Shown here in pieces: positions 1-64,000 of a DNA stretch of 64,000 bases. This stretch comes from an uncultured virus (IMG/VR IMGVR_UViG_3300027022_000002) (lineage: Duplodnaviria; Heunggongvirae; Uroviricota; Caudoviricetes), in the IMG/VR virus record IMGVR_UViG_3300027022_000002; one strand, given 5' to 3'. The notes under the pieces are model-generated. The model had not been told where the DNA came from. It saw only the letters and a list, made by a program, of their open reading frames with translations, and ran no database searches. The stretch's first letter is position 1. Each line of letters begins with the position of its first letter. The translations under genes were made by a program, and so were the position numbers.

Positions 1-771
1 CCCCCGCCGGTACTGGTCGGAGCCCGCGTAGTCGTGGTTCCACTCGATCGGCTTGTTGCTGCCGCCGGCTGGGCCGGACAGCCGCAGCACCTGGCCGTTG
101 GAGCACCGGACCACGAAATCGGCTAGGTTAGTCGCCACGATCGTCTTGTCCAGGCCGGCGATTGCGTCGTCCACGGACGGGTCACCGAACCGCACCTCGA
201 ACCGGGTCTGGATAGCCCCGCTCGGGTCCGGGGTCTCCACCGACCAATGCTTGTGGTTGGACGCCCCGTCGTTGGCTTGCCAGTGCGCGCCGGTCCATAC
301 AACCGGCTTGAAGTTCCCGACGGGGTTAAGGCTTCCGTCGTAGCCCCCGTCGGGGAACCACCAGGCTTGCATCAGCTTGGCGTTGCCCCGCATCGCGTAC
401 ATGCGGATGATCTCGCCGAAGCTGCCATTGGACGCCCGCTGGTAGGAGTACAGGTTGATGCGGCCGGTGGAGTCGGTGCCGACCCCGTCGTCCTCGCCGC
501 CGGCGAACGACGACCGAACCGCGATGCCGGTGTTCGGCGCTGACCCCAAGCCGTACGGGATCGTCACATCTCCTTGGCCGACTTCGTCGACTGAGACTGG
601 GCCGGTGACGGTGCCGCCCGCCGCCGGGTACGCTGCCCCGGCGTCGGCGGCGGCCTCGTCTGCGACGGAGGCAGCCGCTTCGACGCCAGCCTCGAGATGG
701 TTGAGCCGTCCGGCGGACAGCGGGGTGTTGCCGCTAGCCCCGTCCACCCAGGTCTGCCTGACGTAGGCCAT
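1..771 (-). CDS. Virion fibre/appendage-like structural protein (partial, runs off left edge)
   Basis: Read manually: ATG at 771, MAYVRQTWVDGASGNTPLSAGRLNHLEAGV..., open to position 1. The N-terminal MAY..W.D....TPLSA..LN..E.G motif is typical of actinophage fibre/minor tail proteins. Confidence 0.6.
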   Translation of the reverse strand, partial: MAYVRQTWVDGASGNTPLSAGRLNHLEAGVEAAASVADEAAADAGAAYPAAGGTVTGPVSVDEVGQGDVTIPYGLGSAPNTGIAVRSSFAGGEDDGVGTDSTGRINLYSYQRASNGSFGEIIRMYAMRGNAKLMQAWWFPDGGYDGSLNPVGNFKPVVWTGAHWQANDGASNHKHWSVETPDPSGAIQTRFEVRFGDPSVDDAIAGLDKTIVATNLADFVVRCSNGQVLRLSGPAGGSNKPIEWNHDYAGSDQYRRG

Positions 772-773
772 GA

Positions 774-1427
774 TCACCCTCCAAGTGGGAACAGTCCGGC
801 GCTCGGCCACACCCCTGCCGGCGCGGGGTACGGGACGAAGCCCGGCGGATCTACGGGGAACAGCAGAGGGCCGGGGAACAGCCACAAGCTCGGAGCGCCG
901 TCGAACGGGCCTGCGACCGGGAACACTCCAGCCCCGGGGTACACGTCGACCGCCGGCCAGCCAACCCACCTTGCGGGAGTTGGGAACAGCAGCTGGCTGG
1001 GGAAGACACGCGAGCTGGGGTAGAGCGCGACGGGGGCCATCCAGCTGTGAGTGACGATCCTGCACCGCGCCCCGTACCGGCGGATCTCGCTGTCGTCGTC
1101 CCACGGCAGTCGAGACGGCGGGGCGCACAACGCGTCGTTGACTGACGTGCGCCCCGCGTCGAAGACAACTCCGCGCATCTCGGCGACTTGGTCGGCGGCT
1201 ACCTGTGCGAGCCGCTTCGCCGGTCCCCGGCCGACCGCGTAGGCGTTGATCTCGACGACGTGTTGCACCAGCCCGGGGGCGATCTCCCTGCCCTCGGGGA
1301 GTTCCTCCACGTGCAGGACCGGTACCGCGTTCGGCGGGCCATCAGTTTCGTTGAGCTCCGCGACGGTCAGCACCCCGGTGCGGCCAGTCAGCCAGGAAAC
1401 GAGGACCGCTTCGATATCGGCGGGCAC
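774..1427 (-). CDS. Tail terminator/tail-completion-like protein with C-terminal (Y/F)P repeat extension
   Basis: Lies downstream of the gp10-like gene. N-terminal ~130 aa (DIEAVLVSWL...P.RLPWDDDSEIRRYGA) fit actinophage tail terminators. Confidence 0.6.
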   Translation of the reverse strand: MPADIEAVLVSWLTGRTGVLTVAELNETDGPPNAVPVLHVEELPEGREIAPGLVQHVVEINAYAVGRGPAKRLAQVAADQVAEMRGVVFDAGRTSVNDALCAPPSRLPWDDDSEIRRYGARCRIVTHSWMAPVALYPSSRVFPSQLLFPTPARWVGWPAVDVYPGAGVFPVAGPFDGAPSLWLFPGPLLFPVDPPGFVPYPAPAGVWPSAGLFPLGG

Positions 1428-1439
1428 CGGGGGCTCCAG

Positions 1440-1661
1440 CTACGGCTTGGTCGGGGTCTTGGCGGCGGCCGGGGTCTTGGCGGCGGCCGGGGTCTTGGCT
1501 GGCGCGGGTGCCGGGTTGTCGACGTTGGCTGCGTCGGCAGTGGGTGCCGCGACGGCGCGTCCTTCGTGGATGAGGGTGCGTGCTAGGTCGTCGGGTACCT
1601 CTTCGGTTGCGCCGACCTTCGACAGGTCCTTGTTGTAGGACCAGGTGATCAACTGCCCCAT
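1440..1661 (-). CDS. Small virion-associated protein with PAAAKT repeats
   Basis: AAAGGA RBS upstream, co-oriented in the structural operon, tandem AKTPAA repeats. Confidence 0.6.
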   Translation of the reverse strand: MGQLITWSYNKDLSKVGATEEVPDDLARTLIHEGRAVAAPTADAANVDNPAPAPAKTPAAAKTPAAAKTPTKP

Positions 1662-1676
1662 TGCTGAGTTCCTTTC

Positions 1677-2000
1677 TTATCTACGGATAGCGTTCGTTGC
1701 CCGCGACAACACCCGTTGAGCTTTCATGTATCGGGTGCCGAACTCAAGGTAAGCGGCGTAGTGCGCGGTGTTATACACGCGAGCCCACGCCCGACCGTTT
1801 CGCACACCTGTCCGGTAGTGCCAGGAGCGTTTGTAGTGGCCAGGAGCAGGGAGCCGGTGAAGGTCAGTTTTTCGTACAGGTGAAATGCGAATCGCGCGGG
1901 ACTTCACTCGGCGGGCCCGTTTGCGCATTTCGTTGATCATTTTCGGAGACCGGAGCATCGCCTGAATCCCACCCGGGTACACCGTCGACCTTGTCGCCAA
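1677..2000 (-). CDS. HK97 gp10-like neck protein
   Basis: SPV....GHYKRSW...VYNTAHYAAYLEFGTRYMKAQRVL motif. Start uncertain (TTG 2000 or GTG 2015). Confidence 0.75.
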   Translation of the reverse strand: MATRSTVYPGGIQAMLRSPKMINEMRKRARRVKSRAIRISPVRKTDLHRLPAPGHYKRSWHYRTGVRNGRAWARVYNTAHYAAYLEFGTRYMKAQRVLSRATNAIRR

Positions 2001-2138
2001 GACCACCACCACCATTCAGGCAGGAATCTGCCTACGAGTCGGCATTCACGAGCCGCGATACCGCTGGTAGCGTTCCAACTCGGCCCCACCGCTCGCCCGT
2101 ACCTCGTCCGGTCCAGGCGGCGGTACCTCAATGGGGCT

Positions 2139-2197
2139 GCCGAATGGGCCGCACGACCAAACTCTTCGCGGGGCAAGGTCACACCGGCCCATTCGGC
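2139..2197. other. Intergenic stem-loop
   Basis: GCCGAATGGGCCG (2139-2151) pairs with CGGCCCATTCGGC (2185-2197), with inner GACC/GGTC pairing. Confidence 0.6.
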
Positions 2198-2863
2198 CTA
2201 TCCGGCCGCGCCCACGACCCGCCGGATCGACACCCGCAACCCGACCGCCTCGCCCGTGGTGTCGTCGTCGACCCGCTCAGGCTCGCCGTCCACCCCGTAC
2301 GTGCGACCGCGCACCACCAGCCGGTCCCGCGACGACACCCGCTCGCCGCCGGGCATCAGCACCGTCCCAGTGACCGTCACCCGAGACCCGTCACCGGAGT
2401 CCTCCGACGACGACAGCTCGACCCGGCAACCCGCCACCGACCGCGCCGACCACGCGTGCACTGTCTGGTTGTACTCGTCTCGCTCTGCGGTCGGCACCCG
2501 ACGCCGCACCGTCACCGATTCACCGCCGGCCGGCGACACCGCCCCCGATGTGCCATCCCACACGATCTCCAGATGCTCCGGCACCGGCAGAGACCCCGCC
2601 GTCTTGCGGGCCACTCCCGCCGCGTAGCCCTGCCGGCCGTCAGGCAGGTCAACCTTCGACCAGGTGCGGATCGTGCCCGCCCACTCGATCGGCGCGAAGA
2701 TCCGCGCAGTCTCCCGCACCTGCAGCCGGTCCCGGCCGACCCGCTGAGACAGCCCCTCGTCGACCAGACACCGCACCGTCACCGGTCCGGCCCACACGCC
2801 CCACGACACGAACGGCCGCACCACCACCTGGTGCTGCAGCAGCATCCGGGGAAACCCGCTCAC
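2198..2863 (-). CDS. Head-closure/head-tail adaptor protein (apparently two tandem domains)
   Basis: Follows the head-tail connector with a GTGA overlap. Motifs VTVRR...RDEYNQ and SRDRLVVRGRTYGVDGEP. Confidence 0.65.
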   Translation of the reverse strand: MSGFPRMLLQHQVVVRPFVSWGVWAGPVTVRCLVDEGLSQRVGRDRLQVRETARIFAPIEWAGTIRTWSKVDLPDGRQGYAAGVARKTAGSLPVPEHLEIVWDGTSGAVSPAGGESVTVRRRVPTAERDEYNQTVHAWSARSVAGCRVELSSSEDSGDGSRVTVTGTVLMPGGERVSSRDRLVVRGRTYGVDGEPERVDDDTTGEAVGLRVSIRRVVGAAG

Positions 2864-3531
2864 CACTGCCCCGGAGGATGCCCGAGAAGCCCACGCGCGG
2901 CGAGGATGGTCAGCACCTCGCTGCCGTAGGTTTCCTCCTGCGACGGTGGACGGCCGGCGTTCGCCCGCGTGACGGAGATCGACCCCGCCGACACCGACGT
3001 CCACAGGCGGCCCGCCCCGGTGCCGTCGTCACCGGTCTCACCCCACCAGCGCACCAACGCGCAGGTGGCGTCCCGCAGCGCCACCTGATGGTCCGGCTCG
3101 GTCGGCTCCCCGTCGTCGTCGACCGGATACCAGGCACACCGCAGCAGTTCGTCGATCTTCATCGTGGCCCGCTCCAGCCGGCCGCGCGCGTCGACGGGCA
3201 ACGGATCCACCCAGCGGGCCAGGTCGCCGGTCGTGGCGTACGACCGGCCCGGCGCGGGCAGTAGCGAGGCGGACACCAGCACGGTGACGTGCCACTGACC
3301 GGCCCCGGTGCCGGTCACGGTCCACACCAGCTGCCGCACCCCCGGCGTCGACCACGCGGGCACCGACGGGGTCCACGTCGACCGGTCATCGCCCTGGGCG
3401 ACGGTCGCGGACTGCGAGTCGCCGGTGTCCGTGTCGACGACGGTCAACGTCGCGTCGGTGTCGCCGCCCCACACGTCGAGAACCAGCGGCGTGGTGTAGG
3501 CCGCGCCGACCCGGGATATGACAGTGGCCAC
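2860..3531 (-). CDS. Head-tail connector protein with N-terminal beta-rich (Ig-like?) extension
   Basis: C-terminal YATTGDL...LERATMKIDELL...ALRDATCA...SVSAGSIS...A.EVL..L..RGLL matches actinophage head-tail connectors. Confidence 0.7.
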   Translation of the reverse strand: MATVISRVGAAYTTPLVLDVWGGDTDATLTVVDTDTGDSQSATVAQGDDRSTWTPSVPAWSTPGVRQLVWTVTGTGAGQWHVTVLVSASLLPAPGRSYATTGDLARWVDPLPVDARGRLERATMKIDELLRCAWYPVDDDGEPTEPDHQVALRDATCALVRWWGETGDDGTGAGRLWTSVSAGSISVTRANAGRPPSQEETYGSEVLTILAARGLLGHPPGQW

Positions 3532-3541
3532 CGCGACCCCC

Positions 3542-5074
3542 CTACGCTTCGGCCTGCAGCACCATGATCGGCGCAGAGTTGTTGTACGAGTCGTAGACGT
3601 AGTCGGTGGGCAGGGCCCCACCCGCCGAGCCCCGCACGTAGCAGGCGGCGGCGGTCTCGGCTAACGCCTCGGTCGCGCCGTCGATCTCCACGCCGAACGC
3701 CTCCCGGCCGGTGATGACCGCCGACCCGCCGCCTTGGTGGGTGAGCGTCCACCACAGCTTCCCGCCAGCGGGCATCGTTACGTCGATGACCGCGGTCTTG
3801 AGGCCGGTGGTGGTGACGTCCAGCAGCCCGGTGCCGTAGTCGGCGATCAGGGTTCCGGGTTCGCCACTGACGTCCTGCCGGAGCCCGAGCCGCACCGAGG
3901 TGCCCGCGGTGAGGACGTTGATGCCGATGGAGACGAGCCGGGTGCCGGCGGGCGCGTAGAACGGCACGGCGCGTTCCTGATTGTTGGGCAAGAAGCAGTT
4001 GGTGGCCCCGGATCCGTGGGTCATGCGCCAGTAGCCGGCCCGCATCGGTCGTATCGGCAGCTCACCTTCCGGGCCTTGCGGACCGGTCGGCCCTTCCGGG
4101 CCTTGCGGGCCGGTCGGTCCTTCCGGTCCTTCCGGGCCCTGGATGCCTTGCAGCCCCTGATCACCCTGCGGACCGGTCGGCCCTTCCGGGCCTTGCGGAC
4201 CGGTCGGCCCTTCCGGGCCTTGCGGACCGGTCGGCCCTTCCGGGCCTTGGATGCCCTGAATGCCTTGCTCGCCCTGCGGGCCGGGATCACCTTGCGGACC
4301 GGTCGGTCCTTCCGGTCCTTCCGGGCCCTGGATGCCTTGCAGCCCCTGATCACCCTGCGGACCGGTCGGCCCTTCCGGGCCTTGCGGGCCGGTCGGTCCT
4401 TCCGGTCCTTCCGGGCCCTGGATGCCTTGCAGCCCCTGATCACCCTGCGGACCGGTCGGCCCTTCCGGGCCTTGCGGGCCGGTCGGTCCTTCCGGGCCTT
4501 GCGGACCGGTCGGCCCTTCCGGGCCTTGCGGACCGGTCGGCCCTTCCGGGCCTTGCGGACCGGTCGGCCCTTCCGGGCCTTGGATGCCCTGAATGCCCTG
4601 CGGACCTTCCGGTCCGGTCAGCCCTTGCTCGCCTTGCGGGCCCGGGTCACCCTGCGGGCCCTGGACGCCCTGTTCGCCTTGCGGACCCTGCGGACCCTGC
4701 GGCCCCGGCGGGCCGGTGATCACCTGCACCGGTGTTTCGATGTCCGCCGCCAGCAGATCCACCAACTCGTACTCGGACAGCGCGTCGGGTACGACGATCG
4801 TGTGCCGGTACGGTCCATGTGTCCACCCGCCGTCGGCCGGCGATTCCAGCACCTCGTAGTAGGTGTTCTCCGGCACGATGTCCACGTTCGGGATCAGCGC
4901 CGTCTGCCAGTCCCCGGACGCGTCCGCCCGGATCTCGCGGAACCCGATCACCGTCGCGTCGTCGATGTAGCCGGCGGTGGCGACGTCGACCCCGGCGACC
5001 AGCCGGATCTGCACCCGCGCGCCCGGCACCGGCCTGCCGGCCGGGTCCACCACCGTGTTACGAACGACCGGCAC
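3542..5074 (-). CDS. Collagen-like (Gly-X-Y) fibre protein
   Basis: About 70 consecutive [12 protein letters not shown] triplets between globular N- and C-terminal domains. Confidence 0.85.
4065..4715. repeat. Coding tandem repeats (27-bp and longer units) encoding the collagen helix
   Basis: Repeated ggaccggtcggcccttccgggccttgc units and larger duplicated blocks. Confidence 0.9.
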
Positions 5075-5101
5075 CGTTCACCCCCTCACCACCGGGTGGA
5101 A

Positions 5102-5144
5102 GGCGGGCCGGCGTTCTCTCACCCCGGGAGAGCACCGGCCCGCC
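5102..5144 (-). terminator. Putative terminator hairpin after the capsid genes
   Basis: GGCGGGCCGG...CCGGCCCGCC inverted repeat just downstream of the 5150-5656 stop. Confidence 0.5.
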
Positions 5145-5149
5145 GTCTG

Positions 5150-5656
5150 TCACGACGTCTCGGCGACGCCGTACTTCTGTTGCAGCTCCGCCACGGTCAG
5201 CTGCCCCAACTCGTCGTCGGTGTGCCAGCGGTCGCCGTCGCGGTTGGCTTCGACGGCCTTAGCGAACGCCACCCACACCGCCTTCGGGGCGTTCTTCCCG
5301 GGCGGTTCGATCACCGGCCCGTCGCCGTCGTCGTCGTCGTTCCCCTTGGCGGCGCTCTGCCGGTCCGATTCGACGTCGGCGGTCTCGCCGGTGCGTGACG
5401 GGTCACGCAGCAGCCCGGCCTGCGCCAGCGCCGAGTCCCGCACCGCCTTCGCGCGGTGCTCCTCGCGGGTCAGCGGCGACCTCACCTGCGGCCGGGACAT
5501 GACCCCGGTCGCGTTGATCGGCGGCGGCGCTTGCACGTCGACCCCGGACGGAGCCCCGGTCAGGAACCAGTTCGGTCGGGCTTCGAGGTCCGGCCGCCGT
5601 ACGGGTGTGGTGAACGGCCGCGTCGGGTTGTTGATGTTGATGTAGGTGTAGGACAC
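5150..5656 (-). CDS. Hypothetical head-region protein
   Basis: GTG at 5656 after AAGGAG. The C-terminal PPGKNAPKAVWVAFA...LTVAELQQKYG small helical motif is common next to capsid genes. Confidence 0.6.
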   Translation of the reverse strand: MSYTYININNPTRPFTTPVRRPDLEARPNWFLTGAPSGVDVQAPPPINATGVMSRPQVRSPLTREEHRAKAVRDSALAQAGLLRDPSRTGETADVESDRQSAAKGNDDDDGDGPVIEPPGKNAPKAVWVAFAKAVEANRDGDRWHTDDELGQLTVAELQQKYGVAETS

Positions 5657-5667
5657 GGGTCGGCTCC

Positions 5668-6012
5668 TTACCGCACGTCGGCGTCGATCACCAGATCGAC
5701 CTGAATCGTCAGTGAGGTCGGAGACCCGGCCGCCGACACGATCTCGCCGTACAGGGTGTCTCCTGCCGCCATCCGGACCTGGTCCTCGTCGAGAACCCCC
5801 GCCATCCAGTCGGCGCCGGTCAGCGACAGGTCCGGAGACAGAACGTCGTCCGCCCCCACCTTGGCGTTGACGACCGCCCCCGACCCGCCGGTGCGGATCG
5901 CCCGCACCGCGAGGATCTTGCACGCGTACGGGGCCCGCCACATGATGTGCGACGACGTCGCCGGGGACGCGACGGTCACCTGCTTGGAGAAGTACCGGTG
6001 CTTGTTCAACAT
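5668..6012 (-). CDS. Putative capsid decoration protein
   Basis: 114-aa beta-rich ORF immediately after the major capsid gene, AAGGAG RBS. Confidence 0.55.
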   Translation of the reverse strand: MLNKHRYFSKQVTVASPATSSHIMWRAPYACKILAVRAIRTGGSGAVVNAKVGADDVLSPDLSLTGADWMAGVLDEDQVRMAAGDTLYGEIVSAAGSPTSLTIQVDLVIDADVR

Positions 6013-6023
6013 GGCTGCTCTCC

Positions 6024-6935
6024 TTACGGGACCAGGTCGCCGTGGATCAGCACGGCCCGGTCAGCGTCGATCGTCTTGGTGCCGTACAGGGTGTCGATCG
6101 ACAGGACGTCAGACTTCTGGTCCATGTCGTAGTCGATGACGACGCGCAGCGCGAAGCCCCGGTAGGACTGGATCGCGGCCTGCGTCGCACCCCGGGGCAG
6201 GTCCAGCGTGCGGGACACCAGCGTGAACGCGGTCCGGTGGAAGCCCAGCCCGACCTCCGTGGACGGGTTGCCCGTCGTCGCAGCCGGCTTCTTGATCGAG
6301 TTCGTGCGGTAGGCGTCGAACCCGAACAGCCGGTTACCGAGGGACGCCTCCCGCAGGCCGGTCGTGTCGCCCCGGGCGTCGGCCCGGTTCAGCAGGTCGT
6401 CCTTGAGCCATTCCGCGCCGGTACGCGGGCCGACGACGAGCCGCCGCTGCGACATCGGTACCGCCGCCTCGGTCAGCGTCGCGTCCGCGTCGATGGCGAC
6501 ACGCGGGTCGGACCACGTCTCCGACCCGGAGGCGGTGGTGCCGATGACCGCGGTGACGTCGTCGCGCAGCAACAGCAGATCCCGTTCGATCTTCTGCGCG
6601 ATGGCTTCCATCGCCGGGTTGAGCACCGTCTCGTTGAACGTGGACAGCTCCAACGTCAGCTGCTCGGTGGTGATGGCCACCGAAACGTCGGCGAAGTGGT
6701 TGAGCACCACCGGGAACTTTGTCTCGGTGATGTCCTGCACGAGGATGCCGTCCTGGCGGTTGTACTCGTGCGCCTCGAAGATCGGTGGCCGCTTCACCAT
6801 GACGGTGTCGCCTTGCTTGCCGGAGAAGTCCGGGTCGTAGTCCCGGTGCACCAGCTGCGCCATGATCGTCTGGTCGTACAGGTTGGCCAGAGCCTGCCGT
6901 GCGATGGTCTCTGGCGTGATGAACGTGTTCGGCAT
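6024..6935 (-). CDS. Major capsid protein (P22 coat-like)
   Basis: MPNTFITPETIARQAL...VHRDY...GDTV...PAMEAIAQKIE...SIDTLYG; directly follows the scaffold gene. Confidence 0.85.
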   Translation of the reverse strand: MPNTFITPETIARQALANLYDQTIMAQLVHRDYDPDFSGKQGDTVMVKRPPIFEAHEYNRQDGILVQDITETKFPVVLNHFADVSVAITTEQLTLELSTFNETVLNPAMEAIAQKIERDLLLLRDDVTAVIGTTASGSETWSDPRVAIDADATLTEAAVPMSQRRLVVGPRTGAEWLKDDLLNRADARGDTTGLREASLGNRLFGFDAYRTNSIKKPAATTGNPSTEVGLGFHRTAFTLVSRTLDLPRGATQAAIQSYRGFALRVVIDYDMDQKSDVLSIDTLYGTKTIDADRAVLIHGDLVP

Positions 6936-6953
6936 AGGGTCTCTCCCGGCCTG

Positions 6954-7898
6954 TTAGGACGCCAACCACTCGCGCCGCTTTTTCAGCAGCTCGTCGACGT
7001 CCATCTCGTTGACGTTGCGCTCGCCAGCAGGCCCGCCGCTGAACTCGCCTCCTGATGGGGCTTGCTGCGCGGCCCGCGCGGCAGCCAGCCGGAATTTGGC
7101 GGGGTTGGACTCCACCGCCGTCTTGATCAGTTCGGACAGTTGTCCGGGGAACTCTTCGGCGTCCGGGTCCAGCCCGGTGATCCGGCCGAAGAAGTCCCGC
7201 GAGTCGAGTAACTCGCGGGTGTCGGCGTCGTGAGCGGAGCCCGTCCGCCATGCCGCCAGTTCGACCCTCGCCGCCCGCAGCTTCGACGCCAGGTCTTCAC
7301 CGTTGCGGGTCAGGTCGGCGATCTGCGCCGTCATCTGCTCCGGCGTCAGCGGCTTCTCCTCGTCCTCGGCCAGTCCGAGGACCTTCGCGAAGCCGTCGAG
7401 GAACCCGGCCAGCCGTTCGTTGATTTCTTTCGCTTCGGTGGCCGCGGTCTTGGCTTTGATCCGGTGGTCGCCGGCTTCCTTGGCGAGGTCTTTGATGCGT
7501 TTCTGCGCCCATGGGGGGAGGTCTTCGACGCGTTCCGCCGTACCGCCGGTTTCCCCGCTGGCCGGCGGGTCGTCCCCGCCGCCGCCCGACCCCGCTGGCG
7601 GTGCCGGCGGTGCCGGCGATGGCTGCGGGGTCGGCGCAGGCGGTGCCGGCGGGACGGGAGGCGGCGGCGTCGGGGGAACACCCCCGCCGCCTTCACTGCC
7701 AGCTGACGGTGCACCACCGTCCCCGCCGCCCGACCCGCCATCGCCGCCACCAGCCGCGCCACCACTGCCTTCGCCGCTGCCACCCGCGACGAGCCGGATC
7801 GGCCGACCTCGCCGGTCCCAGCCGATGATGTTGCCGCCCCGCTGGTGGACGGTGCCGGTCGGTGAGATCACCACGCCCGGTGGTGTCTGCCTCGTCAT
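6954..7898 (-). CDS. Capsid scaffolding protein
   Basis: Gly/Pro-rich N-terminus, LPPWAQKRIKDLAKEA.DHR coiled coil, LLDSRDF motif, upstream of the capsid gene. Confidence 0.75.
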   Translation of the reverse strand: MTRQTPPGVVISPTGTVHQRGGNIIGWDRRGRPIRLVAGGSGEGSGGAAGGGDGGSGGGDGGAPSAGSEGGGGVPPTPPPPVPPAPPAPTPQPSPAPPAPPAGSGGGGDDPPASGETGGTAERVEDLPPWAQKRIKDLAKEAGDHRIKAKTAATEAKEINERLAGFLDGFAKVLGLAEDEEKPLTPEQMTAQIADLTRNGEDLASKLRAARVELAAWRTGSAHDADTRELLDSRDFFGRITGLDPDAEEFPGQLSELIKTAVESNPAKFRLAAARAAQQAPSGGEFSGGPAGERNVNEMDVDELLKKRREWLAS

Positions 7899-7925
7899 GC
7901 GCTTCGCCCTCCCGGGGCACACAGA

Positions 7926-7953
7926 AGACCCAGACGGTGCGCCGTCTGGGTCT
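7926..7953. promoter_or_regulatory. Hairpin in the scaffold-gene leader
   Basis: AGACCCAGACGG-TGCG-CCGTCTGGGTCT, a perfect 12-bp stem. Confidence 0.55.
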
Positions 7954-7975
7954 GCGATCAAATGAACTGGCGGGG

Positions 7976-9133
7976 TTACACCCCGACCGGGTCGTCCCGC
8001 CGCGCCGGACCCGCTTCCCAGCCCGCGCCCGGCGACTCCCGATGCCGCAGCCGGTCAAGCCCCGCCCCGGCCAGGTGCCGTTCCATCTCGGCGTCCCACG
8101 CCGCCACCCGGGCCGCCGCGTCCCGTGCGGCCTCCCTGGTCAACGCGCCCGCTTCCCGGGCACGCCACCGCCGCAGGTGCCGCTCGATCTCCCGCTGACG
8201 CTGCCGGGCCTCCCAGCCCGCCGGGTCGGGAATCCCCGCCCGGAGCCGGGTCACCCCCGGCACGAACGGCCACAGGTCGTGCCTGCACTGCGGATGGTGC
8301 AGCCCGGCGGCTCGGGCCTGCTCCAACGTCGCCTTGACCCGCACCGGCACCAGCCGGCCCGGCGCGCGAGGCGACGACACCTCCACATCGACCGCCTGAC
8401 CCCACAACGCCAGCACGCGATGCTCAAACGGCCGGCACAGGGGGCACTCGCCGGGCCGGTCCGTCACCCACACGAACCGGTTCCCGGCCAGCACGCACCG
8501 GTCGACGACCGCCTGAGCGACCGCCCGGGTCACCGCCGTACGAACCGCCATCTCCACCCAGGTGTGCAGCCGCCACCGCCGCCCAGCCCGATCCGTCAGC
8601 CCGGTCACACCCTGGTCGACCAGTGCCTGCCACGCAGACTGCGCCGCGTACCGCAGCGGCATCCCCGCCGCGAGGTGCCGGGCCACCGCCCCGGCGACCG
8701 CCCGCCGGTACACGTCCTCCGCGCGGGGCAGGATCGCGGCCTGAACGGGCCGCAACTCGCCGACCAGCGCGTCCGCGACGACCCTGACCGCCGCGCCGTG
8801 CCGGGCGTCCGGGGCACGCGACGGCATCCCCGCGTCGCGCAGCGCCACCACCGCCTGGTCGTCGCCGTTACGCCACGCCACCGCGACCGCGTGCCGGGCC
8901 GCCGCGTCACCATCGGTCGCGAGCTGACGCACCAGCGCCGACGTGTCCCTCCGCAGCCGCGACACCTCACCCAGCCGGCCACGCGCCCACGCCTGCGGAT
9001 CCCGGTCGCCACCAGACAGCCCACGAGCCAGCCGGCGGCCGATCAGCCTGACCAGGCTGATCTCAGCTTCGGCGTACAGCCACGCGGCAGCGGAGGGGAG
9101 ATCCTCCACCGACCGCGCGGTGGGTGCGGTCAC
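7976..9133 (-). CDS. Phage minor capsid protein (minor capsid protein 2-like)
   Basis: DRAGRRW...EMAVRT, ECPLCRPFE, AGLHHPQCRH and RQREIERHLRRW motifs. Confidence 0.85.
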   Translation of the reverse strand: MTAPTARSVEDLPSAAAWLYAEAEISLVRLIGRRLARGLSGGDRDPQAWARGRLGEVSRLRRDTSALVRQLATDGDAAARHAVAVAWRNGDDQAVVALRDAGMPSRAPDARHGAAVRVVADALVGELRPVQAAILPRAEDVYRRAVAGAVARHLAAGMPLRYAAQSAWQALVDQGVTGLTDRAGRRWRLHTWVEMAVRTAVTRAVAQAVVDRCVLAGNRFVWVTDRPGECPLCRPFEHRVLALWGQAVDVEVSSPRAPGRLVPVRVKATLEQARAAGLHHPQCRHDLWPFVPGVTRLRAGIPDPAGWEARQRQREIERHLRRWRAREAGALTREAARDAAARVAAWDAEMERHLAGAGLDRLRHRESPGAGWEAGPARRDDPVGV

Positions 9134-9426
9134 AGCGGAAGAGTGAGCGCTACCCAGGCGTTGCGGTACTGCTCGCCAGGCATCGGCAGTTCGGCGACCT
9201 GCGCGCCGGTCGGCTTGACCACCCACTGGTTGTGCCGCACCTGCACATTCGCGCCCAGCTGCGGATGCCAGAAGATGGCCAGCTCCCCGGGATACATGTC
9301 GTTGCCGGCCGACCAGCCCGCCCAGGTCGCGAAGTCGCGGTAGTCCTGCATGGTTTCGCCGGTCCACTGCCGGGCCTCGCCGGTCGGCAGCTTCGCCACA
9401 ACCCGCACGGGATCACTCAACGCCAT
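9130..9426 (-). CDS. Hypothetical protein
   Basis: MALSDPVRVV..., translationally coupled to both neighbours. Confidence 0.55.
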   Translation of the reverse strand: MALSDPVRVVAKLPTGEARQWTGETMQDYRDFATWAGWSAGNDMYPGELAIFWHPQLGANVQVRHNQWVVKPTGAQVAELPMPGEQYRNAWVALTLPL

Positions 9427-9428
9427 GA

Positions 9429-10619
9429 TCATTCCCCTTGTCGTAGCGCGGCCTGGAGCCGCTCGTCGTCGATCGGCGCGGCCGGCTGCGGCCACCCGTA
9501 CCGGTCCCGGTGCCGGGCCACCCAGGCGGCGATCAACGCGGCGGCTTCGTCCGGCCAGCTGCCGGACCGGGCCGACGCGGCGTCCATCCGCGCCTGCGAC
9601 CCGTAGATCCGGTTCCGGTTCGGAAACTCGGTGGGGATCGCCCGGCCGCCTCTCGGCGTCGACCAGTGCACCCACCACGACACGTCACCCGCCCACCGTT
9701 GCCGGGGCCGGCGGGCCTCGTAGCGTTCCAGCGTCAGCTCGACCGGGTAGTCCCCGTCCGGTAGCCGCACGACCGCGCCGGCTTTCGCGACCTCCGTGAC
9801 CTGGTTCTTCCGCGCGCCGAACAGCAGGTCCATCGGGGCAACCGGGCGGCTGCCGTCACGTGCCCGCTGCCCACGGGTGAGTTCACGGCGCGGCTTCTGC
9901 CATCCGTCGCGGGGCATCCACAGCTGCCACCGCAGCCGGCCGCCGCCGACGGACACGGACACCGTCCGCGACTGGTAGGTGTTGTCCCAGTCCGGGTTGA
10001 GCCAGCGCACCACACCCTTGCCGATTTCCTCGGTGTGCAGGTGCAGCGACCCGAGTCGGCCGAGGGAGACGTGGCAGGCGAGGTCGTGTTCCGACCCCCC
10101 GTGACCGACCTTGATCGACGCGCCGACGTTCAGTGCGCTGCGCGGCAGCACCACCAGCTGTCCGCCGAGCACCCCGCGTTGCCAGCGCGGCCACGGGCCG
10201 GGCAGGTAGTGGCGGGGCAGCGACTTCAACGCGGCGAACCGCGCACGCGGCTTGCTCGCGTCCGGTAGCGCGTCGGCGGGCATGAAGTCACCCGGGTAGG
10301 GCAGGCCGATCGCCGGGTAGTGATCCGGGTCGAGGCTGCCCTGCGGAGACGGCCGGACACCGCACCGGCCGCACACCACCCAACGCGCGGCCCTTTCGCC
10401 CAGCCGGGTTGGCCCCGTCCCGTCGACCAGCGGCACATGCCCGGCCAACGCGCACCGTACGGTCAGCCGGGGGACACCGTTCAGCCAGAACCCGACGTTG
10501 ACCTTCGACCGGCTTTCGCTTGAACGCTGCCGGTAGTCGACGTGGTACGTCCAGATCCGCCAGTCGGGGTCAGCTTTCCGCAACAAGTTGTTGATCAACG
10601 GGTGACGCCTTTCGCTCAC
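9429..10619 (-). CDS. Hypothetical protein (CxxC)
   Basis: 396-aa co-oriented ORF with protein-like composition. Confidence 0.6.
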   Translation of the reverse strand: MSERRHPLINNLLRKADPDWRIWTYHVDYRQRSSESRSKVNVGFWLNGVPRLTVRCALAGHVPLVDGTGPTRLGERAARWVVCGRCGVRPSPQGSLDPDHYPAIGLPYPGDFMPADALPDASKPRARFAALKSLPRHYLPGPWPRWQRGVLGGQLVVLPRSALNVGASIKVGHGGSEHDLACHVSLGRLGSLHLHTEEIGKGVVRWLNPDWDNTYQSRTVSVSVGGGRLRWQLWMPRDGWQKPRRELTRGQRARDGSRPVAPMDLLFGARKNQVTEVAKAGAVVRLPDGDYPVELTLERYEARRPRQRWAGDVSWWVHWSTPRGGRAIPTEFPNRNRIYGSQARMDAASARSGSWPDEAAALIAAWVARHRDRYGWPQPAAPIDDERLQAALRQGE

Positions 10620-11322
10620 GGGGAAACGACAGGGGCGTCTGCGCCAGCCGGCCCGCCGCCGTACGGCAGTGCCTCTCGACGACCTCGACGCCGACAGCCC
10701 GGATGCCGAGGTTGCGGGCCGAGACCAGCACCGACCCGGAGCCGGCGAACGGGTCCACGACCAGCTCCGGCCACACCGGCAGAGACCCGGCCACCATCGA
10801 GATCAGGTCTTCGAGCATGTCGACCGGTTTGGCGTGCGGGTGCTGGTATCGGGTGACCGGCCCCGACGCCCCGGCGAGGATGTGCGACCGGGTGCCGAAC
10901 ACGCTGCCCCGCCCGCCCGCGATACCAGTGGGCCACCGCCCGACCAGGTAGATCGCCTCAACGTCGCGGCGGACCCCGGCGGTCGCGCCGCGCGCCCCAG
11001 CGTCGGGCGGCTTGGCGTACACGCACACCTGCCGGGTGCCGGCCGGCGGCGGCAGCATCAGGTCACCGAACACCACGGCGGGACGGTCACCCCATGCGGC
11101 GAGGGCCCGGTCCCGGGTGTCGGTCGAGGAGTCGCCGGCGATCCCCACGGCCCCGTCCGACCTCGACCTCTTCTTCCGCAGGACACCTTGCCGCCAGTTG
11201 CGGCCGTACGGCGGGTCGGTGACCAGCAGCACCGCCGCGCCGGGCCGGGCCCACACGTCGACCAGGTCGAAGCAGTCGCCGTGGTGGACGACGGACTGCC
11301 CGTCGTCGTAGACGACCGTCAC
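10570..11322 (-). CDS. DNA amino-methyltransferase (N6A/N4C, beta class)
   Basis: HGDC, VTDPPYG (motif IV) preceding HPHAKP and VDPFAGSGS (motif I). Confidence 0.9.
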   Translation of the reverse strand: MTVVYDDGQSVVHHGDCFDLVDVWARPGAAVLLVTDPPYGRNWRQGVLRKKRSRSDGAVGIAGDSSTDTRDRALAAWGDRPAVVFGDLMLPPPAGTRQVCVYAKPPDAGARGATAGVRRDVEAIYLVGRWPTGIAGGRGSVFGTRSHILAGASGPVTRYQHPHAKPVDMLEDLISMVAGSLPVWPELVVDPFAGSGSVLVSARNLGIRAVGVEVVERHCRTAAGRLAQTPLSFPRERKASPVDQQLVAES

Positions 11323-13043
11323 CCGTCGCCGGCCGGCGGCCGGTTCCCGGATGCCGGCCGACTCCCGGCCGGCGGCTTGTTCCCGCCTCCGTCGTCGCCG
11401 GGACGCTGCCCGGCCGCGGTCTTCCCGCCGGGCTCGTCGACCTCGACAGGCATGTCCGCTTTCTTGTCCTCGCGGATGCGGTCGACCTCTTCGAGGATCT
11501 CCCACTCTTCCCAGTCCGGGTTGGTCCGCTTGACCCGCTGGTAGAGGCTGATCGCCTCCGCGACGTGCAGCATGCCGAGCACGCGGGCATCGGTTTCGGC
11601 GTCGTCGGCGACACCGTCGGGGAACTGCGCCGACACCCGCAGCCCGGGGTCGGTCAGCAGCTTCCCACCGAAGTGCCGGTCGTAGATCTCCAACCAGGTG
11701 ACGGCGAGCCTGGACAGCGCCGGCCTCGCATAGTTGATCTTCCGCCGTCGGGTGGCGAACGACCGCTTTTCCCGCCGGATCACCTCGGTGGCGGTCGCCT
11801 CCACCCCGTCGCCGCCCTCACCGAACGACTGCACGCTGTAGCCGGCGGCCCGCACCGTCGCAGCGGTCAACGCCTCACAGGTGGCCTGGTGCTCGGCGAC
11901 CCGGATCGTGAACTGGACGTTGTGGATGTCCATGCCGCCGTCGGCGCGGGGCAGCGCCTCCAGCTGCTCGTACACCTCCTGCTCGGGGTCGAAGATCGCC
12001 CCCTTGCCCCGGCCCCGGTTCCGCAGGTACGCGGCGGGCACGATCAGCCGCGCCTTGCCGTGCCGCAGGTCCCGCATCCACGACGTCCACGCCTCGTCGA
12101 GCGCGTCCAACCCCTGGTCAACGCCGCCGTCGTAGTCGGAGCCGCCGAGCGGCGACCCCGGCAGGCTAAGGTTCGGCCGCATGTTCGGCAGGTACTCGAC
12201 GGCCAGCCGGCGGGCCCCGGTGACGATCGTCCCGAAAGCGTCGGTCGCCGGTGCGTGTACGGCCGTTTCCGGGTGCTTGGTCAGCTGCTGCCGCTCACCA
12301 AGGTTGCCGTCTTCCCCCCGGTACAGCCCGTGGATGATCACCCCGAACGGGTTGCCGCCGGTCAGGCTGCCCCGGGTCTCGTGCCGTTCCAGATGCCACC
12401 AGGTGCTGCCGGTCTTGTCTCCGGCGAGGGCGGGCAGCTTCCGCCAGAACGTCACCGCCGCCAGGTAGCCGGACCGCCACTCCGGCACCGCCCGGTCGGG
12501 CAGGATCGGCGTCACGATCGGATGGTCGGCGACGACCTTGTCCCACGTGATCCGCAGGTACACGCCGCCGTACGCCGCCGCGACCTCGGCCGCTTCCAGC
12601 AGCTGCGCGTGCAACCCGGCTTCTTGCATCGCCCACTTCAGCCGCCGCTGCGCCGGGTGCGGCTGCTTCAGCACATCCGACCTGGTGGGGTCCTTACGTC
12701 GCGGCGTCTCGTCGTGGTCGGATGCGACGACCAGTTCCGGCGCTTCGCCCATCAGCAGGTTCGCCGACGTGGCCGCGATGTCGTGCGCCAGCGGAATGTG
12801 CAGCCGGGCCTGCCTGAGCGCGTTGGGCTGCTCCGGGTTGCCCCAGAAGAACCGGGCCCGGAACCGGGACAGCAGACCCCGCTCCGGTACCGGCTTCGGG
12901 TCCACGGTGGCGATCGCGTTGTTGTAGACGATCGCCAGCTCCGAGGTGTCGCCCCGGTACCAGGCCGACCAGCGCCGGTAGCACTCCCGTGGATCCTCGG
13001 TCGACGTGGGCGGCCAGTCGGACCGGTCGGGTGGCAGCGGCAC
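11319..13043 (-). CDS. Portal protein (SPP1/A118-like)
   Basis: 574 aa near TerL. LHIPLAHDIA..SA.LL, LG.SDY, LDEAWTSWMRDLR.GK and TATEV motifs. Confidence 0.85.
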   Translation of the reverse strand: MPLPPDRSDWPPTSTEDPRECYRRWSAWYRGDTSELAIVYNNAIATVDPKPVPERGLLSRFRARFFWGNPEQPNALRQARLHIPLAHDIAATSANLLMGEAPELVVASDHDETPRRKDPTRSDVLKQPHPAQRRLKWAMQEAGLHAQLLEAAEVAAAYGGVYLRITWDKVVADHPIVTPILPDRAVPEWRSGYLAAVTFWRKLPALAGDKTGSTWWHLERHETRGSLTGGNPFGVIIHGLYRGEDGNLGERQQLTKHPETAVHAPATDAFGTIVTGARRLAVEYLPNMRPNLSLPGSPLGGSDYDGGVDQGLDALDEAWTSWMRDLRHGKARLIVPAAYLRNRGRGKGAIFDPEQEVYEQLEALPRADGGMDIHNVQFTIRVAEHQATCEALTAATVRAAGYSVQSFGEGGDGVEATATEVIRREKRSFATRRRKINYARPALSRLAVTWLEIYDRHFGGKLLTDPGLRVSAQFPDGVADDAETDARVLGMLHVAEAISLYQRVKRTNPDWEEWEILEEVDRIREDKKADMPVEVDEPGGKTAAGQRPGDDGGGNKPPAGSRPASGNRPPAGDG

Positions 13044-13046
13044 CGG

Positions 13047-13274
13047 TCAGCCCCGCCGCTTCTCGTGGCCCGGCTTGTGGCCGGTCGCGGTCAGGTGCAG
13101 CCGGTAGCACCAGCCGCCGATCATCCGCTGCGGCATCTTGCCCCGGTAGAACCTCATACAGCGGGTCATGTCGTGGTCGGTGCCCCACCGGAAGTGCCGG
13201 GCTGCTTCGGGGGAGAGCGCCCACGCCCGTAGCCGCTCGACGGCGGCCTTCTGCTGCGGCGTCTTCGCCACCAT
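13047..13274 (-). CDS. Small Cys/His protein
   Basis: FRWGTDHDMTRC...GWCYRLH..ATG, GGAG RBS. Confidence 0.6.
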   Translation of the reverse strand: MVAKTPQQKAAVERLRAWALSPEAARHFRWGTDHDMTRCMRFYRGKMPQRMIGGWCYRLHLTATGHKPGHEKRRG

Positions 13275-13297
13275 GGACGCTCCCTCCCCTCCGGTCG

Positions 13298-13615
13298 CTA
13301 GTTCAGTTGGGCGCGTTTCGACCCGGGCACCTGCGGCTGGGTCGGTTTCCCACCGTCGGTGCCGGTGGGCGGCAGGATCGTGCTGGGCCGGTCGGCGAGC
13401 GCCGTCACCAGCTGCCGGTAGCCGTCGGCGATCTCCACCAGCGCGGCGATCCGCCGGGCGGCCTGGCACGGCACCCCCGGGTCGTCGCCGGTCGGGACGA
13501 TCACCTCGTCGACCAGCTCTTGGGCGTCGGCCAGGGCGTTGTGGGCGGCCAGCGCCGCCCCGTACGCCAGTTCGGCCGCTGACGGCTCCTGCGGGGTGTC
13601 TTCTTCATCGGCCAC
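13298..13615 (-). CDS. Hypothetical protein
   Basis: Co-oriented ORF with GAGGAGG RBS. Confidence 0.55.
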   Translation of the reverse strand: MADEEDTPQEPSAAELAYGAALAAHNALADAQELVDEVIVPTGDDPGVPCQAARRIAALVEIADGYRQLVTALADRPSTILPPTGTDGGKPTQPQVPGSKRAQLN

Positions 13616-13653
13616 GTCGGGCCCTCCTCATTTCTCGGGGCGAAAGAACCTGG

Positions 13654-14946
13654 TCAGGCGGCCAGGTCGAACAGCGGCTCCCGCAGCCGGCCGGACCAGA
13701 CGGCCGCGGTCGTGCGGGCGACGTAGCGGACGGCGTCCAACGCGTGGTCGTTGACCGGCAGCGGCGCGTCCTCGCCCTTCTCCGCTTTGTCCGCGTCCCA
13801 GCTGTAGCCGGGAATCTCGTCGATGAACCCCTGGCAGGACTTGTGGACCCGGAACCGGTCGGTGGCGATCAGCGACCCCAGCTGCCGGATGCCGGGCATC
13901 ACCGCGTTGTCCGCCAGTACGGACTGGATGCCGTAGCCGAGCAACGCGGTCCGCATCGACGCCGCCGACGGGTCCATGACGACCCAGCCCGGTTCGACGC
14001 CACGCTGCCCGCCCGGTTGGGGGATGCTCCGCAGCCACCGTTTGACCTGTTCGGCGTACTCGGCGTCGGACAGCTCCCGCCGTTTCACCTTCGAGTCGTA
14101 GTACCACTCGCCGGCCAGGTAGAGGCGTCCGTCGCCGCCTAGGGCGAGGAGTTCGGCCGCGAACGGGTTGACGGTGCCGTAGTCGATACCGACGCCGATC
14201 CAGTCGCTGATCGGCGGCAACTCGTCAACGACGTGCCGGTCCGGGTTCCACGCGGAGTAGACCGCGCCTTCGGCGAGGCACCAGCGGCCGAGGATGAACC
14301 GGTCGTAGAACAGGCCGGTGTACTCGGCTTTCAGTGACTGCACGTAGGACGGGGTCAGCGACGGGTTGTCATCCAGGGTGAAGTGCCACTGCCGCATGTT
14401 CAGCTGCCGGTTGAGCATGAACCGGCGGCGCAGCCAGTGCATCGGCCCGTCGGGGTTGGTGGTGGCCAGCAGCTTCGCCCCGGGCACCCGCAGCCGGGAC
14501 AGGCACATCGTGAAGAACGACTCCGGGATCAGCGTCGCCTCGTCGATGTAGATCAGGGCGGCGGTCGCACCCCGGATGCGGCCTTCGGCGAGGACGTCGT
14601 TAGCGCCGACCAGGTAGACGGTGCGGCCGAACACCTTCGCCCGGTTCGCGCCCTGCGTGTAGGTGATGAACCGCGACACCGGCCCGAACGGTCCGAACGG
14701 CTGCGTCAGCGGCTCCATGATGTTCCGGCCGACCGTGTCCAGGGTGCGGCCGACGATGAACACCAGCCCGTTCTCCGGGGCGCGGGCGACGGCGAACAGG
14801 AACGCCATCAGCGAGGCGATGGTTTTCCCGGACGACACGGCACCGGACCACAGGTTGATCCGGGCGTTGCACTCCATGATCGACCGGATTTGTTTGCGGG
14901 ACATGACCCGGCACACCGCGTCCAGGTTGAACGGGGGGTCAGCCAC
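13654..14946 (-). CDS. terL: Terminase large subunit (PBSX-like)
   Basis: Walker A GAVSSGKT, Walker B YIDE, TTNP coupling motif, nuclease IDYG...DPSA...NDHALDAVRY. Confidence 0.95.
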   Translation of the reverse strand: MADPPFNLDAVCRVMSRKQIRSIMECNARINLWSGAVSSGKTIASLMAFLFAVARAPENGLVFIVGRTLDTVGRNIMEPLTQPFGPFGPVSRFITYTQGANRAKVFGRTVYLVGANDVLAEGRIRGATAALIYIDEATLIPESFFTMCLSRLRVPGAKLLATTNPDGPMHWLRRRFMLNRQLNMRQWHFTLDDNPSLTPSYVQSLKAEYTGLFYDRFILGRWCLAEGAVYSAWNPDRHVVDELPPISDWIGVGIDYGTVNPFAAELLALGGDGRLYLAGEWYYDSKVKRRELSDAEYAEQVKRWLRSIPQPGGQRGVEPGWVVMDPSAASMRTALLGYGIQSVLADNAVMPGIRQLGSLIATDRFRVHKSCQGFIDEIPGYSWDADKAEKGEDAPLPVNDHALDAVRYVARTTAAVWSGRLREPLFDLAA

Positions 14947-15520
14947 CGCCGCCCCCGAGACCATCACCGGCGGTGGCTTCCCCGCTGGCCGGGCGGTCTG
15001 CCCCCGTGGCACCGGCCGCGTCCTCTGCGACGATCTGGTAGTAGGCCAGCTGCATCGCGCCAAACAGGTCGTTCATCATCGTCTTCGCGCCGGCCGCGCC
15101 GCCGTCGGCGTCGACCTTCTCCAGGTCGACCGCCTTGGTCAGCGCCGACGTGACGAACCCCATCGCCGACTGCTGGTCCCGGATCGGCGGCAGCTTCGTC
15201 GTCACGAACTCCGGCCCGGCGGGGCCGGTGATGACCTGCGTGTACGGCGACCACATGCGTTCCCGCATCGCCTGCGCGTCGCTGTACAGGTCCTCGATGA
15301 GCCGACGCCGGGCCTGCCGGGCGTCGAACTCGGCCGCCGCCGTCGCCGCCTCCGTGTGGGTGCGGTCGAACGCGTCGACCAGGCCGGCGTCACGGGCCAG
15401 TTTCGTCACCGTCGACGCCGACACCCCGTGTTTGCGGGCGATGGCGTTACGGGACATGCCGCCGGCTCGTACGTCGGCGAGGATCTGTTCACGTACCTGT
15501 TCGGGGATCGGCTTCGGCAC
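14939..15520 (-). CDS. Terminase small subunit, HTH type
   Basis: N-terminal HTH (MSRNAIARKHGVSASTVTK), overlaps the terL start. Confidence 0.75.
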   Translation of the reverse strand: MPKPIPEQVREQILADVRAGGMSRNAIARKHGVSASTVTKLARDAGLVDAFDRTHTEAATAAAEFDARQARRRLIEDLYSDAQAMRERMWSPYTQVITGPAGPEFVTTKLPPIRDQQSAMGFVTSALTKAVDLEKVDADGGAAGAKTMMNDLFGAMQLAYYQIVAEDAAGATGADRPASGEATAGDGLGGGGG

Positions 15521-15629
15521 GCTCGACCCCCCCGACGGTGCAGGGCCGGCGCTACCGTCGCCGTGGCGACCCGATGCCCGACCGGGACGATCCGCGACGC
15601 CCGGCCGCGGCCTTACTCAATGGGTGTGG

Positions 15630-16061
15630 TTACTGCTCGACCAGGTGCGGGATGCCGCCGTCACGGCGGCCCGGCGCGGGTCGTTGCGGCCGGTCGGCGG
15701 GGGTGAGCCCGAACTTCGCCGACCAGCGGGCCACGGACGCCTCCTGCGCGTTCCGTACCCGCAACGCCGGGTTCTCCACGACCCTGCCGCCGTCGGTGAT
15801 GATCAGCCCCGCCGACGTCAGGAACTCGTCCGCCTGTTGGTAGGCGGCCAGCGCGTTGCACAACATCACGAACGCCGGCACGTCGGCCGGTGTCAGCGGC
15901 TCCGGCAGCACGGGCAGCAGCCGGTCCCACTGTTCGCGGGCCGCGTCGGACAGGTCGCCGGGTGGTTCCACCTCGGCGGGCGGGTCGGGGACGGCGGGCT
16001 CGGCCTGTGGGATCGAGCCGCCGTCCCCGACGATCCGGAGCCGACGCGTGCTGACGCTCAC
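15630..16061 (-). CDS. P27-family terminase small subunit
   Basis: PP.DLSDAAREQW...D...F.MLC...G.IIT...ENPA...FGLTPADR signature. Confidence 0.85.
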   Translation of the reverse strand: MSVSTRRLRIVGDGGSIPQAEPAVPDPPAEVEPPGDLSDAAREQWDRLLPVLPEPLTPADVPAFVMLCNALAAYQQADEFLTSAGLIITDGGRVVENPALRVRNAQEASVARWSAKFGLTPADRPQRPAPGRRDGGIPHLVEQ

Positions 16062-16065
16062 TCGC

Positions 16066-16260
16066 CTACGAGTTGGCGGTGGACGACCGCGCGACGGCCT
16101 GCGCCCGGCGACGGCGGGCGGTACGCGGGGACAGACCCTGCCGGATCGCCCGCTGGTACGCCCGGGTGCCCTGCGCCCGGTCGACGGGACGCGCGGCGGC
16201 GGTTGCCCGGCCGGCGGCCCGCGAAGCGGCGGACCGGTTGGCCCGCGAACGACGGTTCAT
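16066..16260 (-). CDS. Small Arg/Ala-rich basic peptide
   Basis: AAGGAG RBS, 64 aa, MNRRSRANRS...SSTANS. Confidence 0.6.
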   Translation of the reverse strand: MNRRSRANRSAASRAAGRATAAARPVDRAQGTRAYQRAIRQGLSPRTARRRRAQAVARSSTANS

Positions 16261-16274
16261 GGCGTGCTCCTTCC

Positions 16275-16997
16275 TCAGATGGTGACTCCCAGCCGCTCGG
16301 CGGCCGTGTGGCCGTCGAGGTACTTGTCGCCGTGCTCCCACAACCCGGCGCGGGACAGGAACTCGTCCTTGTCCGCGCGGGTGCAGAACACCAGCACCGC
16401 GTAGTGCGGGCTGCCGGCGTGGTCTTCGACCGGGGCGTCTGGCGGCTGGTCGACGCCGTCGAACAGCCGCATCAGGTGGGCCGATTCGGCGTACGAGTCA
16501 CCTTCGAGGTCGCCGGGGTAGTCGATGTCATCGAACAGCGACGGTTCGTCGCCGAAGAAGTCGGCGACGTCGTCGGCCGCGACCGCAGCACCGGCCATCA
16601 TCTCCGGGGTGATCTGGCCGACCCGGGCGGGCTCGCCAGGCGCGCCGGTCGGGGCCTCGGTGCCGTCGACCGGGATGCCGAACCGGTCGGCGAACAGGTA
16701 GCCGTCGAGCCAGCGGCGGCCCAGCTGGTCGTCCCCGGGGATGCCGACCACGCCGAGGAACGCGTCCAGGTCGGCGGCGGTCGCGAAGCCGAGGGTGCAC
16801 CAGAACTCGCTGTCGGTGATGATCAGCATGTTTCGGCGTTCCGCTTCGGCCCGACGCCGGAACGCGGCCTGTTCGGCGGTGAGGTCGTCGGGCACGTCGA
16901 GCTTGCCCGCCTTCGCGGGCCGGGACCGGTCCGGGCCCGACTTGGCGGCGGCGCGCATCTGCGCGGCCAGGTCGGCGGGAGACACCTTGCCGGGCAT
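16275..16997 (-). CDS. Hypothetical protein with internally duplicated DSEFW-type domain
   Basis: DSEFWCTLGF..AADLDAFL...RWLDG..FADRFG is paralleled by GSPHYAVLVF..RADKDEFL...KYLDG..AAERLG. Confidence 0.7.
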   Translation of the reverse strand: MPGKVSPADLAAQMRAAAKSGPDRSRPAKAGKLDVPDDLTAEQAAFRRRAEAERRNMLIITDSEFWCTLGFATAADLDAFLGVVGIPGDDQLGRRWLDGYLFADRFGIPVDGTEAPTGAPGEPARVGQITPEMMAGAAVAADDVADFFGDEPSLFDDIDYPGDLEGDSYAESAHLMRLFDGVDQPPDAPVEDHAGSPHYAVLVFCTRADKDEFLSRAGLWEHGDKYLDGHTAAERLGVTI

Positions 16998-17812
16998 CAC
17001 ATGTCCTTCGCGGAGACGTTCGGCACCGGCCGGGACAGCCGGTAGCGCATCTGCTCGGCGGGCAGCAGCGGGAACCAGGCCCGCATCACCTCGTAGTCGG
17101 CCGGCGAGTGCTTCGCCAGCTGGCCGGTGTACTGGTGGTGCAGCCCGTCGAACGTTCGTTTGAACCACTGGTAGTCCGGTGGCAGGTCGACTCCGGCGTC
17201 TGCGATCGCGGCGCGGACGTGGCTGATGCGCCAGTCCCACACGAGGTGGATCAGCCGCTCTTTCTCGTTGACCGGCCCGTAGACGGTCAACGCCCGACGG
17301 CGGTTGGGGGTGTCGGCGGCGCGTACGCCGTCGACCGCCCAGGTGTCTTCGGGGATGCCGAACTCTGCGCGGATCCACCGGTTCAGCTCGAAGTAGTCGG
17401 CGGCGGCGATGCCGGCGGCTTCGATGGTGTCGGCCCGGTGTGCGGGCTGGAACACCATGTTGTCGAGCTGCCGCCAGAAGTGTGGCGAGGGTACGCGGAT
17501 GATGCGGCGGCCGAACCATTCGTCCCACCGGGCCAGGTCGCGTTCCACGTAGGGCAGTTTCGGGCCGACCCATCGGTAGAAGGGGTAGATGTCGACGCCG
17601 GCCGCGCGTAGGGCGAGCGCTGCGGCTATCGCGTCCTTGCCACGGCTGAAGGCGAGTAGTGCTCGCGGGCGGGGTTGCCCTGGTGTGGATGTGAAGTGGT
17701 GCGCGATGAGGTCTGCTGACGATGGCCTGTCGGGCATCGTCGTGTAGTTCTGCCCTGCCAGCTCTCGTATGCGCGCGCGGTAGGTGCTGTAACTCGAGTT
17801 TTCGTGAGGCAC
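16997..17812 (-). CDS. PP-loop (adenine nucleotide alpha-hydrolase/PAPS-reductase-like) enzyme
   Basis: LLAFSRGKDAIA PP-loop, DGVRAADT.NRR, DYQWF.RTFDG; strong GGAGGTGA RBS before GTG 17812. Confidence 0.8.
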   Translation of the reverse strand: MPHENSSYSTYRARIRELAGQNYTTMPDRPSSADLIAHHFTSTPGQPRPRALLAFSRGKDAIAAALALRAAGVDIYPFYRWVGPKLPYVERDLARWDEWFGRRIIRVPSPHFWRQLDNMVFQPAHRADTIEAAGIAAADYFELNRWIRAEFGIPEDTWAVDGVRAADTPNRRRALTVYGPVNEKERLIHLVWDWRISHVRAAIADAGVDLPPDYQWFKRTFDGLHHQYTGQLAKHSPADYEVMRAWFPLLPAEQMRYRLSRPVPNVSAKDM

Positions 17813-17851
17813 GCTCACCTCCCTATGTGTGACGTACGCCACATTCGCGGT

Positions 17852-17885
17852 TTGCATTGACTCAATGCAAGTCATGGCGTAACGT
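17852..17885 (+). promoter_or_regulatory. Sigma70/HrdB-type promoter with palindromic operator
   Basis: TTGACT-N17-TAACGT. The palindrome TTGCATTGA-C-TCAATGCAA overlaps the -35. Confidence 0.75.
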
Positions 17886-17927
17886 TCGGCATGTCAGCAA
17901 CAGCATCGCACACCAGGGGGAAACGAC

Positions 17928-18401
17928 ATGAGCGCCACCACTCGCAAGCGCAACCTGATCGTCAGCGCACCCATCCCCGTCGCGGAGATCAACCACGACG
18001 TCTTGACCAGGCTCGCGGCACTGGCGCGCACCAGCTTCGACATCAATGGCGGATACGTCGCCATGGGCGACATCGGCGCGGTGGTCAGCGGCAACATGAA
18101 CGACCCTTGGGTTGAGTTCGGCGACCACGGCCACCACTACGGCGAGACCTTCGAGGTCGGCGCACAGGAGCTGATCGACGCTGCGTACACGATTCGCGAC
18201 CTGGTCGCAGACATCGACGCCACGTACACGCTGGCGCTGGTCGGTCACGGGGACGCGCGTTGCCTGACCATCGCCAGCGGCAGCTACGTCACGACGGTCA
18301 AGGTCGTCACGGTCGACGTCGCGACGCTGGCACGTGAGGTCCACGAGCGTTGGCTGGCCAGCGACGACGCGATCATGGCGGAAATCGACCCCAACCACTG
18401 A
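17928..18401 (+). CDS. Hypothetical protein
   Basis: First gene of the plus-strand cassette, AGGGGG RBS. Confidence 0.65.
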   Translation: MSATTRKRNLIVSAPIPVAEINHDVLTRLAALARTSFDINGGYVAMGDIGAVVSGNMNDPWVEFGDHGHHYGETFEVGAQELIDAAYTIRDLVADIDATYTLALVGHGDARCLTIASGSYVTTVKVVTVDVATLAREVHERWLASDDAIMAEIDPNH

Positions 18402-18436
18402 CCAGCGGACAACGAAGCGCGAGAGGAGCGAGAGTC

Positions 18437-18850
18437 ATGAAGGCGGACATCGGCAAGCGGGAAGAACGTGAGCTGGCGCTCATCGTGGCTCTCGCGCCTC
18501 GCGACATCGACGAGCTGTTGCGACTGGCGGACAGGGCGCAGCGGCACGGACTGCAGGTCAACCTGCACAGGATGGGCGCTGACGCGCTGACCATCGGCAG
18601 GCACGTTTTCGTAGCGGCTGGCATGTGCTGGCGCTACGTCGACGGGGACCTTCCCGGCAAGCGTGGCGAGCGTGGCGCGTACGTCGACGCACAGGCGTTG
18701 GCACAGGCACTGCGGGAAGCGCGCACGCTCTCTGGCATCAACACGCACGTACGGCTGTCGCACGGCTATGGCTGCGTTGTCGTAGCGAGCGACGAAACCA
18801 CTACGCGCGTCGATGCTGTGATCGACTACAACGAGCAGGAATGGAACTAG
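18437..18850 (+). CDS. Hypothetical protein
   Basis: AGGAG RBS, MKADIGKREE... Confidence 0.6.
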   Translation: MKADIGKREERELALIVALAPRDIDELLRLADRAQRHGLQVNLHRMGADALTIGRHVFVAAGMCWRYVDGDLPGKRGERGAYVDAQALAQALREARTLSGINTHVRLSHGYGCVVVASDETTTRVDAVIDYNEQEWN

Positions 18851-18852
18851 CC

Positions 18853-19731
18853 ATGAAGGTCACTGTGCACGCGGAGGATGCCCTGTTGCGCCTCGATTTC
18901 GTGCGGGACCTACGCCCATCGACCCCCGTGCGGCTGTGCGCGGGCAGCGACGTACATCCACTGCCCGCTTTTCAGGATCGGCCGCGCGGGTACCTGCTGG
19001 TCAGCGCGCGTCAAGGCGGAACCCTGTTTCAGGCGACGATTCCCGCGTGGCACAAGGACAGCGTCGATGCTGGCGAGACGTGGGTGGAGGCTGGCAGCCT
19101 CGCGAGGCTGGTCGACACATGGGAGCAAGGCGACGCAAACTACATGCTTCGCGTCGAGCGTGCGACACGCGACGGATCATCCAACGCGCTGACCTGGGCG
19201 CGCCACGATCGGCGCGCGCACGGCGAAATCGAGGCGCTGCGACCCATCCCGCACATTCACAGTCACCCATGGGTTAGGGACATCGGCCCGTGGGTGGCAG
19301 GCGAGCGGCACGCGTACAGCGGCAAGCGCTGGACGACAGGCGATTTCGAGCGCCTGCACGGATGGTCGGACACGGCGCGGCAGATGATCGGCCACCCCGA
19401 TGCGCGCGTCATGCGACGCGCGTCGGGAGAATGGGTCGCACCTGGCGCGCCAGACCACCCCGACGTGACGCTGCCAGTCGACAACACGCGAGGCGACAGG
19501 CGCTGCCCGGAAATCGAGCGCGTCACCATCAAAGCGCGCGATCTGTGCGACCTGGCGAAACACGCTGAGCGCATGTGCTGGACGCGCGGCGAGCGACTGC
19601 CAGATGAGCCACAGCAGATCCTCTGCGGGTCGGACGGCTGGTCCGCGCTGTTCGGATTCATCGGCCCGTACGGCAACCTGACGCTGTCCTACGTGTCCGT
19701 AGGGCAGCAACTGGAGCGCGTGTACCACTGA
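18853..19731 (+). CDS. Divergent beta sliding-clamp-like protein
   Basis: MKVTV..EDAL...LLVSA....FQATIPA...AGETWVEAGSLARLV resembles DnaN domain I; VTIKARDLCDL resembles the domain III motif. Confidence 0.45.
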   Translation: MKVTVHAEDALLRLDFVRDLRPSTPVRLCAGSDVHPLPAFQDRPRGYLLVSARQGGTLFQATIPAWHKDSVDAGETWVEAGSLARLVDTWEQGDANYMLRVERATRDGSSNALTWARHDRRAHGEIEALRPIPHIHSHPWVRDIGPWVAGERHAYSGKRWTTGDFERLHGWSDTARQMIGHPDARVMRRASGEWVAPGAPDHPDVTLPVDNTRGDRRCPEIERVTIKARDLCDLAKHAERMCWTRGERLPDEPQQILCGSDGWSALFGFIGPYGNLTLSYVSVGQQLERVYH

Positions 19732-19738
19732 CATCGAA

Positions 19739-19771
19739 GTGGTGCGCCAGTGGCGAAAGCTGGCGCACCAC
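19739..19771. other. Intergenic hairpin
   Basis: GTGGTGCGCCAG...CTGGCGCACCAC, 12-bp stem. Confidence 0.6.
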
Positions 19772-19795
19772 TCGCCAAGCATTGAGGGGGAAACC

Positions 19796-21250
19796 ATGAG
19801 CGTTACCGTCAAGGTCTCGCTGCAGTCGTTGAACAGCGCGCTGAACGTGCTTCGGTCTGTGTCGCTCGGGCTGACCACCCCGAGTACGCAGACGGTGGCG
19901 ATGGACCAGATCATCGTGGACAAGTCGGGCAGCGTCACGATCGAGGCTGCCAACTGGGACACCCGCCAGGGTGTCACCCTGCCCGGCGCGATCGCCGGGG
20001 CGACCGATGGCGGTCCGCTCGCCTACGGGGTGCCCGTGAACATCCGGGCCTGGTACAAGCAGATGCGTACCGTATGCCCGAAAACGATCAAGGGCGACGC
20101 GTGGGCGGAACTCACGCTCACCGGCAACATGCACGGCGGGTCGGTGACGCTGACCACCACTCAGGGCAGCGTGGCGCACGACATCGGAGAAAAGGCCAGC
20201 TACTACCTGGTCCCCGACCCCCGTAACAGTCGCCTCGGCGATGAGGTCGCCATCGCGCGGCTGACCATGGGCGACGTCGACCTGATCGACTCGGTGGCGG
20301 TAGCGGCGGGCAGTGACCCCCTGAAACCGCAGACACACGCGGTCAACCTGCACCGGGCAGGCGAGCTGTTGCGCGTGTACGCGACGGACACGTTCCGCGT
20401 GCACCGGGGCACCATCGACATCGGCACCGAGGCGTCGGTGGAGGTCGACATCTGCCCGGCGGTGGTCCCGTTGCGGCAGGGCATCACCCTGCTGCGCAAG
20501 TTCGACGACGGTGGCGACGTGCGCGCGTCGTATCTCCCGGACATGACGGACCCCCGCCACGGCACGTTGATCCTCGTCACGGACGCGGTACGGGTCAACA
20601 TTCCCACGTTGGACATGGGCGGTAGCCCGTTCGACGTGCGCAAGGCGTCGGAGGCGATCCTCGACAGGCGCGGCCCCGGATCGCCTGTGGATTGGTACCC
20701 GGGCGTTCTGCTGCCCGTGGCGGACGCGATGGACGCGTTCGACGAGGCGTCGAAGATCGCGCGCGGCTGCGGGTTGAACGTCACGATCGACGCTGACGCG
20801 TCGACGCTGACGTTCCACTTCGACGACCGCGACGCCACCGAAGCGGACACGCGGGACTGGCAGTACCGGTACGTGTGCGGCGGCGCGGACCTGATCGGTT
20901 CGGGCGAGGTCAGCGCGTGGCAGCCACAGTGGCTGGCTGACGCGCTGGCGGGCGTGTCGGACGACTGCGCCACCATCAGCTTCAGCGTCGCACCCAACCA
21001 CGGGGTGATGCGCTACTTCACCATCCAGGGCAGCGACTTCGAGGCGTTCATCGCCGGCATGAAGGTCAGCGCGGCGCAGGTCGCGGAAGCGCCACAGGTG
21101 CGCCAGCCGCAGCCCGAGCCGGCGCAACCAGTCAAGGGCGTCGCCCCGGACCGGCCCACGGCTGGATCCCCGACGGGCAAGGCCCGTCAATCCAAGTCCC
21201 CGATGGGACGCGCGCGGGCCACCCGCAAGAGCAAGGGGCGGAAGCCGTGA
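19796..21250 (+). CDS. DNA polymerase III beta sliding-clamp homologue with basic C-terminal tail
   Basis: VAVAAGSDPLKPQTHAVNL...LRVYATDTFRVH matches the DnaN AA..D..RP.L.GV...ATD.(Y/F)RL motif; three-domain length; WQPQWLADAL in domain III. Confidence 0.7.
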   Translation: MSVTVKVSLQSLNSALNVLRSVSLGLTTPSTQTVAMDQIIVDKSGSVTIEAANWDTRQGVTLPGAIAGATDGGPLAYGVPVNIRAWYKQMRTVCPKTIKGDAWAELTLTGNMHGGSVTLTTTQGSVAHDIGEKASYYLVPDPRNSRLGDEVAIARLTMGDVDLIDSVAVAAGSDPLKPQTHAVNLHRAGELLRVYATDTFRVHRGTIDIGTEASVEVDICPAVVPLRQGITLLRKFDDGGDVRASYLPDMTDPRHGTLILVTDAVRVNIPTLDMGGSPFDVRKASEAILDRRGPGSPVDWYPGVLLPVADAMDAFDEASKIARGCGLNVTIDADASTLTFHFDDRDATEADTRDWQYRYVCGGADLIGSGEVSAWQPQWLADALAGVSDDCATISFSVAPNHGVMRYFTIQGSDFEAFIAGMKVSAAQVAEAPQVRQPQPEPAQPVKGVAPDRPTAGSPTGKARQSKSPMGRARATRKSKGRKP

Positions 21251-21516
21251 GCGCGGGAGTCGAGGCCGGGGAGCTGCGCGACTTCCTCCGGGAGACGCTG
21301 CCGAAAGCGGCGCACAAGAAGATCGACACCATCGTCGAGTGGTTCTCGGCGGAAGCGGCGTCGGTCGCCCAGGTCGACGTCGTCGGCGGACGCGTCGAGG
21401 TCGAAGAGGTCGAGGCGTACGGGCTGCGGATCGGGGTGGACGCGTGCGGCAACGCCGTCACCGTCACCTTCCCGTACCCGGGCGGGGAGATCGCCGAGAC
21501 GTGGGGAAGGGGGTAA
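21247..21516 (+). CDS. Hypothetical protein
   Basis: GTGA overlap with the previous gene. Confidence 0.55.
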   Translation: MSAGVEAGELRDFLRETLPKAAHKKIDTIVEWFSAEAASVAQVDVVGGRVEVEEVEAYGLRIGVDACGNAVTVTFPYPGGEIAETWGRG

Positions 21517-21551
21517 GCCTCTGGGATGGCCTGAACAGTGCGCGACTGACT

Positions 21552-21604
21552 GACACGGTGAAGCCCTACCGGCCCGCAGAGGGAAGGTAGGGCTTCACTG
21601 TGTC
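21552..21604. terminator. Long hairpin between convergent units
   Basis: GACACGGTGAAGCCCTACC...GGTAGGGCTTCACTGTGTC, 19-bp stem with one G-T pair. Confidence 0.65.
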
Positions 21605-21700
21605 CCTTGTTAACCGCCAAGCTCAACCAGGGCTGCGAAATCCCCGTCTCGGTTGAGCCCGGGACCGCGTAGCGCGCCAACGCCAAACGCGGCCGATCGA

Positions 21701-21758
21701 ACCGTAGCACGGGGCCCTTGCGACACAGTGCGCCTGCTGGCGCGAACGTGTGCGACAC
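21701..21758 (-). promoter_or_regulatory. Putative late promoter
   Basis: Minus-strand extended -10 TGcTACGGT (21709-21701), with upstream direct repeats GTGTCGCA at 21719-21726 and 21751-21758. Confidence 0.4.
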
Positions 21759-21803
21759 CTCGGAGGCTACCAGCGGCGCGGCGTACGCGCCTCTCAGAGG
21801 CTG

Positions 21804-22094
21804 CTACGCGGCGTGGCGTCTTCCTGGTCGGGTGGCGTGGATATCGGCCTCACAGGCCACCACGTCGGCCCAGCGGTACAGGTTCGCGGGCTTCCCCGGC
21901 CCGTCGACGCGGGCAGGCTCGTCGGGCAGGTCGGGCACGGGTCGGCCTGCCAGCGCGGCGAGCTGGCCACGGGTCACCAGTCGCAGCCTGCCCGTGCGTA
22001 CCCAGTCGCGTAGGCGGTCGGCGCGCACGTCTCCCCACCTTTCGCGCACGTCGAGCGCGGTGACCAGCTCCACCCCGGCGACGGTCCAGCTCAC
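21804..22094 (-). CDS. MerR-like HTH DNA-binding protein (putative late regulator)
   Basis: DRLRDWVRTGRL...LYRWADV; last early gene. Confidence 0.6.
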   Translation of the reverse strand: MSWTVAGVELVTALDVRERWGDVRADRLRDWVRTGRLRLVTRGQLAALAGRPVPDLPDEPARVDGPGKPANLYRWADVVACEADIHATRPGRRHAA

Positions 22095-23092
22095 GACCGG
22101 CCGCCTTTGCCCGCCATGGTGGACCCGGCCCGGGAGGGCCGGTGCCGCAGCACCTCGCCGACCAGGTCGGTGGTGGTGACGCCGAGCCGGGCGGCGAGGT
22201 CGTGCCACACGCCGTCGCGGGCGGGCCACACGTGCCGTTTCCCCGCGTATCGGGTGGGGCATCCGCAGGGGCAGGCGTGGCCGGCGCACTGGCAGACGTC
22301 GTTGCGGCAGCGGATCTGCCAGTCGGACGGTTTCGGGGACCGGCACATGGCGACCAGGTCGCGGGCCCCGCAGGCCGGGCAGCGTGCTTTCAGGACGAGG
22401 TCGACGTCGCCGGTGATCCGGGCGGCCCGGCGGCATGTCTGGTCGACGCGGGTGACGGTGTCGACGGCGTGCTGCAGCTGGTCGCCGTCGAGCTGCTCGG
22501 CACGGCGGTCGAGGTCGTCCAGTAACAGCGCCACGGTGGCGTCGCAGTGGTCGCAGCGGCATCGGCCGGTCGCGCCGCACAGCCAGCACGGCGGCGGCGC
22601 GGTGCGGCCGGTGCCGGCGCAGTCGGGGCAGGGAGCCCAGGCGAGGACGGAGCCGGGCATGGCGGGTAGGGCTGCGGTGGCGGCTTGGATGCGGTCGCCT
22701 CGGCCGGCGCAGGGCCAGCAGATGCCGGTGGTGGTGCGGGCGGCCGGATCCGGAATCCGCTGTCCTAGGATGGTTGATGCCGTGGTGCCGGCCAGCACCG
22801 TCAGCCGCCGGGCCACGTCGACACGCGCCACCACCGCGCTCACCCTCGCCACATCAGGTCGTGGCCCCGCCCCCGCTCTGCCCGCCTTCAGCGCCTCGGC
22901 GGCGGCGTGACGGTCCTTTCTGACCTGCGCGGACTCGGCTGCTTCCTGTTCGGGTGACAGGTGGCGTTCCAGCCATGACCCGGGCGCGGAGCCTGCGGGC
23001 AGGGACTCGCCGAGCATCCACCAGCTGAACCGCAGCTCGCCGATCGCGGCCCGCAGCGTGTGCGGGTCGGCCGGCTGCGGGCGGGCCGTCAT
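22091..23092 (-). CDS. Cys-rich zinc-binding protein (putative late activator)
   Basis: Multiple CxxC motifs (CWPC, CPDC, CWLC, CDHC, CPAC); position at the end of the early region. Confidence 0.6.
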   Translation of the reverse strand: MTARPQPADPHTLRAAIGELRFSWWMLGESLPAGSAPGSWLERHLSPEQEAAESAQVRKDRHAAAEALKAGRAGAGPRPDVARVSAVVARVDVARRLTVLAGTTASTILGQRIPDPAARTTTGICWPCAGRGDRIQAATAALPAMPGSVLAWAPCPDCAGTGRTAPPPCWLCGATGRCRCDHCDATVALLLDDLDRRAEQLDGDQLQHAVDTVTRVDQTCRRAARITGDVDLVLKARCPACGARDLVAMCRSPKPSDWQIRCRNDVCQCAGHACPCGCPTRYAGKRHVWPARDGVWHDLAARLGVTTTDLVGEVLRHRPSRAGSTMAGKGGRS

Positions 23093-23571
23093 CGGGCGGC
23101 GGTCGGGCCGTAGCGTTTCGCGGCGGTGCGCCGCCGTACCGTCGCCGGATCGTCAGGCGGCGGCGGTTGGGGGTAGGTGAGGTCGGGCGGGGTGGGGCCG
23201 AGATTCCGGGCGGGCGGGTCGCCGAACGCGGCCGGTACACCGTCCTGGTCGGCCTGCTCGGTGCCGGGTTGGCGGACCAGCATCCAGCCGTGGGCGGCAC
23301 ACACGTCCCACAGGCGGGCGGCTGCCGGGTCGCCGACGGCGGTAGCGGCTTCGTCGGGGGTGACGGGGATCAGGTCGGGCATCTCGGTGCCGTGGATCGA
23401 CCGGGGCTGGATCGTCGCCGACGGGCACAGCACCAGCCCGTGTCGGCGGGCGGCGGCTTCGATCGCGGCGCGGTGCGGGTCGTGGGCGTCGTAGCGGATC
23501 GCCGGGTACCGGGCGGCGACGCGTTCGACGAGTTGCGTGATGTACGGCGGGGTCTCGGATGCACCGGCCAT
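23089..23571 (-). CDS. Hypothetical protein
   Basis: AAGGA RBS, ATGA overlap downstream. Confidence 0.6.
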   Translation of the reverse strand: MAGASETPPYITQLVERVAARYPAIRYDAHDPHRAAIEAAARRHGLVLCPSATIQPRSIHGTEMPDLIPVTPDEAATAVGDPAAARLWDVCAAHGWMLVRQPGTEQADQDGVPAAFGDPPARNLGPTPPDLTYPQPPPPDDPATVRRRTAAKRYGPTAAR

Positions 23572-23747
23572 GTGATGGTCCTTCGCGGTCGCGGGTCCAG
23601 CACGTGGTGCGTCCAGCTACGCCCCTGTTCGTGCCGGTGTGTGCAGGGCCGAGCCTATCCGTAACGGCGTGACCAGGGCGACTGTCCGCACGGTGGACGT
23701 CCCGTTGACCCGTGGGGCCGACGCGCGGACACCTACCAGGACTCGCC

Positions 23748-23788
23748 CGTATAGCGCGCTACACGGATCGTATAGCGCGTTATACGAT
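23748..23788 (+). promoter_or_regulatory. Tandem palindromic operators and -10 of a leaderless gene
   Basis: CGTATAGCGCGCTACACG and CGTATAGCGCGTTATACG; TACGAT lies 7 nt before GTG 23796. Confidence 0.65.
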
Positions 23789-23795
23789 GTGGGGT

Positions 23796-24212
23796 GTGAC
23801 CACGATAGACGAACTCGCCCACGAGATCCGCCGCCGCCACAGCATCGGCCGCCACGCCGCGGCCGTCGACGTCGCCCGGGTCCACGTCGACCAGATCGCC
23901 GACGACCCCGACCTGTGGAACGCCGACACCGAACACCTCACCGACGCCGGCCGGCAGCTCGTCCTCGAAGCGGTCGCCGCGTCGTACAGCGTCGGAGCCA
24001 TCGCCACCCGGGCCGCGCAGATCCTGACCGACCTCGAAGACCAGGCCGTGCAGATCCGCGACACCCGCGACCGCCTCGCCGAGCTACTCGACGAGCGGAA
24101 CGGCCTGATCCGGGCCGCGCTGCGCACCGAAGCCCCGGTCCCGACGATCGCCGCCGCCGCCGGGGTGAAGCCATCCCGTGTGCACCAGATCAACACGGCG
24201 ATGACCCGATGA
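23796..24212 (+). CDS. Small HTH protein
   Basis: C-terminal RNGLIRAAL...VPTIAAAAGVKPSRVHQI. Confidence 0.65.
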   Translation: MTTIDELAHEIRRRHSIGRHAAAVDVARVHVDQIADDPDLWNADTEHLTDAGRQLVLEAVAASYSVGAIATRAAQILTDLEDQAVQIRDTRDRLAELLDERNGLIRAALRTEAPVPTIAAAAGVKPSRVHQINTAMTR

Positions 24213-25063
24213 ACGGGTTCACAGCGACCGAACTCGCCGCCCGCTACGGCGTGCACCGCGCTTCCATCCTGAACTGGCTGGCCGAAGACGGCGCACCCCA
24301 ACACGTCGCGGGGAACATCCGCCGCCGCCGGTACGACCCTGACCAGTTCGACACCTGGGTCCGCGACGCGCACCCCAGCGCCATCCTGCCCCACGAGATC
24401 GACGGCACCGCGACCCTGACCGATCTAGCCGCACTGCTCAACACGTCCCGGTGGGGCCTACTCAGAGCGATGCAGGAAGGCGAACTCCGAGGCCGTCCAG
24501 CGCCCCAAGCCGCAGGGAAGGTCAACCGGGGCGGCTGGGCTGTCGACGTCTACCCGGTGGACGACTTCCGCAGCTGGCACACGTCCAGCGGCAGCCGGCC
24601 CCGCCGCCGCATCCTGAACGCCGGGGCGGCCATCCTCAACGCCCGCCCCGCGCACGGCACCGAAGGCCGTTGGAAGAAGCACCGCTGCACCTGCCCCGTC
24701 TGCAGGTCGGCCCGGGTGGCGGCCAGAGCGGACGAACGCACACCCGGCGGCCAGATCGGGCGGACCACCAGAGCCGCGCACCGGCTCGTCAACGCGATGC
24801 TCGCCCCGACAGCGGAGGCACCTGACCGGCTCGCGGAGATCGGCGCGGCTCTGACCGACCCGGTCGCGCTCGCCGCGTTGCGCGCCGTCGCTTCCGCGTA
24901 CCCTGACGCCATCGCGGCCAGGGCGGTCGAACGCTACCTTGAGATCCCCCGGCGGAACGGTCCCCGCGTCTGGAGACTGCTCACCAGAGCCAGGCTCGTC
25001 GTCGTCGACGACTCGCCGGCCCGGATGTGCCGGTACGCGCCGATCCTCGCCGAGGACGACTAG
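24209..25063 (+). CDS. Multi-HTH DNA-binding protein with a Zn-binding motif
   Basis: TATELAARYGVHRASILNW, TLTDLAALLNTSR, HGT...CTCPVC. Confidence 0.65.
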   Translation: MNGFTATELAARYGVHRASILNWLAEDGAPQHVAGNIRRRRYDPDQFDTWVRDAHPSAILPHEIDGTATLTDLAALLNTSRWGLLRAMQEGELRGRPAPQAAGKVNRGGWAVDVYPVDDFRSWHTSSGSRPRRRILNAGAAILNARPAHGTEGRWKKHRCTCPVCRSARVAARADERTPGGQIGRTTRAAHRLVNAMLAPTAEAPDRLAEIGAALTDPVALAALRAVASAYPDAIAARAVERYLEIPRRNGPRVWRLLTRARLVVVDDSPARMCRYAPILAEDD

Positions 25064-25806
25064 CCCTTCCGTCGCTGCCGGGCCTGTTCGATCCGGGCGT
25101 CCAGCTCCCGCCGCAACTCGTCGGGCATCCGCCCGGACACGCCCGGCAGCGGAGGCTGCGGATCGGCCGGCGGCGGGGTCTCGCGCGCGTGCGCGCGTGC
25201 GCGCGGGCCGGCGGTTCGACCGGTCGAACCGGTCGCTGGTGGGGCGGTGAACAGGGCGTTTTGCCAGTGCCCGGCGGGAGGCTGACGGGGGTCGTCCTCG
25301 GAGTAGTGCAGGACGCCGCGGTCGTCGATCCGGGGCGGCTGGACCGCCCCGCCTTTGCCATCGCGGGTGCAGATGAACACGGGGCCTTCGTGGAGGGGTC
25401 CGACCGGTAGGGGCCGGTAGAACCATGCAGGGAGGAAGCCGGTCAGCTCGGCGAGGAGTTCGACCTGCCGGGCGGTCGGCACCGCCAGGCCGCATTCCCA
25501 CAGGTCCACGTCGGGTTCGGCCGCGTCGCAGGCTTCGTCCACCTCGGGGCCGTAGAGGCCGCGTACGTCGAGGGCGATGGTGATGCGGGCGGGGACGACC
25601 TTCCCTGAGCCGATCAGCTTCCGGTCTTCCTGACGCTGTACGGCTTCCCGGTAGCGGGCGAGGCCGGCGGCGGTCTGTTCGGCGGCGAGCCGGCGGGCGG
25701 GGGCCTTGGCTCGGCGGGTGCGGGGGTGGAGGTGTTCGGTGCCGTCGGGGCCGGGCGGGGGCTGGTCGGGGACGACCTGCAGGTGGCGGCGGCTGCGTGG
25801 CGGCAT
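25060..25806 (-). CDS. XRE-like HTH protein
   Basis: RITIALDVRGL...VDLWECGLAVPTARQVELLAELTGF..AWFY. Confidence 0.6.
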   Translation of the reverse strand: MPPRSRRHLQVVPDQPPPGPDGTEHLHPRTRRAKAPARRLAAEQTAAGLARYREAVQRQEDRKLIGSGKVVPARITIALDVRGLYGPEVDEACDAAEPDVDLWECGLAVPTARQVELLAELTGFLPAWFYRPLPVGPLHEGPVFICTRDGKGGAVQPPRIDDRGVLHYSEDDPRQPPAGHWQNALFTAPPATGSTGRTAGPRARAHARETPPPADPQPPLPGVSGRMPDELRRELDARIEQARQRRKG

Positions 25807-25878
25807 GGCGGCGGCTTCCCTTCCCGGGCGGTCGGGGCCCGGCCACCCCGGGGCGGGGGTGGCCGGGCCTGGGCGGGG

Positions 25879-26535
25879 TTACAGCTCGGCTGGTTGCTCG
25901 TTGTCGCGGCGGCGGGCCCACACGATCAGGCCGGCTCCGGCGGTGACGAGTAGCGCGGCGGCACCGGTCAGGGTGAGCGCCGGTGCCCCGGTGAGGGGGA
26001 GTTGTTCGTCGTCGCCGTCGCCTCCGGCGGTGCCGGACGGTGTCGCGGTCGGCGTCGGGGTGCCTGCCGACGGCGGGGTGGTGGACGTGGCGCTCGGCGT
26101 CGGGGACGCCGTCGGGCTGGCCGACGCCGTCGGGGTCGGGGTCGGGGTTGGCGTGGGGCAGCCGGCGGGGTCCGTCCAGTCGCCGACCCGGGCGATGAGC
26201 ATCCAGCCGTGCTGCTTGTGCCAGGCGCGGACGACGATGCCGACGGCGTGGCCGGCGGGCACCGTCACCTTGGCCTGGTCGCCGGCCGGCACGTCCACGG
26301 TTTCCTTCCACGCCCCGGCGTCGGCGACGACCCGCCAGCGGACATCCGCCCAGTCGGGCGAGGTGACCGTGACGGTGGTGGTGCCGTCGCAGTTGTGGAC
26401 GGCGGCCGGCTCCTGCGCTGGCGGGTGGTGCGGTGTGGCGGCTCGGACGGGATCGATCCCGAACCATCCGGTGCCGATGGTGAAGATCAACGCCAGCCCG
26501 ACTGCGACGGCGGCGAGTGTGGTGCGAGGGCTCAT
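25879..26535 (-). CDS. Sortase-anchored (LPXTG) surface protein
   Basis: Signal peptide, PT-rich linker, LPLTG followed by a hydrophobic helix and RRR tail. Confidence 0.85.
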   Translation of the reverse strand: MSPRTTLAAVAVGLALIFTIGTGWFGIDPVRAATPHHPPAQEPAAVHNCDGTTTVTVTSPDWADVRWRVVADAGAWKETVDVPAGDQAKVTVPAGHAVGIVVRAWHKQHGWMLIARVGDWTDPAGCPTPTPTPTPTASASPTASPTPSATSTTPPSAGTPTPTATPSGTAGGDGDDEQLPLTGAPALTLTGAAALLVTAGAGLIVWARRRDNEQPAEL

Positions 26536-26624
26536 GATCGGTTAGTCCTTCTTTCTCTCGGTGCCCGGCCACACCACCACGGTGTGGCCGGGCCGGACTT
26601 AGGAGAGGGGTGGGGCGGGCGGGC

Positions 26625-27554
26625 TTACTGCGGTGGCGGCATACCGGGAAGCGGCACGTCGTCCCACGGCTGCTGGCCGGTTCTGGCGGGCTCGGACTTG
26701 AACGACCGGACGGACACCACGCCACGTGAGAGGAGATCCAAGACGACGGCGGTCATCAACTCGCGGTTGCGTCGCGGCACGTCGGGCCACGGTACAGCCG
26801 ACTCACGGCGGGTCTCGTAGCCGTGTTCCGGGGCGAGCCGTTCGTACGCCGAGTGGAACTGGGCTGCGACCTGCTCCGCTATCGGGGCGTCGTCGTCGGC
26901 ACCCTGGCGGGCCGCCGTCAGGGCGTTGTTCTCGGCCCGCAGGGAGTCGACCTGAGCCGCGAGCCGGGACGACTCGTCCAGGGTCAGCCGCTCGTCCCGT
27001 TCCCCCTTGAGCGCGTCGACCAGGTGCAGCGCCACGTTGGCCAACACCAGGGCAGGGGTGGTGCCGGTCAGCCCGGCCACGCCCCGTTCGATCAGCCCGG
27101 AGGCGAGCGTCGCACGGACCTCGTCCAGGTTGGCATCGTCGGCGCGGGCCTGGTCAGCGGCGGCTTGGGCCGCCTGCCGGGCGGTGTTGGCCCGGTCCAG
27201 CTCGGCGCGGAGCCGCTGGTTCTCCTCGGCGGCGGCCACGCACATCTGCTCGGCGACGACCCGTTCCAGGTAGCCGGGGGTGCACAGGCAGCTGCCGATG
27301 CCGCAGCACTGGCCTTCGCAGCCCCGGTGGCCGTCGCAGCCGCAGTCGTTCACCTTCGGCGAGAACGCCCCCGGCAGGGGGATCACCACGACCGGGGTGT
27401 AGGTGTCTGCGTACCGGCCGCCGCGTTCGGCGACCCCGGCCAGCCACTGCGCCTTCTCGGCCACGGTGGTGCGGTCGTACTCGACGTGGATGGTGTGGGC
27501 GACGGACGGCGGGCGGCCGTCGCCACGGTCCTGCAGCACCAGGTACATCATCAC
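26625..27554 (-). CDS. Hypothetical coiled-coil protein with Cys cluster
   Basis: CGC...CEGQCCGIGSCLC, long helical region. Confidence 0.65.
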   Translation of the reverse strand: MMMYLVLQDRGDGRPPSVAHTIHVEYDRTTVAEKAQWLAGVAERGGRYADTYTPVVVIPLPGAFSPKVNDCGCDGHRGCEGQCCGIGSCLCTPGYLERVVAEQMCVAAAEENQRLRAELDRANTARQAAQAAADQARADDANLDEVRATLASGLIERGVAGLTGTTPALVLANVALHLVDALKGERDERLTLDESSRLAAQVDSLRAENNALTAARQGADDDAPIAEQVAAQFHSAYERLAPEHGYETRRESAVPWPDVPRRNRELMTAVVLDLLSRGVVSVRSFKSEPARTGQQPWDDVPLPGMPPPQ

Positions 27555-27751
27555 CGGCCCACCTCCGTCTTGTCGGGCAGCTGAGCGAGCAGAGTCAGCG
27601 CCTGCCCGGTGGTGCGGTAATGGGGTGCGTTACGCAGGTGGTGGACCATGCCGGACAGGCCGGCGTCCGGGTCGACGGCGAAGATCTCGAACTGCCGGGT
27701 GCAGTCGTCGGCGGGACAGGTCAGGACTTCCAACACCTCGTCGTCACTCAT
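27551..27751 (-). CDS. Small C2H2-like zinc-finger protein
   Basis: CPADDC...HL...PH. Confidence 0.55.
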   Translation of the reverse strand: MSDDEVLEVLTCPADDCTRQFEIFAVDPDAGLSGMVHHLRNAPHYRTTGQALTLLAQLPDKTEVGR

Positions 27752-28157
27752 GGACGCCTGCCATGATCTCGGCGTAGGCGCGCGGCGTTCCGCTGCCGTC
27801 GGCGGGATTGATCGCGTCGTCGGGGTCGACGCTGATGCAGAGCACCATCAGCGCCCGTCCGCCGCTGGCGAGTTTGACGAGTTCGCCGGTGGCGGCGCAG
27901 GCCCTGCCCAGCGAGTCCCGGTAGTTCAGGTCGGCGATCTTCGCGACGTTCGGTCCGAGGATCAGCGGCACCAAGCCGCCGTCGGTGGCCGACATCAGGT
28001 GGCAGGACGCCCGGTGCACGCCGGACTCCTCGCCTTCGAGGATCGTGTAGTCGGCGAACGTGCCGGCGACGGTGATGACGTCGCCGAACCGGAGGCCCCG
28101 GACCGTCAGGTCACGGGAGACATGCGGCGGCACACTGCCGCCGTGTTGGCTGTTCAT
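27744..28157 (-). CDS. Hypothetical protein
   Basis: Co-oriented ORF; start uncertain. Confidence 0.5.
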   Translation of the reverse strand: MNSQHGGSVPPHVSRDLTVRGLRFGDVITVAGTFADYTILEGEESGVHRASCHLMSATDGGLVPLILGPNVAKIADLNYRDSLGRACAATGELVKLASGGRALMVLCISVDPDDAINPADGSGTPRAYAEIMAGVHE

Positions 28158-28246
28158 CTTCGCGGGTTTCTTTCTGTGTGTGGTTTTCAGGTAAGGGCCC
28201 CCAGCTGAGCCCTTCTTTCTGTGCGCCTGCCTCACGGAGGGCGGGT

Positions 28247-29305
28247 CTACTGTCTCACCTGCCCATCGTTGCCCCTGGTAGGAGCGTTTCCGTCGGCCGG
28301 TCGGGCATCCGACGATTCGCCGTCGTCGTCGTGGGCGAACACCCCGGCGACCCGGTACACCGCCGACCGGTCGAGGTTGTGCCGGTCGCGGTCGTACCGG
28401 CGGGTGGTGCGCGGGTCCGCGTGCCCGAGGACGTCTTGCACATCGGACAGCGGCGCGCCGGCCGACAGAGCGAGGGTGGCCAGGCTGTGCCGCAGGGAGT
28501 GGTTCGAGATCCGCTCCCACGAGTCGAGCCCCGCCCGTTTCGCCGTACGGCGGACGACGCGGAACGCTTCCGGCTGGTCCATCCGCCGGCGGCTGGTGGT
28601 GGCGAACAGCGGCCCCGGCCAGTCGCCCCGCTCCGTGAGCCAGGCGTCGAGGTCGCGTCCGAGCGGTGGCGGCACCGGCAGCTCCCGCATCTTCCCGCCC
28701 TTGCCCCGGATGCGGACGGTGCGGTGGCCCCGGTTGTGGCCGAGGCTGTCCACGTCCAGCCGCAGCGCCTCACCGACCCGCAACCCGAGTTCGATCATCA
28801 TCCCGAGTAGTGCCGCGTTGCGGCGGGCAGCGCCGCCTGTGGCCCGCCGGGCGGCCCGCATGAACTCTGCCGCCTCGGCCTTGGCTAACCCCACCGTGGG
28901 GGAGTAGTCCCGGTCGACGGGCGGCCGGTCAACCGCCTCCACCGGATTCCTCGCCGCCACGTCGTTGCTGACCAGGTAGGCGTACCAGCTGCTGATGGCG
29001 GACAGCCTGCGGTTCGTCGACGACCGGGCCAGGCCGGCGCAGCGGGCCACCACGAACGCGTCCACGTCGGCGCGCTTCGCCGCACGCGGATCCACCCCGG
29101 TCTCGTCACACCAGGTCAGCCACACGCCCAGGTCCCGCCAGTACGCCTTGCGGGTCGCGTCGGACCGGCGCGACGCCAGCCAGGCCGCGGTGGCGCTGCG
29201 CAGGTTCCACCGGCCCGCGTCCGGCTCGGCGGGCAGCGGCAACGCCCCGACCGCCTGCGAGATCAGGGAGAGAGGGCCCTGGTCGCGTGGGGCGATCTCG
29301 CTCAC
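28247..29305 (-). CDS. Tyrosine recombinase (XerC/D-like)
   Basis: Complete catalytic set: GLRVGE (R), GKGGK (K), HSLRH, LGHAD, TRRY; N-terminal SAM-like domain. Confidence 0.95.
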   Translation of the reverse strand: MSEIAPRDQGPLSLISQAVGALPLPAEPDAGRWNLRSATAAWLASRRSDATRKAYWRDLGVWLTWCDETGVDPRAAKRADVDAFVVARCAGLARSSTNRRLSAISSWYAYLVSNDVAARNPVEAVDRPPVDRDYSPTVGLAKAEAAEFMRAARRATGGAARRNAALLGMMIELGLRVGEALRLDVDSLGHNRGHRTVRIRGKGGKMRELPVPPPLGRDLDAWLTERGDWPGPLFATTSRRRMDQPEAFRVVRRTAKRAGLDSWERISNHSLRHSLATLALSAGAPLSDVQDVLGHADPRTTRRYDRDRHNLDRSAVYRVAGVFAHDDDGESSDARPADGNAPTRGNDGQVRQ

Positions 29306-29574
29306 GGGGTCCACTCCTGCCGGTAGTCGGGGTGCCGGCGGTGGGCTGCCGCGAGGAGCCGCAGCGTCGGGCACGGTGCCGGGTTCTGGTCGTGCAGGCA
29401 GTAGCGTTCCCGCCGGTTCGCTCGGGGGAACCCGGTCCACCGCCGGCCGGACTGGTCGTGCAGCCGCAGCATCTCCCGCTCGGCCGCGACCTTGTCTAGC
29501 TCGCTGGCCGGGTCGTGGAGGATGATGTGGCCCGCCGCCGCCGGGTCCATCTCGGTGATCTCGTAGCCGCCCAT
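29302..29574 (-). CDS. DUF6221-like protein
   Basis: HI..HDPA..L..VAA.R...CPTLRLLA...HPDYRQEW.P. Confidence 0.65.
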   Translation of the reverse strand: MGGYEITEMDPAAAGHIILHDPASELDKVAAEREMLRLHDQSGRRWTGFPRANRRERYCLHDQNPAPCPTLRLLAAAHRRHPDYRQEWTP

Positions 29575-29780
29575 CAGTACCGTTCGACCTTCTTGCCGCG
29601 CTCGCGGGCCGCGACGTGCTCGGCGTTCATCCAGTCCAGTTCTTCGCGGGTGATCTTCCCGTCGACGTGTGCCCAGAACGGGCCTTGGATGTCGGGGTCG
29701 GCGGTGTGCCGGCTGTTCAGCAGCCAGTCGATCGCGTCGTTCCACCGCTTCTCGGATTCCGGATCCGGGTTGTCGCTCAC
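29574..29780 (-). CDS. Hypothetical protein
   Basis: Translationally coupled small ORF. Confidence 0.55.
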   Translation of the reverse strand: MSDNPDPESEKRWNDAIDWLLNSRHTADPDIQGPFWAHVDGKITREELDWMNAEHVAARERGKKVERY

Positions 29781-30409
29781 AGCTGGTTCCTTCCGGTCGT
29801 TACGGGCGTGATGCCCGCGAGGTCTGCGATCTGGTCACCGGCCAGCCGGCCGGCTTCGACCAGGGCGACGGCGACCCGGTCGATCGCGTCCGCGTACCGG
29901 TCGGCGATCTCGGCGGCCCGTAGCCGGGCCGCGACGATCTCGTCAAAGGTGCTACACGCGGCGATCAGTTTCAGGGCATCGTGCCTGCTTCCGCTCGCGA
30001 GGTCGATCAGGTCGGCCTCTTCGGGCTCGCCGGGCAGCAGCAGCCGACGTTCGGCTGCGAACCCGGCCCACAGCCCAGCGGGGACAAGCTGGTCGGGAGG
30101 AAGCGCGATAGAGGTCGTCCCGCCCTGGCCGCCGTTCTTGCCTTCTAGAACGGTGATGTAGTTGACGCCTACGCCGAGGTGTAGATAGGTCACCGCGTGC
30201 CCCGCCTCGTGCACAGCCAAGGCCCGTTTCCAGCCCCCAGCATGGGGCAGCAGGTCCACGGCGGCACCGGCGGGCAGGGCCCTGTACGCGCGCCTGCAGT
30301 CGGGGCACATGCCCCACAGCGCCGGCCACATCAGGGTTTCGGCGATCTCCTTGCGGTGCCCGGCGCAGACGAAGTCCCGGACCCGGGCACCCTCAGCGAA
30401 GACGTACAC
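29777..30409 (-). CDS. Zincin metallopeptidase-like (M41-like) protein
   Basis: AVHEAGHAV, AG..AE.RLL, VAVALVEAGRL.G. Confidence 0.75.
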   Translation of the reverse strand: MYVFAEGARVRDFVCAGHRKEIAETLMWPALWGMCPDCRRAYRALPAGAAVDLLPHAGGWKRALAVHEAGHAVTYLHLGVGVNYITVLEGKNGGQGGTTSIALPPDQLVPAGLWAGFAAERRLLLPGEPEEADLIDLASGSRHDALKLIAACSTFDEIVAARLRAAEIADRYADAIDRVAVALVEAGRLAGDQIADLAGITPVTTGRNQL

Positions 30410-30411
30410 GG

Positions 30412-30825
30412 TCAGCTCTCCTGGCTGTCGTTCAGGTACAGCTGGTCGGCGGCTTGGAACGCCGCGCCGAGCGCGGCGACCAGCCGGGCGGTGGACTCGC
30501 AGCCCAGCTCGTCGGCGGCCCGCTCGGCGAGGACGCGCGGGTCTCCACCGATCGCGCTGGTCGCCAGGTTCGGGTGGTCGCGGAAGGCGGTCATTCGGGA
30601 GCCGAGTTGGTCGAGCAGCTGGGGGAGCCGGACCAGCGCGGTCCGGAGCGAGTCGATCACGGAGGCTGCGGTGCTCGGGTCCGGGATCGCGGCGGCGGGG
30701 CCGTCGAGCGTGGCGCGGTTGAGGTACCGGACCAGTTCGGCGATCTCGGCGGCGGCGGCCATGGTGTGTTCCCAGTCGCGTTTCCCGTACGGGTGCAGCT
30801 GGTTGACGGCGTCTTCGGCGGTCAC
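30412..30825 (-). CDS. Hypothetical protein
   Basis: AELVRYLNRATL..., coupled to neighbours. Confidence 0.6.
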   Translation of the reverse strand: MTAEDAVNQLHPYGKRDWEHTMAAAAEIAELVRYLNRATLDGPAAAIPDPSTAASVIDSLRTALVRLPQLLDQLGSRMTAFRDHPNLATSAIGGDPRVLAERAADELGCESTARLVAALGAAFQAADQLYLNDSQES

Positions 30826-31169
30826 GGGTGGGTCCCTTCGAGTAGTTCGGTCAGGGCTGCGGTGGTGTCGGCGTCCAGTCCGGCGGGCGCGGGAGCCGGG
30901 TCGATGGCGGTGACCGAGATGGTCCAACCGCGCCACCTCGGCCAGGCGTAGGCGCGCGGGGCCTTGGTGACGGGGTCCACGTCCTGCGACTGCAGCAGGT
31001 CGGGACTGTCGAGCTTCGCGGTGGTCAGCCACGACATGAGGTCGCCGACCGTGTTGAACCGGATGTGCATCTGGCGGGCACCGGTGTGGTCGCTCATGAT
31101 CTCGCTCGGGTTTCCGGCGAGGATGATGAAGGCCATCACCTGCCGGCGGGTGGCGGGCTGCTCGGGCAT
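30822..31169 (-). CDS. Hypothetical protein
   Basis: AAGGAG RBS. Confidence 0.6.
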   Translation of the reverse strand: MPEQPATRRQVMAFIILAGNPSEIMSDHTGARQMHIRFNTVGDLMSWLTTAKLDSPDLLQSQDVDPVTKAPRAYAWPRWRGWTISVTAIDPAPAPAGLDADTTAALTELLEGTHP

Positions 31170-31172
31170 GGT

Positions 31173-31499
31173 TCAGTTCTCCTTCGCGGGTTGGGGGAGT
31201 GTGATTTCGCCCTTGGCGACCAGGTCGCGCACGATCCCGTGGCCGAGGGACACAAGCCGCCACCGGGTCGCCCCGGGGATGTCGCGCAGGGCGTCGTTGC
31301 CGACCCGCTGCAGCGGGCTGGCCTTCGCGCGGTACCGCCAGAACCGCCCGCCGGTCGTGAAGATCATGGTTCGGGTGAGCCGTTCGACCTTGACGGCCTC
31401 GCCCATGTAGCTGCCGCCGCCGAGGTGGGCGACCATGACGGCCGTCTTCCCCACGGCGTACCACTGCTCATGGCCGTCCAGTTCCGGGCGATTGGTCAT
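31173..31499 (-). CDS. Hypothetical beta-barrel-like protein
   Basis: MTNRPELDG...VKVERLTRTMI. Confidence 0.55.
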   Translation of the reverse strand: MTNRPELDGHEQWYAVGKTAVMVAHLGGGSYMGEAVKVERLTRTMIFTTGGRFWRYRAKASPLQRVGNDALRDIPGATRWRLVSLGHGIVRDLVAKGEITLPQPAKEN

Positions 31500-31501
31500 G
31501 G

Positions 31502-31693
31502 TCAGTCGCTCTCGTGCCAGTCGTACTTGATGTCGGTCAGCGCGTCGACGGCTTCCGTGAACCGCTGCCGGCGGGTCATGGCGTCCCACGCCGAACGCGG
31601 GTACTCGACCCGGGCGGTGGTTCCGGCGTCGCCGAGGCGAGCCGTGAAGGTGATGGTCACGATGTCCTCCCGGTCGGGACTCTCTCCACTCAT
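31502..31693 (-). CDS. Hypothetical protein (leaderless)
   Basis: ATG 7 nt after the minus-strand -10 TATCAT. Confidence 0.5.
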   Translation of the reverse strand: MSGESPDREDIVTITFTARLGDAGTTARVEYPRSAWDAMTRRQRFTEAVDALTDIKYDWHESD

Positions 31694-31727
31694 GCCACAC
31701 ATGATAACAGTAATTATCATGTGTGGC
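31694..31727. promoter_or_regulatory. Perfect 14-bp inverted repeat operator over the promoter
   Basis: GCCACACATGATAA-cagtaa-TTATCATGTGTGGC. Confidence 0.75.
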
Positions 31728-31918
31728 TAGTGGCACGCCGGGGCCACCCGAAATCAGCCCGACGACCACCCCGACGCCAGGTCGACGCACCCGACGTACC
31801 GGGGCCAGCCTTGCACCCGCAAGCCCTGCGATCGATACGGGTCGACTGAGCCGGGACACATCGGCTAGGATGCTTCCTAGGATGGACCCGTCTGGAAGGG
31901 GCCGCAGGGAGCGTCGCC

Positions 31919-32191
31919 ATGGCCGTACAGATCGCACCCGATCTCGTGACCGGGCACACCACTCGCCTGCGGACGGTGTACGTCCAGGCGTGTCAGGCCG
32001 CCCTGGCCGACCGCACCCGGGCCGGCGCGTGCTCGTGCTCCCCCGACGCCGTCGTGGTGCTCACCGATGTGAGCCACGACCACCGGGGCCGGCGGGTCCA
32101 CGTCTCGGCCGAGTGCCAGGCGTGCCGCGGCGAGGCGGCGGCGTACGGTCGGCCCGACCGGCGGCCCGTACAGCCGCGGCTCATCGCGTAA
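31919..32191 (+). CDS. Small Cys-containing protein
   Basis: AGGGAG RBS, CSC...CQAC. Confidence 0.45.
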   Translation: MAVQIAPDLVTGHTTRLRTVYVQACQAALADRTRAGACSCSPDAVVVLTDVSHDHRGRRVHVSAECQACRGEAAAYGRPDRRPVQPRLIA

Positions 32192-32445
32192 CCGTTCGGT
32201 AGCTGCCGGTAGCCTCGCCGTGACCGCAGTGGGCTGCCGTGGCAGAGGCGTTCCAGCAGGTGGCTTCACTTCTCGCCCGAGGCGAACCAGACCCGGCGGC
32301 GACCTGCCGGGTTGAGCAAGCACCGCCCCGCAACCTCGGTTGCGGGGCGGTGCCGGTCTGTTTCATTGACCTGCCCGGGTGTGTGACGGCAGGCTTCTCG
32401 CGGGCTGACCGTACCCGGCTGGGGTGCGGGGTGTCGACCCCGCGT

Positions 32446-33270
32446 TCAGAGCGAGGCGAGGAGTTCCCGTACCTGCCGGTCGGCGTCGGGGTGGCCGCTC
32501 CCCCACGCGACGGTGACCGTGTCCTGCCCGGGAAGGCGGCGGGCGTGGTCGCGGTCGGCGAGGAGTGTTTCCAACGCGGACGCGGCCAGGTCTCCGCAGG
32601 GCACACACACCGGCAGGTGTGCGTCGGGGCGGGTCCGCTCGTGGAGGGTGAGCACCGCGAGCTGCGCGTGGTGCTCGGCTCCGGGAAGCAGACGCGGGGG
32701 GATCGAGTTGGGCAGGGTCTTCGCGAGCCGGGCGACGGTGCCGCAGGCGACGCATACGCCGTCGGCCGCGCCTTTCGCGTGGGCGACGATGTCGACCCAG
32801 CGTGCCGCCACCTCTTGTAGTTCGTGGAGCCATACGCCGTTGACGCGGATGCCGATGGTGTCCTTCGGGCCGAGGCCGGCGGGGGCGTCGATCTCGTTGC
32901 CGACGCCGTCGGCAACGAGGAAGGCTGCGGTGATGGCCGGGTGGGTGTCGGGCCCGCGCAGGAGGGACCGCATCTGCGCCCAGAACGCTTCAGCCCGGGT
33001 GCGGGCCTTGGCGGGGGTGATCGTCCCTCCGGGGGTGCCGATCACATAGGAGGCGTTGTCGACGCACAGGATCGGGGCGGTGCCGGCGGTGCGGTGGATC
33101 TGGGGTGCCCACATGCGCTGCCCGGGGCGGGTGATGGTGGCGGCGTGTCGGCCGGCGGGGTCCGCGTTGAGGTCGAGGACCCAGTCGATCCGGCGGTCCC
33201 GGTAGCAGGGCGGCGGCACCTGGTCGCGGTGCTCGTGGGCGTACCGGACGAGGTTGCGAAACAGGTTCAA
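32446..33270 (-). CDS. cas8c: Truncated, orphan type I-C Cas8c/Csd1-like protein
   Basis: Colinear motifs of the actinobacterial Cas8c N-terminal half: L..LV.YA, PP.Y....I.W.L.L, P.I.RT.G.AP.L.VD...YV.G, C..CG....L.KT.P..IP.RL.PGA, P(V/I)C..CG..A..AL..LL....H..RL.GQDT...W. The ORF ends at 274 aa. Confidence 0.75.
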   Translation of the reverse strand: MNLFRNLVRYAHEHRDQVPPPCYRDRRIDWVLDLNADPAGRHAATITRPGQRMWAPQIHRTAGTAPILCVDNASYVIGTPGGTITPAKARTRAEAFWAQMRSLLRGPDTHPAITAAFLVADGVGNEIDAPAGLGPKDTIGIRVNGVWLHELQEVAARWVDIVAHAKGAADGVCVACGTVARLAKTLPNSIPPRLLPGAEHHAQLAVLTLHERTRPDAHLPVCVPCGDLAASALETLLADRDHARRLPGQDTVTVAWGSGHPDADRQVRELLASL

Positions 33271-33529
33271 CGGGGTTGCCTTTCAGTTGGGGCGGGGCAG
33301 GAAGGCGGGCCGGGCGGCGGCCGGGTCCAGCGGTAGGCGTTCGACCGGCCGGTTGAGCCAGGTCCGGGACGGATCCCCACGCGATCCCGCCGTGGTTGTC
33401 GACCAGCGCGGGAGCGGTGTGTACGCGAGTCGGTGACCCTTGTCCTCTTCGCCGTGGTGCGCGGCGTGGGCGCGCGGTGCGGCTCGGATTCCGGCCGGCG
33501 TGGTCGGCCGGTTGCCAGCGTACAGACAC

Positions 33530-33591
33530 TCTGGATTGTCGTCAATCCAGACGTTGCACCGCTTGTGATGTTGGATTATCGGACGTAGCCT
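33530..33591. promoter_or_regulatory. Divergent promoter/operator region
   Basis: TCTGGATTG-tcgt-CAATCCAGA palindrome; TAGCCT -10 lies 6 nt before GTG 33598. Confidence 0.55.
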
Positions 33592-33597
33592 GATGGG

Positions 33598-34617
33598 GTG
33601 ACAGATTCGACAGAACCAGCCGCCGACGGGACGCAGGGCGTCGACGCGGCGCGACAGGTGGTGGAGGCCCACCGGCAGCGAACCCTGCGAGATCTGGCCG
33701 CCTACGCGGCCATCCGACGATCTGACCTGGTCGCCGCCGCGTGGCGGGCAGGCAACCGCGACGTGCCCCAGCTCGCCGAGGCGGCCCGCGTCAACCGGTC
33801 GACGATCTACGTCGACCTCGCCGCACACGACATCGACCCGCGAGAGGAACGAAAGATGCCCGAAGCCGTTGAGATCCCGCCGCCCGGGTGGCGGCACCCC
33901 AACCTGACCCGGGTCGTCCGCGTCCCGGCCCCGCTCGGCCAGGTCCGGTACGAGTACACGTTCGCCCGGCCGTTCACCCGCCGCGACCCCGACCCCGCCA
34001 CTGTCGAATCCCAGAGCGACCGCGGCGGCGTGCGGACGATGGACGACGTCTACCAGGCAGACCGGGAGCGCCGCGAGGTGCGGCACCGGTGGGCGCTGGA
34101 CGTTCTCCCCGCGCTGGTTCGGTCGCTGCTCGACGGCGGGTCCGTGCCGGAGATAGGCGTGCACGCGGTGTGGTCCGACGACCAGAAGCCCGCCTCCCGG
34201 TGGGTCGCCTACGCGGCTACCCGGGACGCCCTGACTGCCGCCTACCGAGAGTTGGACGCCACGCCCGACACCATGTGGCGGGCGGCGCTGCTGCGGGTCC
34301 ACGATGCCAAGCAGCCCGCTGTCGACGCGGCCCACGCCTGGGATCAGGCCGGCGTGAAGTTCGCCAAGCTCGCCGGGTGGCTGCGGGGCAAGCTCGACTC
34401 CGAGCGGTACCCGGTCGAGTGGAAAGAGGTCGAGAAGGCCGCCGAGGCGTGCGGCGTCGACATCAGCGGCTGGGCGATCGGCGACGTCGACGACTACGAG
34501 CGGTCCGGCTGGGACGGTCGGCCGGCTTCACCGGCCGTCCGCGAGATCAGCGAAATCATCAGCAAGGGTGACGCCCGGATCCGGGCGGTCGCCGAACTGG
34601 CCGGGGAGGCGCGATGA
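33598..34617 (+). CDS. HTH-containing hypothetical protein
   Basis: RSDLVAAAWRAG..DVPQLAEAARVNRSTIYVDL. Confidence 0.7.
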   Translation: MTDSTEPAADGTQGVDAARQVVEAHRQRTLRDLAAYAAIRRSDLVAAAWRAGNRDVPQLAEAARVNRSTIYVDLAAHDIDPREERKMPEAVEIPPPGWRHPNLTRVVRVPAPLGQVRYEYTFARPFTRRDPDPATVESQSDRGGVRTMDDVYQADRERREVRHRWALDVLPALVRSLLDGGSVPEIGVHAVWSDDQKPASRWVAYAATRDALTAAYRELDATPDTMWRAALLRVHDAKQPAVDAAHAWDQAGVKFAKLAGWLRGKLDSERYPVEWKEVEKAAEACGVDISGWAIGDVDDYERSGWDGRPASPAVREISEIISKGDARIRAVAELAGEAR

Positions 34618-34978
34618 GCTGGAAAAACCCGATGCGCCCTTCCAAGGAGGTGCTCGAGCACCGAGCGAAGGTCGCCGAGCAGGACCGGCAGTGGCGGGAA
34701 CAGGGATGGCAGGAGTCCGGCGCGGACCCCGACGAGCGTCACGGGTGGGGCCTCGACGAGCAGCCCACGGGCGATGAGGGCTGATGAGTGAGCAGAAGGT
34801 TCCCTCCGGGCCGCAGCCTTTGCGACCCGGAGGGAACCTGTACCACAGCCGGGTGCGGCGCGAGCTGGCCGGGCGTTCGCTGGCGTGCTGGTGTCCGCTG
34901 GACGGGTTGCCGTGCCATCGGGACACGCTGCTGCTGGTTGTGGCCGGCGGTGAGCCGTAGCAGCCGCCAACGAGGGGG

Positions 34979-35473
34979 TCAGGGTTCGTCGCGGACCCTG
35001 ACCCCCTCGTTGACGTAAAACATCTCGTACTCGCGGTACTGCTGGTCGAGACGCTCCATCTGGTGGCGGACCACTTCGACCCACTGGTCACTGCCGCAGC
35101 ATCCCCGCTGGCCGGTGGCGATGATCGACCACACCTCTTTGTGCATGTGCTGCACCAGTTCCACGGCGCGCGGTGACAGCGGCAGGAACGCGGCCTGCGG
35201 GTGGTGGTAGGTGAACGCGACCGGCCCGACGAGCGGGTGCCCCGCGCCGCCAGCGACGCCGATCGCGGCGGCGACCAGCGTGCCGTGTGGGTTGCGTGGT
35301 CGGGCGTTGTCGATGCCGTCGGCGTCGACCCACGCGCGCACCTCGACGTCGTCGAGCCGGATTGGGGCGATGTTGGCGGCGTGAAGCCGGGCCGCGATGG
35401 TCGCCCTGGTGGGGCGGCCGTCGACGAGGACGAGTTCGCCTGACGGCGGAATGACCACCCACTGTGGCGTCAC
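34979..35473 (-). CDS. DUF3846-like protein
   Basis: WVVIPPSG...AWVDADG....RPRN...LVGPVAFT. Confidence 0.55.
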   Translation of the reverse strand: MTPQWVVIPPSGELVLVDGRPTRATIAARLHAANIAPIRLDDVEVRAWVDADGIDNARPRNPHGTLVAAAIGVAGGAGHPLVGPVAFTYHHPQAAFLPLSPRAVELVQHMHKEVWSIIATGQRGCCGSDQWVEVVRHQMERLDQQYREYEMFYVNEGVRVRDEP

Positions 35474-36087
35474 TTCTTCTCCCCCGTGAGGTAGGCGCGC
35501 AGGGTATGCGATGCCTTCAGCGAGCGGATGCCGAGGTCTGTGGCTTTCGACCAGCCGCCCAGCTGGTTGATGGCGTGGGCGGTCAGCGGCGGCAGAGCCA
35601 GGGCCGGCGGGGTGATGGTGTGGCCGGTGCACCAGCCGTAGATGATGAGCGTCAAGATGTCGACGCTGTCGGGGCGACTGCGTGCCGTGCCGCCGGTCTG
35701 AACGATGGTGTCCGCGCCAAAGCTGGCCAGCACCCACAGGGCGTCGCCAGCATCGGTGCCGATCGCCCCGGCCACCGGGTTGATTCGGTGACTGGTGTGG
35801 ATGTTGAACAGTGCGGCGGCGAGGGAGCCGACCGCGTGGTGTGCGGCGGCGATCAGCGCGGCGATGACGGTGTGCTGACTGTTGGTGTCAGCCGGCACCA
35901 CGTCGAGAATGGGCGGGCCGTGGCGGCGGTGCAGCTGGGTGCGGGTGAGCGCCTGGTCCGGGTCGTTGTGGTCGCCGGCCGGCACGTACAGGCCGTCGTC
36001 GCGGGTGGCCCATCCGTAGCCGTGGCGGTCAACGGCGTCGGGTGTTCGGGTTTCTGCGCTGCTGGTGGTGCTGTTCCCCCGGTGCAT
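35470..36087 (-). CDS. Hypothetical protein
   Basis: AAAGGA RBS, GTGA coupling. Confidence 0.55.
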   Translation of the reverse strand: MHRGNSTTSSAETRTPDAVDRHGYGWATRDDGLYVPAGDHNDPDQALTRTQLHRRHGPPILDVVPADTNSQHTVIAALIAAAHHAVGSLAAALFNIHTSHRINPVAGAIGTDAGDALWVLASFGADTIVQTGGTARSRPDSVDILTLIIYGWCTGHTITPPALALPPLTAHAINQLGGWSKATDLGIRSLKASHTLRAYLTGEKK

Positions 36088-36352
36088 GGTGGTTCCTTTG
36101 GTGTGTGGGCGTGGCGCGCTTGTGGAGCACGGTGACGCCGTCGGGTTGGATGAACAGGGTTCGCTGGTCGACGGCGTCGCCGGCATCGTCGAGTTCGTAT
36201 CCGTCGATCCACAGCCACCCCTCGTAGGTGGTCCAGTCGTGGATTCGGGTGACTCGTAGCCGGATCGGGGCGTGCGCGAACTGCACGGACGCTGCCCGAC
36301 CGAGGAGGACGGTGTCTCCGGTTCTGAACGGCACGTTGAAGGACGCGGGCAC
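36029..36352 (-). CDS. Small conserved Micromonosporaceae-type hypothetical protein
   Basis: GD...GRAASVQF..PIR.RV.RIHDW.TY.GW.W.DGYEL...GDAV..R..F motif. Confidence 0.7.
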   Translation of the reverse strand: MPASFNVPFRTGDTVLLGRAASVQFAHAPIRLRVTRIHDWTTYEGWLWIDGYELDDAGDAVDQRTLFIQPDGVTVLHKRATPTHQRNHHAPGEQHHQQRRNPNTRRR

Positions 36353-36407
36353 GGGACGGCTCCTGGAAAGGGTCAGGTCACCTCTCCCGGCCGTGTCCTC
36401 GCGCAGG

Positions 36408-36842
36408 TCAGGTGACGGTGAACGTGTCGCGGCAGATCGGCGGATCCCCGGGGGCGGGACGGGCCGGTGCCGGTAGCGAGTTGGGTGTGGCGGTGGCGGC
36501 GAGGACCGCGCGCATGACGACGTCGGCGTTGTGGTGGCCGATCGCCTGCAGGGCCTTGCCGAGGCTGCCGATGGCGATCGCGGCTGCGATGCCGAGCGCG
36601 GCGGCGTCGGGGCCAGTCGGGTCGTCGCCGGGTGCGGGGATGCCTGCGAGGGTTGTCCAGTCGACGTCGCCGTGGTCGGTGATGTGCGCCCGGACGGCCG
36701 GCAGGTCGAGAAGGCCGCGGTCTCCGTTTCGGTATCCGGTGAGGATGAGCGCGGCGGCGATGCCGCGCGGGTTGGCGGTCAGGTGGGCTGCGCGGACGGC
36801 CGTCTCGGCCAGGTCGTCCGCGCTCACGGTGGCGTGAGCCAT
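36408..36842 (-). CDS. Hypothetical protein
   Basis: AGGAG RBS. Confidence 0.6.
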   Translation of the reverse strand: MAHATVSADDLAETAVRAAHLTANPRGIAAALILTGYRNGDRGLLDLPAVRAHITDHGDVDWTTLAGIPAPGDDPTGPDAAALGIAAAIAIGSLGKALQAIGHHNADVVMRAVLAATATPNSLPAPARPAPGDPPICRDTFTVT

Positions 36843-37124
36843 GGGTTAGCTCCTGTGCTGGTGGTGTGCCTGGGCGACGCCGCGCCGGGGCCGGTGGCCG
36901 AGGGGTGTCGGCTGGTGCGGAGGGCTTCGCCGCCTGGGGCGGTGTCCGGTCTTCCTGACGGTCGGTAGCCCTTTCCCTACCGTCAGGCATTCGCCAACTT
37001 ACGGCATCGGCTGCATTGGCGCTATGGCCGATGGTGCCGGTGCGTAGTCTTTGCGGGGCGCCGTGTGTTGGACGACACGGCAACACAATCGGCACGCGTG
37101 GAAGTTCCATGCCGGACGGTTGGG

Positions 37125-37541
37125 TTAGTTTTCGGGCAGATTCCGGGCGGGGCGGCCGGAGGCTGCCCGCAACGCCTCGTAGGCGAGTCGCAGGAACCGG
37201 CCAGCCGCCGCGCGGCCGTCGGAGATCGGGCCGACCAGCCCGGCCTCGTTGCATCGGTCCAGGGCGCGGATCATGGCGGCTTGGCCTCGGCAGCCTGCGG
37301 TGGCGCGGACCTGGTCGCGGCCGGCGGCGAGAAGGCAGTCCACGCAGCGGGCACAGTGGCGGGTCGGGCACAGCGGGGGCACCGCGTCACCGGGGCCGGT
37401 GTGGGAGGCGGCCCGTACGGCCGCGTCGGCGAGGATGAGCGCCGCGAACAGTTCGGGCAGGTCAACGCTGTCTACGTTGACCTGCCCGCGTGCGCTGGCA
37501 CCCGGCTGGGGGCCTGGGGAAGAAGGCATCGGATGCCGCAC
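37125..37541 (-). CDS. Hypothetical protein (start uncertain)
   Basis: Cys-containing helical C-terminal part. Confidence 0.4.
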   Translation of the reverse strand: MRHPMPSSPGPQPGASARGQVNVDSVDLPELFAALILADAAVRAASHTGPGDAVPPLCPTRHCARCVDCLLAAGRDQVRATAGCRGQAAMIRALDRCNEAGLVGPISDGRAAAGRFLRLAYEALRAASGRPARNLPEN

Positions 37542-37586
37542 GATGTCGACGCTACGAACGCGCCGGCATCGTGGTGTTACGTGGTG

Positions 37587-38795
37587 TTACGTCCCGTCGT
37601 CGGGGTTGGTGGGGTCGACCCCCACCCGCTGCGCGAGCGTCGCGAGGCGAGGCGAGCCGCTGCGAGGCCCGGCGTCGCGGCACATCTGGCCGACGATCTC
37701 CCGCACCGCCGGCCGGGACCGCAGCTCAGCCGGGGCGATCTGATCCGCCTCCAAAAAGGCGTCCACCGCGCTGGTCGGGTCACCGGCGAGGTAGTGGCCG
37801 CGGCCCGCGTCGATCAGCAGCCGGCAACGGCGCTGCGGGTACCGCAGCTCTGCCCGGTTGACGCGGCGCGCGAACTCCGGGGCGCGGTGCGGCTCCCCGT
37901 TTTCGAGGGCGATGGCGACCAGCCAGGTCGCCACGTTCGCCGGGGTGAACTCCATCAGCCAGGTGTCGTCGCCGGGGCCGACGCGGCGCAGCGCGTCGCG
38001 GGCCTGCGCGTGCCAGTCGGCGGCTTCGGCTGCCTGGTCGAGGCTGGCGGCGGACAGAGCCGCGTGCAACGCGTGCATGCCGTACCAGACGCCCATCTGG
38101 CCATCCGCCCGGTCGCCGATCGCGCCGGCGGCTGTGGCCGCGATCCGGGACGAGTAGCGCTGACTGCCGCCGGTCAGCGCGGCCTGGGCGACGGCGAACT
38201 CAGCGGCGGCCAGTTCGGATGGGCGGCCGAGCCGCAGCGCCATGTCGTGGGCGCGTTCGGCGAGCCGCATCGACAGGTCGACGTGGCCGAGGCTCTTGAT
38301 GCCGGTGGAGCCGGCGAACGCGGCCCGGACGAACAGGGCCCGGCCAGCGGTCTCCGTGGCAGGGTGCTCGGCTAGGGCCCGGGTGTCGCGGATCAGGCCG
38401 GGCAACAGCATTGCCAGATGCACGTAGGCGCAGGACATGCGGGCTTGGTGGGCTTGGCGGGCACGTTCGGCGACCTCGGGCACGCTGGGCGGGTTCGGCA
38501 GGTCCGTCGGGTGTTCATCGAGGGCCCTCCTGATGTCCGGCGCGGCCCGGTAGGCGGCCAGCTCGGCCCGGTCGCGGGGCATCCGGGGCTGGTCGGTGAG
38601 GTCTTCAACCTTGCAGCCGACGGCGTGCGCGATGCTGTACAGGAGGCGGCGTTTAGTGATGGGCCGATTCCCGTTCTCGATCATCGACACGTACTCGCGG
38701 CTGATGCCGACCGCGTCGGCGAGCTGCTGTTGTGTCATGCCGGAGGTGTCGCGCCACCGCGCGACCCGTAGTCCGATGTAGTCCTCGCGCCCCAT
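37587..38795 (-). CDS. XRE-family transcriptional regulator with TPR-like C-terminus
   Basis: GMTQQQLADAVGISREYVSMIENG; ~400-aa actinomycete XRE-TPR architecture. Confidence 0.9.
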   Translation of the reverse strand: MGREDYIGLRVARWRDTSGMTQQQLADAVGISREYVSMIENGNRPITKRRLLYSIAHAVGCKVEDLTDQPRMPRDRAELAAYRAAPDIRRALDEHPTDLPNPPSVPEVAERARQAHQARMSCAYVHLAMLLPGLIRDTRALAEHPATETAGRALFVRAAFAGSTGIKSLGHVDLSMRLAERAHDMALRLGRPSELAAAEFAVAQAALTGGSQRYSSRIAATAAGAIGDRADGQMGVWYGMHALHAALSAASLDQAAEAADWHAQARDALRRVGPGDDTWLMEFTPANVATWLVAIALENGEPHRAPEFARRVNRAELRYPQRRCRLLIDAGRGHYLAGDPTSAVDAFLEADQIAPAELRSRPAVREIVGQMCRDAGPRSGSPRLATLAQRVGVDPTNPDDGT

Positions 38796-38815
38796 TGGTG
38801 ACCCCCTTCTGGCGC

Positions 38816-39097
38816 TTACAGGTCGATCTCGACGAGGTCGACCAAGATGTCCCCCGCGTCGAAGGTGCGGATGCCGGCTTCGCCGGTGTCGACGCCGAAG
38901 GCTTCGACACCGATGGTGCGGAACCGCTTCCTCCCACCGTAGAACCTTTCGGATTCCAGTGTGTATGCCTGCCCCATGACGGTCGGCATCATGGACGCCG
39001 GGCCGCGTCCGATGATCTCACCGGCGCACCTGAACACGACGGGACGCCGCTGGCTCTCGGCCAGCGGCGTCTCCTGGGGTAAACCGTCCACGGTCAT
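38816..39097 (-). CDS. Hypothetical protein
   Basis: ATGA coupling to traB. Confidence 0.5.
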   Translation of the reverse strand: MTVDGLPQETPLAESQRRPVVFRCAGEIIGRGPASMMPTVMGQAYTLESERFYGGRKRFRTIGVEAFGVDTGEAGIRTFDAGDILVDLVEIDL

Positions 39098-41268
39098 GCC
39101 GCACTCCTCAGAAATTGCTGGGCGTAGTACCGCCCGCGCTCTGCGGGCTGCACTACACCGTAGAACGCCTTGCAGATCGCCAGATGCCGATACACGGCCT
39201 TCTGTCCGCCAGCCGACAGAATCCCGCGTCGGACCAGCTCCTCCTGTAGCTCGGCGGCGGTGCAGCCCTTCGCCCCGAACGACGCGATCACCTTCGCGAT
39301 CTTGTCCGGGGTGGACTCGTCACCCGGCCGGTAGCCGACCTCGGCGGCGCGCTCGTCGAACGCCTCGGCCGCGCCGGCCTCGACGTCCGACCAGTCTGCC
39401 GCGCCGACCATGTCCTCGAACTGCTCCGACACGCGGCGGCGTGCCGCTTGGTGCGGCATCTCCGGGAAGAAGTCCTTGCCCTTCGCGGCCAGCTCCTCGA
39501 ACCGGCGGTCCCGCTCGGCGCGCTCGACGTCCTCGAACGACAGGCCCTGCCACGGGCCGCGCGCCATGCCGATAGCCCAGCCCATGCGGCGGGTGTCTTC
39601 CCACCGGTCGGCGTAGCCGTGCCGGCAGGCCACCTCGTAGCCGAGGGTGCCTTCCATCAAGCCGGGGACGATCTCGCTGCCGGAGATGGCCGCCTGGTAG
39701 ATGCGGCGGTCCAACTCGTCGTTGTCGCCCATGAACAGCACCTTGCCCGCGAGCGGCACGTCCGCCGACGTGGACGTGCCGATGACGGCACAGCCCTTGT
39801 GGATGAACTTCGTCGCGAGGCGGGCCATGTCGCCGGCCTTGGGGAACACCTGCGCGGCGTCCTGCGCGTCCTGGAAGCCGAGCCCGATGCGACCGGAGAT
39901 GTTGGCGAGGGCGTCGCCGGGGCCGGCGGCGGTGACGGTGCCCCGCTGCGAGCAGATGACGAGGGTGACGCCTTCGCCCGCGCCTTTGGCCGCGAGGGCT
40001 TTGATCAGGTCGGCGACCTCATGGTTGGCGTCGAGGAACGTGGTCACCTCATCGATGACCACGAAGATGTGCGGGTTCTGCTCCGAGATGACGGTCTTGG
40101 AGCCGCCGAGGGCGGCGAACGGGCGCGACTGCGCGATGTCCAGGGCGGCGCGCAGCATCCGGATCAGCTCCCAGGTGTCCACGCAGGCCCAGTCGATGAC
40201 CGGCCGGGACAGCGGCTGCTTGGTGCGGGGGTGCACGGCCCGGTCGGTGAACGCCTTGATCCAGCCGGGTACGAACCGGCCCTTGCCGTCACCAGCCCAC
40301 ACCACCGCGTCGTAGCAGTGCGCCAGACGGAACAGGATGACGTTCAGCAGGTTCGTCTTGCCGCACCTGGACAGGGCGATGATCAACCAGTGGATCTCCT
40401 GGGTGGGCATATACATCGGGGTGCCGTCGGCGTAGAACGCGATGATCAGCGCTTCCTTGACCGACCGGGGCTTGGTGTCGTTCTCGTCCAGCCAGATCGT
40501 CTGCTCAAGGATGTCGACGTAGTCGATCCGGACCAGGAAGTCTGTTGAGGACCAGCGGTTGGAGTTGTCGCGGGCTCGGGTGATCTGCACCGCCCCGGCG
40601 GCGACGCCGGGCAGCCACACCTCCAAGTTGCCTTCCAACGCCTGGACGTCCTCGAACCGCAGCTTGCCCGTGGCGGGTAGCCGCATGTGGATGATCTCGT
40701 TGCCGACCTTGTCCTTACGGGAGCCGATGAACGCCACTCCCTCTTTCCCGTAGCTAGAGAACCACTTCTCCCACTTGAGGGCGGTCTCGGACCGGCGGGG
40801 GGCGGCCGGGGCGGCGGACAAGGCGGGCGCGGCGGTGTTGCGCTGCTGGCTGATCTTCATCCAGCGTGCCAGCTCATGCGCGTCCTGCGCGTCCTTGACC
40901 TGCCGCCAGCCGAACGAGGCGACCAGCGCGGCGACGGTCAGGATGACGGCGGCGACGGCAGGCCCGTCGCCAGTCCACGGCAGGCGGGTCGCGCCGACCG
41001 TGACGAACAGGCCGGCGCAGGCTCCGGCGGTGATGACGGAGATCCGGGCGACCTCGCAGAACCGCTCGCCGGCGACGGACACGAACGCGGTGAGCGCGAT
41101 GGCCGCGCCGACAGCCGCGCCCGCGAGGAGCCCGAGGCCGAGGGTGTAGATGCCGCCGGCGATGACCGCGCAGGCGGCGATGCCGATCGGCGGGGCGAAG
41201 TATGAGGCGGTTGACCAGGGCCTGGACATCCAGGTCCGGGTCAGCCGGGCAGCTGGGTCGCGGCTCAT
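39094..41268 (-). CDS. traB: TraB-like FtsK/SpoIIIE conjugal DNA translocase
   Basis: N-terminal TM helices, degenerate Walker A (ALSRCGKTN), Walker B VVIDE, SQR motif, PVIDW motif, C-terminal wHTH-like region. Confidence 0.8.
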   Translation of the reverse strand: MSRDPAARLTRTWMSRPWSTASYFAPPIGIAACAVIAGGIYTLGLGLLAGAAVGAAIALTAFVSVAGERFCEVARISVITAGACAGLFVTVGATRLPWTGDGPAVAAVILTVAALVASFGWRQVKDAQDAHELARWMKISQQRNTAAPALSAAPAAPRRSETALKWEKWFSSYGKEGVAFIGSRKDKVGNEIIHMRLPATGKLRFEDVQALEGNLEVWLPGVAAGAVQITRARDNSNRWSSTDFLVRIDYVDILEQTIWLDENDTKPRSVKEALIIAFYADGTPMYMPTQEIHWLIIALSRCGKTNLLNVILFRLAHCYDAVVWAGDGKGRFVPGWIKAFTDRAVHPRTKQPLSRPVIDWACVDTWELIRMLRAALDIAQSRPFAALGGSKTVISEQNPHIFVVIDEVTTFLDANHEVADLIKALAAKGAGEGVTLVICSQRGTVTAAGPGDALANISGRIGLGFQDAQDAAQVFPKAGDMARLATKFIHKGCAVIGTSTSADVPLAGKVLFMGDNDELDRRIYQAAISGSEIVPGLMEGTLGYEVACRHGYADRWEDTRRMGWAIGMARGPWQGLSFEDVERAERDRRFEELAAKGKDFFPEMPHQAARRRVSEQFEDMVGAADWSDVEAGAAEAFDERAAEVGYRPGDESTPDKIAKVIASFGAKGCTAAELQEELVRRGILSAGGQKAVYRHLAICKAFYGVVQPAERGRYYAQQFLRSAA

Positions 41269-41339
41269 GATGTCCGGTCCTCCGTGGTCGCGGGTGTTGT
41301 GTGGAGTGATGGGGGGCCGGCGACCGCCGACCCCCCATC

Positions 41340-41373
41340 AATGTAACGCCTTGCCTGTATTGGGTCAATGCAA
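41340..41373 (-). promoter_or_regulatory. Promoter for traB carrying the shared operator
   Basis: TTGCA-TTGACC-N17-TACATT on the minus strand. Confidence 0.7.
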
Positions 41374-41388
41374 ACGGGGTGTGTCCGG

Positions 41389-42108
41389 TCAGACGTTGGT
41401 CAGGTGCTCGTTGCGCCGGGGGTCGTCGAACCGGCGCAGCTCATCAGCGGCGGTCGCCTCGTACGCTTCGGCGGTGCTGACTGCGTGCCCACACGCCGTG
41501 CGCATCGTGGCGGCCTGCGACCACCACAGCTCGACCAGCCCGTCGCCCGCCCCGGGGAACTGGGCGATTCCCCGCTTGACGACCTCGTTGCAGGCCCGGG
41601 AGACGTGCCAGAACGTTGGGTTGAGGCCGCGTAGGAACGCGCGGAGGTCCGGCGGGTTCTGCGGCCGGTACCGCCACACGTTCAGCTGTGCTTCGGCGAA
41701 CGCCCGGCGGGCCGGGCCGAGGTCGATGCCACGCGGCCCGTGCGCCGGGACGTTGTTCCACTGCTCGTTGTAGCGGGGCTGGGTCGCCCGCTGCACGTCG
41801 TTGGGGTTGGCCGCCGTGTACGCGTTGTGCGCGGCGATGAAGAACTGGTACATCCCTTGGTAGGCGGCGGCCAGGTTGACGCCGTAGTCGGCGACCTGCG
41901 GGTCCACCGGGTAGTCGGACGGTAGCTGCGACGTCCACCGGTGAACCTCGGTGGCCAGCTCTGCCCACAGGAGGGCAAGCCCGGACAGGTGTTCCAGCAT
42001 GGTGTTGACCCGGTCGGGCATCTGCCCGTAGACCTGGTCGGTCGCGCCGAGCAGCGGTTCCTGGGTCGGGTGGGGCTGCCAGCCGGGTACCGGCTTGTAC
42101 TGCGCCAT
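41389..42108 (-). CDS. TraA-like plasmid transfer accessory protein
   Basis: Two helical repeats ending D..R...PR.NE...NV; directly upstream of traB. Confidence 0.5.
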   Translation of the reverse strand: MAQYKPVPGWQPHPTQEPLLGATDQVYGQMPDRVNTMLEHLSGLALLWAELATEVHRWTSQLPSDYPVDPQVADYGVNLAAAYQGMYQFFIAAHNAYTAANPNDVQRATQPRYNEQWNNVPAHGPRGIDLGPARRAFAEAQLNVWRYRPQNPPDLRAFLRGLNPTFWHVSRACNEVVKRGIAQFPGAGDGLVELWWSQAATMRTACGHAVSTAEAYEATAADELRRFDDPRRNEHLTNV

Positions 42109-42147
42109 GGTGTGTTTCTCCTTCGCGGTTGGGTGTTGCGGTGTGGT

Positions 42148-44781
42148 TCAGATGTTTGCTAGGTGCTCGTTCCGGCGCGGGTCGTCGAACCGGGCCAGTT
42201 CGGCGACCGCCGACGCTTCGTAGGCGTCTGCGACGGCGATGGCCGCTGACGCGCAGGACCGCAGGGTGCGGGCTAGGTGGGCGGGGAATCCGCCGGGCAG
42301 GCCGGACGCGGTCGACGCCGCCGCGACCTGCCGGTAGGTGCCGTCCAGGCCGCGTAGGAACGCCCGCAGGTCGGCCGGGTTGGCTGGCTGGTAGCGGCCG
42401 AACAGGTCGGCGTGTTCGCCGGCGAACGCGTTGCGGGCCTGCGTCAGCAGGGCCCGCTCGCCGTACCGGTCGGCGTCGTCGACGGCCGGTCGGGCCGCCG
42501 CCTGGCGGGCGGTATCGGCGAGCTGCCGGTAGGCGACCGCGACGGCGCGCAGCAGGTCGGTGACCTGCGGCGCGATCGGGTAGTCGCCGGTCAGCCGCCG
42601 CCCGAACCCGGCGACGTCGCTCGCCGCGGCGTCCCACATCGCGGCGAGTCCGACCAGGTGGTCGGCTTCGTCGGTGCCGCTGCGGATGGCGGGGATGCCG
42701 ACCAGTTGCCGACCCCAGCGGATCAGCTGCTCCTGCGCGGGGTGTGGCGGGTACTCCCGCCGGCCGGGCAGCGCCGTCGGCGCAGCCGTCGGCACCTCGA
42801 TCGTTTCGACGGCGGGCGGTTCGGGCAGCCGGACCGCCCGGCGGGCGGGTGCCGGTGTGGCGGGGATCGCCGGGATCGGCGGGGCCGGCAGGGCGGGCAT
42901 CGTCGGCCGGGCCGCGCAGGCGACCCGGACGGGTCGGCGGCGCGGCGGCTGCGGATAGGTCGCCTCTGCCCGGATGGGCCCGCTGTACGGGTGGCTGCGG
43001 TGGCGTGCCGCCGCGCGGTCGGCGCGGCGCTGTGCCCGTTCGGCGTCGCGGCGTGCGGCGGCGTCGAGCCTGGTGATGGTGGCGCGGAGCGCCCAGGCGG
43101 CGGCCTGCGCTGTCGCCTGGTCGTAGCGGTGCGCGGTGTAGCCGGCGGCGAACGACACCCGGTCGCGGGCAGGCCGGGTCTTCGTGGCCGTCCACGCCGT
43201 GGCGGTCGCGGCGTTGGCCTTGACCCGCTGGCCGGCGGCCGTGCCCTTCGCTCGGGTCCAGTCGGCGGCGGGCCGCGCCTTGGCCTTGGTCCAGTCGGCG
43301 GCGGTGTCCGCTTTGCCCTGCGCCCACGAGCCTGCGACCCGGGTCTGCACCCAAGCCGCGTTGCGGGCCTTCTCGGCGTGGCGGGCAGCCCGGTACCGGA
43401 CCGACGCGGTCTGCCAGCGGGCGGCCCGCCAGCCCATGCCGGCGTACCGGGAGGCCCGCAGCGAGGCGCGTTGCGTGGCGCGGCCGGTTTTACGGCCGGC
43501 GACCGACACGCCTTTGACGATCTTCCCGTCCGTCCAGGCCATGGTCCGGCCGGTCCAGTCCATTGCGACGGCGAACGCGCCGCCGTTGCGGCGGGCCCGC
43601 TGCTTCGCGGCGAGGACGGCCTTGGCCAGCTTGCGGCGGCGGGTGGGGCTGATCCCGTCCGCCTTCATCAGCGCTTCGGTCATCCGAGTGCGGCTGGCCG
43701 GGGACATCTTGCCCGCCCAGCTGCGGGCACCCAGCGCGGTGCGCGGCAGCGAGCCGTAGTTCTTCTTGTTCAGGGTGGGGAACTTGCCCTTGCCGCCGGT
43801 CTTGTCCTTCTTCGTCTTGCTGCCGGGGGTGGCTTTGCCCGCCACTGCGGCGCGGCCCGCTTTGCCTCCCGGGGCGGTGCCGCCCTTGTTCTTGCCGCCC
43901 GGGGTGAGGCCCTTGCCGGTCTTGTTCTTGCTGCCCGGGGCGGTGCCGCCCTTGGCGGTCTTGTTCTTGCCGCCGCCGAGGCCGAGGGTCTTCCCGGCTG
44001 CGGCGAGGCCCTTCCCCGGGCGGCCCTTGCCGCCCGGGGTGAGTCCCTTGCCCGCCTTGCCCTTCCCGCCGGGGGTGAGTCCTTTCCCTGCGGCGGGGCG
44101 GCGGCCGGCGAGCGCCTTGCCGAGCGGCGACCCGGCCGCGGCCTTCTTCCGACCGGGGCCGGTCGACGTACCCGCGCCGGGGCGGGCCTTGCGGCCGGTG
44201 AGCCCGCCGGCCGGGCTACCGCTCTTGGCGCGGCGGCGGCCACCGGACGGGCCGGCGGACGCCTTGGTGTTACGGCGCGGCCCGCCGGAGCCGCCGCGTC
44301 CCCGTCGGCCGCCGGTGAGGCCGGCGAACGCGCGCGCTTCGCGGCGGCGGGCGGGTCCGCCGTTGCGGCGGTCGGCGGCGGACGCCTTCGCGGCTCCGGC
44401 TGCGACGGCGATGCCGGCGGCGGTGGCCAGCAGCACCGCGCCGCCGAACACGTTGAAGATCACCAGCCCGGCTGCGCCGGTGACGACGACCAGGCCGGTC
44501 GCGATGGTGCCGACCGCGCTGCCGGGCGTCTCGTCCTCGTCGTCCTCGCCGCTGTCGGGCTTGGCGTCGGGGGCGGGTTCGGCGGCGGTGGCGGTGGTCG
44601 TCTCGGCCGGTTCCGGGTCGTCGAGGGCGATGTCCGGTGCCGTCGGGGTGGTCGGTTCGGTTTCCGGTTCGGGTGTCGGGTCGGCCGCGTGGGCGGCCGG
44701 GGCGACGGAGACGTAGTTGTCTCCGTCTTCGTGGCTGACGTGCACGGCGTCGCCGTACTCGCCCCCATCCATGGTGGCCAT
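42148..44781 (-). CDS. Large membrane-anchored low-complexity transfer protein with TraA-like C-terminus
   Basis: Two TM segments, Gly/Lys-rich repeats (GKGLTPGGK), C-terminus paralogous to 41389-42108. Confidence 0.6.
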   Translation of the reverse strand: MATMDGGEYGDAVHVSHEDGDNYVSVAPAAHAADPTPEPETEPTTPTAPDIALDDPEPAETTTATAAEPAPDAKPDSGEDDEDETPGSAVGTIATGLVVVTGAAGLVIFNVFGGAVLLATAAGIAVAAGAAKASAADRRNGGPARRREARAFAGLTGGRRGRGGSGGPRRNTKASAGPSGGRRRAKSGSPAGGLTGRKARPGAGTSTGPGRKKAAAGSPLGKALAGRRPAAGKGLTPGGKGKAGKGLTPGGKGRPGKGLAAAGKTLGLGGGKNKTAKGGTAPGSKNKTGKGLTPGGKNKGGTAPGGKAGRAAVAGKATPGSKTKKDKTGGKGKFPTLNKKNYGSLPRTALGARSWAGKMSPASRTRMTEALMKADGISPTRRRKLAKAVLAAKQRARRNGGAFAVAMDWTGRTMAWTDGKIVKGVSVAGRKTGRATQRASLRASRYAGMGWRAARWQTASVRYRAARHAEKARNAAWVQTRVAGSWAQGKADTAADWTKAKARPAADWTRAKGTAAGQRVKANAATATAWTATKTRPARDRVSFAAGYTAHRYDQATAQAAAWALRATITRLDAAARRDAERAQRRADRAAARHRSHPYSGPIRAEATYPQPPRRRPVRVACAARPTMPALPAPPIPAIPATPAPARRAVRLPEPPAVETIEVPTAAPTALPGRREYPPHPAQEQLIRWGRQLVGIPAIRSGTDEADHLVGLAAMWDAAASDVAGFGRRLTGDYPIAPQVTDLLRAVAVAYRQLADTARQAAARPAVDDADRYGERALLTQARNAFAGEHADLFGRYQPANPADLRAFLRGLDGTYRQVAAASTASGLPGGFPAHLARTLRSCASAAIAVADAYEASAVAELARFDDPRRNEHLANI

Positions 44782-44782
44782 T

Positions 44783-46237
44783 TCAGTTCACCTCGCTCGA
44801 GGACGGCAGGCCGTACCGGGTGCGCACGTCTGCGGGGATGTCGCCGGCCCGCCCGGACAGCGACTCGATCAGCCAGCTGATCGTGAGAAGGGTCGGCTTG
44901 CCGGTGATCAGCTTGCCTTGATTGTCTCGAGCGCCAGCGGCGACGATGTCACGTGCGGTTACCTTCTCTGCCCGGGTCGACCATGTATAGGCGTCCGGGA
45001 CGCCAGCGGCGGCGGCCTTCTCCCGCTCCTGCTGGTCGATGTGCCGCTGCACGGTGGTGATCGCGGCGGCGTACCGGTTCAGCAGGGCCGCGTACCGGCC
45101 GTCGGCGTCAGCGGGGTCCGGGGCGGGCGGCATGTCGTCGACCCGGCCGTTCTGGCGCGGGGCGGGCACGTCACGGCGCGCCGGCTGCGGAAGCACCGCT
45201 GCGGGCTCGGTGGTGACGTCGGGCAGGTTCGGGTTGCCCTTGGCCAGATCGAAGGCGGCGGTACGGGCAAGCACTCGGCGCGCGACCTTCTCCCGCAGGG
45301 CCGGGTCGTCGGCCAACCCGTAGTTGTTCGACAGGTAGTCGTTGATGGCGAGCACCCGCATACGTCGCCACCAGCGGACCGGCACCAGCCAGGACGGGGT
45401 GGCGTTGTAGGCGGTACCGACCTTGACCAGTCGCGTGATCCGCAGGTCGAGGTCTTGTTCGCCGACGCTGCGTTTGTCGGCGGCGGCCAGGTTGAGCCGA
45501 ACCTTCAACCGGTGAACGAGCTGCTTGACCGCGCCGGGCTCGCCGATGGTGCGGTAGATGCGCATCATCTCGCCGGACACCAGGCGTTCGAGGAGGAAGC
45601 CGGCGAGGATCGGCAGCATCAGCCGGAATGGGGAGGCCCAGCCGGAGGCGTCGGTGGCGGCGAAGGTGCCGGACATGAGGAGCACGGTCCAGCCGGCGCG
45701 GCCGTCGACGTCGACCATGGCGTTGTCGACGGCGTCCTCGTGGTCGAGGTCGGTCACGTCGGCGTCGGGGTCGGCGTCGAGCCGGGTCCGGCGTTCGGCG
45801 TCGCGGGCGGCGAACCGGGCCGCGCGTTCGAGTCGGAACTCCCGGGACATGGCGAAGAATCCGACGGCGGACACCTCGAAGATCGACGCGAGGACGATGC
45901 GGAATGTCAGTTCTTCGATTTTCATCTGGTGGTCGAAGAACCGAAGCATTCCGTCGTAGGTGATCGCCATTGCGATCCCTGTTGCGAAGAATAGGGCGGT
46001 CCAGCCGAGTTTGCTCGTGCCGCGTTTCTTCGCGGCTTCGCGGGCGCGGGCGGCTGCGGCGGAATGCGCGCCGCCCCGGCGACGCCGGATCACGACGTAG
46101 ACCGTGAAGGCGATCACGAAGGCGATCGCGAACGCGGCGGCGATGACCTCGCCGATGCTGAGCCAGTCGGGCCATACGTCGGCAGCCCAGGCGAGCGCGT
46201 TTCGCGCCCAGTCGGGAATCCAGCCGGGGATTTCCAT
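44783..46237 (-). CDS. Multi-TM Spd/DUF2637-like spread protein
   Basis: Several TM helices followed by a helical domain; first gene of the tra operon. Confidence 0.55.
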   Translation of the reverse strand: MEIPGWIPDWARNALAWAADVWPDWLSIGEVIAAAFAIAFVIAFTVYVVIRRRRGGAHSAAAARAREAAKKRGTSKLGWTALFFATGIAMAITYDGMLRFFDHQMKIEELTFRIVLASIFEVSAVGFFAMSREFRLERAARFAARDAERRTRLDADPDADVTDLDHEDAVDNAMVDVDGRAGWTVLLMSGTFAATDASGWASPFRLMLPILAGFLLERLVSGEMMRIYRTIGEPGAVKQLVHRLKVRLNLAAADKRSVGEQDLDLRITRLVKVGTAYNATPSWLVPVRWWRRMRVLAINDYLSNNYGLADDPALREKVARRVLARTAAFDLAKGNPNLPDVTTEPAAVLPQPARRDVPAPRQNGRVDDMPPAPDPADADGRYAALLNRYAAAITTVQRHIDQQEREKAAAAGVPDAYTWSTRAEKVTARDIVAAGARDNQGKLITGKPTLLTISWLIESLSGRAGDIPADVRTRYGLPSSSEVN

Positions 46238-46254
46238 TTCAGTGCCTCCGGGTG

Positions 46255-46560
46255 TGGGTCAGCGCGGTCAGGGTGACCGCTTCGCGGGGCTGACCGGGCC
46301 GTGGCGCGGTCAGGGTCGGGCTGTGGGTGACCGGGGTGACCGGGGGGCGGTCGGTGCCGGTCGGGTCGGTGGGGGTCGGGGTGACCGGGGTCAGGTCGGG
46401 TCGGTCAGGGTGACCGGGTTGGGGGGTGACCGGGGCGGGGTGACCGTGACCGGGGTCAGGGTGACCGGGTCGGTTGGGTCGCCGGGCGGTCAGGGTGACC
46501 GGTCGGCGGGTGGTCAGGGTGACCGGGGTCAAGGTCAGTTCCGGGGTCATGGTGACCATC
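46255..46560. repeat. Dense GGTGACC/GGTCAG short-repeat field (candidate clt)
   Basis: About a dozen GGTGACC(G) copies interspersed with GGTC(A/G)GG within ~300 bp. Confidence 0.75.
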
Positions 46561-46629
46561 ATTGCAGATCTGTGGGAGTATTGACAGTATCGACAGTTCA
46601 GGTTTCCTTGATCAACAAGAGGCGGTCAG

Positions 46630-46872
46630 GTGAGCGAGCAGTGGTTGAGCGTCGCCGAGGCGGCGATGGAGACCGGCCTCTCGGAGGCCACCGTCAGACG
46701 GTGGGTTGACGCCTTCCTGGCTGGCGGCCAGCCGGGTTCCCCCGGGGTCCTCGTCGGCCGGCTGCTGCTGCTGCGGCGCGGGCGGGGCAGGGTGCGCCAG
46801 GTCGACGCGGGCGACGCCCGGCGGGTCGCCCGGGAGCTGGGAACCGGACCGCGCCCCGTCACGGAGGGTTAG
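46630..46872 (+). CDS. Excisionase-like/MerR HTH protein
   Basis: WLSVAEAAMETGLSEATVRRWVD. Confidence 0.65.
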   Translation: MSEQWLSVAEAAMETGLSEATVRRWVDAFLAGGQPGSPGVLVGRLLLLRRGRGRVRQVDAGDARRVARELGTGPRPVTEG

Positions 46873-47072
46873 TCACAGGGTGTGACTTGGCGGGTGCGAC
46901 CGGGCCGGAATCGGCTGTGACGAGGTGTGACTTCACCCGAACGCGAACCGGGACGAACCGCCACATAGTGGGATGATTTTTGGTCACAGTCACAAGGTGT
47001 GACCGCGAAACAAGGGGGGTCCTGAGCGCTACCAGCGCCCAGGACCCCCCTTGCCCGTCTTGAAGGTGTGAC
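46872..47072. repeat. Four GGTGTGAC repeats plus a long hairpin
   Basis: GGTGTGAC near 46878, 46924, 46996 and 47065; hairpin CAAGGGGGGTCCTG...CAGGACCCCCCTTG at 47011-47053. Confidence 0.7.
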
Positions 47073-48190
47073 TACCCCCGCGTGCGCGCCGCACCCGGCA
47101 CCGTCAGTGACGACCGGTCCGGCACCGTCACGTCGACCCGGACGACCGTCGGCACCCCGACGGCCCGTCGGATCCACCGCTGCAGTGCCATCGCGGCGAC
47201 GGCCGCGGCCTCGCGCAGGTTGCCGGGGACCGGCAGCCCGAACGACTCCCCCGGCAGCTGCGGGTCGAGCATCCAGCCGAGCGGCGCGGCGTCGCCGGCC
47301 GACTGGAGCACGTACAGCGGCGGGCCGGTCGGGGTGGCCCGCAGTTCGATGCCGCCGGCCCACCTGGTCGACGGGTGGGCGGTCAGGGTGACCGTCGCGG
47401 CGGGGGTCGGGTCGGTCAGCCTGGTGCCCGGTCCGGCCCCGTCGTCGTAGGCGACGTCGGCCCAGGTCGGGTCAGGCTGCTGGTCAGGTTCCAGGGTGAC
47501 CGCGTCCCGGTCACCCGGGCTGACCGGGCCGGTCAGGTCACCCCGCCAGATCAGGTCAGCGGTCAGCTGGTCGACGTCGGCGGCGAACGCCGCCGCGTCG
47601 GTCAGGTCAGCCTGACCCTGACCAGCCACCGGGGTGACCGGAGCCCCGTCACGGTCACCCCGGTCAGGCTGACCGGGCGGGGTGACCGGGGTGACCGGCA
47701 GCGGCCTACCGCCGTACGCGGTCACCACCGTGTCGGGCCGGTCAACCGCCCGGACGACGATTCTGACCGGCCATTCCGCCCCGTCCGTCCAGTGATTCGC
47801 GGCCCTTTCCGCGAAAGCGCCGATCGCGACAATGTCGCGCTTGCAGGATGAACGAAACCTGAAATGGGTCGACCAGTCGCCGGGCCGGTCGAGGTCGTAG
47901 GCGTCGATTTCGACGTCCACGACGACTATCCCCCGCACCTGGCCGAGGTAGAGGTAGCGGCTGATCGCCATGTCCTCGGCCTCGGCCGGGTTGTCTGCGA
48001 CGAATTGGGCGGTGGGGGTTTGCGCCATCCACCGGCCGCCCTCGTCGGGGCACACCAGCGCGATGGTGTGCCCGTCGGCCGTCGAAACAGCCCAGTGGTA
48101 TCCGTCGACTCCCCGATTTCTGTGGAAGTCGAGCCCTTTCGCGGTCGCGCCAGTGCCGGCGCGGGTCGCCACGTCCACCATGTCGTTCAC
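47072..48190 (-). CDS. Hypothetical protein whose central part is encoded by GGTGACC/GGTCA repeats
   Basis: Long co-oriented ORF with VTP/LT repeats at 47380-47730. Confidence 0.55.
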   Translation of the reverse strand: MNDMVDVATRAGTGATAKGLDFHRNRGVDGYHWAVSTADGHTIALVCPDEGGRWMAQTPTAQFVADNPAEAEDMAISRYLYLGQVRGIVVVDVEIDAYDLDRPGDWSTHFRFRSSCKRDIVAIGAFAERAANHWTDGAEWPVRIVVRAVDRPDTVVTAYGGRPLPVTPVTPPGQPDRGDRDGAPVTPVAGQGQADLTDAAAFAADVDQLTADLIWRGDLTGPVSPGDRDAVTLEPDQQPDPTWADVAYDDGAGPGTRLTDPTPAATVTLTAHPSTRWAGGIELRATPTGPPLYVLQSAGDAAPLGWMLDPQLPGESFGLPVPGNLREAAAVAAMALQRWIRRAVGVPTVVRVDVTVPDRSSLTVPGAARTRG

Positions 48191-48525
48191 CCCCACAGGA
48201 GGTGGGCGGCGGCGGACAGGAGCCCGGTGAACATCGACCCGGCGGCGAAGGTTGCGAGGTTGACGATGAACCGGCTGCGGCGGGCTGCGGCGTCTTCGTG
48301 TCCCTCGCTCCCCTCGAACGTCAGTCCGCCGAGGGCGGTCAGGGCGAGGGCGGGCCGGTTCGGGGCGTTGGTGGGGTTGATGGTCCGGATCAGGCCGTGG
48401 TCGCGGAGCCTGCGGACGGTGCCGACCGGCAGTGGCGAGACGGGGCGGCCTTCGGCGTCGATGTCGACGCCGTCAGCCGCGATGGCGGCCAGGACGTCGT
48501 ACTCGGGTTGAGGCATTTGGTGCAT
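48187..48525 (-). CDS. Small membrane protein
   Basis: C-terminal hydrophobic helix, GGAGGGGG RBS. Confidence 0.6.
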   Translation of the reverse strand: MHQMPQPEYDVLAAIAADGVDIDAEGRPVSPLPVGTVRRLRDHGLIRTINPTNAPNRPALALTALGGLTFEGSEGHEDAAARRSRFIVNLATFAAGSMFTGLLSAAAHLLWG

Positions 48526-48563
48526 CGCGGGTGTCCCCCTCCGGGGTTGGGTGTGTTACCACC

Positions 48564-48654
48564 ACGGTACGTCACGCCCTGCATTGGGTCAACGCAATGC
48601 CGCAGAAAATCATGATGGAGCCCTGTTGACTCAGTCATGACGGGGGGTTAATGT
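48564..48654. promoter_or_regulatory. Back-to-back divergent promoters
   Basis: Minus: TTGCG-TTGACC-N17-TACCGT. Plus: TTGACT-N17-TAATGT. Confidence 0.75.
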
Positions 48655-48693
48655 TTAGGTGTTGAGGGAGACCGACCAGCCGAGGAGGCCGCC

Positions 48694-48969
48694 ATGATGT
48701 TCATCCGCGTCGACCAGGACCCGCTGCTGATCCCGAACATCAACAAGGACGTCGAGCGCAAGCCGGGCGTCCCGGCCGGGGACCTGTACCTCGTCCCGGC
48801 CGAGGCGGTCGCCCGCTACGAGGCGGCGCTGGCCGCGTTCACCGACGCCATGTACGCGCTCGACGAGCACCTGACCCCGGAGCGGAAGATCCGGGAGTAC
48901 GACGTCATCTGCGAAACCGAGGAGGAGGCCGCCGAGGCGCTCGACCGGCTCCGGCAGCGCCTGACCTGA
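48694..48969 (+). CDS. Hypothetical protein
   Basis: GAGGAGG RBS, downstream of a promoter. Confidence 0.65.
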   Translation: MMFIRVDQDPLLIPNINKDVERKPGVPAGDLYLVPAEAVARYEAALAAFTDAMYALDEHLTPERKIREYDVICETEEEAAEALDRLRQRLT

Positions 48970-48978
48970 CCCCGCCCG

Positions 48979-49027
48979 ACACGACGCCCGACACCGCCCG
49001 GTGTCGGGCGTCGTGTATATACACGAC
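48979..49027. promoter_or_regulatory. Overlapping hairpin and palindrome
   Basis: 17-bp stem at 48979-49016 overlaps the perfect palindrome GTCGTGTATATACACGAC (49010-49027). Confidence 0.7.
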
Positions 49028-49705
49028 ATGCCACGGAGTCGCCGCCGATCCCGCCCCGCCGTCACCGCCGCCACCGCAGCCGCGCGGATCACCGCCCGCC
49101 GCGCCGACGTGCGCGACCAGCCCGACCCACCCGACGACCTGCTAGGCGTCGTCGCCCACGTCCACCGCTGGCGGCGTGGCCTGCCGCCCGGGACGCTGCG
49201 TGCCGACGTCGCCGACGGGCTGACCATCCTCGACCACCTCGCCGCCGAGCTGGACCGGCACCGGCTGGCGCTGATCCGGGCCGCCCGCGAAGACGGGGCC
49301 ACCTGGCAGGACATCGCGGCCTGGTGCGGGCTCGACGACCGGCGGGCCGCCTACGACCTAGCCCGCCGGCTCGAAGCGTCGGCGGCGGGCGGGACGAAGA
49401 ACGCACGGGAGGCGTACGCGGCGGAACGCGCCCGGCAGGACGAGCGGCGGGCGGTGCTGGCTCAGGTCGGGCAGGCCCGGGAGCTGGCGCGGACGGTCGT
49501 CGCCGGCCGCGACCAGCTACCCGACGATCTGGCCGCCGACGTTGACGAGATCGCCGCCGTGGCGGGGCGGGTCGCGGCGGGTGAGGCCGGCGCGGCGGGG
49601 GTTCTGGTGGCCCGGCTGCGGTTGCTCGCCGGGGAGGTCGCCGACCTGCCGGGGGTGGACGCGAAGCTGCGCGCCGCCCTAGTGGGCGGCACGCAGCGGC
49701 TGTGA
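49028..49705 (+). CDS. HTH protein
   Basis: RLALIRAAREDGATWQDIAAWCGL. Confidence 0.65.
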   Translation: MPRSRRRSRPAVTAATAAARITARRADVRDQPDPPDDLLGVVAHVHRWRRGLPPGTLRADVADGLTILDHLAAELDRHRLALIRAAREDGATWQDIAAWCGLDDRRAAYDLARRLEASAAGGTKNAREAYAAERARQDERRAVLAQVGQARELARTVVAGRDQLPDDLAADVDEIAAVAGRVAAGEAGAAGVLVARLRLLAGEVADLPGVDAKLRAALVGGTQRL

Positions 49706-49724
49706 TTCGCGGGGCGGTGGGGGT

Positions 49725-50237
49725 CTACAGCACGTCGGCGTGCTGCTGCTCCCATTCGGCGACCAAGTCGCGGCCGTCGGGCCGGACCACGGCGGTCAGG
49801 GTGACCCCGACGCCGGGGCCGACAATGTCGGTTGCGATCTTCTCGGCCTGGGCGAGGGTGTCGACCGTGCCCGGCTCGTAGAACTCGCTGCACGCCAGCC
49901 CGTCGCCCGCTTCCCACTGGAAGCAGATGTGGGTGCGAGCCTCCGGCCAGGTGCGGCCCTCGTTGTGCTCCTCCTTGCGGCGCACCGCTGTGGTGAGGTC
50001 GATGTCGTAGCGGTTGGCGATGGCCGCCGTGAACAGCAGCACGTCGGCCAGCTCCTCGTCCACCGATCCGACGATGTCGCCTTCGGTGCCGGCGACCCTG
50101 CCGCCGGAGACGATCGCTTCGAGCACCTCCATCGCCTCTTTCACCAGTCGCCGGGCTTGGTCGGCAGCCGGCTTGTGGGCGAAGCCGCGCCGCTGCTCCA
50201 TCGCCCGGACGTACTCCTGCAGGTCCGTCAGGTTCAC
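49725..50237 (-). CDS. MazG-like nucleotide pyrophosphohydrolase with C-terminal extension
   Basis: KEAMEVLEA...EELADV..F...IANRY.IDL..A...KEE.N..R.W. Confidence 0.85.
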   Translation of the reverse strand: MNLTDLQEYVRAMEQRRGFAHKPAADQARRLVKEAMEVLEAIVSGGRVAGTEGDIVGSVDEELADVLLFTAAIANRYDIDLTTAVRRKEEHNEGRTWPEARTHICFQWEAGDGLACSEFYEPGTVDTLAQAEKIATDIVGPGVGVTLTAVVRPDGRDLVAEWEQQHADVL

Positions 50238-50250
50238 CGGGTGTCTCCTC

Positions 50251-50958
50251 TCACTGGGCGATGGCGCGGCGGGACGCCGCGTCTCTGGTCCGGACCGTGA
50301 TCTGGGTGGTGCCGGCGCGGGCTGCGCGGGCGACGTCGCTCGCGAGCTGGCCGACCGGCCGGGCGGTGCCCGGCCGGACAGTGCGTAGGCCGGTGAGGGT
50401 GTCGTCGGCCCATGATTCGACGGAGACCTGGCGGGCCGGCGGGCCGCCGACGAGCCGCACCCCGGTGTTCTGCCAGGGTCGCCAGATGGCGTCCAGGTCG
50501 GCGGGGCTGATCAGGTCGCGGACGAGGACCGCGACGGCGAGGTCGCGGGCCTCCGGCGGCAGGACGTCGAGGTCGTAGCCGCGCATGATGCGCAGCGCGT
50601 CCCGGTCGAGCCGGCCGGACGTCTCGGCGAGACGCCATACCCGGTCGACGACCGCCCCGGCCGGGCGGGTGTCGTCGGGCGCGCTGCGGATCGCCCCGGG
50701 GTCCGCGCCGGGGGCGGTGAGCGCGGTGATCTGCCGCAGGAACAGCCGGCGGGCCTGCTTGTCGGCTGCCGCGCTGGTGGGGCTCGGCCTGCGGCGGCGG
50801 GACAGGACCTTGGCTGCGACCACGGCGGCGACGGCGGTCCCGATGGGAAGCGCGCCGACGATCGGTCCGTGTTCGGGGCGTAGGTGGATTGCCGCTGCTC
50901 CGGCGGCGGTGATGGCGGCGATCGCGGTGAGCGACGCCGCGTGCGGGTTGTGGATCAT
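50251..50958 (-). CDS. Membrane protein
   Basis: Two N-terminal hydrophobic segments. Confidence 0.55.
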   Translation of the reverse strand: MIHNPHAASLTAIAAITAAGAAAIHLRPEHGPIVGALPIGTAVAAVVAAKVLSRRRRPSPTSAAADKQARRLFLRQITALTAPGADPGAIRSAPDDTRPAGAVVDRVWRLAETSGRLDRDALRIMRGYDLDVLPPEARDLAVAVLVRDLISPADLDAIWRPWQNTGVRLVGGPPARQVSVESWADDTLTGLRTVRPGTARPVGQLASDVARAARAGTTQITVRTRDAASRRAIAQ

Positions 50959-51027
50959 TCGCGGGTCCCCTTCGGTTGGCGGGGTGGGTGTGTGGTGGTG
51001 CCGATCTCCTTCCTTGTCTCCCCTCGG

Positions 51028-51130
51028 ACGGTACTGCATGGGCTGTCATGAGTCAACGCAAAGCTTGCCGAGGCGTGCCGGGAAAACATTACGGACCCAC
51101 GTTGACTCAGTCATGACGGGGGGGTAATGT
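51028..51130. promoter_or_regulatory. Second copy of the back-to-back divergent promoters
   Basis: Minus: TTGCG-TTGACT-N17-TACCGT. Plus: GTTGACTCAGTCATGACGGGGGGGTAATGT, nearly identical to 48625-48654. Confidence 0.75.
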
Positions 51131-51177
51131 CTCCCTCGTAAGTCAACAACAGCCACCAACCCGGAAGGGGCCACACC

Positions 51178-52194
51178 ATGAGCGGCATCACCGACCCGAG
51201 CAACTGGTTCGACTACATCAACGGCGGGGACTACCCGCAGGAGCACCAGGTCCTGCTGGTCGACGCCCTCGCGAACGCCGCCGCCGAGGAGATCGACAAC
51301 GTCCTCGCCGAATACGTCGGCGACGGCTGGGACTACCTGCCGGGCACCGACACGATCCGCGACCCGCAGGGCGACGCCGTCCCGTTCGAGGACATCGCCC
51401 ACCACTTCGACGGCGACGGCGACGTCACCGAGGGGTGGCGGCAGCTGCAGGAGATCGCCGGCAGCCGGGTCGACAAGCGGTTCGGCGACATCGAGGCCGA
51501 CGCGCTCGGCGAGTTCGGCGAGCTGGTCCGGGTCGTCGACCCGAGCCGGGGCAGCACCACCTACGCCACCTCGATCCAGGTCGCCCGCTGGCTCGCCCGG
51601 GTCGACGGGGAGCCGTTCATGGTCGACGGCCACGAGGTCGAGCTGACCACCGGACCGGCAGAGATCACCATCCGGCTGCTGCAGGACAACGCGATCGGCC
51701 TGTACCTGCAGTGCGGCGAGAACGGCGAGGTGTGGCCGATCACCGGCGCGGACGAGCCGGGCAACTTCCTGTCCGACGTGCGCGGCTGGATCGACGGAGA
51801 GTGGGATCCCGCTGACGAGCTGGAGCCCACCAGCGAGCGCGGGCTGAAGCTGGTCGCCGACTACCACCTGCCGTCCGGGCAGGTCCGCTTCCACGACGAG
51901 CCGGGCGCGGCGGCCGACGAGTACATCGGCCCCGACGCGGGCCGGGCCATCGTCGACGTGTACCGGGGCGAGATCGCCCCGGGTGCGCAGGGGCAGGGCG
52001 AGGACATGACCGAGTGGGTCGGCTCGACCCGCGACCTGCCGAAGCAGGCGTACGTCTGGCTGGAGCAGCTCGGCGTCACCGCCGACGACCCGGACCTGTG
52101 GGTGTGGGTGTCGGAGCCGGGCTACGCGGCCGGCACCGCCGCCTCGGTCGCGTCGGAGACCTTCCGGGTGGTCGCCAAGGGCGGGTCGCTGTGA
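51178..52194 (+). CDS. Highly acidic hypothetical protein
   Basis: AAGGGG RBS, D/E-rich 338 aa. Confidence 0.75.
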   Translation: MSGITDPSNWFDYINGGDYPQEHQVLLVDALANAAAEEIDNVLAEYVGDGWDYLPGTDTIRDPQGDAVPFEDIAHHFDGDGDVTEGWRQLQEIAGSRVDKRFGDIEADALGEFGELVRVVDPSRGSTTYATSIQVARWLARVDGEPFMVDGHEVELTTGPAEITIRLLQDNAIGLYLQCGENGEVWPITGADEPGNFLSDVRGWIDGEWDPADELEPTSERGLKLVADYHLPSGQVRFHDEPGAAADEYIGPDAGRAIVDVYRGEIAPGAQGQGEDMTEWVGSTRDLPKQAYVWLEQLGVTADDPDLWVWVSEPGYAAGTAASVASETFRVVAKGGSL

Positions 52195-53081
52195 CCCCCA
52201 GCAAGGGCAAGGTGGCACCCGCTGCGGCGGGTGCCACCCCGCTGGACCAGCTCGCCGCGCTGATCCAGGCAGCCCAGGACGAGGCGGACGGACCGGCCCG
52301 GTACCGGGCCGTGGAGGCAGCGTCGAAGCAGGCATCGACCTTGCTGCGCCGCGAGTTGGACCGGCTGATCGTCGCCGCGACCGAATCGGCGACGTGGGCG
52401 CAGGTCAGCGAGCAGTACGGCATCACGACCGCGGTTGTGAACGCCCGGGTGTCCCGGGGGCTGCGTGAGGCGGGAGCACCAGCGGGCATGGGCCCACGTA
52501 GCGGACGCCGGAAGACCGCCGAAGCCGTGGCGGCGGAACTGCCCGCCGGCCTGCACATGGAGCGGATCACCGAAACGGACCCGACCACCCGGGAAGAGAT
52601 GTCCGCGTGGGTGGTGTGGGCGGACCGGGCCGACCGGTGCCCGCGCTGCCCGCAGCCGGTCGACCGGGATGGCGGCTGCCCCGCCGTCCTCGACCAGACC
52701 GGCGACCCGGAGCCGCTACGCAACGAGCACGGCTGCGGCGAGTGGATCGAACCCGTGTGGGACAGCTGCGCGGACCCGCGCGGGCTCGCGGAGACGGTCG
52801 CGCGGGTCCACGCCCGGTACCGGGAAGCGGTTGTCGTCGCCGAGCGGCGGATCCGCGCCGACCTCGCCGACGACCTGTCGCGGGCGCTCGCCCGGCTCGC
52901 CGAGCCACTCGAAGACGGGGAGACCCGCGACCAGCGGGAAGCGGAGGTCGGATCCTCCGGCTCGGAGCCGGGCATCTACCAGTCCGACGACGGCACCTGG
53001 CTGGCGTGGGACTACCACCCGTACCGCGACGGCGAGCAGATCACGGTAACGGTGCCGGAAGTGGCCGGTGTCGGCCGTTGA
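52191..53081 (+). CDS. HTH- and Cys-containing hypothetical protein
   Basis: ATWAQVSEQYGITTAVV, CPRC...HGCG; GTGA coupling. Confidence 0.6.
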   Translation: MTPSKGKVAPAAAGATPLDQLAALIQAAQDEADGPARYRAVEAASKQASTLLRRELDRLIVAATESATWAQVSEQYGITTAVVNARVSRGLREAGAPAGMGPRSGRRKTAEAVAAELPAGLHMERITETDPTTREEMSAWVVWADRADRCPRCPQPVDRDGGCPAVLDQTGDPEPLRNEHGCGEWIEPVWDSCADPRGLAETVARVHARYREAVVVAERRIRADLADDLSRALARLAEPLEDGETRDQREAEVGSSGSEPGIYQSDDGTWLAWDYHPYRDGEQITVTVPEVAGVGR

Positions 53082-53101
53082 ACAGCGTGCCCCCGGACGC
53101 G

Positions 53102-53143
53102 AGCCGGCCCGCCTCCCAGCAGAGGGAGGCGGGCCGGCTTCAT
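53102..53143 (+). terminator. Intrinsic terminator-like hairpin
   Basis: AGCCGGCCCGCCTCCC-AGCAGA-GGGAGGCGGGCCGGCT between convergent genes. Confidence 0.7.
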
Positions 53144-53176
53144 TCGTGCTGCTGCCGCGCGCGGGGGTAGGGCCGG

Positions 53177-53974
53177 TCAGTAGACGGCCAGGTGTCCGTG
53201 CCCGTGCCCGTCCGCGAGACCGAGGACCCACGGCAGCACGGCGGGGCCGGGCACCACGCGGGTTGTCTCTTCGTCGCCGTTGACCAGCACCATGTGGTGC
53301 TGGTCGCGTTCCGACGCGACGAAATCGGCCCATCCTTCTTCGGTGGCCAGCAGCAGCGCGTGGGTGCGCCGCTCGGTCACCGGCAGGTCGGCTGGGATCG
53401 CGGGAGGGGCGGGGGGAGGCTGGTCGGCCTCACCGGGGGGGACGTCACCCAGGTGCCGGCGGGGCGGCAGCTGGGTCTGGAACCGGTGCCAGCGGGCTGC
53501 CGCCGTCGGGTCGGCGTCAGCCCGGATCTGGTCGACGGACAGCCAGCGGATCTTGTCCGCCAGGTAAAGCGGATAGAGCTTCCCAGCGGCGATGCGGGCG
53601 GTCAGCCCCTCGGCTGTGGCAGGTCCGCCGACCGTGGCGGACACCCGGCAGGCGTCCTTGACGGTGACCAGCTGCGGGATGGCGACGTTGTCGAGGCGGT
53701 CGAACTCGCCGTTGGCGTCGGCGACGCCGCGCGCCCACCAGTAGGGGGCATCGACCCGGTGCTGTCGCCGGCCGGACCAGTACAGCTGGTCCCGGTCTAG
53801 GAGCCTCACGGTGCCGTCGGGGGTGCGGACCAGGTGCCGGCTGTAGCGCAGGTCCCCGGCCACATAGGTGGCCCATCCTTCGTCGTGGCAGATGCGTAGC
53901 GCCCGGAGCCGGCGGATCGCGTCGTACGCGTCTGCCGGGTCCGGGCGCTCATAGTCGGGCGTCTTGGGGGCCAT
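53177..53974 (-). CDS. Hypothetical protein with duplicated terminal domains
   Basis: CHDEGWATYV/ATEEGWADFV and WARGVADANG/WVLGLADGHG; TATAGT -10 just upstream. Confidence 0.6.
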   Translation of the reverse strand: MAPKTPDYERPDPADAYDAIRRLRALRICHDEGWATYVAGDLRYSRHLVRTPDGTVRLLDRDQLYWSGRRQHRVDAPYWWARGVADANGEFDRLDNVAIPQLVTVKDACRVSATVGGPATAEGLTARIAAGKLYPLYLADKIRWLSVDQIRADADPTAAARWHRFQTQLPPRRHLGDVPPGEADQPPPAPPAIPADLPVTERRTHALLLATEEGWADFVASERDQHHMVLVNGDEETTRVVPGPAVLPWVLGLADGHGHGHLAVY

Positions 53975-54028
53975 GACCGGACACTATACGGGACGGTCCG
54001 CATTGCATCCATGCATGGCCTGCGGGGT

Positions 54029-54568
54029 TCAGGCGGTGAGCCGGAGTCGTTCCTGGACAAGCCGTCCGTGCCACGCGCGGTGCAACCGGCGTATCCGCAG
54101 CTCAGCCGCGACGGGAAAGATCCCGACGGCCATCACGGCGAGCGTCACCGCCGGCCACGTCCCGTCGGCGGTCCACGCCACGTAGTGCCACACGGACATG
54201 CCGGCCCCGTAGCCGGCGAACTCGAGCCACGCCAGCCGGCGGGTGCGGCGGGAGACCTCGGCGCGCAGCCGGCCGGTGGTCGACAGCTCCGGGCGGGGTT
54301 CCGTCGTCGCTTCGAGCGCGTCGGTCGGCATCCGGCGGATGCGGCGGACGCGGCTGGCCTCGACGGCTCCCACGGCGACCATCCAGCCGCCGCCGATCAG
54401 GGCCGCCCACGCGGCGGGGCCGGTCAGGTCGGGGTGTTCGCTGGCCACCCCGATGTTGATCAAGACTAGGGGGATGATCCAGGTGGCGGTCATTGCCGCT
54501 TCGATGCGGGTGTCTCGGATCATGGCGCGGCGGCGTTGCTCGCACTCGGCCAGGTCGTCGTGGTGCAC
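54029..54568 (-). CDS. Four-TM membrane protein
   Basis: Hydrophobic segments, AAGGAG RBS. Confidence 0.6.
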   Translation of the reverse strand: MHHDDLAECEQRRRAMIRDTRIEAAMTATWIIPLVLINIGVASEHPDLTGPAAWAALIGGGWMVAVGAVEASRVRRIRRMPTDALEATTEPRPELSTTGRLRAEVSRRTRRLAWLEFAGYGAGMSVWHYVAWTADGTWPAVTLAVMAVGIFPVAAELRIRRLHRAWHGRLVQERLRLTA

Positions 54569-54628
54569 GGGGTCTCCTTCGCGGGTTTCACCGGGGCCGG
54601 GATTTCAGGCTCCGGTGGGTGTGTGGTG

Positions 54629-55765
54629 TCAGCTCGCGGTCGCGAGCTGGGAGGGCTGGCAGTCGGGGCAGGGCACGGCCACGTCGGTGAGCCGCCCGGC
54701 CAGGGCCGGGTTGGGGCGCTCGATGGTGATGCGGCGGCTGCCGTAGCAGGTGCCGCACGACGGGGTCGCCCGGTCACTGTCGCGCTGTGCTGGAACGGGC
54801 GCTGCCGGGGCGGCTCCGGATGGCACTTCCTGCGTCGCCAGATCGTCCAGGCGGTACCGGAGCGCCCCGAAGGTGGACAGGGCCCCGGCCAGGGTTCCGT
54901 AGCTGCTCACAGCCGCCGTCAGCCGGTTCGGCTGCCAGCCTGCGTCGAGTAGCCGGACGACCAGGGCGACGAGTTCGTTCCGCTGCTTGCCGGCGGGCAC
55001 CCGGCGGCCCGCCTTGCAGCGGGTCTGCATCTCGTCGATGAGCCGGGCCGCGACAGCGGCCGGATCGGGTTTTCCGGGCTTCTTCGTTTCGTCGACCTCC
55101 TCCTCCGGGGTCGGCCCGGCCGGAATGGTGCCGGCAGCTGCCTGTGAGGAGGGAGGGGAGGAGGAGGGGAAGGTTTCTTTTAGGGGAGGGTCCATAAGGA
55201 GGGTTGGGTGACTTGTAGTCACCCCCTCCCCTGACTCTGTGTCAGGGGGTACCGGGGACTCTGTGTCACCCCCTGACTCTGTGTCACCCCCTGTCTCTGA
55301 GACATCCCCGCCCGGCTTGTCCTTCTTTGGGCGCTTCTTGCCGACGTCGGCGCGGCGCGTCCTCGGTGGTGCCGGCGCGATGTCGGGCCGGTCCTCCGGG
55401 CGCAGCGGTGGACGGCCGCGGTCTGCCCGCATCCGGTTGATCTCCTCGATCTGCGCCGCCGACCACCAGCTGTACGGGATCATCACCTCCCAGATCGGGG
55501 GCCGCTTGTGCTCGGGGATGGCCAGCCAGCGGGCCGGCGGCGGCCCGTCCTGGCGTCGGATGAGCCCGCGCGCTTCCAGCTCGGCCCGCACCCGGTTCGC
55601 GGTCCGGACGTCGACCAGGGCGGCGCGGGCCTGGGTGCCGTTCGACGGGTAGGCGTCGCAGCCGTCGCTGTCCCCGGCGTCGCAGATAGCGAGCAGCACC
55701 GCGCGTTCCACGGCTGTCTTGACCGGGGCGTGCTTTAGCCCCCAGATGATCGGGTAGGCGTTCAT
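54629..55765 (-). CDS. Phage replication initiator (N-terminal wHTH, C-terminal CxxC...CPDC)
   Basis: ERAVLLAICD...AYPS..T.AR...RT..R....LEARGLI; internal DNA repeats; downstream of recT. Confidence 0.75.
   Translation of the reverse strand: MNAYPIIWGLKHAPVKTAVERAVLLAICDAGDSDGCDAYPSNGTQARAALVDVRTANRVRAELEARGLIRRQDGPPPARWLAIPEHKRPPIWEVMIPYSWWSAAQIEEINRMRADRGRPPLRPEDRPDIAPAPPRTRRADVGKKRPKKDKPGGDVSETGGDTESGGDTESPVPPDTESGEGVTTSHPTLLMDPPLKETFPSSSPPSSQAAAGTIPAGPTPEEEVDETKKPGKPDPAAVAARLIDEMQTRCKAGRRVPAGKQRNELVALVVRLLDAGWQPNRLTAAVSSYGTLAGALSTFGALRYRLDDLATQEVPSGAAPAAPVPAQRDSDRATPSCGTCYGSRRITIERPNPALAGRLTDVAVPCPDCQPSQLATAS
55228..55304. repeat. Iteron-like repeats (putative origin) inside the initiator gene
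   Basis: GACTCTGTGTCA at 55233, 55257 and 55275, plus a degenerate copy at 55293. Confidence 0.7.
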
Positions 55766-56106
55766 GGTCGGGCTTCCTTCGCGGGTTTGGTTCACGCCCG
55801 GGTGGGGTCCGCGATGAGAGCCACGACACGTCCGGCATCAGACCTCGGTGGAGGTGTCGGCACCGACCGATGGTCGGCTATGCTGGACGGGCTTAGCCCT
55901 CTGGCGAGCGAGCGTGCAAATAGGTGTGTCGGTACGGACTCTTGTCGGGGTTCAGTGGATCGGGTTGGTTACCTGGTCACCGGGGATCGCCTCCTGTTTG
56001 CTTCATCCGGGCCCACCGTTCACGCGGTGGGCCCGGATCGCGTTTACGGGCGGATCGTATCCCTATGCAGGTGTCTGGCCGGTACGCGACGCGCGCCAGC
56101 CAGGGG

Positions 56107-56934
56107 TCACTCCCCCGACGCCGTGTCGTCGTCGGGCTCGTCGTCCGGCCGGTCGACGTTGCCGTCGAGGTCGATGATTCCGTTGTCGACGATCAGGGCC
56201 CGCCGCATCTGCTCGGACGACTTCGGCGCGTACTTCTGGACCCGCCGTACGGGGGTCTTCAGCCACATGCCGAGGAAGTTGGTGCGCCAGGCCGAGGTGT
56301 CCTTGGTGCCGTAGCGGGCCTGCAGCTCCAGCGCCTCTTCCAGGTTGCAGTGGGCGACGGCGGTCCGACCGCCGCCGACCAGCGTCGCGTAGCAGTAGGT
56401 GAAGATCACCTCACCGCGTTCCTTCCGAGGCATGGTGATCTTCGGCCTGTGCCAGAACCGGCCGCCGTCGCCAAGGCTGTACTCCCAGTCGTCGGCCGCG
56501 TAGACCGGCTGCGCGACGACCTGCTCGACCTGGCCGGACCGATACATCAACTGGACGTACCCCTCGTAGCCGACGATCAACGTGACTTTGCCCTTGAAGG
56601 GCACCAGCGACGCCTGTTCGGTGCACGGGGCCAGGCCGAGGCGGGCGCATTCCATGAGTGCGCCCAACAGGCTGGCCTGGCTGCATTCCAGCAGCTGCGG
56701 GTTCTTTTGGATGCCGGTCAGGGTGATACGGGCGAACATGTCCCAGGGCAGCACCTCCGGCAGGCACGCCTCAAACTGGGACTGCATCGACCGCAGCAGG
56801 TCCCGGCCGATCGAGCCGACGGTGAGTGCCTTCTCCCCCGGCTTGGTGCCGGGCTTACCGTTGGGCCCGTCTGGGGCGTCGGGCAGCATATTGGCCACCG
56901 CGCGGGCGCGGCTGGTCTGGACGATGTCAGTCAC
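56107..56934 (-). CDS. recT: RecT-family single-strand annealing protein
   Basis: NPQLLECSQASLLGALMECARLGLAP, LVPFKG, IVGYEGY..L..RSG, MWLKT. Confidence 0.95.
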   Translation of the reverse strand: MTDIVQTSRARAVANMLPDAPDGPNGKPGTKPGEKALTVGSIGRDLLRSMQSQFEACLPEVLPWDMFARITLTGIQKNPQLLECSQASLLGALMECARLGLAPCTEQASLVPFKGKVTLIVGYEGYVQLMYRSGQVEQVVAQPVYAADDWEYSLGDGGRFWHRPKITMPRKERGEVIFTYCYATLVGGGRTAVAHCNLEEALELQARYGTKDTSAWRTNFLGMWLKTPVRRVQKYAPKSSEQMRRALIVDNGIIDLDGNVDRPDDEPDDDTASGE

Positions 56935-57952
56935 TGGTGAACTCCTTCGCTACGGTCAGCCGTGGCTGGCCTGGTGCCTTCGCGGTCAGGTACTGCTGGT
57001 AGAGCCCCGGGTGGTCGGCGGCGAACCGCTCCTCGTCGAACGTCTGCTTAGGAGGGGCGGGCACCGACCAGGAGGCGATCTTCTGGTCACCGACGTAGCC
57101 GTAGTGCGGCACCTTGTCGCCGAGGGCCAGGAACAGTGCCCGCAGCTGGTTGCCGTACCGCTCTTTCTGCGTCTCGGCGATCCGGGCGGTGCGGTGCGCG
57201 GACCCGTAGGCGCGGGCCAGGGCGACCGCCTCCGGTGGCAACTCACCCTTGCTCTTGGCCTTCACCGGCGGCCGGGCTGCGGTGAGCGCTTCGGTCGTCG
57301 ACTCGGCGGCATCGGCGGGCGGCGGTACCTGCGGGATCAGATGGGCCCGGCGGAAGTAGTCGGCGTGCGCGACCAGCTTGCGGGCGAACGCGGGATCGTA
57401 CGGGATCCGGTACTCGCGGTAGTCCCGGCCGCGTAGCAGTACCGCCAGCCAGGCGACGTCGCCGGGCTGCGCCCCGTAGATGTCCATGTACCAGGTGACC
57501 TGGCACAGGTAGGTCGGCGGGACCTGGTCGGTGCCGGGCTCGCCCCACTGGTCCTCGTGGTCGTGGGTGTCGTCTCCCGTCTTGGCCTCGAATATCCGGG
57601 CCGGGCCGCTGCCGTCGGCGTCGCGGATCAGCCCGTCGACGGTGGCCATCTGCCACGGCCGGTCAGGGTGGCACACCAGGCCGGGGCCGGCGGTGACCAG
57701 CAGTTCGGGGTGCTCGTCGGCGAACTTCTCCCGGACGGGGGTCTCGAGCCGGTTGCCCCACTCCATCGCCGCGTTCATCTCATCGCCGGGAATGATTCCC
57801 AGCTTCTGGTAGAAGAGTTTGGTTGGCGAGGTGTAGCGGTTGAGGCCGACGATCGCGCCGACGTCGGATCCGCCGATGCCGCCGGTCCGGGCGGCCAACC
57901 ATTCGTCGCGGCCTGCGGTGGCCGGTAGCAGCAGCGTCGGCTCACGTCGCAT
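56927..57952 (-). CDS. YqaJ-like viral recombinase exonuclease
   Basis: WL.AR..GIGGSD, WG.RLE, ATVDG, EAKT, Y..QV.WYM. Confidence 0.95.
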   Translation of the reverse strand: MRREPTLLLPATAGRDEWLAARTGGIGGSDVGAIVGLNRYTSPTKLFYQKLGIIPGDEMNAAMEWGNRLETPVREKFADEHPELLVTAGPGLVCHPDRPWQMATVDGLIRDADGSGPARIFEAKTGDDTHDHEDQWGEPGTDQVPPTYLCQVTWYMDIYGAQPGDVAWLAVLLRGRDYREYRIPYDPAFARKLVAHADYFRRAHLIPQVPPPADAAESTTEALTAARPPVKAKSKGELPPEAVALARAYGSAHRTARIAETQKERYGNQLRALFLALGDKVPHYGYVGDQKIASWSVPAPPKQTFDEERFAADHPGLYQQYLTAKAPGQPRLTVAKEFTSD

Positions 57953-58171
57953 ATCGCCCATTCGGCCCATCACCCCCCGTACGAACGTTCTTTTCCTGAG
58001 TGGACTTGCTCGGCCGGTCCCGCTGCCAGCTGAGCGCGCACCCTGGTACGGTCGTACGCGCATGGGGCGTCTTCGCGGGTGCCTATGCGTGTGTGGTGGC
58101 GCTCTGCGCCGCTGGAGGCGTTCCCGCCCGGAGCCAGCGAACTCCGGGGGTACCGGGGACGCCTCCTCTCG

Positions 58172-58630
58172 TTACCGCCGTCGCCGCCCGACCGGGCCGG
58201 TCGGCTTCGGGTTGATCCTGGTTTTCCCGTCGTGGCGAGACAGCCGCTCGAAGCGGATGCCCCACTCGACTAACGTCCGCAGGTGCCACACCGGCTGCGC
58301 CCGGGGTCCGATGCCCTTCGTGTAGGCGCGTTCCGGCAGATCGGACGGCCACGCCTGCCCGTAGTCGCGGATGTGTTCCCGCCGGGCCTTCGCTAAGACC
58401 TGGACCGATTGGGTCTTCCGGCCCCCGAGCGCGGCACCGGCGGCCTCGTAGCCGACAACCAGGGTGTCATCGGCTACGAGCTGGTCAAGGGACGAGCGTG
58501 CGATGTGCTCGGCCAGCTGCCCCGGGGTGAGCTGCGGCAGATGCGCAGGCGGCTGCTCGCTGCCCGGGGGCGAGTCGGCCAGGTCGTCGGCGTTCCGCGC
58601 CCCGGGCCGCTCCAGCGTCGGCGCGGTCAT
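58172..58630 (-). CDS. Putative DNA-binding regulator
   Basis: VVGYEAAGAALG...DLPE...PVWHLRTLVEW resembles an AlpA/MerR-like actinophage regulator; AGGAGG RBS. Confidence 0.55.
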   Translation of the reverse strand: MTAPTLERPGARNADDLADSPPGSEQPPAHLPQLTPGQLAEHIARSSLDQLVADDTLVVGYEAAGAALGGRKTQSVQVLAKARREHIRDYGQAWPSDLPERAYTKGIGPRAQPVWHLRTLVEWGIRFERLSRHDGKTRINPKPTGPVGRRRR

Positions 58631-58792
58631 GGGATCCTCCTTCTTCCGTCTCTTCGCGGACATCGTCGCCACCTCTCGTTTGCGTTGAGCCTTCCCGGAG
58701 GTGACGGTAAAGCTTCGGCGTTAACGCCCGGCGTGCCACCCGCCGGACTGTGGTACTCACTTCACTTCAATCTGCTACTCAACGCAAGGTCC

Positions 58793-58826
58793 ACCCTACA
58801 CGACTGCCAGCATAGAATCAATGCAA
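58793..58826 (-). promoter_or_regulatory. Promoter with shared operator half-site
   Basis: TTGCA-TTGATT-N17-TAGGGT; additional TTGCGTTGA sites near 58680 (+) and 58780 (-). Confidence 0.6.
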
Positions 58827-59258
58827 CCGCCATCCGGCGTGCCGGTAGAACACCCCCACCGGATCCAGCAGCACCAGCCGACCAGACGACAACTCCACCG
58901 GCACCCCCGCCGCGTCCACCGCCTGCTCCACCAGCAGCCCACGACGGCGGGCCTCCGCACGCTCCGACTCCACCCAGCCGTGACAGCCCCGCGTGCCGTC
59001 CCCACACACGACCAACAGGTGGTGCAGCTCGTGCACGTCCACCCGGGACGTGCCACCCATCCCCTGCGGCTTGCGGTGGTGCACCGACACCAGCAGCCCC
59101 GGCCTGCCCAGCCAGCCATCCGGGGCAGCCAGACACCGAGACGACCGCACCTCACACAGCTCGCCGGACCGGGTGAACAGCAGCAACCGCAGCTGCTCCC
59201 ACGCCACCGCACCGAGGTGATTGTCCGCCGGCCGCCGCTGAATCCCCGCCCGCTTCAC
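58818..59258 (-). CDS. HNH endonuclease-like protein
   Basis: CEV...C, HHRKPQGMGG, LL.VCG.GT.GCHGWVE. Confidence 0.8.
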   Translation of the reverse strand: MKRAGIQRRPADNHLGAVAWEQLRLLLFTRSGELCEVRSSRCLAAPDGWLGRPGLLVSVHHRKPQGMGGTSRVDVHELHHLLVVCGDGTRGCHGWVESERAEARRRGLLVEQAVDAAGVPVELSSGRLVLLDPVGVFYRHAGWRLH

Positions 59259-60196
59259 CCGGCCACCTCGAACAACGCCAGCTGCCCCGCCCCCGCCGAC
59301 GCGACCGCGGCCTCACCGGCCGATTCCTGCGCGGCCAACGCCTCACCGCGCCACACCTGCGCGTACCGGAAGCAGTTCCGGCAGTCCCCGCGACCACCGG
59401 ACCTGGTCGGATGCTCACAGCCGGGCAGCAGCAGCCGTTCCCGCCGGGCGGTCGCCGACCACGCCTGACTGTCGGCGGACGCCAGCAGATGCCCGCACAG
59501 CCGCAGCGCGTTGATGCTGACGCCGAACCCGTGGAGCCGCATCCCCAGCCCCAGGCCGGCGATGGTGCCGACGACCCGGGCCACGTCGCGCTGCGCGCCG
59601 CGCCGGCACACCGACCCGACCCCGACCCGCTCGCCCGCCAGGTCGACCCCCGCCGCCCGGTACGCCTCGACGTGCCGTACGTAGTCGTCGGGTGTCCAGC
59701 CCTGCAGCGTCGGCAGCCACGGGATGAACGGGAACTCTTCGGCCAGGTAGCAGAAGTTCTCCGTGGTCAGCTCCTGGTGGTCGCGGACCGTCATGCCGGT
59801 CGCCGCGAGCACCTGCGGTTCGCAGGGCCAGTCCTGGACGCCGACGAAGTCGGGCCCCAGCTCCCGCGAGTCGTGCCCGACCGCCTCGACGAAGTCGACC
59901 CACATCGACCCGTAGTCGTCGGGCCAGCGCCGCCACGGATGGTCCCGGCGGCCGTTGCCGAGCATCAGCGCCGCGTACGCGCCTGAGTCGCCGGCCCACC
60001 GGGTGCCGAACGTCTGCACCGGCCAGTCGTGGCCCTGCCCTTGGTACTCGGTCTTGTACCGGGCGGCGAGGGTGGTCGCCGAGATGAACAGCGGCACCCG
60101 CGAATCCGCTAGGTGGTTCGGGTGGCCGACCCCGAGGTAGAAGTCGAACCGGTACGGCCGAACCGGCGGTGGCGGCGGCCAGGCGGCGGCGCTCAC
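59255..60196 (-). CDS. Queuine tRNA-guanine transglycosylase-like (DpdA-like) base-exchange enzyme
   Basis: FYLG, DSGAY, QDWPCEP, PTLQG, GVGSVCRR, LHGFGV and SADSQAW motifs of the TGT/DpdA fold. Confidence 0.8.
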   Translation of the reverse strand: MSAAAWPPPPPVRPYRFDFYLGVGHPNHLADSRVPLFISATTLAARYKTEYQGQGHDWPVQTFGTRWAGDSGAYAALMLGNGRRDHPWRRWPDDYGSMWVDFVEAVGHDSRELGPDFVGVQDWPCEPQVLAATGMTVRDHQELTTENFCYLAEEFPFIPWLPTLQGWTPDDYVRHVEAYRAAGVDLAGERVGVGSVCRRGAQRDVARVVGTIAGLGLGMRLHGFGVSINALRLCGHLLASADSQAWSATARRERLLLPGCEHPTRSGGRGDCRNCFRYAQVWRGEALAAQESAGEAAVASAGAGQLALFEVAG

Positions 60197-61119
60197 AGCT
60201 CCCACCACAGTTCGATCCCCGCTTCCTCGCAGACCGACCGCATCGAGTTCCGCTGCTGGAAGTCGTGCCCGATCTCGAACTCAACCGCCGCGTACGCGCG
60301 GGCCCGATCCGGCATCAGCCGGGCAGCGGTGACCAGATCGGCGCGGCGGGCGAGGACACAGAACGTGCATGAGAATCGGCTCATGCCCGCGTCGTACGGC
60401 CACGCGTAGGGGACTCCCGACTCCCTAATGTCGGCCCACACCCGGTCGTCGGACCAGGTGTGAATGGGTAGCCACTGCCAGACTTCCCGGGCCGGCACCG
60501 CCCGGGTCTTCCCAGCCCGGGAAGCGCGTTCGTCACGGGCGTACGCGGGCTTCACCGCCCGCGACCTGGACTCAGCGGCCCGGAACCCCATCACCGTCAA
60601 CACGCGGGCCGGGTGCCCCGCCGGCAGCCCGAGTTCGAGTACCAGCGCGTTCAGCACCTGGTCGCCCACCGACCGCTTATGGTCCGAAGTGCACCACCGG
60701 TTCCGGGCGTCAGGCCAGCGGTGACGCCCGTCCTTCCCCGTCCGGGTGCGGACGTCTTCGAGTAGGTTCGGCCGGGCGGCGCTGCGGGCGACGACCCGCA
60801 GCCCGTAGTGCGCGGCCTGCAACTCGACCAGGGCCTTCGACCCGGGCCGGTCGCCGTACCGCTCGACCAAGTGAGGGCCGATCGCAGCTGTCCCCGGCCA
60901 CGTGACGGACTCTTCGCCAAGCTCGTCGTACTCGACGACCAGCCGGGCCAGAGGAACCCCCTGCGCGCGGGCCTGCCGCACGGTCTCCCGCAGCGCGGTC
61001 TGTGAATCCTTGCCACCGGACGACCTGATCACGATCAGGTCGAAGCCGGCCAGGTCGGGCACCTCGACGTCGGCGGCCGGCAGGAGGTCGAACATCGGCA
61101 ACTGCTCCGGGCCGCTCAC
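60193..61119 (-). CDS. PAPS-reductase-family (PP-loop, Fe-S) protein
   Basis: SSGGKDSQ, RWCTSDHKR, GFRAAES..RA, LPIH.W, SRFSCTFC. Confidence 0.85.
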   Translation of the reverse strand: MSGPEQLPMFDLLPAADVEVPDLAGFDLIVIRSSGGKDSQTALRETVRQARAQGVPLARLVVEYDELGEESVTWPGTAAIGPHLVERYGDRPGSKALVELQAAHYGLRVVARSAARPNLLEDVRTRTGKDGRHRWPDARNRWCTSDHKRSVGDQVLNALVLELGLPAGHPARVLTVMGFRAAESRSRAVKPAYARDERASRAGKTRAVPAREVWQWLPIHTWSDDRVWADIRESGVPYAWPYDAGMSRFSCTFCVLARRADLVTAARLMPDRARAYAAVEFEIGHDFQQRNSMRSVCEEAGIELWWEL

Positions 61120-61592
61120 TGGTCCGGCTCCTGGTTCGACCGGGCGACGGCTGCCTGCGCGGCCTGCCTGCGGGTGTCGAACGCCCGCCCCGGCACGTCC
61201 GGGTGGGTGTAGAAGAAGCTGCCGACCTCGCGCCGCTGCTGCCGGCCGAGCCGCCGCGAAGCGGCCCGGTCAGCGCGCTGCTCGGCGGTGAACTTCTGGA
61301 AGTACCGCACGACCCGCCGCGCCTCGACGTTCACCACCGACGGGCCCGGCGGCGTGCGATTCAGCCGATCGGCGGCCTTCTGCGCGGCCTCGTAGCTGGC
61401 ATAGCGCACCAGCAGCCCCGACCTCGTGTCGTGGTGCTCCGTCTTGCCCGTCTCGGCGTTGGTTCGCCACAGGAACCACCGCCGCTTGCCGGCCCCGTTG
61501 CTGCCGGGGTACCAGCGGCCCGGCGTCGACCCCCAGTAGTCCCGGCGGGCCGGCTCGACGTCGACGATCGGCATCTGCCCCGACGCGTTCAC
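61116..61592 (-). CDS. Hypothetical protein
   Basis: GTGA-coupled ORF. Confidence 0.55.
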   Translation of the reverse strand: MNASGQMPIVDVEPARRDYWGSTPGRWYPGSNGAGKRRWFLWRTNAETGKTEHHDTRSGLLVRYASYEAAQKAADRLNRTPPGPSVVNVEARRVVRYFQKFTAEQRADRAASRRLGRQQRREVGSFFYTHPDVPGRAFDTRRQAAQAAVARSNQEPDQ

Positions 61593-61984
61593 AGGTACTC
61601 CCCGGGGTCGACGGTGACGATCGCCGGGGCGCGGTCGCCCGGGTCGTGCTCGGCGGCAAGTCCTTCCCACACGAACAGGTCGCGGGGGGTCGGCGGGTCT
61701 ACCAGGTCGATCGACTCGCGGTCGGTCTCCCAGCCGTTGATCTCGAAGCAGCGGACCGCGCGACGCAACGCTGAGGCCAGATCGGCGACAGGGCTGCGCT
61801 GGACAGTTTCGGCGAGCGCTACCAGGTCGCGGGCGAACAGCTTCGTGCCGCATACCTCGTCGACCACGCCGTCACCGAACGCCGTGACGTAGGTGAGCAC
61901 CCGGGCGGCTGCGCTGCCCGGGTCGGGCAGGTCGCTGGTGTCGTACTCGACGCCGGGCGGCTGGTCGGGGTCCTGGTCGATCAT
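61589..61984 (-). CDS. Hypothetical protein
   Basis: AAGGAGGAG RBS. Confidence 0.6.
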   Translation of the reverse strand: MIDQDPDQPPGVEYDTSDLPDPGSAAARVLTYVTAFGDGVVDEVCGTKLFARDLVALAETVQRSPVADLASALRRAVRCFEINGWETDRESIDLVDPPTPRDLFVWEGLAAEHDPGDRAPAIVTVDPGEYL

Positions 61985-62550
61985 GGCGTCTCTCCTCCTT
62001 CGCGGGGACCGGGGCAGTCCGGGATGGACCCCCCGACAGGTGCGTTCGATCCGTCTTGCCGGCCTTCCGGGGCGGGCTGCGGCCAGGTCCACGTCTGGTA
62101 CCAGCGGCCCCGGTCGCCCCGGTTGTTGACCACGGCGACGCCGCACCACACGCAGTGCTTGTGGTGCTCGGCGTCCTTCGCCCACGCGTGCCGGCGGGTA
62201 CGCGGGTTCCAGCGGACGTTGCGGGGCTGCCCACGACGCCCGTACGAGGGTTTCGTCGCCCCGTCGGGAGTCGTCGCCGACGGCAGCGGCGGCGGGGCGG
62301 CCTGCCCGGACCGGTCGGCGACGATCCCCCGCATCCGGTCGACGTCGATGACCGTCGCCCCCTCGGTGACGGCCCATTCCCAGTCGTCTTCGTCGAGCTG
62401 GTAGCACCAGCGCGGCGTGCCGGCGAACCGGAGCCGGTCCGCCGGCACCATCAGGATCTTCGCGAACTCGGCCCCGTCCGCTTCGGTGTCGGCGGTCATG
62501 AACCGGCCGGCGGTGCCGGTGTCGACGATGTAGCGGGCCATCACGGTCAC
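61981..62550 (-). CDS. Hypothetical protein (H...CVWC motif)
   Basis: Coupled ORF in the operon. Confidence 0.55.
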   Translation of the reverse strand: MTVMARYIVDTGTAGRFMTADTEADGAEFAKILMVPADRLRFAGTPRWCYQLDEDDWEWAVTEGATVIDVDRMRGIVADRSGQAAPPPLPSATTPDGATKPSYGRRGQPRNVRWNPRTRRHAWAKDAEHHKHCVWCGVAVVNNRGDRGRWYQTWTWPQPAPEGRQDGSNAPVGGSIPDCPGPREGGETP

Positions 62551-64000
62551 CGCCGGTCGATCCCGGCGAGCACCGACGCGAACCGCAACCCGAAGTAGCG
62601 GGCCGCGTTCACACTGACGGCGTTGCCGACCTGGACGTTGCGCTCACCTTGGTTGCCGGCCAGCTCGTAGCCCGGCGGGAAGTCCTGCGCCAGCGCCTGT
62701 TCCAACCAGGTAACCATGCGGTAGTGCCACAGCATCGGGTCGGCGGGCAGATCCTGCGCTGCGGTGATCAGCGCGGCGGATTCGATCGTGGACACGGCGT
62801 GCAGCGGCACGTTCGGCCCGGATGGCCGGTTGTTCTTCCGGTACGGCACGACGATGCCGTGGTGCCGGGCGGTCGCCACGGTCGTCAACGGCTCGCCGGG
62901 CGACCGCGGCAGCGTGTTCCGGCGGGCGGTGTCGACGAACGCGCCCGGGGTGACGAGGGCTTCCCAGTCGTTCGCCGTACGGGTCCGGAACGGCCGGTCC
63001 GTGCCGGCCGGGCCGGTGTTCCAGCTGCCGCCGTTGGCGTCCAGCCAGGCGGGCGACAGCTTGCCCTCGCGGGCCAGCTTGATTCCCCACGCGACGCGCC
63101 GCATGGTTTCCTGCACGAGCGGCTTCTTCCGGTGCAGGGGGCGTTCGCCGATCAGTGGGCCGACGTGCGACCAGTCGATGATCGACCCGGCCGGCTTCGT
63201 CGCCGGCTCGACCCTGCCGTGCCCTGCGGCCGGGCAGTGATACCAGTACTGCTCCCGGTACTTCCCGACCCGGATGCGCTGCCCCGATGCGGTGGCCTGC
63301 CCGTTCGGGTCCGTCCACACCTGGTGCGACTCGACCATGTCGGCGCAGGTGTTGCACCAGGCCAGCGGGCGCGGCTCAAGGTCGGGGATGTCCGGCAGGT
63401 CCTCCCGGACAAATATGATGTAGATGCGGTTGCGCCACTGCGCGGCCGGGTCGAAGCCCTCACCCGACAGGTGCGCGGACGAGGCGTTGACGATGTGCCG
63501 CCGGTAGCCGAGGATCTTGAAGCCGTCCAGCCACCACGCGAACAGCCGCCAGTCGGTGGCGAACTCGACTACGTTCTCAACGCAGACGACCGGGAAGCGC
63601 CACAGCTCGGCGGCCCGGATCACGTCCTGCGCGGTCGCCCTGGTCCGCTCGAACAGCTCCTCCTCGACCGGGTCGGCGTCAGGGTCGGTCGGCTGCCCGG
63701 TGGCGTCGATCAGCGCGCCCTGGCCGGGCGCGGCCTGCCCCTTACGGGACCTCCCCCCGGCCGGGGACGTCTCGGTGCAGATCACCGACGCCCACAGGAC
63801 GTCAGCCCCTTCGGGCAGGTTCCGCATGTCGTACCAGTTGAGATCCACACACGCGTGGGCCGAACCGGGGAAGTTCCGGGCGTGGGTGGCGATCGCCACC
63901 GACGAGTGGTTCGCCCCGAACAGCAGCTGCCCCCCGGCCTGCGCGAGCCCGGCCGACGACCCGCCGCCCCCGCACAGCAGGTCAATGAACGTGAACGCCG
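62547..64000 (-). CDS. C5 DNA cytosine methyltransferase (5' end beyond window)
   Basis: FIDLLCGGGGSSAG (motif I), WASVICTE (motif IV), VENV (VI), QWRNRIY (VIII), QVGNAV (X). Confidence 0.9.
   Translation of the reverse strand, partial: AFTFIDLLCGGGGSSAGLAQAGGQLLFGANHSSVAIATHARNFPGSAHACVDLNWYDMRNLPEGADVLWASVICTETSPAGGRSRKGQAAPGQGALIDATGQPTDPDADPVEEELFERTRATAQDVIRAAELWRFPVVCVENVVEFATDWRLFAWWLDGFKILGYRRHIVNASSAHLSGEGFDPAAQWRNRIYIIFVREDLPDIPDLEPRPLAWCNTCADMVESHQVWTDPNGQATASGQRIRVGKYREQYWYHCPAAGHGRVEPATKPAGSIIDWSHVGPLIGERPLHRKKPLVQETMRRVAWGIKLAREGKLSPAWLDANGGSWNTGPAGTDRPFRTRTANDWEALVTPGAFVDTARRNTLPRSPGEPLTTVATARHHGIVVPYRKNNRPSGPNVPLHAVSTIESAALITAAQDLPADPMLWHYRMVTWLEQALAQDFPPGYELAGNQGERNVQVGNAVSVNAARYFGLRFASVLAGIDRR

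Follow-up and report, generated by a model that had tools for sequence, protein, structure and literature searches.

The gene that we describe here, carried by an uncultured actinophage, encodes a stand-alone protein of 274 aa which, judged by its sequence, is the N-terminal domain (hereafter NTD) of the type I-C protein Cas8c, cut at the natural hinge that forms the border of this domain. Such NTD-only proteins constitute a small and old family, present in a temperate actinophage and in what look like mobile or accessory parts of Micromonosporaceae genomes. As the likeliest function of the protein we put forward, tentatively and with slightly less than balanced confidence, on the basis of sequence and of analogy to published cases, that of a Cas-derived anti-CRISPR acting on the Cascade of a host type I-C system. 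The data show the homology, the fold, the clean cut at the border of a domain, the orphan setting in a phage, the monophyly, the purifying selection and the remodelling of one conserved loop throughout the family; type I-C as the target, the binding to Cascade and the inhibition are inferred.

The gene in its phage

The window, by which we mean the whole 64-kb stretch of DNA that was analysed, is phage DNA. It encodes a coat protein of the P22 type, a minor capsid protein, a portal of the SPP1 type, both terminases (small and large) and a protein with collagen repeats, and further genes are those for a tyrosine integrase, for RecT/YqaJ, DpdA and MazG and for two DNA methylases; no tRNA genes were found in it. 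The best matches to the large terminase among Streptomyces phages are 51–56% identical to it; several of these phages, such as Hiyaa and Spocter, have genomes of 81–83 kb and others of 34–40 kb. A second IMG/VR contig (45.7 kb, estimated to be 53% complete) shares 70% of the sampled words of the window and has its own copy of the Cas8c-NTD gene, 99% identical, with two differences in 825 nt, both non-synonymous. The cluster of the protein at 90% identity occurs on four contigs, the longest of 85.9 kb.

The initial annotation had stated that no cas3, cas5, cas7 or array appears anywhere in the 64 kb, and this holds: of the 62 window ORFs called by GC3, the 61 other than the Cas8c-NTD gene matched no Cas model in PADLOC, and TRF detected no CRISPR-like array in the window, the sole long arrays being collagen-type coding repeats at 4065–4696. 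The idea of an RNA anti-CRISPR, for which a solitary I-C-like repeat in the window was considered, was dropped, one match with two mismatches being found against 1.14 expected. The features of the region around the gene are these:

28247..29440, minus strand: tyrosine integrase (Pfam Phage_integrase, 2e-27; phrog_1, 1e-39), marking the lysogeny/accessory region
29574..32191: five small accessory ORFs (68, 210, 115, 72 and 90 aa) with no family match, between the integrase and the Cas8c-NTD gene
32320..32353: G+C-rich hairpin of 15 bp, terminator-like, between the convergent genes at 31919–32191 (plus strand, 90 aa) and 32446–33270 (minus strand)
32446..33270, minus strand: stand-alone Cas8c N-terminal domain gene (NTD only, 274 aa), clean ORF with a TTG start
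33279..33284 (plus-strand coordinates), minus strand: Shine-Dalgarno-like GAAAGG, read from the sequence, 8 nt before the TTG
33271..33597: divergent intergenic region of 327 bp with a palindrome, a half-site and a promoter-like site
33598..34617, plus strand: divergent gene of 339 aa with no family match, called an HTH gene in the initial annotation

The Cas8c-NTD gene thus lies about 3 kb from the integrase, within the lysogeny/accessory region, and the clean 274-aa ORF with its own ribosome-binding site that had been described is indeed there, on the minus strand, with its TTG start and the GAAAGG 8 nt 5' of it. The GC content at codon positions 1, 2 and 3 (0.75/0.53/0.90) follows the typical coding pattern in a window of 71% GC, and the product, of about 30 kDa, would be near-neutral (net charge +2, pI 8.3). 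The hairpin at 32320–32353 is likely the shared terminator of the two convergent genes, with the reservation that one terminator-like site was found where 0.7 were expected. On the other side of the gene, the palindrome previously noticed in the divergent intergenic region is present (TGGATTG-TCGT-CAATCCA, 33532–33549), accompanied by a related half-site at 33572–33581 and by a minus-strand promoter-like site running from 33604 to 33575. A small coding gene inside these 327 bp was also considered and rejected, there being no convincing frame (best GC3 0.77).

The setting among small accessory genes was correctly described, in that the five small ORFs without a family match adjoin. The HTH of the divergent gene must be regarded as putative: for this neighbour of 339 aa, Pfam gave 0 families at E ≤ 0.5, PHROG and PADLOC gave no match, and the Atlas leads are sub-threshold (0.78–0.79, below 0.8). 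The analogy with acr/aca arrangements looks weak; Pfam finds no HTH in this neighbour, and no known acr or aca gene stands beside the Cas8c-NTD gene. At the locus of one short homologue (L005), an upstream, overlapping gene of 99 aa is translationally coupled to the gene of the homologue and has weak HTH matches only (E 0.08–0.14).

Identity, fold and domain border

The 274-aa protein matches Pfam Cas_Csd1 (PF09709) with an E of 7.2e-15 and 55.1 bits (cut-off 27), its residues 11–267 aligning with positions 5–278 of the 559 of the profile, that is, with the first half only, and three Cas8c models of PADLOC also match it, the best with E 1.9e-19 over positions 4–257 of 525. The NCBIfam profile search of the protein gave no match. 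The HMM comparison with Cas_Csd1/Cas8c proposed together with the initial annotation therefore bears out its reading of the motifs as colinear with the N-terminal half of Cas8c; in alignment with actinobacterial Cas8c, both CxxC pairs (C173/C176 and C222/C225) are invariant, and so is the block HARRLPGQDTVTVAW, which had been written as H..RL.GQDT..W.

The structure predicted by AlphaFold2 from an alignment of 102 sequences is a confident one without a disordered stretch (pLDDT 92.4, pTM 0.89). When it was compared with the PDB by Foldseek, five matches only were obtained at E ≤ 0.001 (8dfs_I, 8gaf_G, 8dej_I, 8g9u_H and 8g9t_K; TMq 0.52–0.64), all of them chains of type I-C Cascade entries from D. 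vulgaris or N. lactamica. We take these five chains to be Cas8c on account of the sequence match to 8dej_I and the chain lengths; the profile of the short family described below matches this D. vulgaris Cas8c with E 4e-8 over chain residues 21–274. The same predicted fold found no match at E ≤ 0.001 among the viral structures of BFVD.

In the available text of the structural work on N. lactamica, Cas8c is divided into the NTD (aa 1–259), which bears the PAM-interaction loop, a wedge domain (260–348) that includes the recruit loop (276–297), an adaptor domain (349–457) and a Cas11-like C-terminal domain (458–582), and the helicase domain of Cas3 is described as contacting the Cas8 NTD, where the Cas3 anchor loop is received (Hu et al., bioRxiv 10.1101/2023.08.05.552134). 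In D. vulgaris Cas8c, residues 290–348 are reported to be disordered (O'Brien et al., bioRxiv 10.1101/2022.06.15.496202), and the C-terminal domain (489–612) is described as doubling as Cas11c. It is from the published NTD/wedge border and the disordered D. vulgaris segment 290–348 that we identify the phage protein as an NTD cut at the hinge. The absence of the C-terminal part of Cas8c, asserted in the initial annotation, is therefore real, with the protein stopping at the NTD border and the profiles covered in their first half only: the wedge/recruit-loop domain, the adaptor domain, the Cas11-like C-terminal bundle and the internal Cas11c are all absent. The module that is retained is the one bearing the PAM-interaction loop together with some of the surface on which Cas3 docks. 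The annotation had also assigned to the N-terminal part of Cas8c contacts with both Cas5c and the PAM, of which the PAM contact agrees with the accessible text of the cryo-EM papers, the holding of Cas5c by this part being conjectural. What these papers describe is a mobile, tethered module that senses the PAM and makes contact with Cas3 as well; it is not resolved in the apo D. vulgaris complex and disappears on AcrIC8 binding.

The family of short homologues

HMMER, run exhaustively over 1.84 billion cluster representatives, returned 259 matches. The four best after the protein itself are 279, 337, 279 and 255 aa long, at 40–44% identity, and the next-ranked are full-length Cas8c proteins of about 590–610 aa at 30–38% identity. 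With two more short members, one of 267 aa in a Micromonosporaceae MAG and one of 269 aa on a 6-kb metagenome contig, the short family comprises seven stand-alone proteins of 255–337 aa which are 35–66% identical. Genome and metagenome scans placed two of the four best matches in Plantactinospora alkalitolerans (279 aa) and Phytomonospora sp. (255 aa). All of the short proteins stop about 20 aa past the GQ..V.W block, one of them having an extra low-complexity tail of 60 aa, and 48 columns are invariant across the five members that were aligned. In a tree of the N-terminal 330 residues of six short and 57 full-length proteins (the latter from matches ranked up to 75, at least 530 aa long), the six short proteins form a single clade apart from all 57 full-length Cas8c, with an SH-aLRT of 100 and a stem of 0.85 in a quick IQ-TREE run without bootstrap. 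When seven queries from the C-terminal half of Cas8c were compared with the window and five related loci, no remnant was found (best E 0.41), and the N-terminal control matched at six of six.

For the closest short pair with DNA, the MAG and the metagenome contig copies (66% amino acid identity), the Nei-Gojobori dN/dS is 0.29, a rough figure like all those given here, since dS is near saturation in all of the comparisons. The control, for which 21 genuine cas8c genes of the same bacterial family were each taken over their first 300 codons, gave at 60–72% identity a median of 0.34 (range 0.10–0.62, 78 pairs); at 30–45% identity, the control median is 0.60 and the short pairs lie at 0.43–0.79. 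In these comparisons the short family behaves like the NTD of working Cas8c with respect to constraint. A search for stand-alone short homologues under purifying selection had been suggested as a check, with random-length decaying fragments as the outcome that would count against a captured and repurposed subunit, and what is found is one conserved clade, the members of which are uniform in length and evolve under purifying selection.

The NTD of the short family is homologous to that of Cas8c/Csd1 (PF09709; 8DEJ of D. vulgaris, 8G9U of N. lactamica) and has the same fold, with the PAM-loop motif R-x-[SA]-G retained along with the four cysteines, the two CxxC pairs being kept as in actinobacterial Cas8c. 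Unlike Cas8c, with its full architecture of about 560–620 aa, the phage protein has some 274 of about 600 residues, and its gene lies outside a cas3-cas5c-cas8c-cas7c operon, of which locus L011 offers a genuine example for comparison, with no array beside it; the short family further differs in lacking S-x-N, in a shortened loop and in a more compact NTD (233–261 residues compared with 271–309 in full-length proteins). Of the 37 columns that are at least 75% conserved in the N-terminal parts of 96 full-length proteins, it keeps 26, partly keeps seven and loses four, two of the four being the S and the N of S-x-N. S-x-N is nearly universal in the 96 full-length proteins (S in 90%, N in 97%) and is lost in all six short proteins, with S replaced by V or T and N by T, G or P, so that the earlier observation that the usual LVSxN segment reads LAVLTL in the phage protein is not only correct but extends to the family as a derived loss. 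The loop that holds this site, P196–C222, has 25–27 residues in the six short proteins and 28–44 in the full-length ones, none of the 96 being as short, and is 5–7 residues below the full-length median. By the HMMER alignment to 8dej_I, counted by hand, the segment corresponds to I217–N221 of D. vulgaris Cas8c, just before which, according to the available text on that structure, lies Q212, the glutamine 'wedge' that splits the DNA. The loop with the D. vulgaris 'vice' residues K55/K56/R58 likewise tends to be reduced (20–27 residues, against a median of 31), although 12 of the 96 full-length proteins have one of such a length. No shift in net charge or pI was seen between the short family and full-length NTDs. 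Taken from the alignments, the family would thus represent a trimmed NTD with its core and PAM loop preserved and with one Cas8c-specific functional loop rebuilt.

Of 301 genomes sampled from the bacterial family to which the Plantactinospora genome belongs, 30 gave a match, three with the short form and 28 with full-length Cas8c, one genome having both; the three were found by an alignment-based scan, a scan of the genome collection with the one protein as query having yielded nothing. In the genome with both forms, that of the Phytomonospora (G003), the I-C operon cas3-cas5c-cas8c-cas7c-cas4-cas1-cas2 is intact, its frames being open, and there are at least 72 spacers. The short protein of this genome shares no more than 26–28% identity with the Cas8c encoded there and is therefore not a recent copy of it. 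In the other two carriers, a 9.2-Mb genome (G002) and a MAG (G004), no full-length Cas8c was found with the Pfam model. The short homologues are orphan in all three genomes, and in the two named genomes with long flanks they lie amid small unnamed genes, the Phytomonospora gene having nearby a fragment of a TrwC relaxase, a gene of the Schlafen type and one that resembles a Pycsar effector. Neither the gene nor its 6-kb surroundings had a DNA or protein match in the phage collection. Among plasmids, 14 records match, all from Streptomyces and at 27–32% identity, as full-length-like proteins (13 annotated Cas8c/Csd1, with one place unannotated), and none belongs to the short family.

The 945 spacers of 21 I-C loci of that bacterial family showed nothing beyond chance against the window (best 30/38; reversed window 30/39), and I-C spacers of the family did not match the loci around the short homologues either. 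Two spacers of G003 match its own chromosome, in ordinary genes and with flanks that are not TTC, which leaves this self-targeting ambiguous as a sign of an anti-CRISPR. Prediction of a complex between the short homologue and the Cas5c of G003, both entered as alignments, scored 0.12 against a mark of 0.32 and gives no verdict.

Possible action and significance

Let us consider how a free NTD might act on Cascade. The protein would be made in the lysogen or early in infection, and would then occupy, or bar access to, the position that the NTD of the host Cas8c has at Cascade's PAM-proximal end, the docking site being where the resident NTD must clamp the PAM duplex. We propose that such a free NTD could not open the DNA because its S-x-N loop is rebuilt, and could not recruit Cas3 because it has no recruit loop, and the outcome would be a Cascade unable to open DNA or to license Cas3. 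With its free NTD and disabled S-x-N loop, either plugging the PAM-proximal site or trapping the Cas3 anchor loop, the family could represent the first anti-CRISPR made from the PAM-reading NTD of Cas8 and the first protein inhibitor family for actinobacterial type I-C, a proposal that we consider to be evenly balanced. The main weakness of an action on Cascade is that the NTD is described as mobile and tethered; Cas8c may then be anchored by another of its parts, and a free copy would need to prevail over the tethered one.

The same mobility and self-contained fold suit a variant in which the free NTD acts as a decoy for Cas3, permanently presenting the groove into which the anchor loop normally fits only once the R-loop is fully formed, and so titrating Cas3 in the manner of AcrIF3, whose Cas8-like mimicry is described as blocking nuclease recruitment. 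The reported contact of the Cas3 helicase domain with the Cas8 NTD (Hu et al., bioRxiv 10.1101/2023.08.05.552134) fits this as well, but the recruit loop of the wedge domain (276–297), the other half of the 'handshake', is absent, and action purely as a decoy would leave the specific remodelling of the S-x-N loop unexplained; we regard it as quite improbable. A use of the domain unrelated to CRISPR blocking, as a zinc-dependent DNA-binding or regulatory protein of lysogeny or as a superinfection-exclusion factor, deserves more weight, though we still judge it unlikely. The kept PAM loop, with its minor-groove motif, and the four zinc-type cysteines would equally suit a DNA-binding role of this kind, the gene sits in a lysogeny/moron region beside a regulatory-looking intergenic palindrome, two of the three carrier genomes showed no type I-C, and the L005 copy is coupled to the small gene with weak HTH hints. 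Against it, the losses are concentrated in the loop specific to Cas8c function, and we know of no isolated Cas8 NTD that binds DNA usefully alone. The carriage of a Cas-derived orphan by mobile elements, moreover, fits the pattern of published anti-CRISPRs as far as the accessible text on these goes.

That the protein might help or retune CRISPR immunity, for example as an alternative PAM reader which protects the lysogen from competing phages, would be in keeping with the retained PAM loop and with the suggestion, in the available part of one preprint, that viral cas genes may at first stimulate the immunity of the lysogen (Katz et al., bioRxiv 10.1101/2023.06.24.545427). Every part for joining the belly of Cascade or for recruiting Cas3 is absent, however, the near-invariant S-x-N is lost and the short protein of G003 has just 26–28% identity to the resident Cas8c, which together make a helper highly improbable. 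The notion of a non-functional remnant of a captured cas8c, which the truncation, the non-ATG start and the two non-synonymous differences from the second IMG/VR copy might suggest, is close to refuted and in our view barely credible, given seven members of uniform length in one clade, the 48 invariant columns in the five aligned, a dN/dS like that of functional NTDs, the confident fold and the lack of C-terminal debris.

Inhibition of Cascade by a captured subunit has its precedent in the Listeria proteins AcrIB3 and AcrIB4, which resemble the phage protein in being orphan homologues of cas genes, borne by a virus or mobile element, and in forming a clade of their own apart from genuine Cas. 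The work of Katz and colleagues on these two proteins reportedly appeared later in Nature. In the available text of its preprint version, AcrIB3 is a Cas5 homologue and AcrIB4 a homologue of the C-terminal 90 aa of Cas8b, both have clades to themselves and are built into a defective Cascade, one that has ceased to engage DNA, and 358 orphan viral cas genes are counted in IMG/VR (Katz et al., bioRxiv 10.1101/2023.06.24.545427). The two are described as about 35–40% identical to the Cas part that they copy, and AcrIB3 as having a local deletion and a changed loop, as in the Cas8c-NTD family; a 2026 review, in its accessible portion, specifies a missing hook and a changed loop relative to Cas5. 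The Listeria proteins, proven experimentally, correspond to Cas5 or to the Cas11-like end of Cas8b and belong to type I-B in Firmicutes, whereas the protein considered here corresponds to the N-terminal PAM-reading domain of Cas8c and would act on type I-C in Actinomycetota.

The same portion of the review lists AcrIB3, AcrIB4 and AcrVIA2 as the only Cas-homologue anti-CRISPRs, of which AcrVIA2, a Cas3 homologue that is described as inhibiting type VI, illustrates that viral Cas homologues can have unexpected targets. AcrIF3 is described as mimicking part of the Cas8 subunit and interfering with nuclease recruitment, but it has no detectable sequence homology to Cas8f, mimics the helical bundle and not the NTD, and acts on type I-F. 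The region presumed to be targeted by the Cas8c-NTD protein, at the PAM-proximal end of I-C Cascade and its Cas8c NTD, is also that of the known type I-C inhibitors AcrIC4, AcrIC8, AcrIC9 and AcrIF2, according to the available descriptions; these are either small acidic proteins or mimics of DNA without relation to Cas, whereas the phage protein is a near-neutral Cas8c homologue. A full-text literature search found neither a phage-borne Cas8c fragment nor an anti-CRISPR derived from a Cas8 NTD, with Table S3 of Katz et al., which may list the contig, lying outside the text covered. The principle of a captured Cas subunit serving as a faulty mimic is thus already in print; what would be new is the module, an NTD that reads the PAM, along with I-C as the subtype and the group of phages concerned.

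If the protein does inhibit type I-C, the route by which viral cas genes become anti-CRISPRs would come to include a further domain, subtype and phylum, and any modular piece of Cascade, beyond Cas5 or the Cas11-like bundle, could be turned against the complex. Such a protein might also provide an off-switch for compact type I-C editors. As a natural separation-of-function piece of Cas8c, it offers a way to the NTD's own role in PAM reading, in Cas3 docking or in Cascade docking, and the family-wide loss of S-x-N with the shortened loop marks residues of interest in genuine Cas8c. Should CRISPR not be inhibited by the protein, it would be surprising in its own right for a phage to carry a conserved Cas8 NTD that serves some other purpose.

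Accessory genes and repeats of the phage

Several genes elsewhere in the window could be assigned to families, as follows.

Assigned genes of the window
3542-5074, 510-aa protein with collagen triple-helix repeats (E 2e-35)
10570-11505, additional N6/N4 methylase
49725-50237, MazG
within 59255-63899, DpdA, 7-deazaguanine insertion family (E 3e-43)
within 59255-63899, PAPS-reductase/DndC-like protein
within 59255-63899, C5-cytosine methylase

We consider 59255-63899 likely to be a DNA-modification and anti-restriction cluster. The 510-aa collagen-repeat protein is presumably a tail fibre, and all long tandem repeats of the window fall to its gene. Judging from sequence, the stretch at 41389-42108 and the neighbouring one at ~42148-42400, which share 74-75% DNA identity, look like a tandem duplication of a gene for a 239-aa protein, itself without any family match.

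A 48-nt element is present in two copies at 85% identity (48607-48654 and 51083-51130), each directly upstream of a plus-strand gene (48694.. and 51178.., respectively). The hexamers TTGACT and TAATGT within this element give it the look of a repeated phage promoter. Short repeats of the GGTCAGGGTGACCGG type are clustered at 46250-46530 and 47377-47700, and a small HTH gene (46630-46872) adjoins these clusters; the repeats could act as iterons or binding sites, or else belong to coding sequence that is itself repetitive.

Short Cas8c homologues and their neighbours

Upstream genes lie immediately next to short, stand-alone homologues of the Cas8c N-terminal domain in two instances. At the Phytomonospora locus (L005), a 99-aa gene with weak hints of an HTH (9705-10004) lies upstream of the short Cas8c gene, which overlaps its stop by 4 nt, and on a metagenome contig (L044), a 214-aa ORF (868-1512) directly abuts the short Cas8c gene from upstream. 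Comparison by eye found small neighbour genes with an 'RV.VW.GA.AD' motif common to L044 and a further locus, L003. Among the ESM Atlas clusters that bear the name Cas8c/Csd1, several large ones are represented by proteins of just 306-341 aa, and these may be either contig-end fragments or more short forms from other phyla.

Self-matching spacers in Phytomonospora

Two spacers of the type I-C array in the Phytomonospora genome (L011 12797-12910) match this organism's own chromosome, at L045 9998-10032 and L046 9983-10017. One of them matches over 34/36 nt within a gene of the Pup-proteasome locus that encodes a DUF3866 protein, and the other over 40/41 nt within a gene for an HTH-NB-ARC-TPR regulator. 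The flanks at the two targets are TAC and GAC, not TTC. The two matches may represent self-targeting that is tolerated by Phytomonospora.
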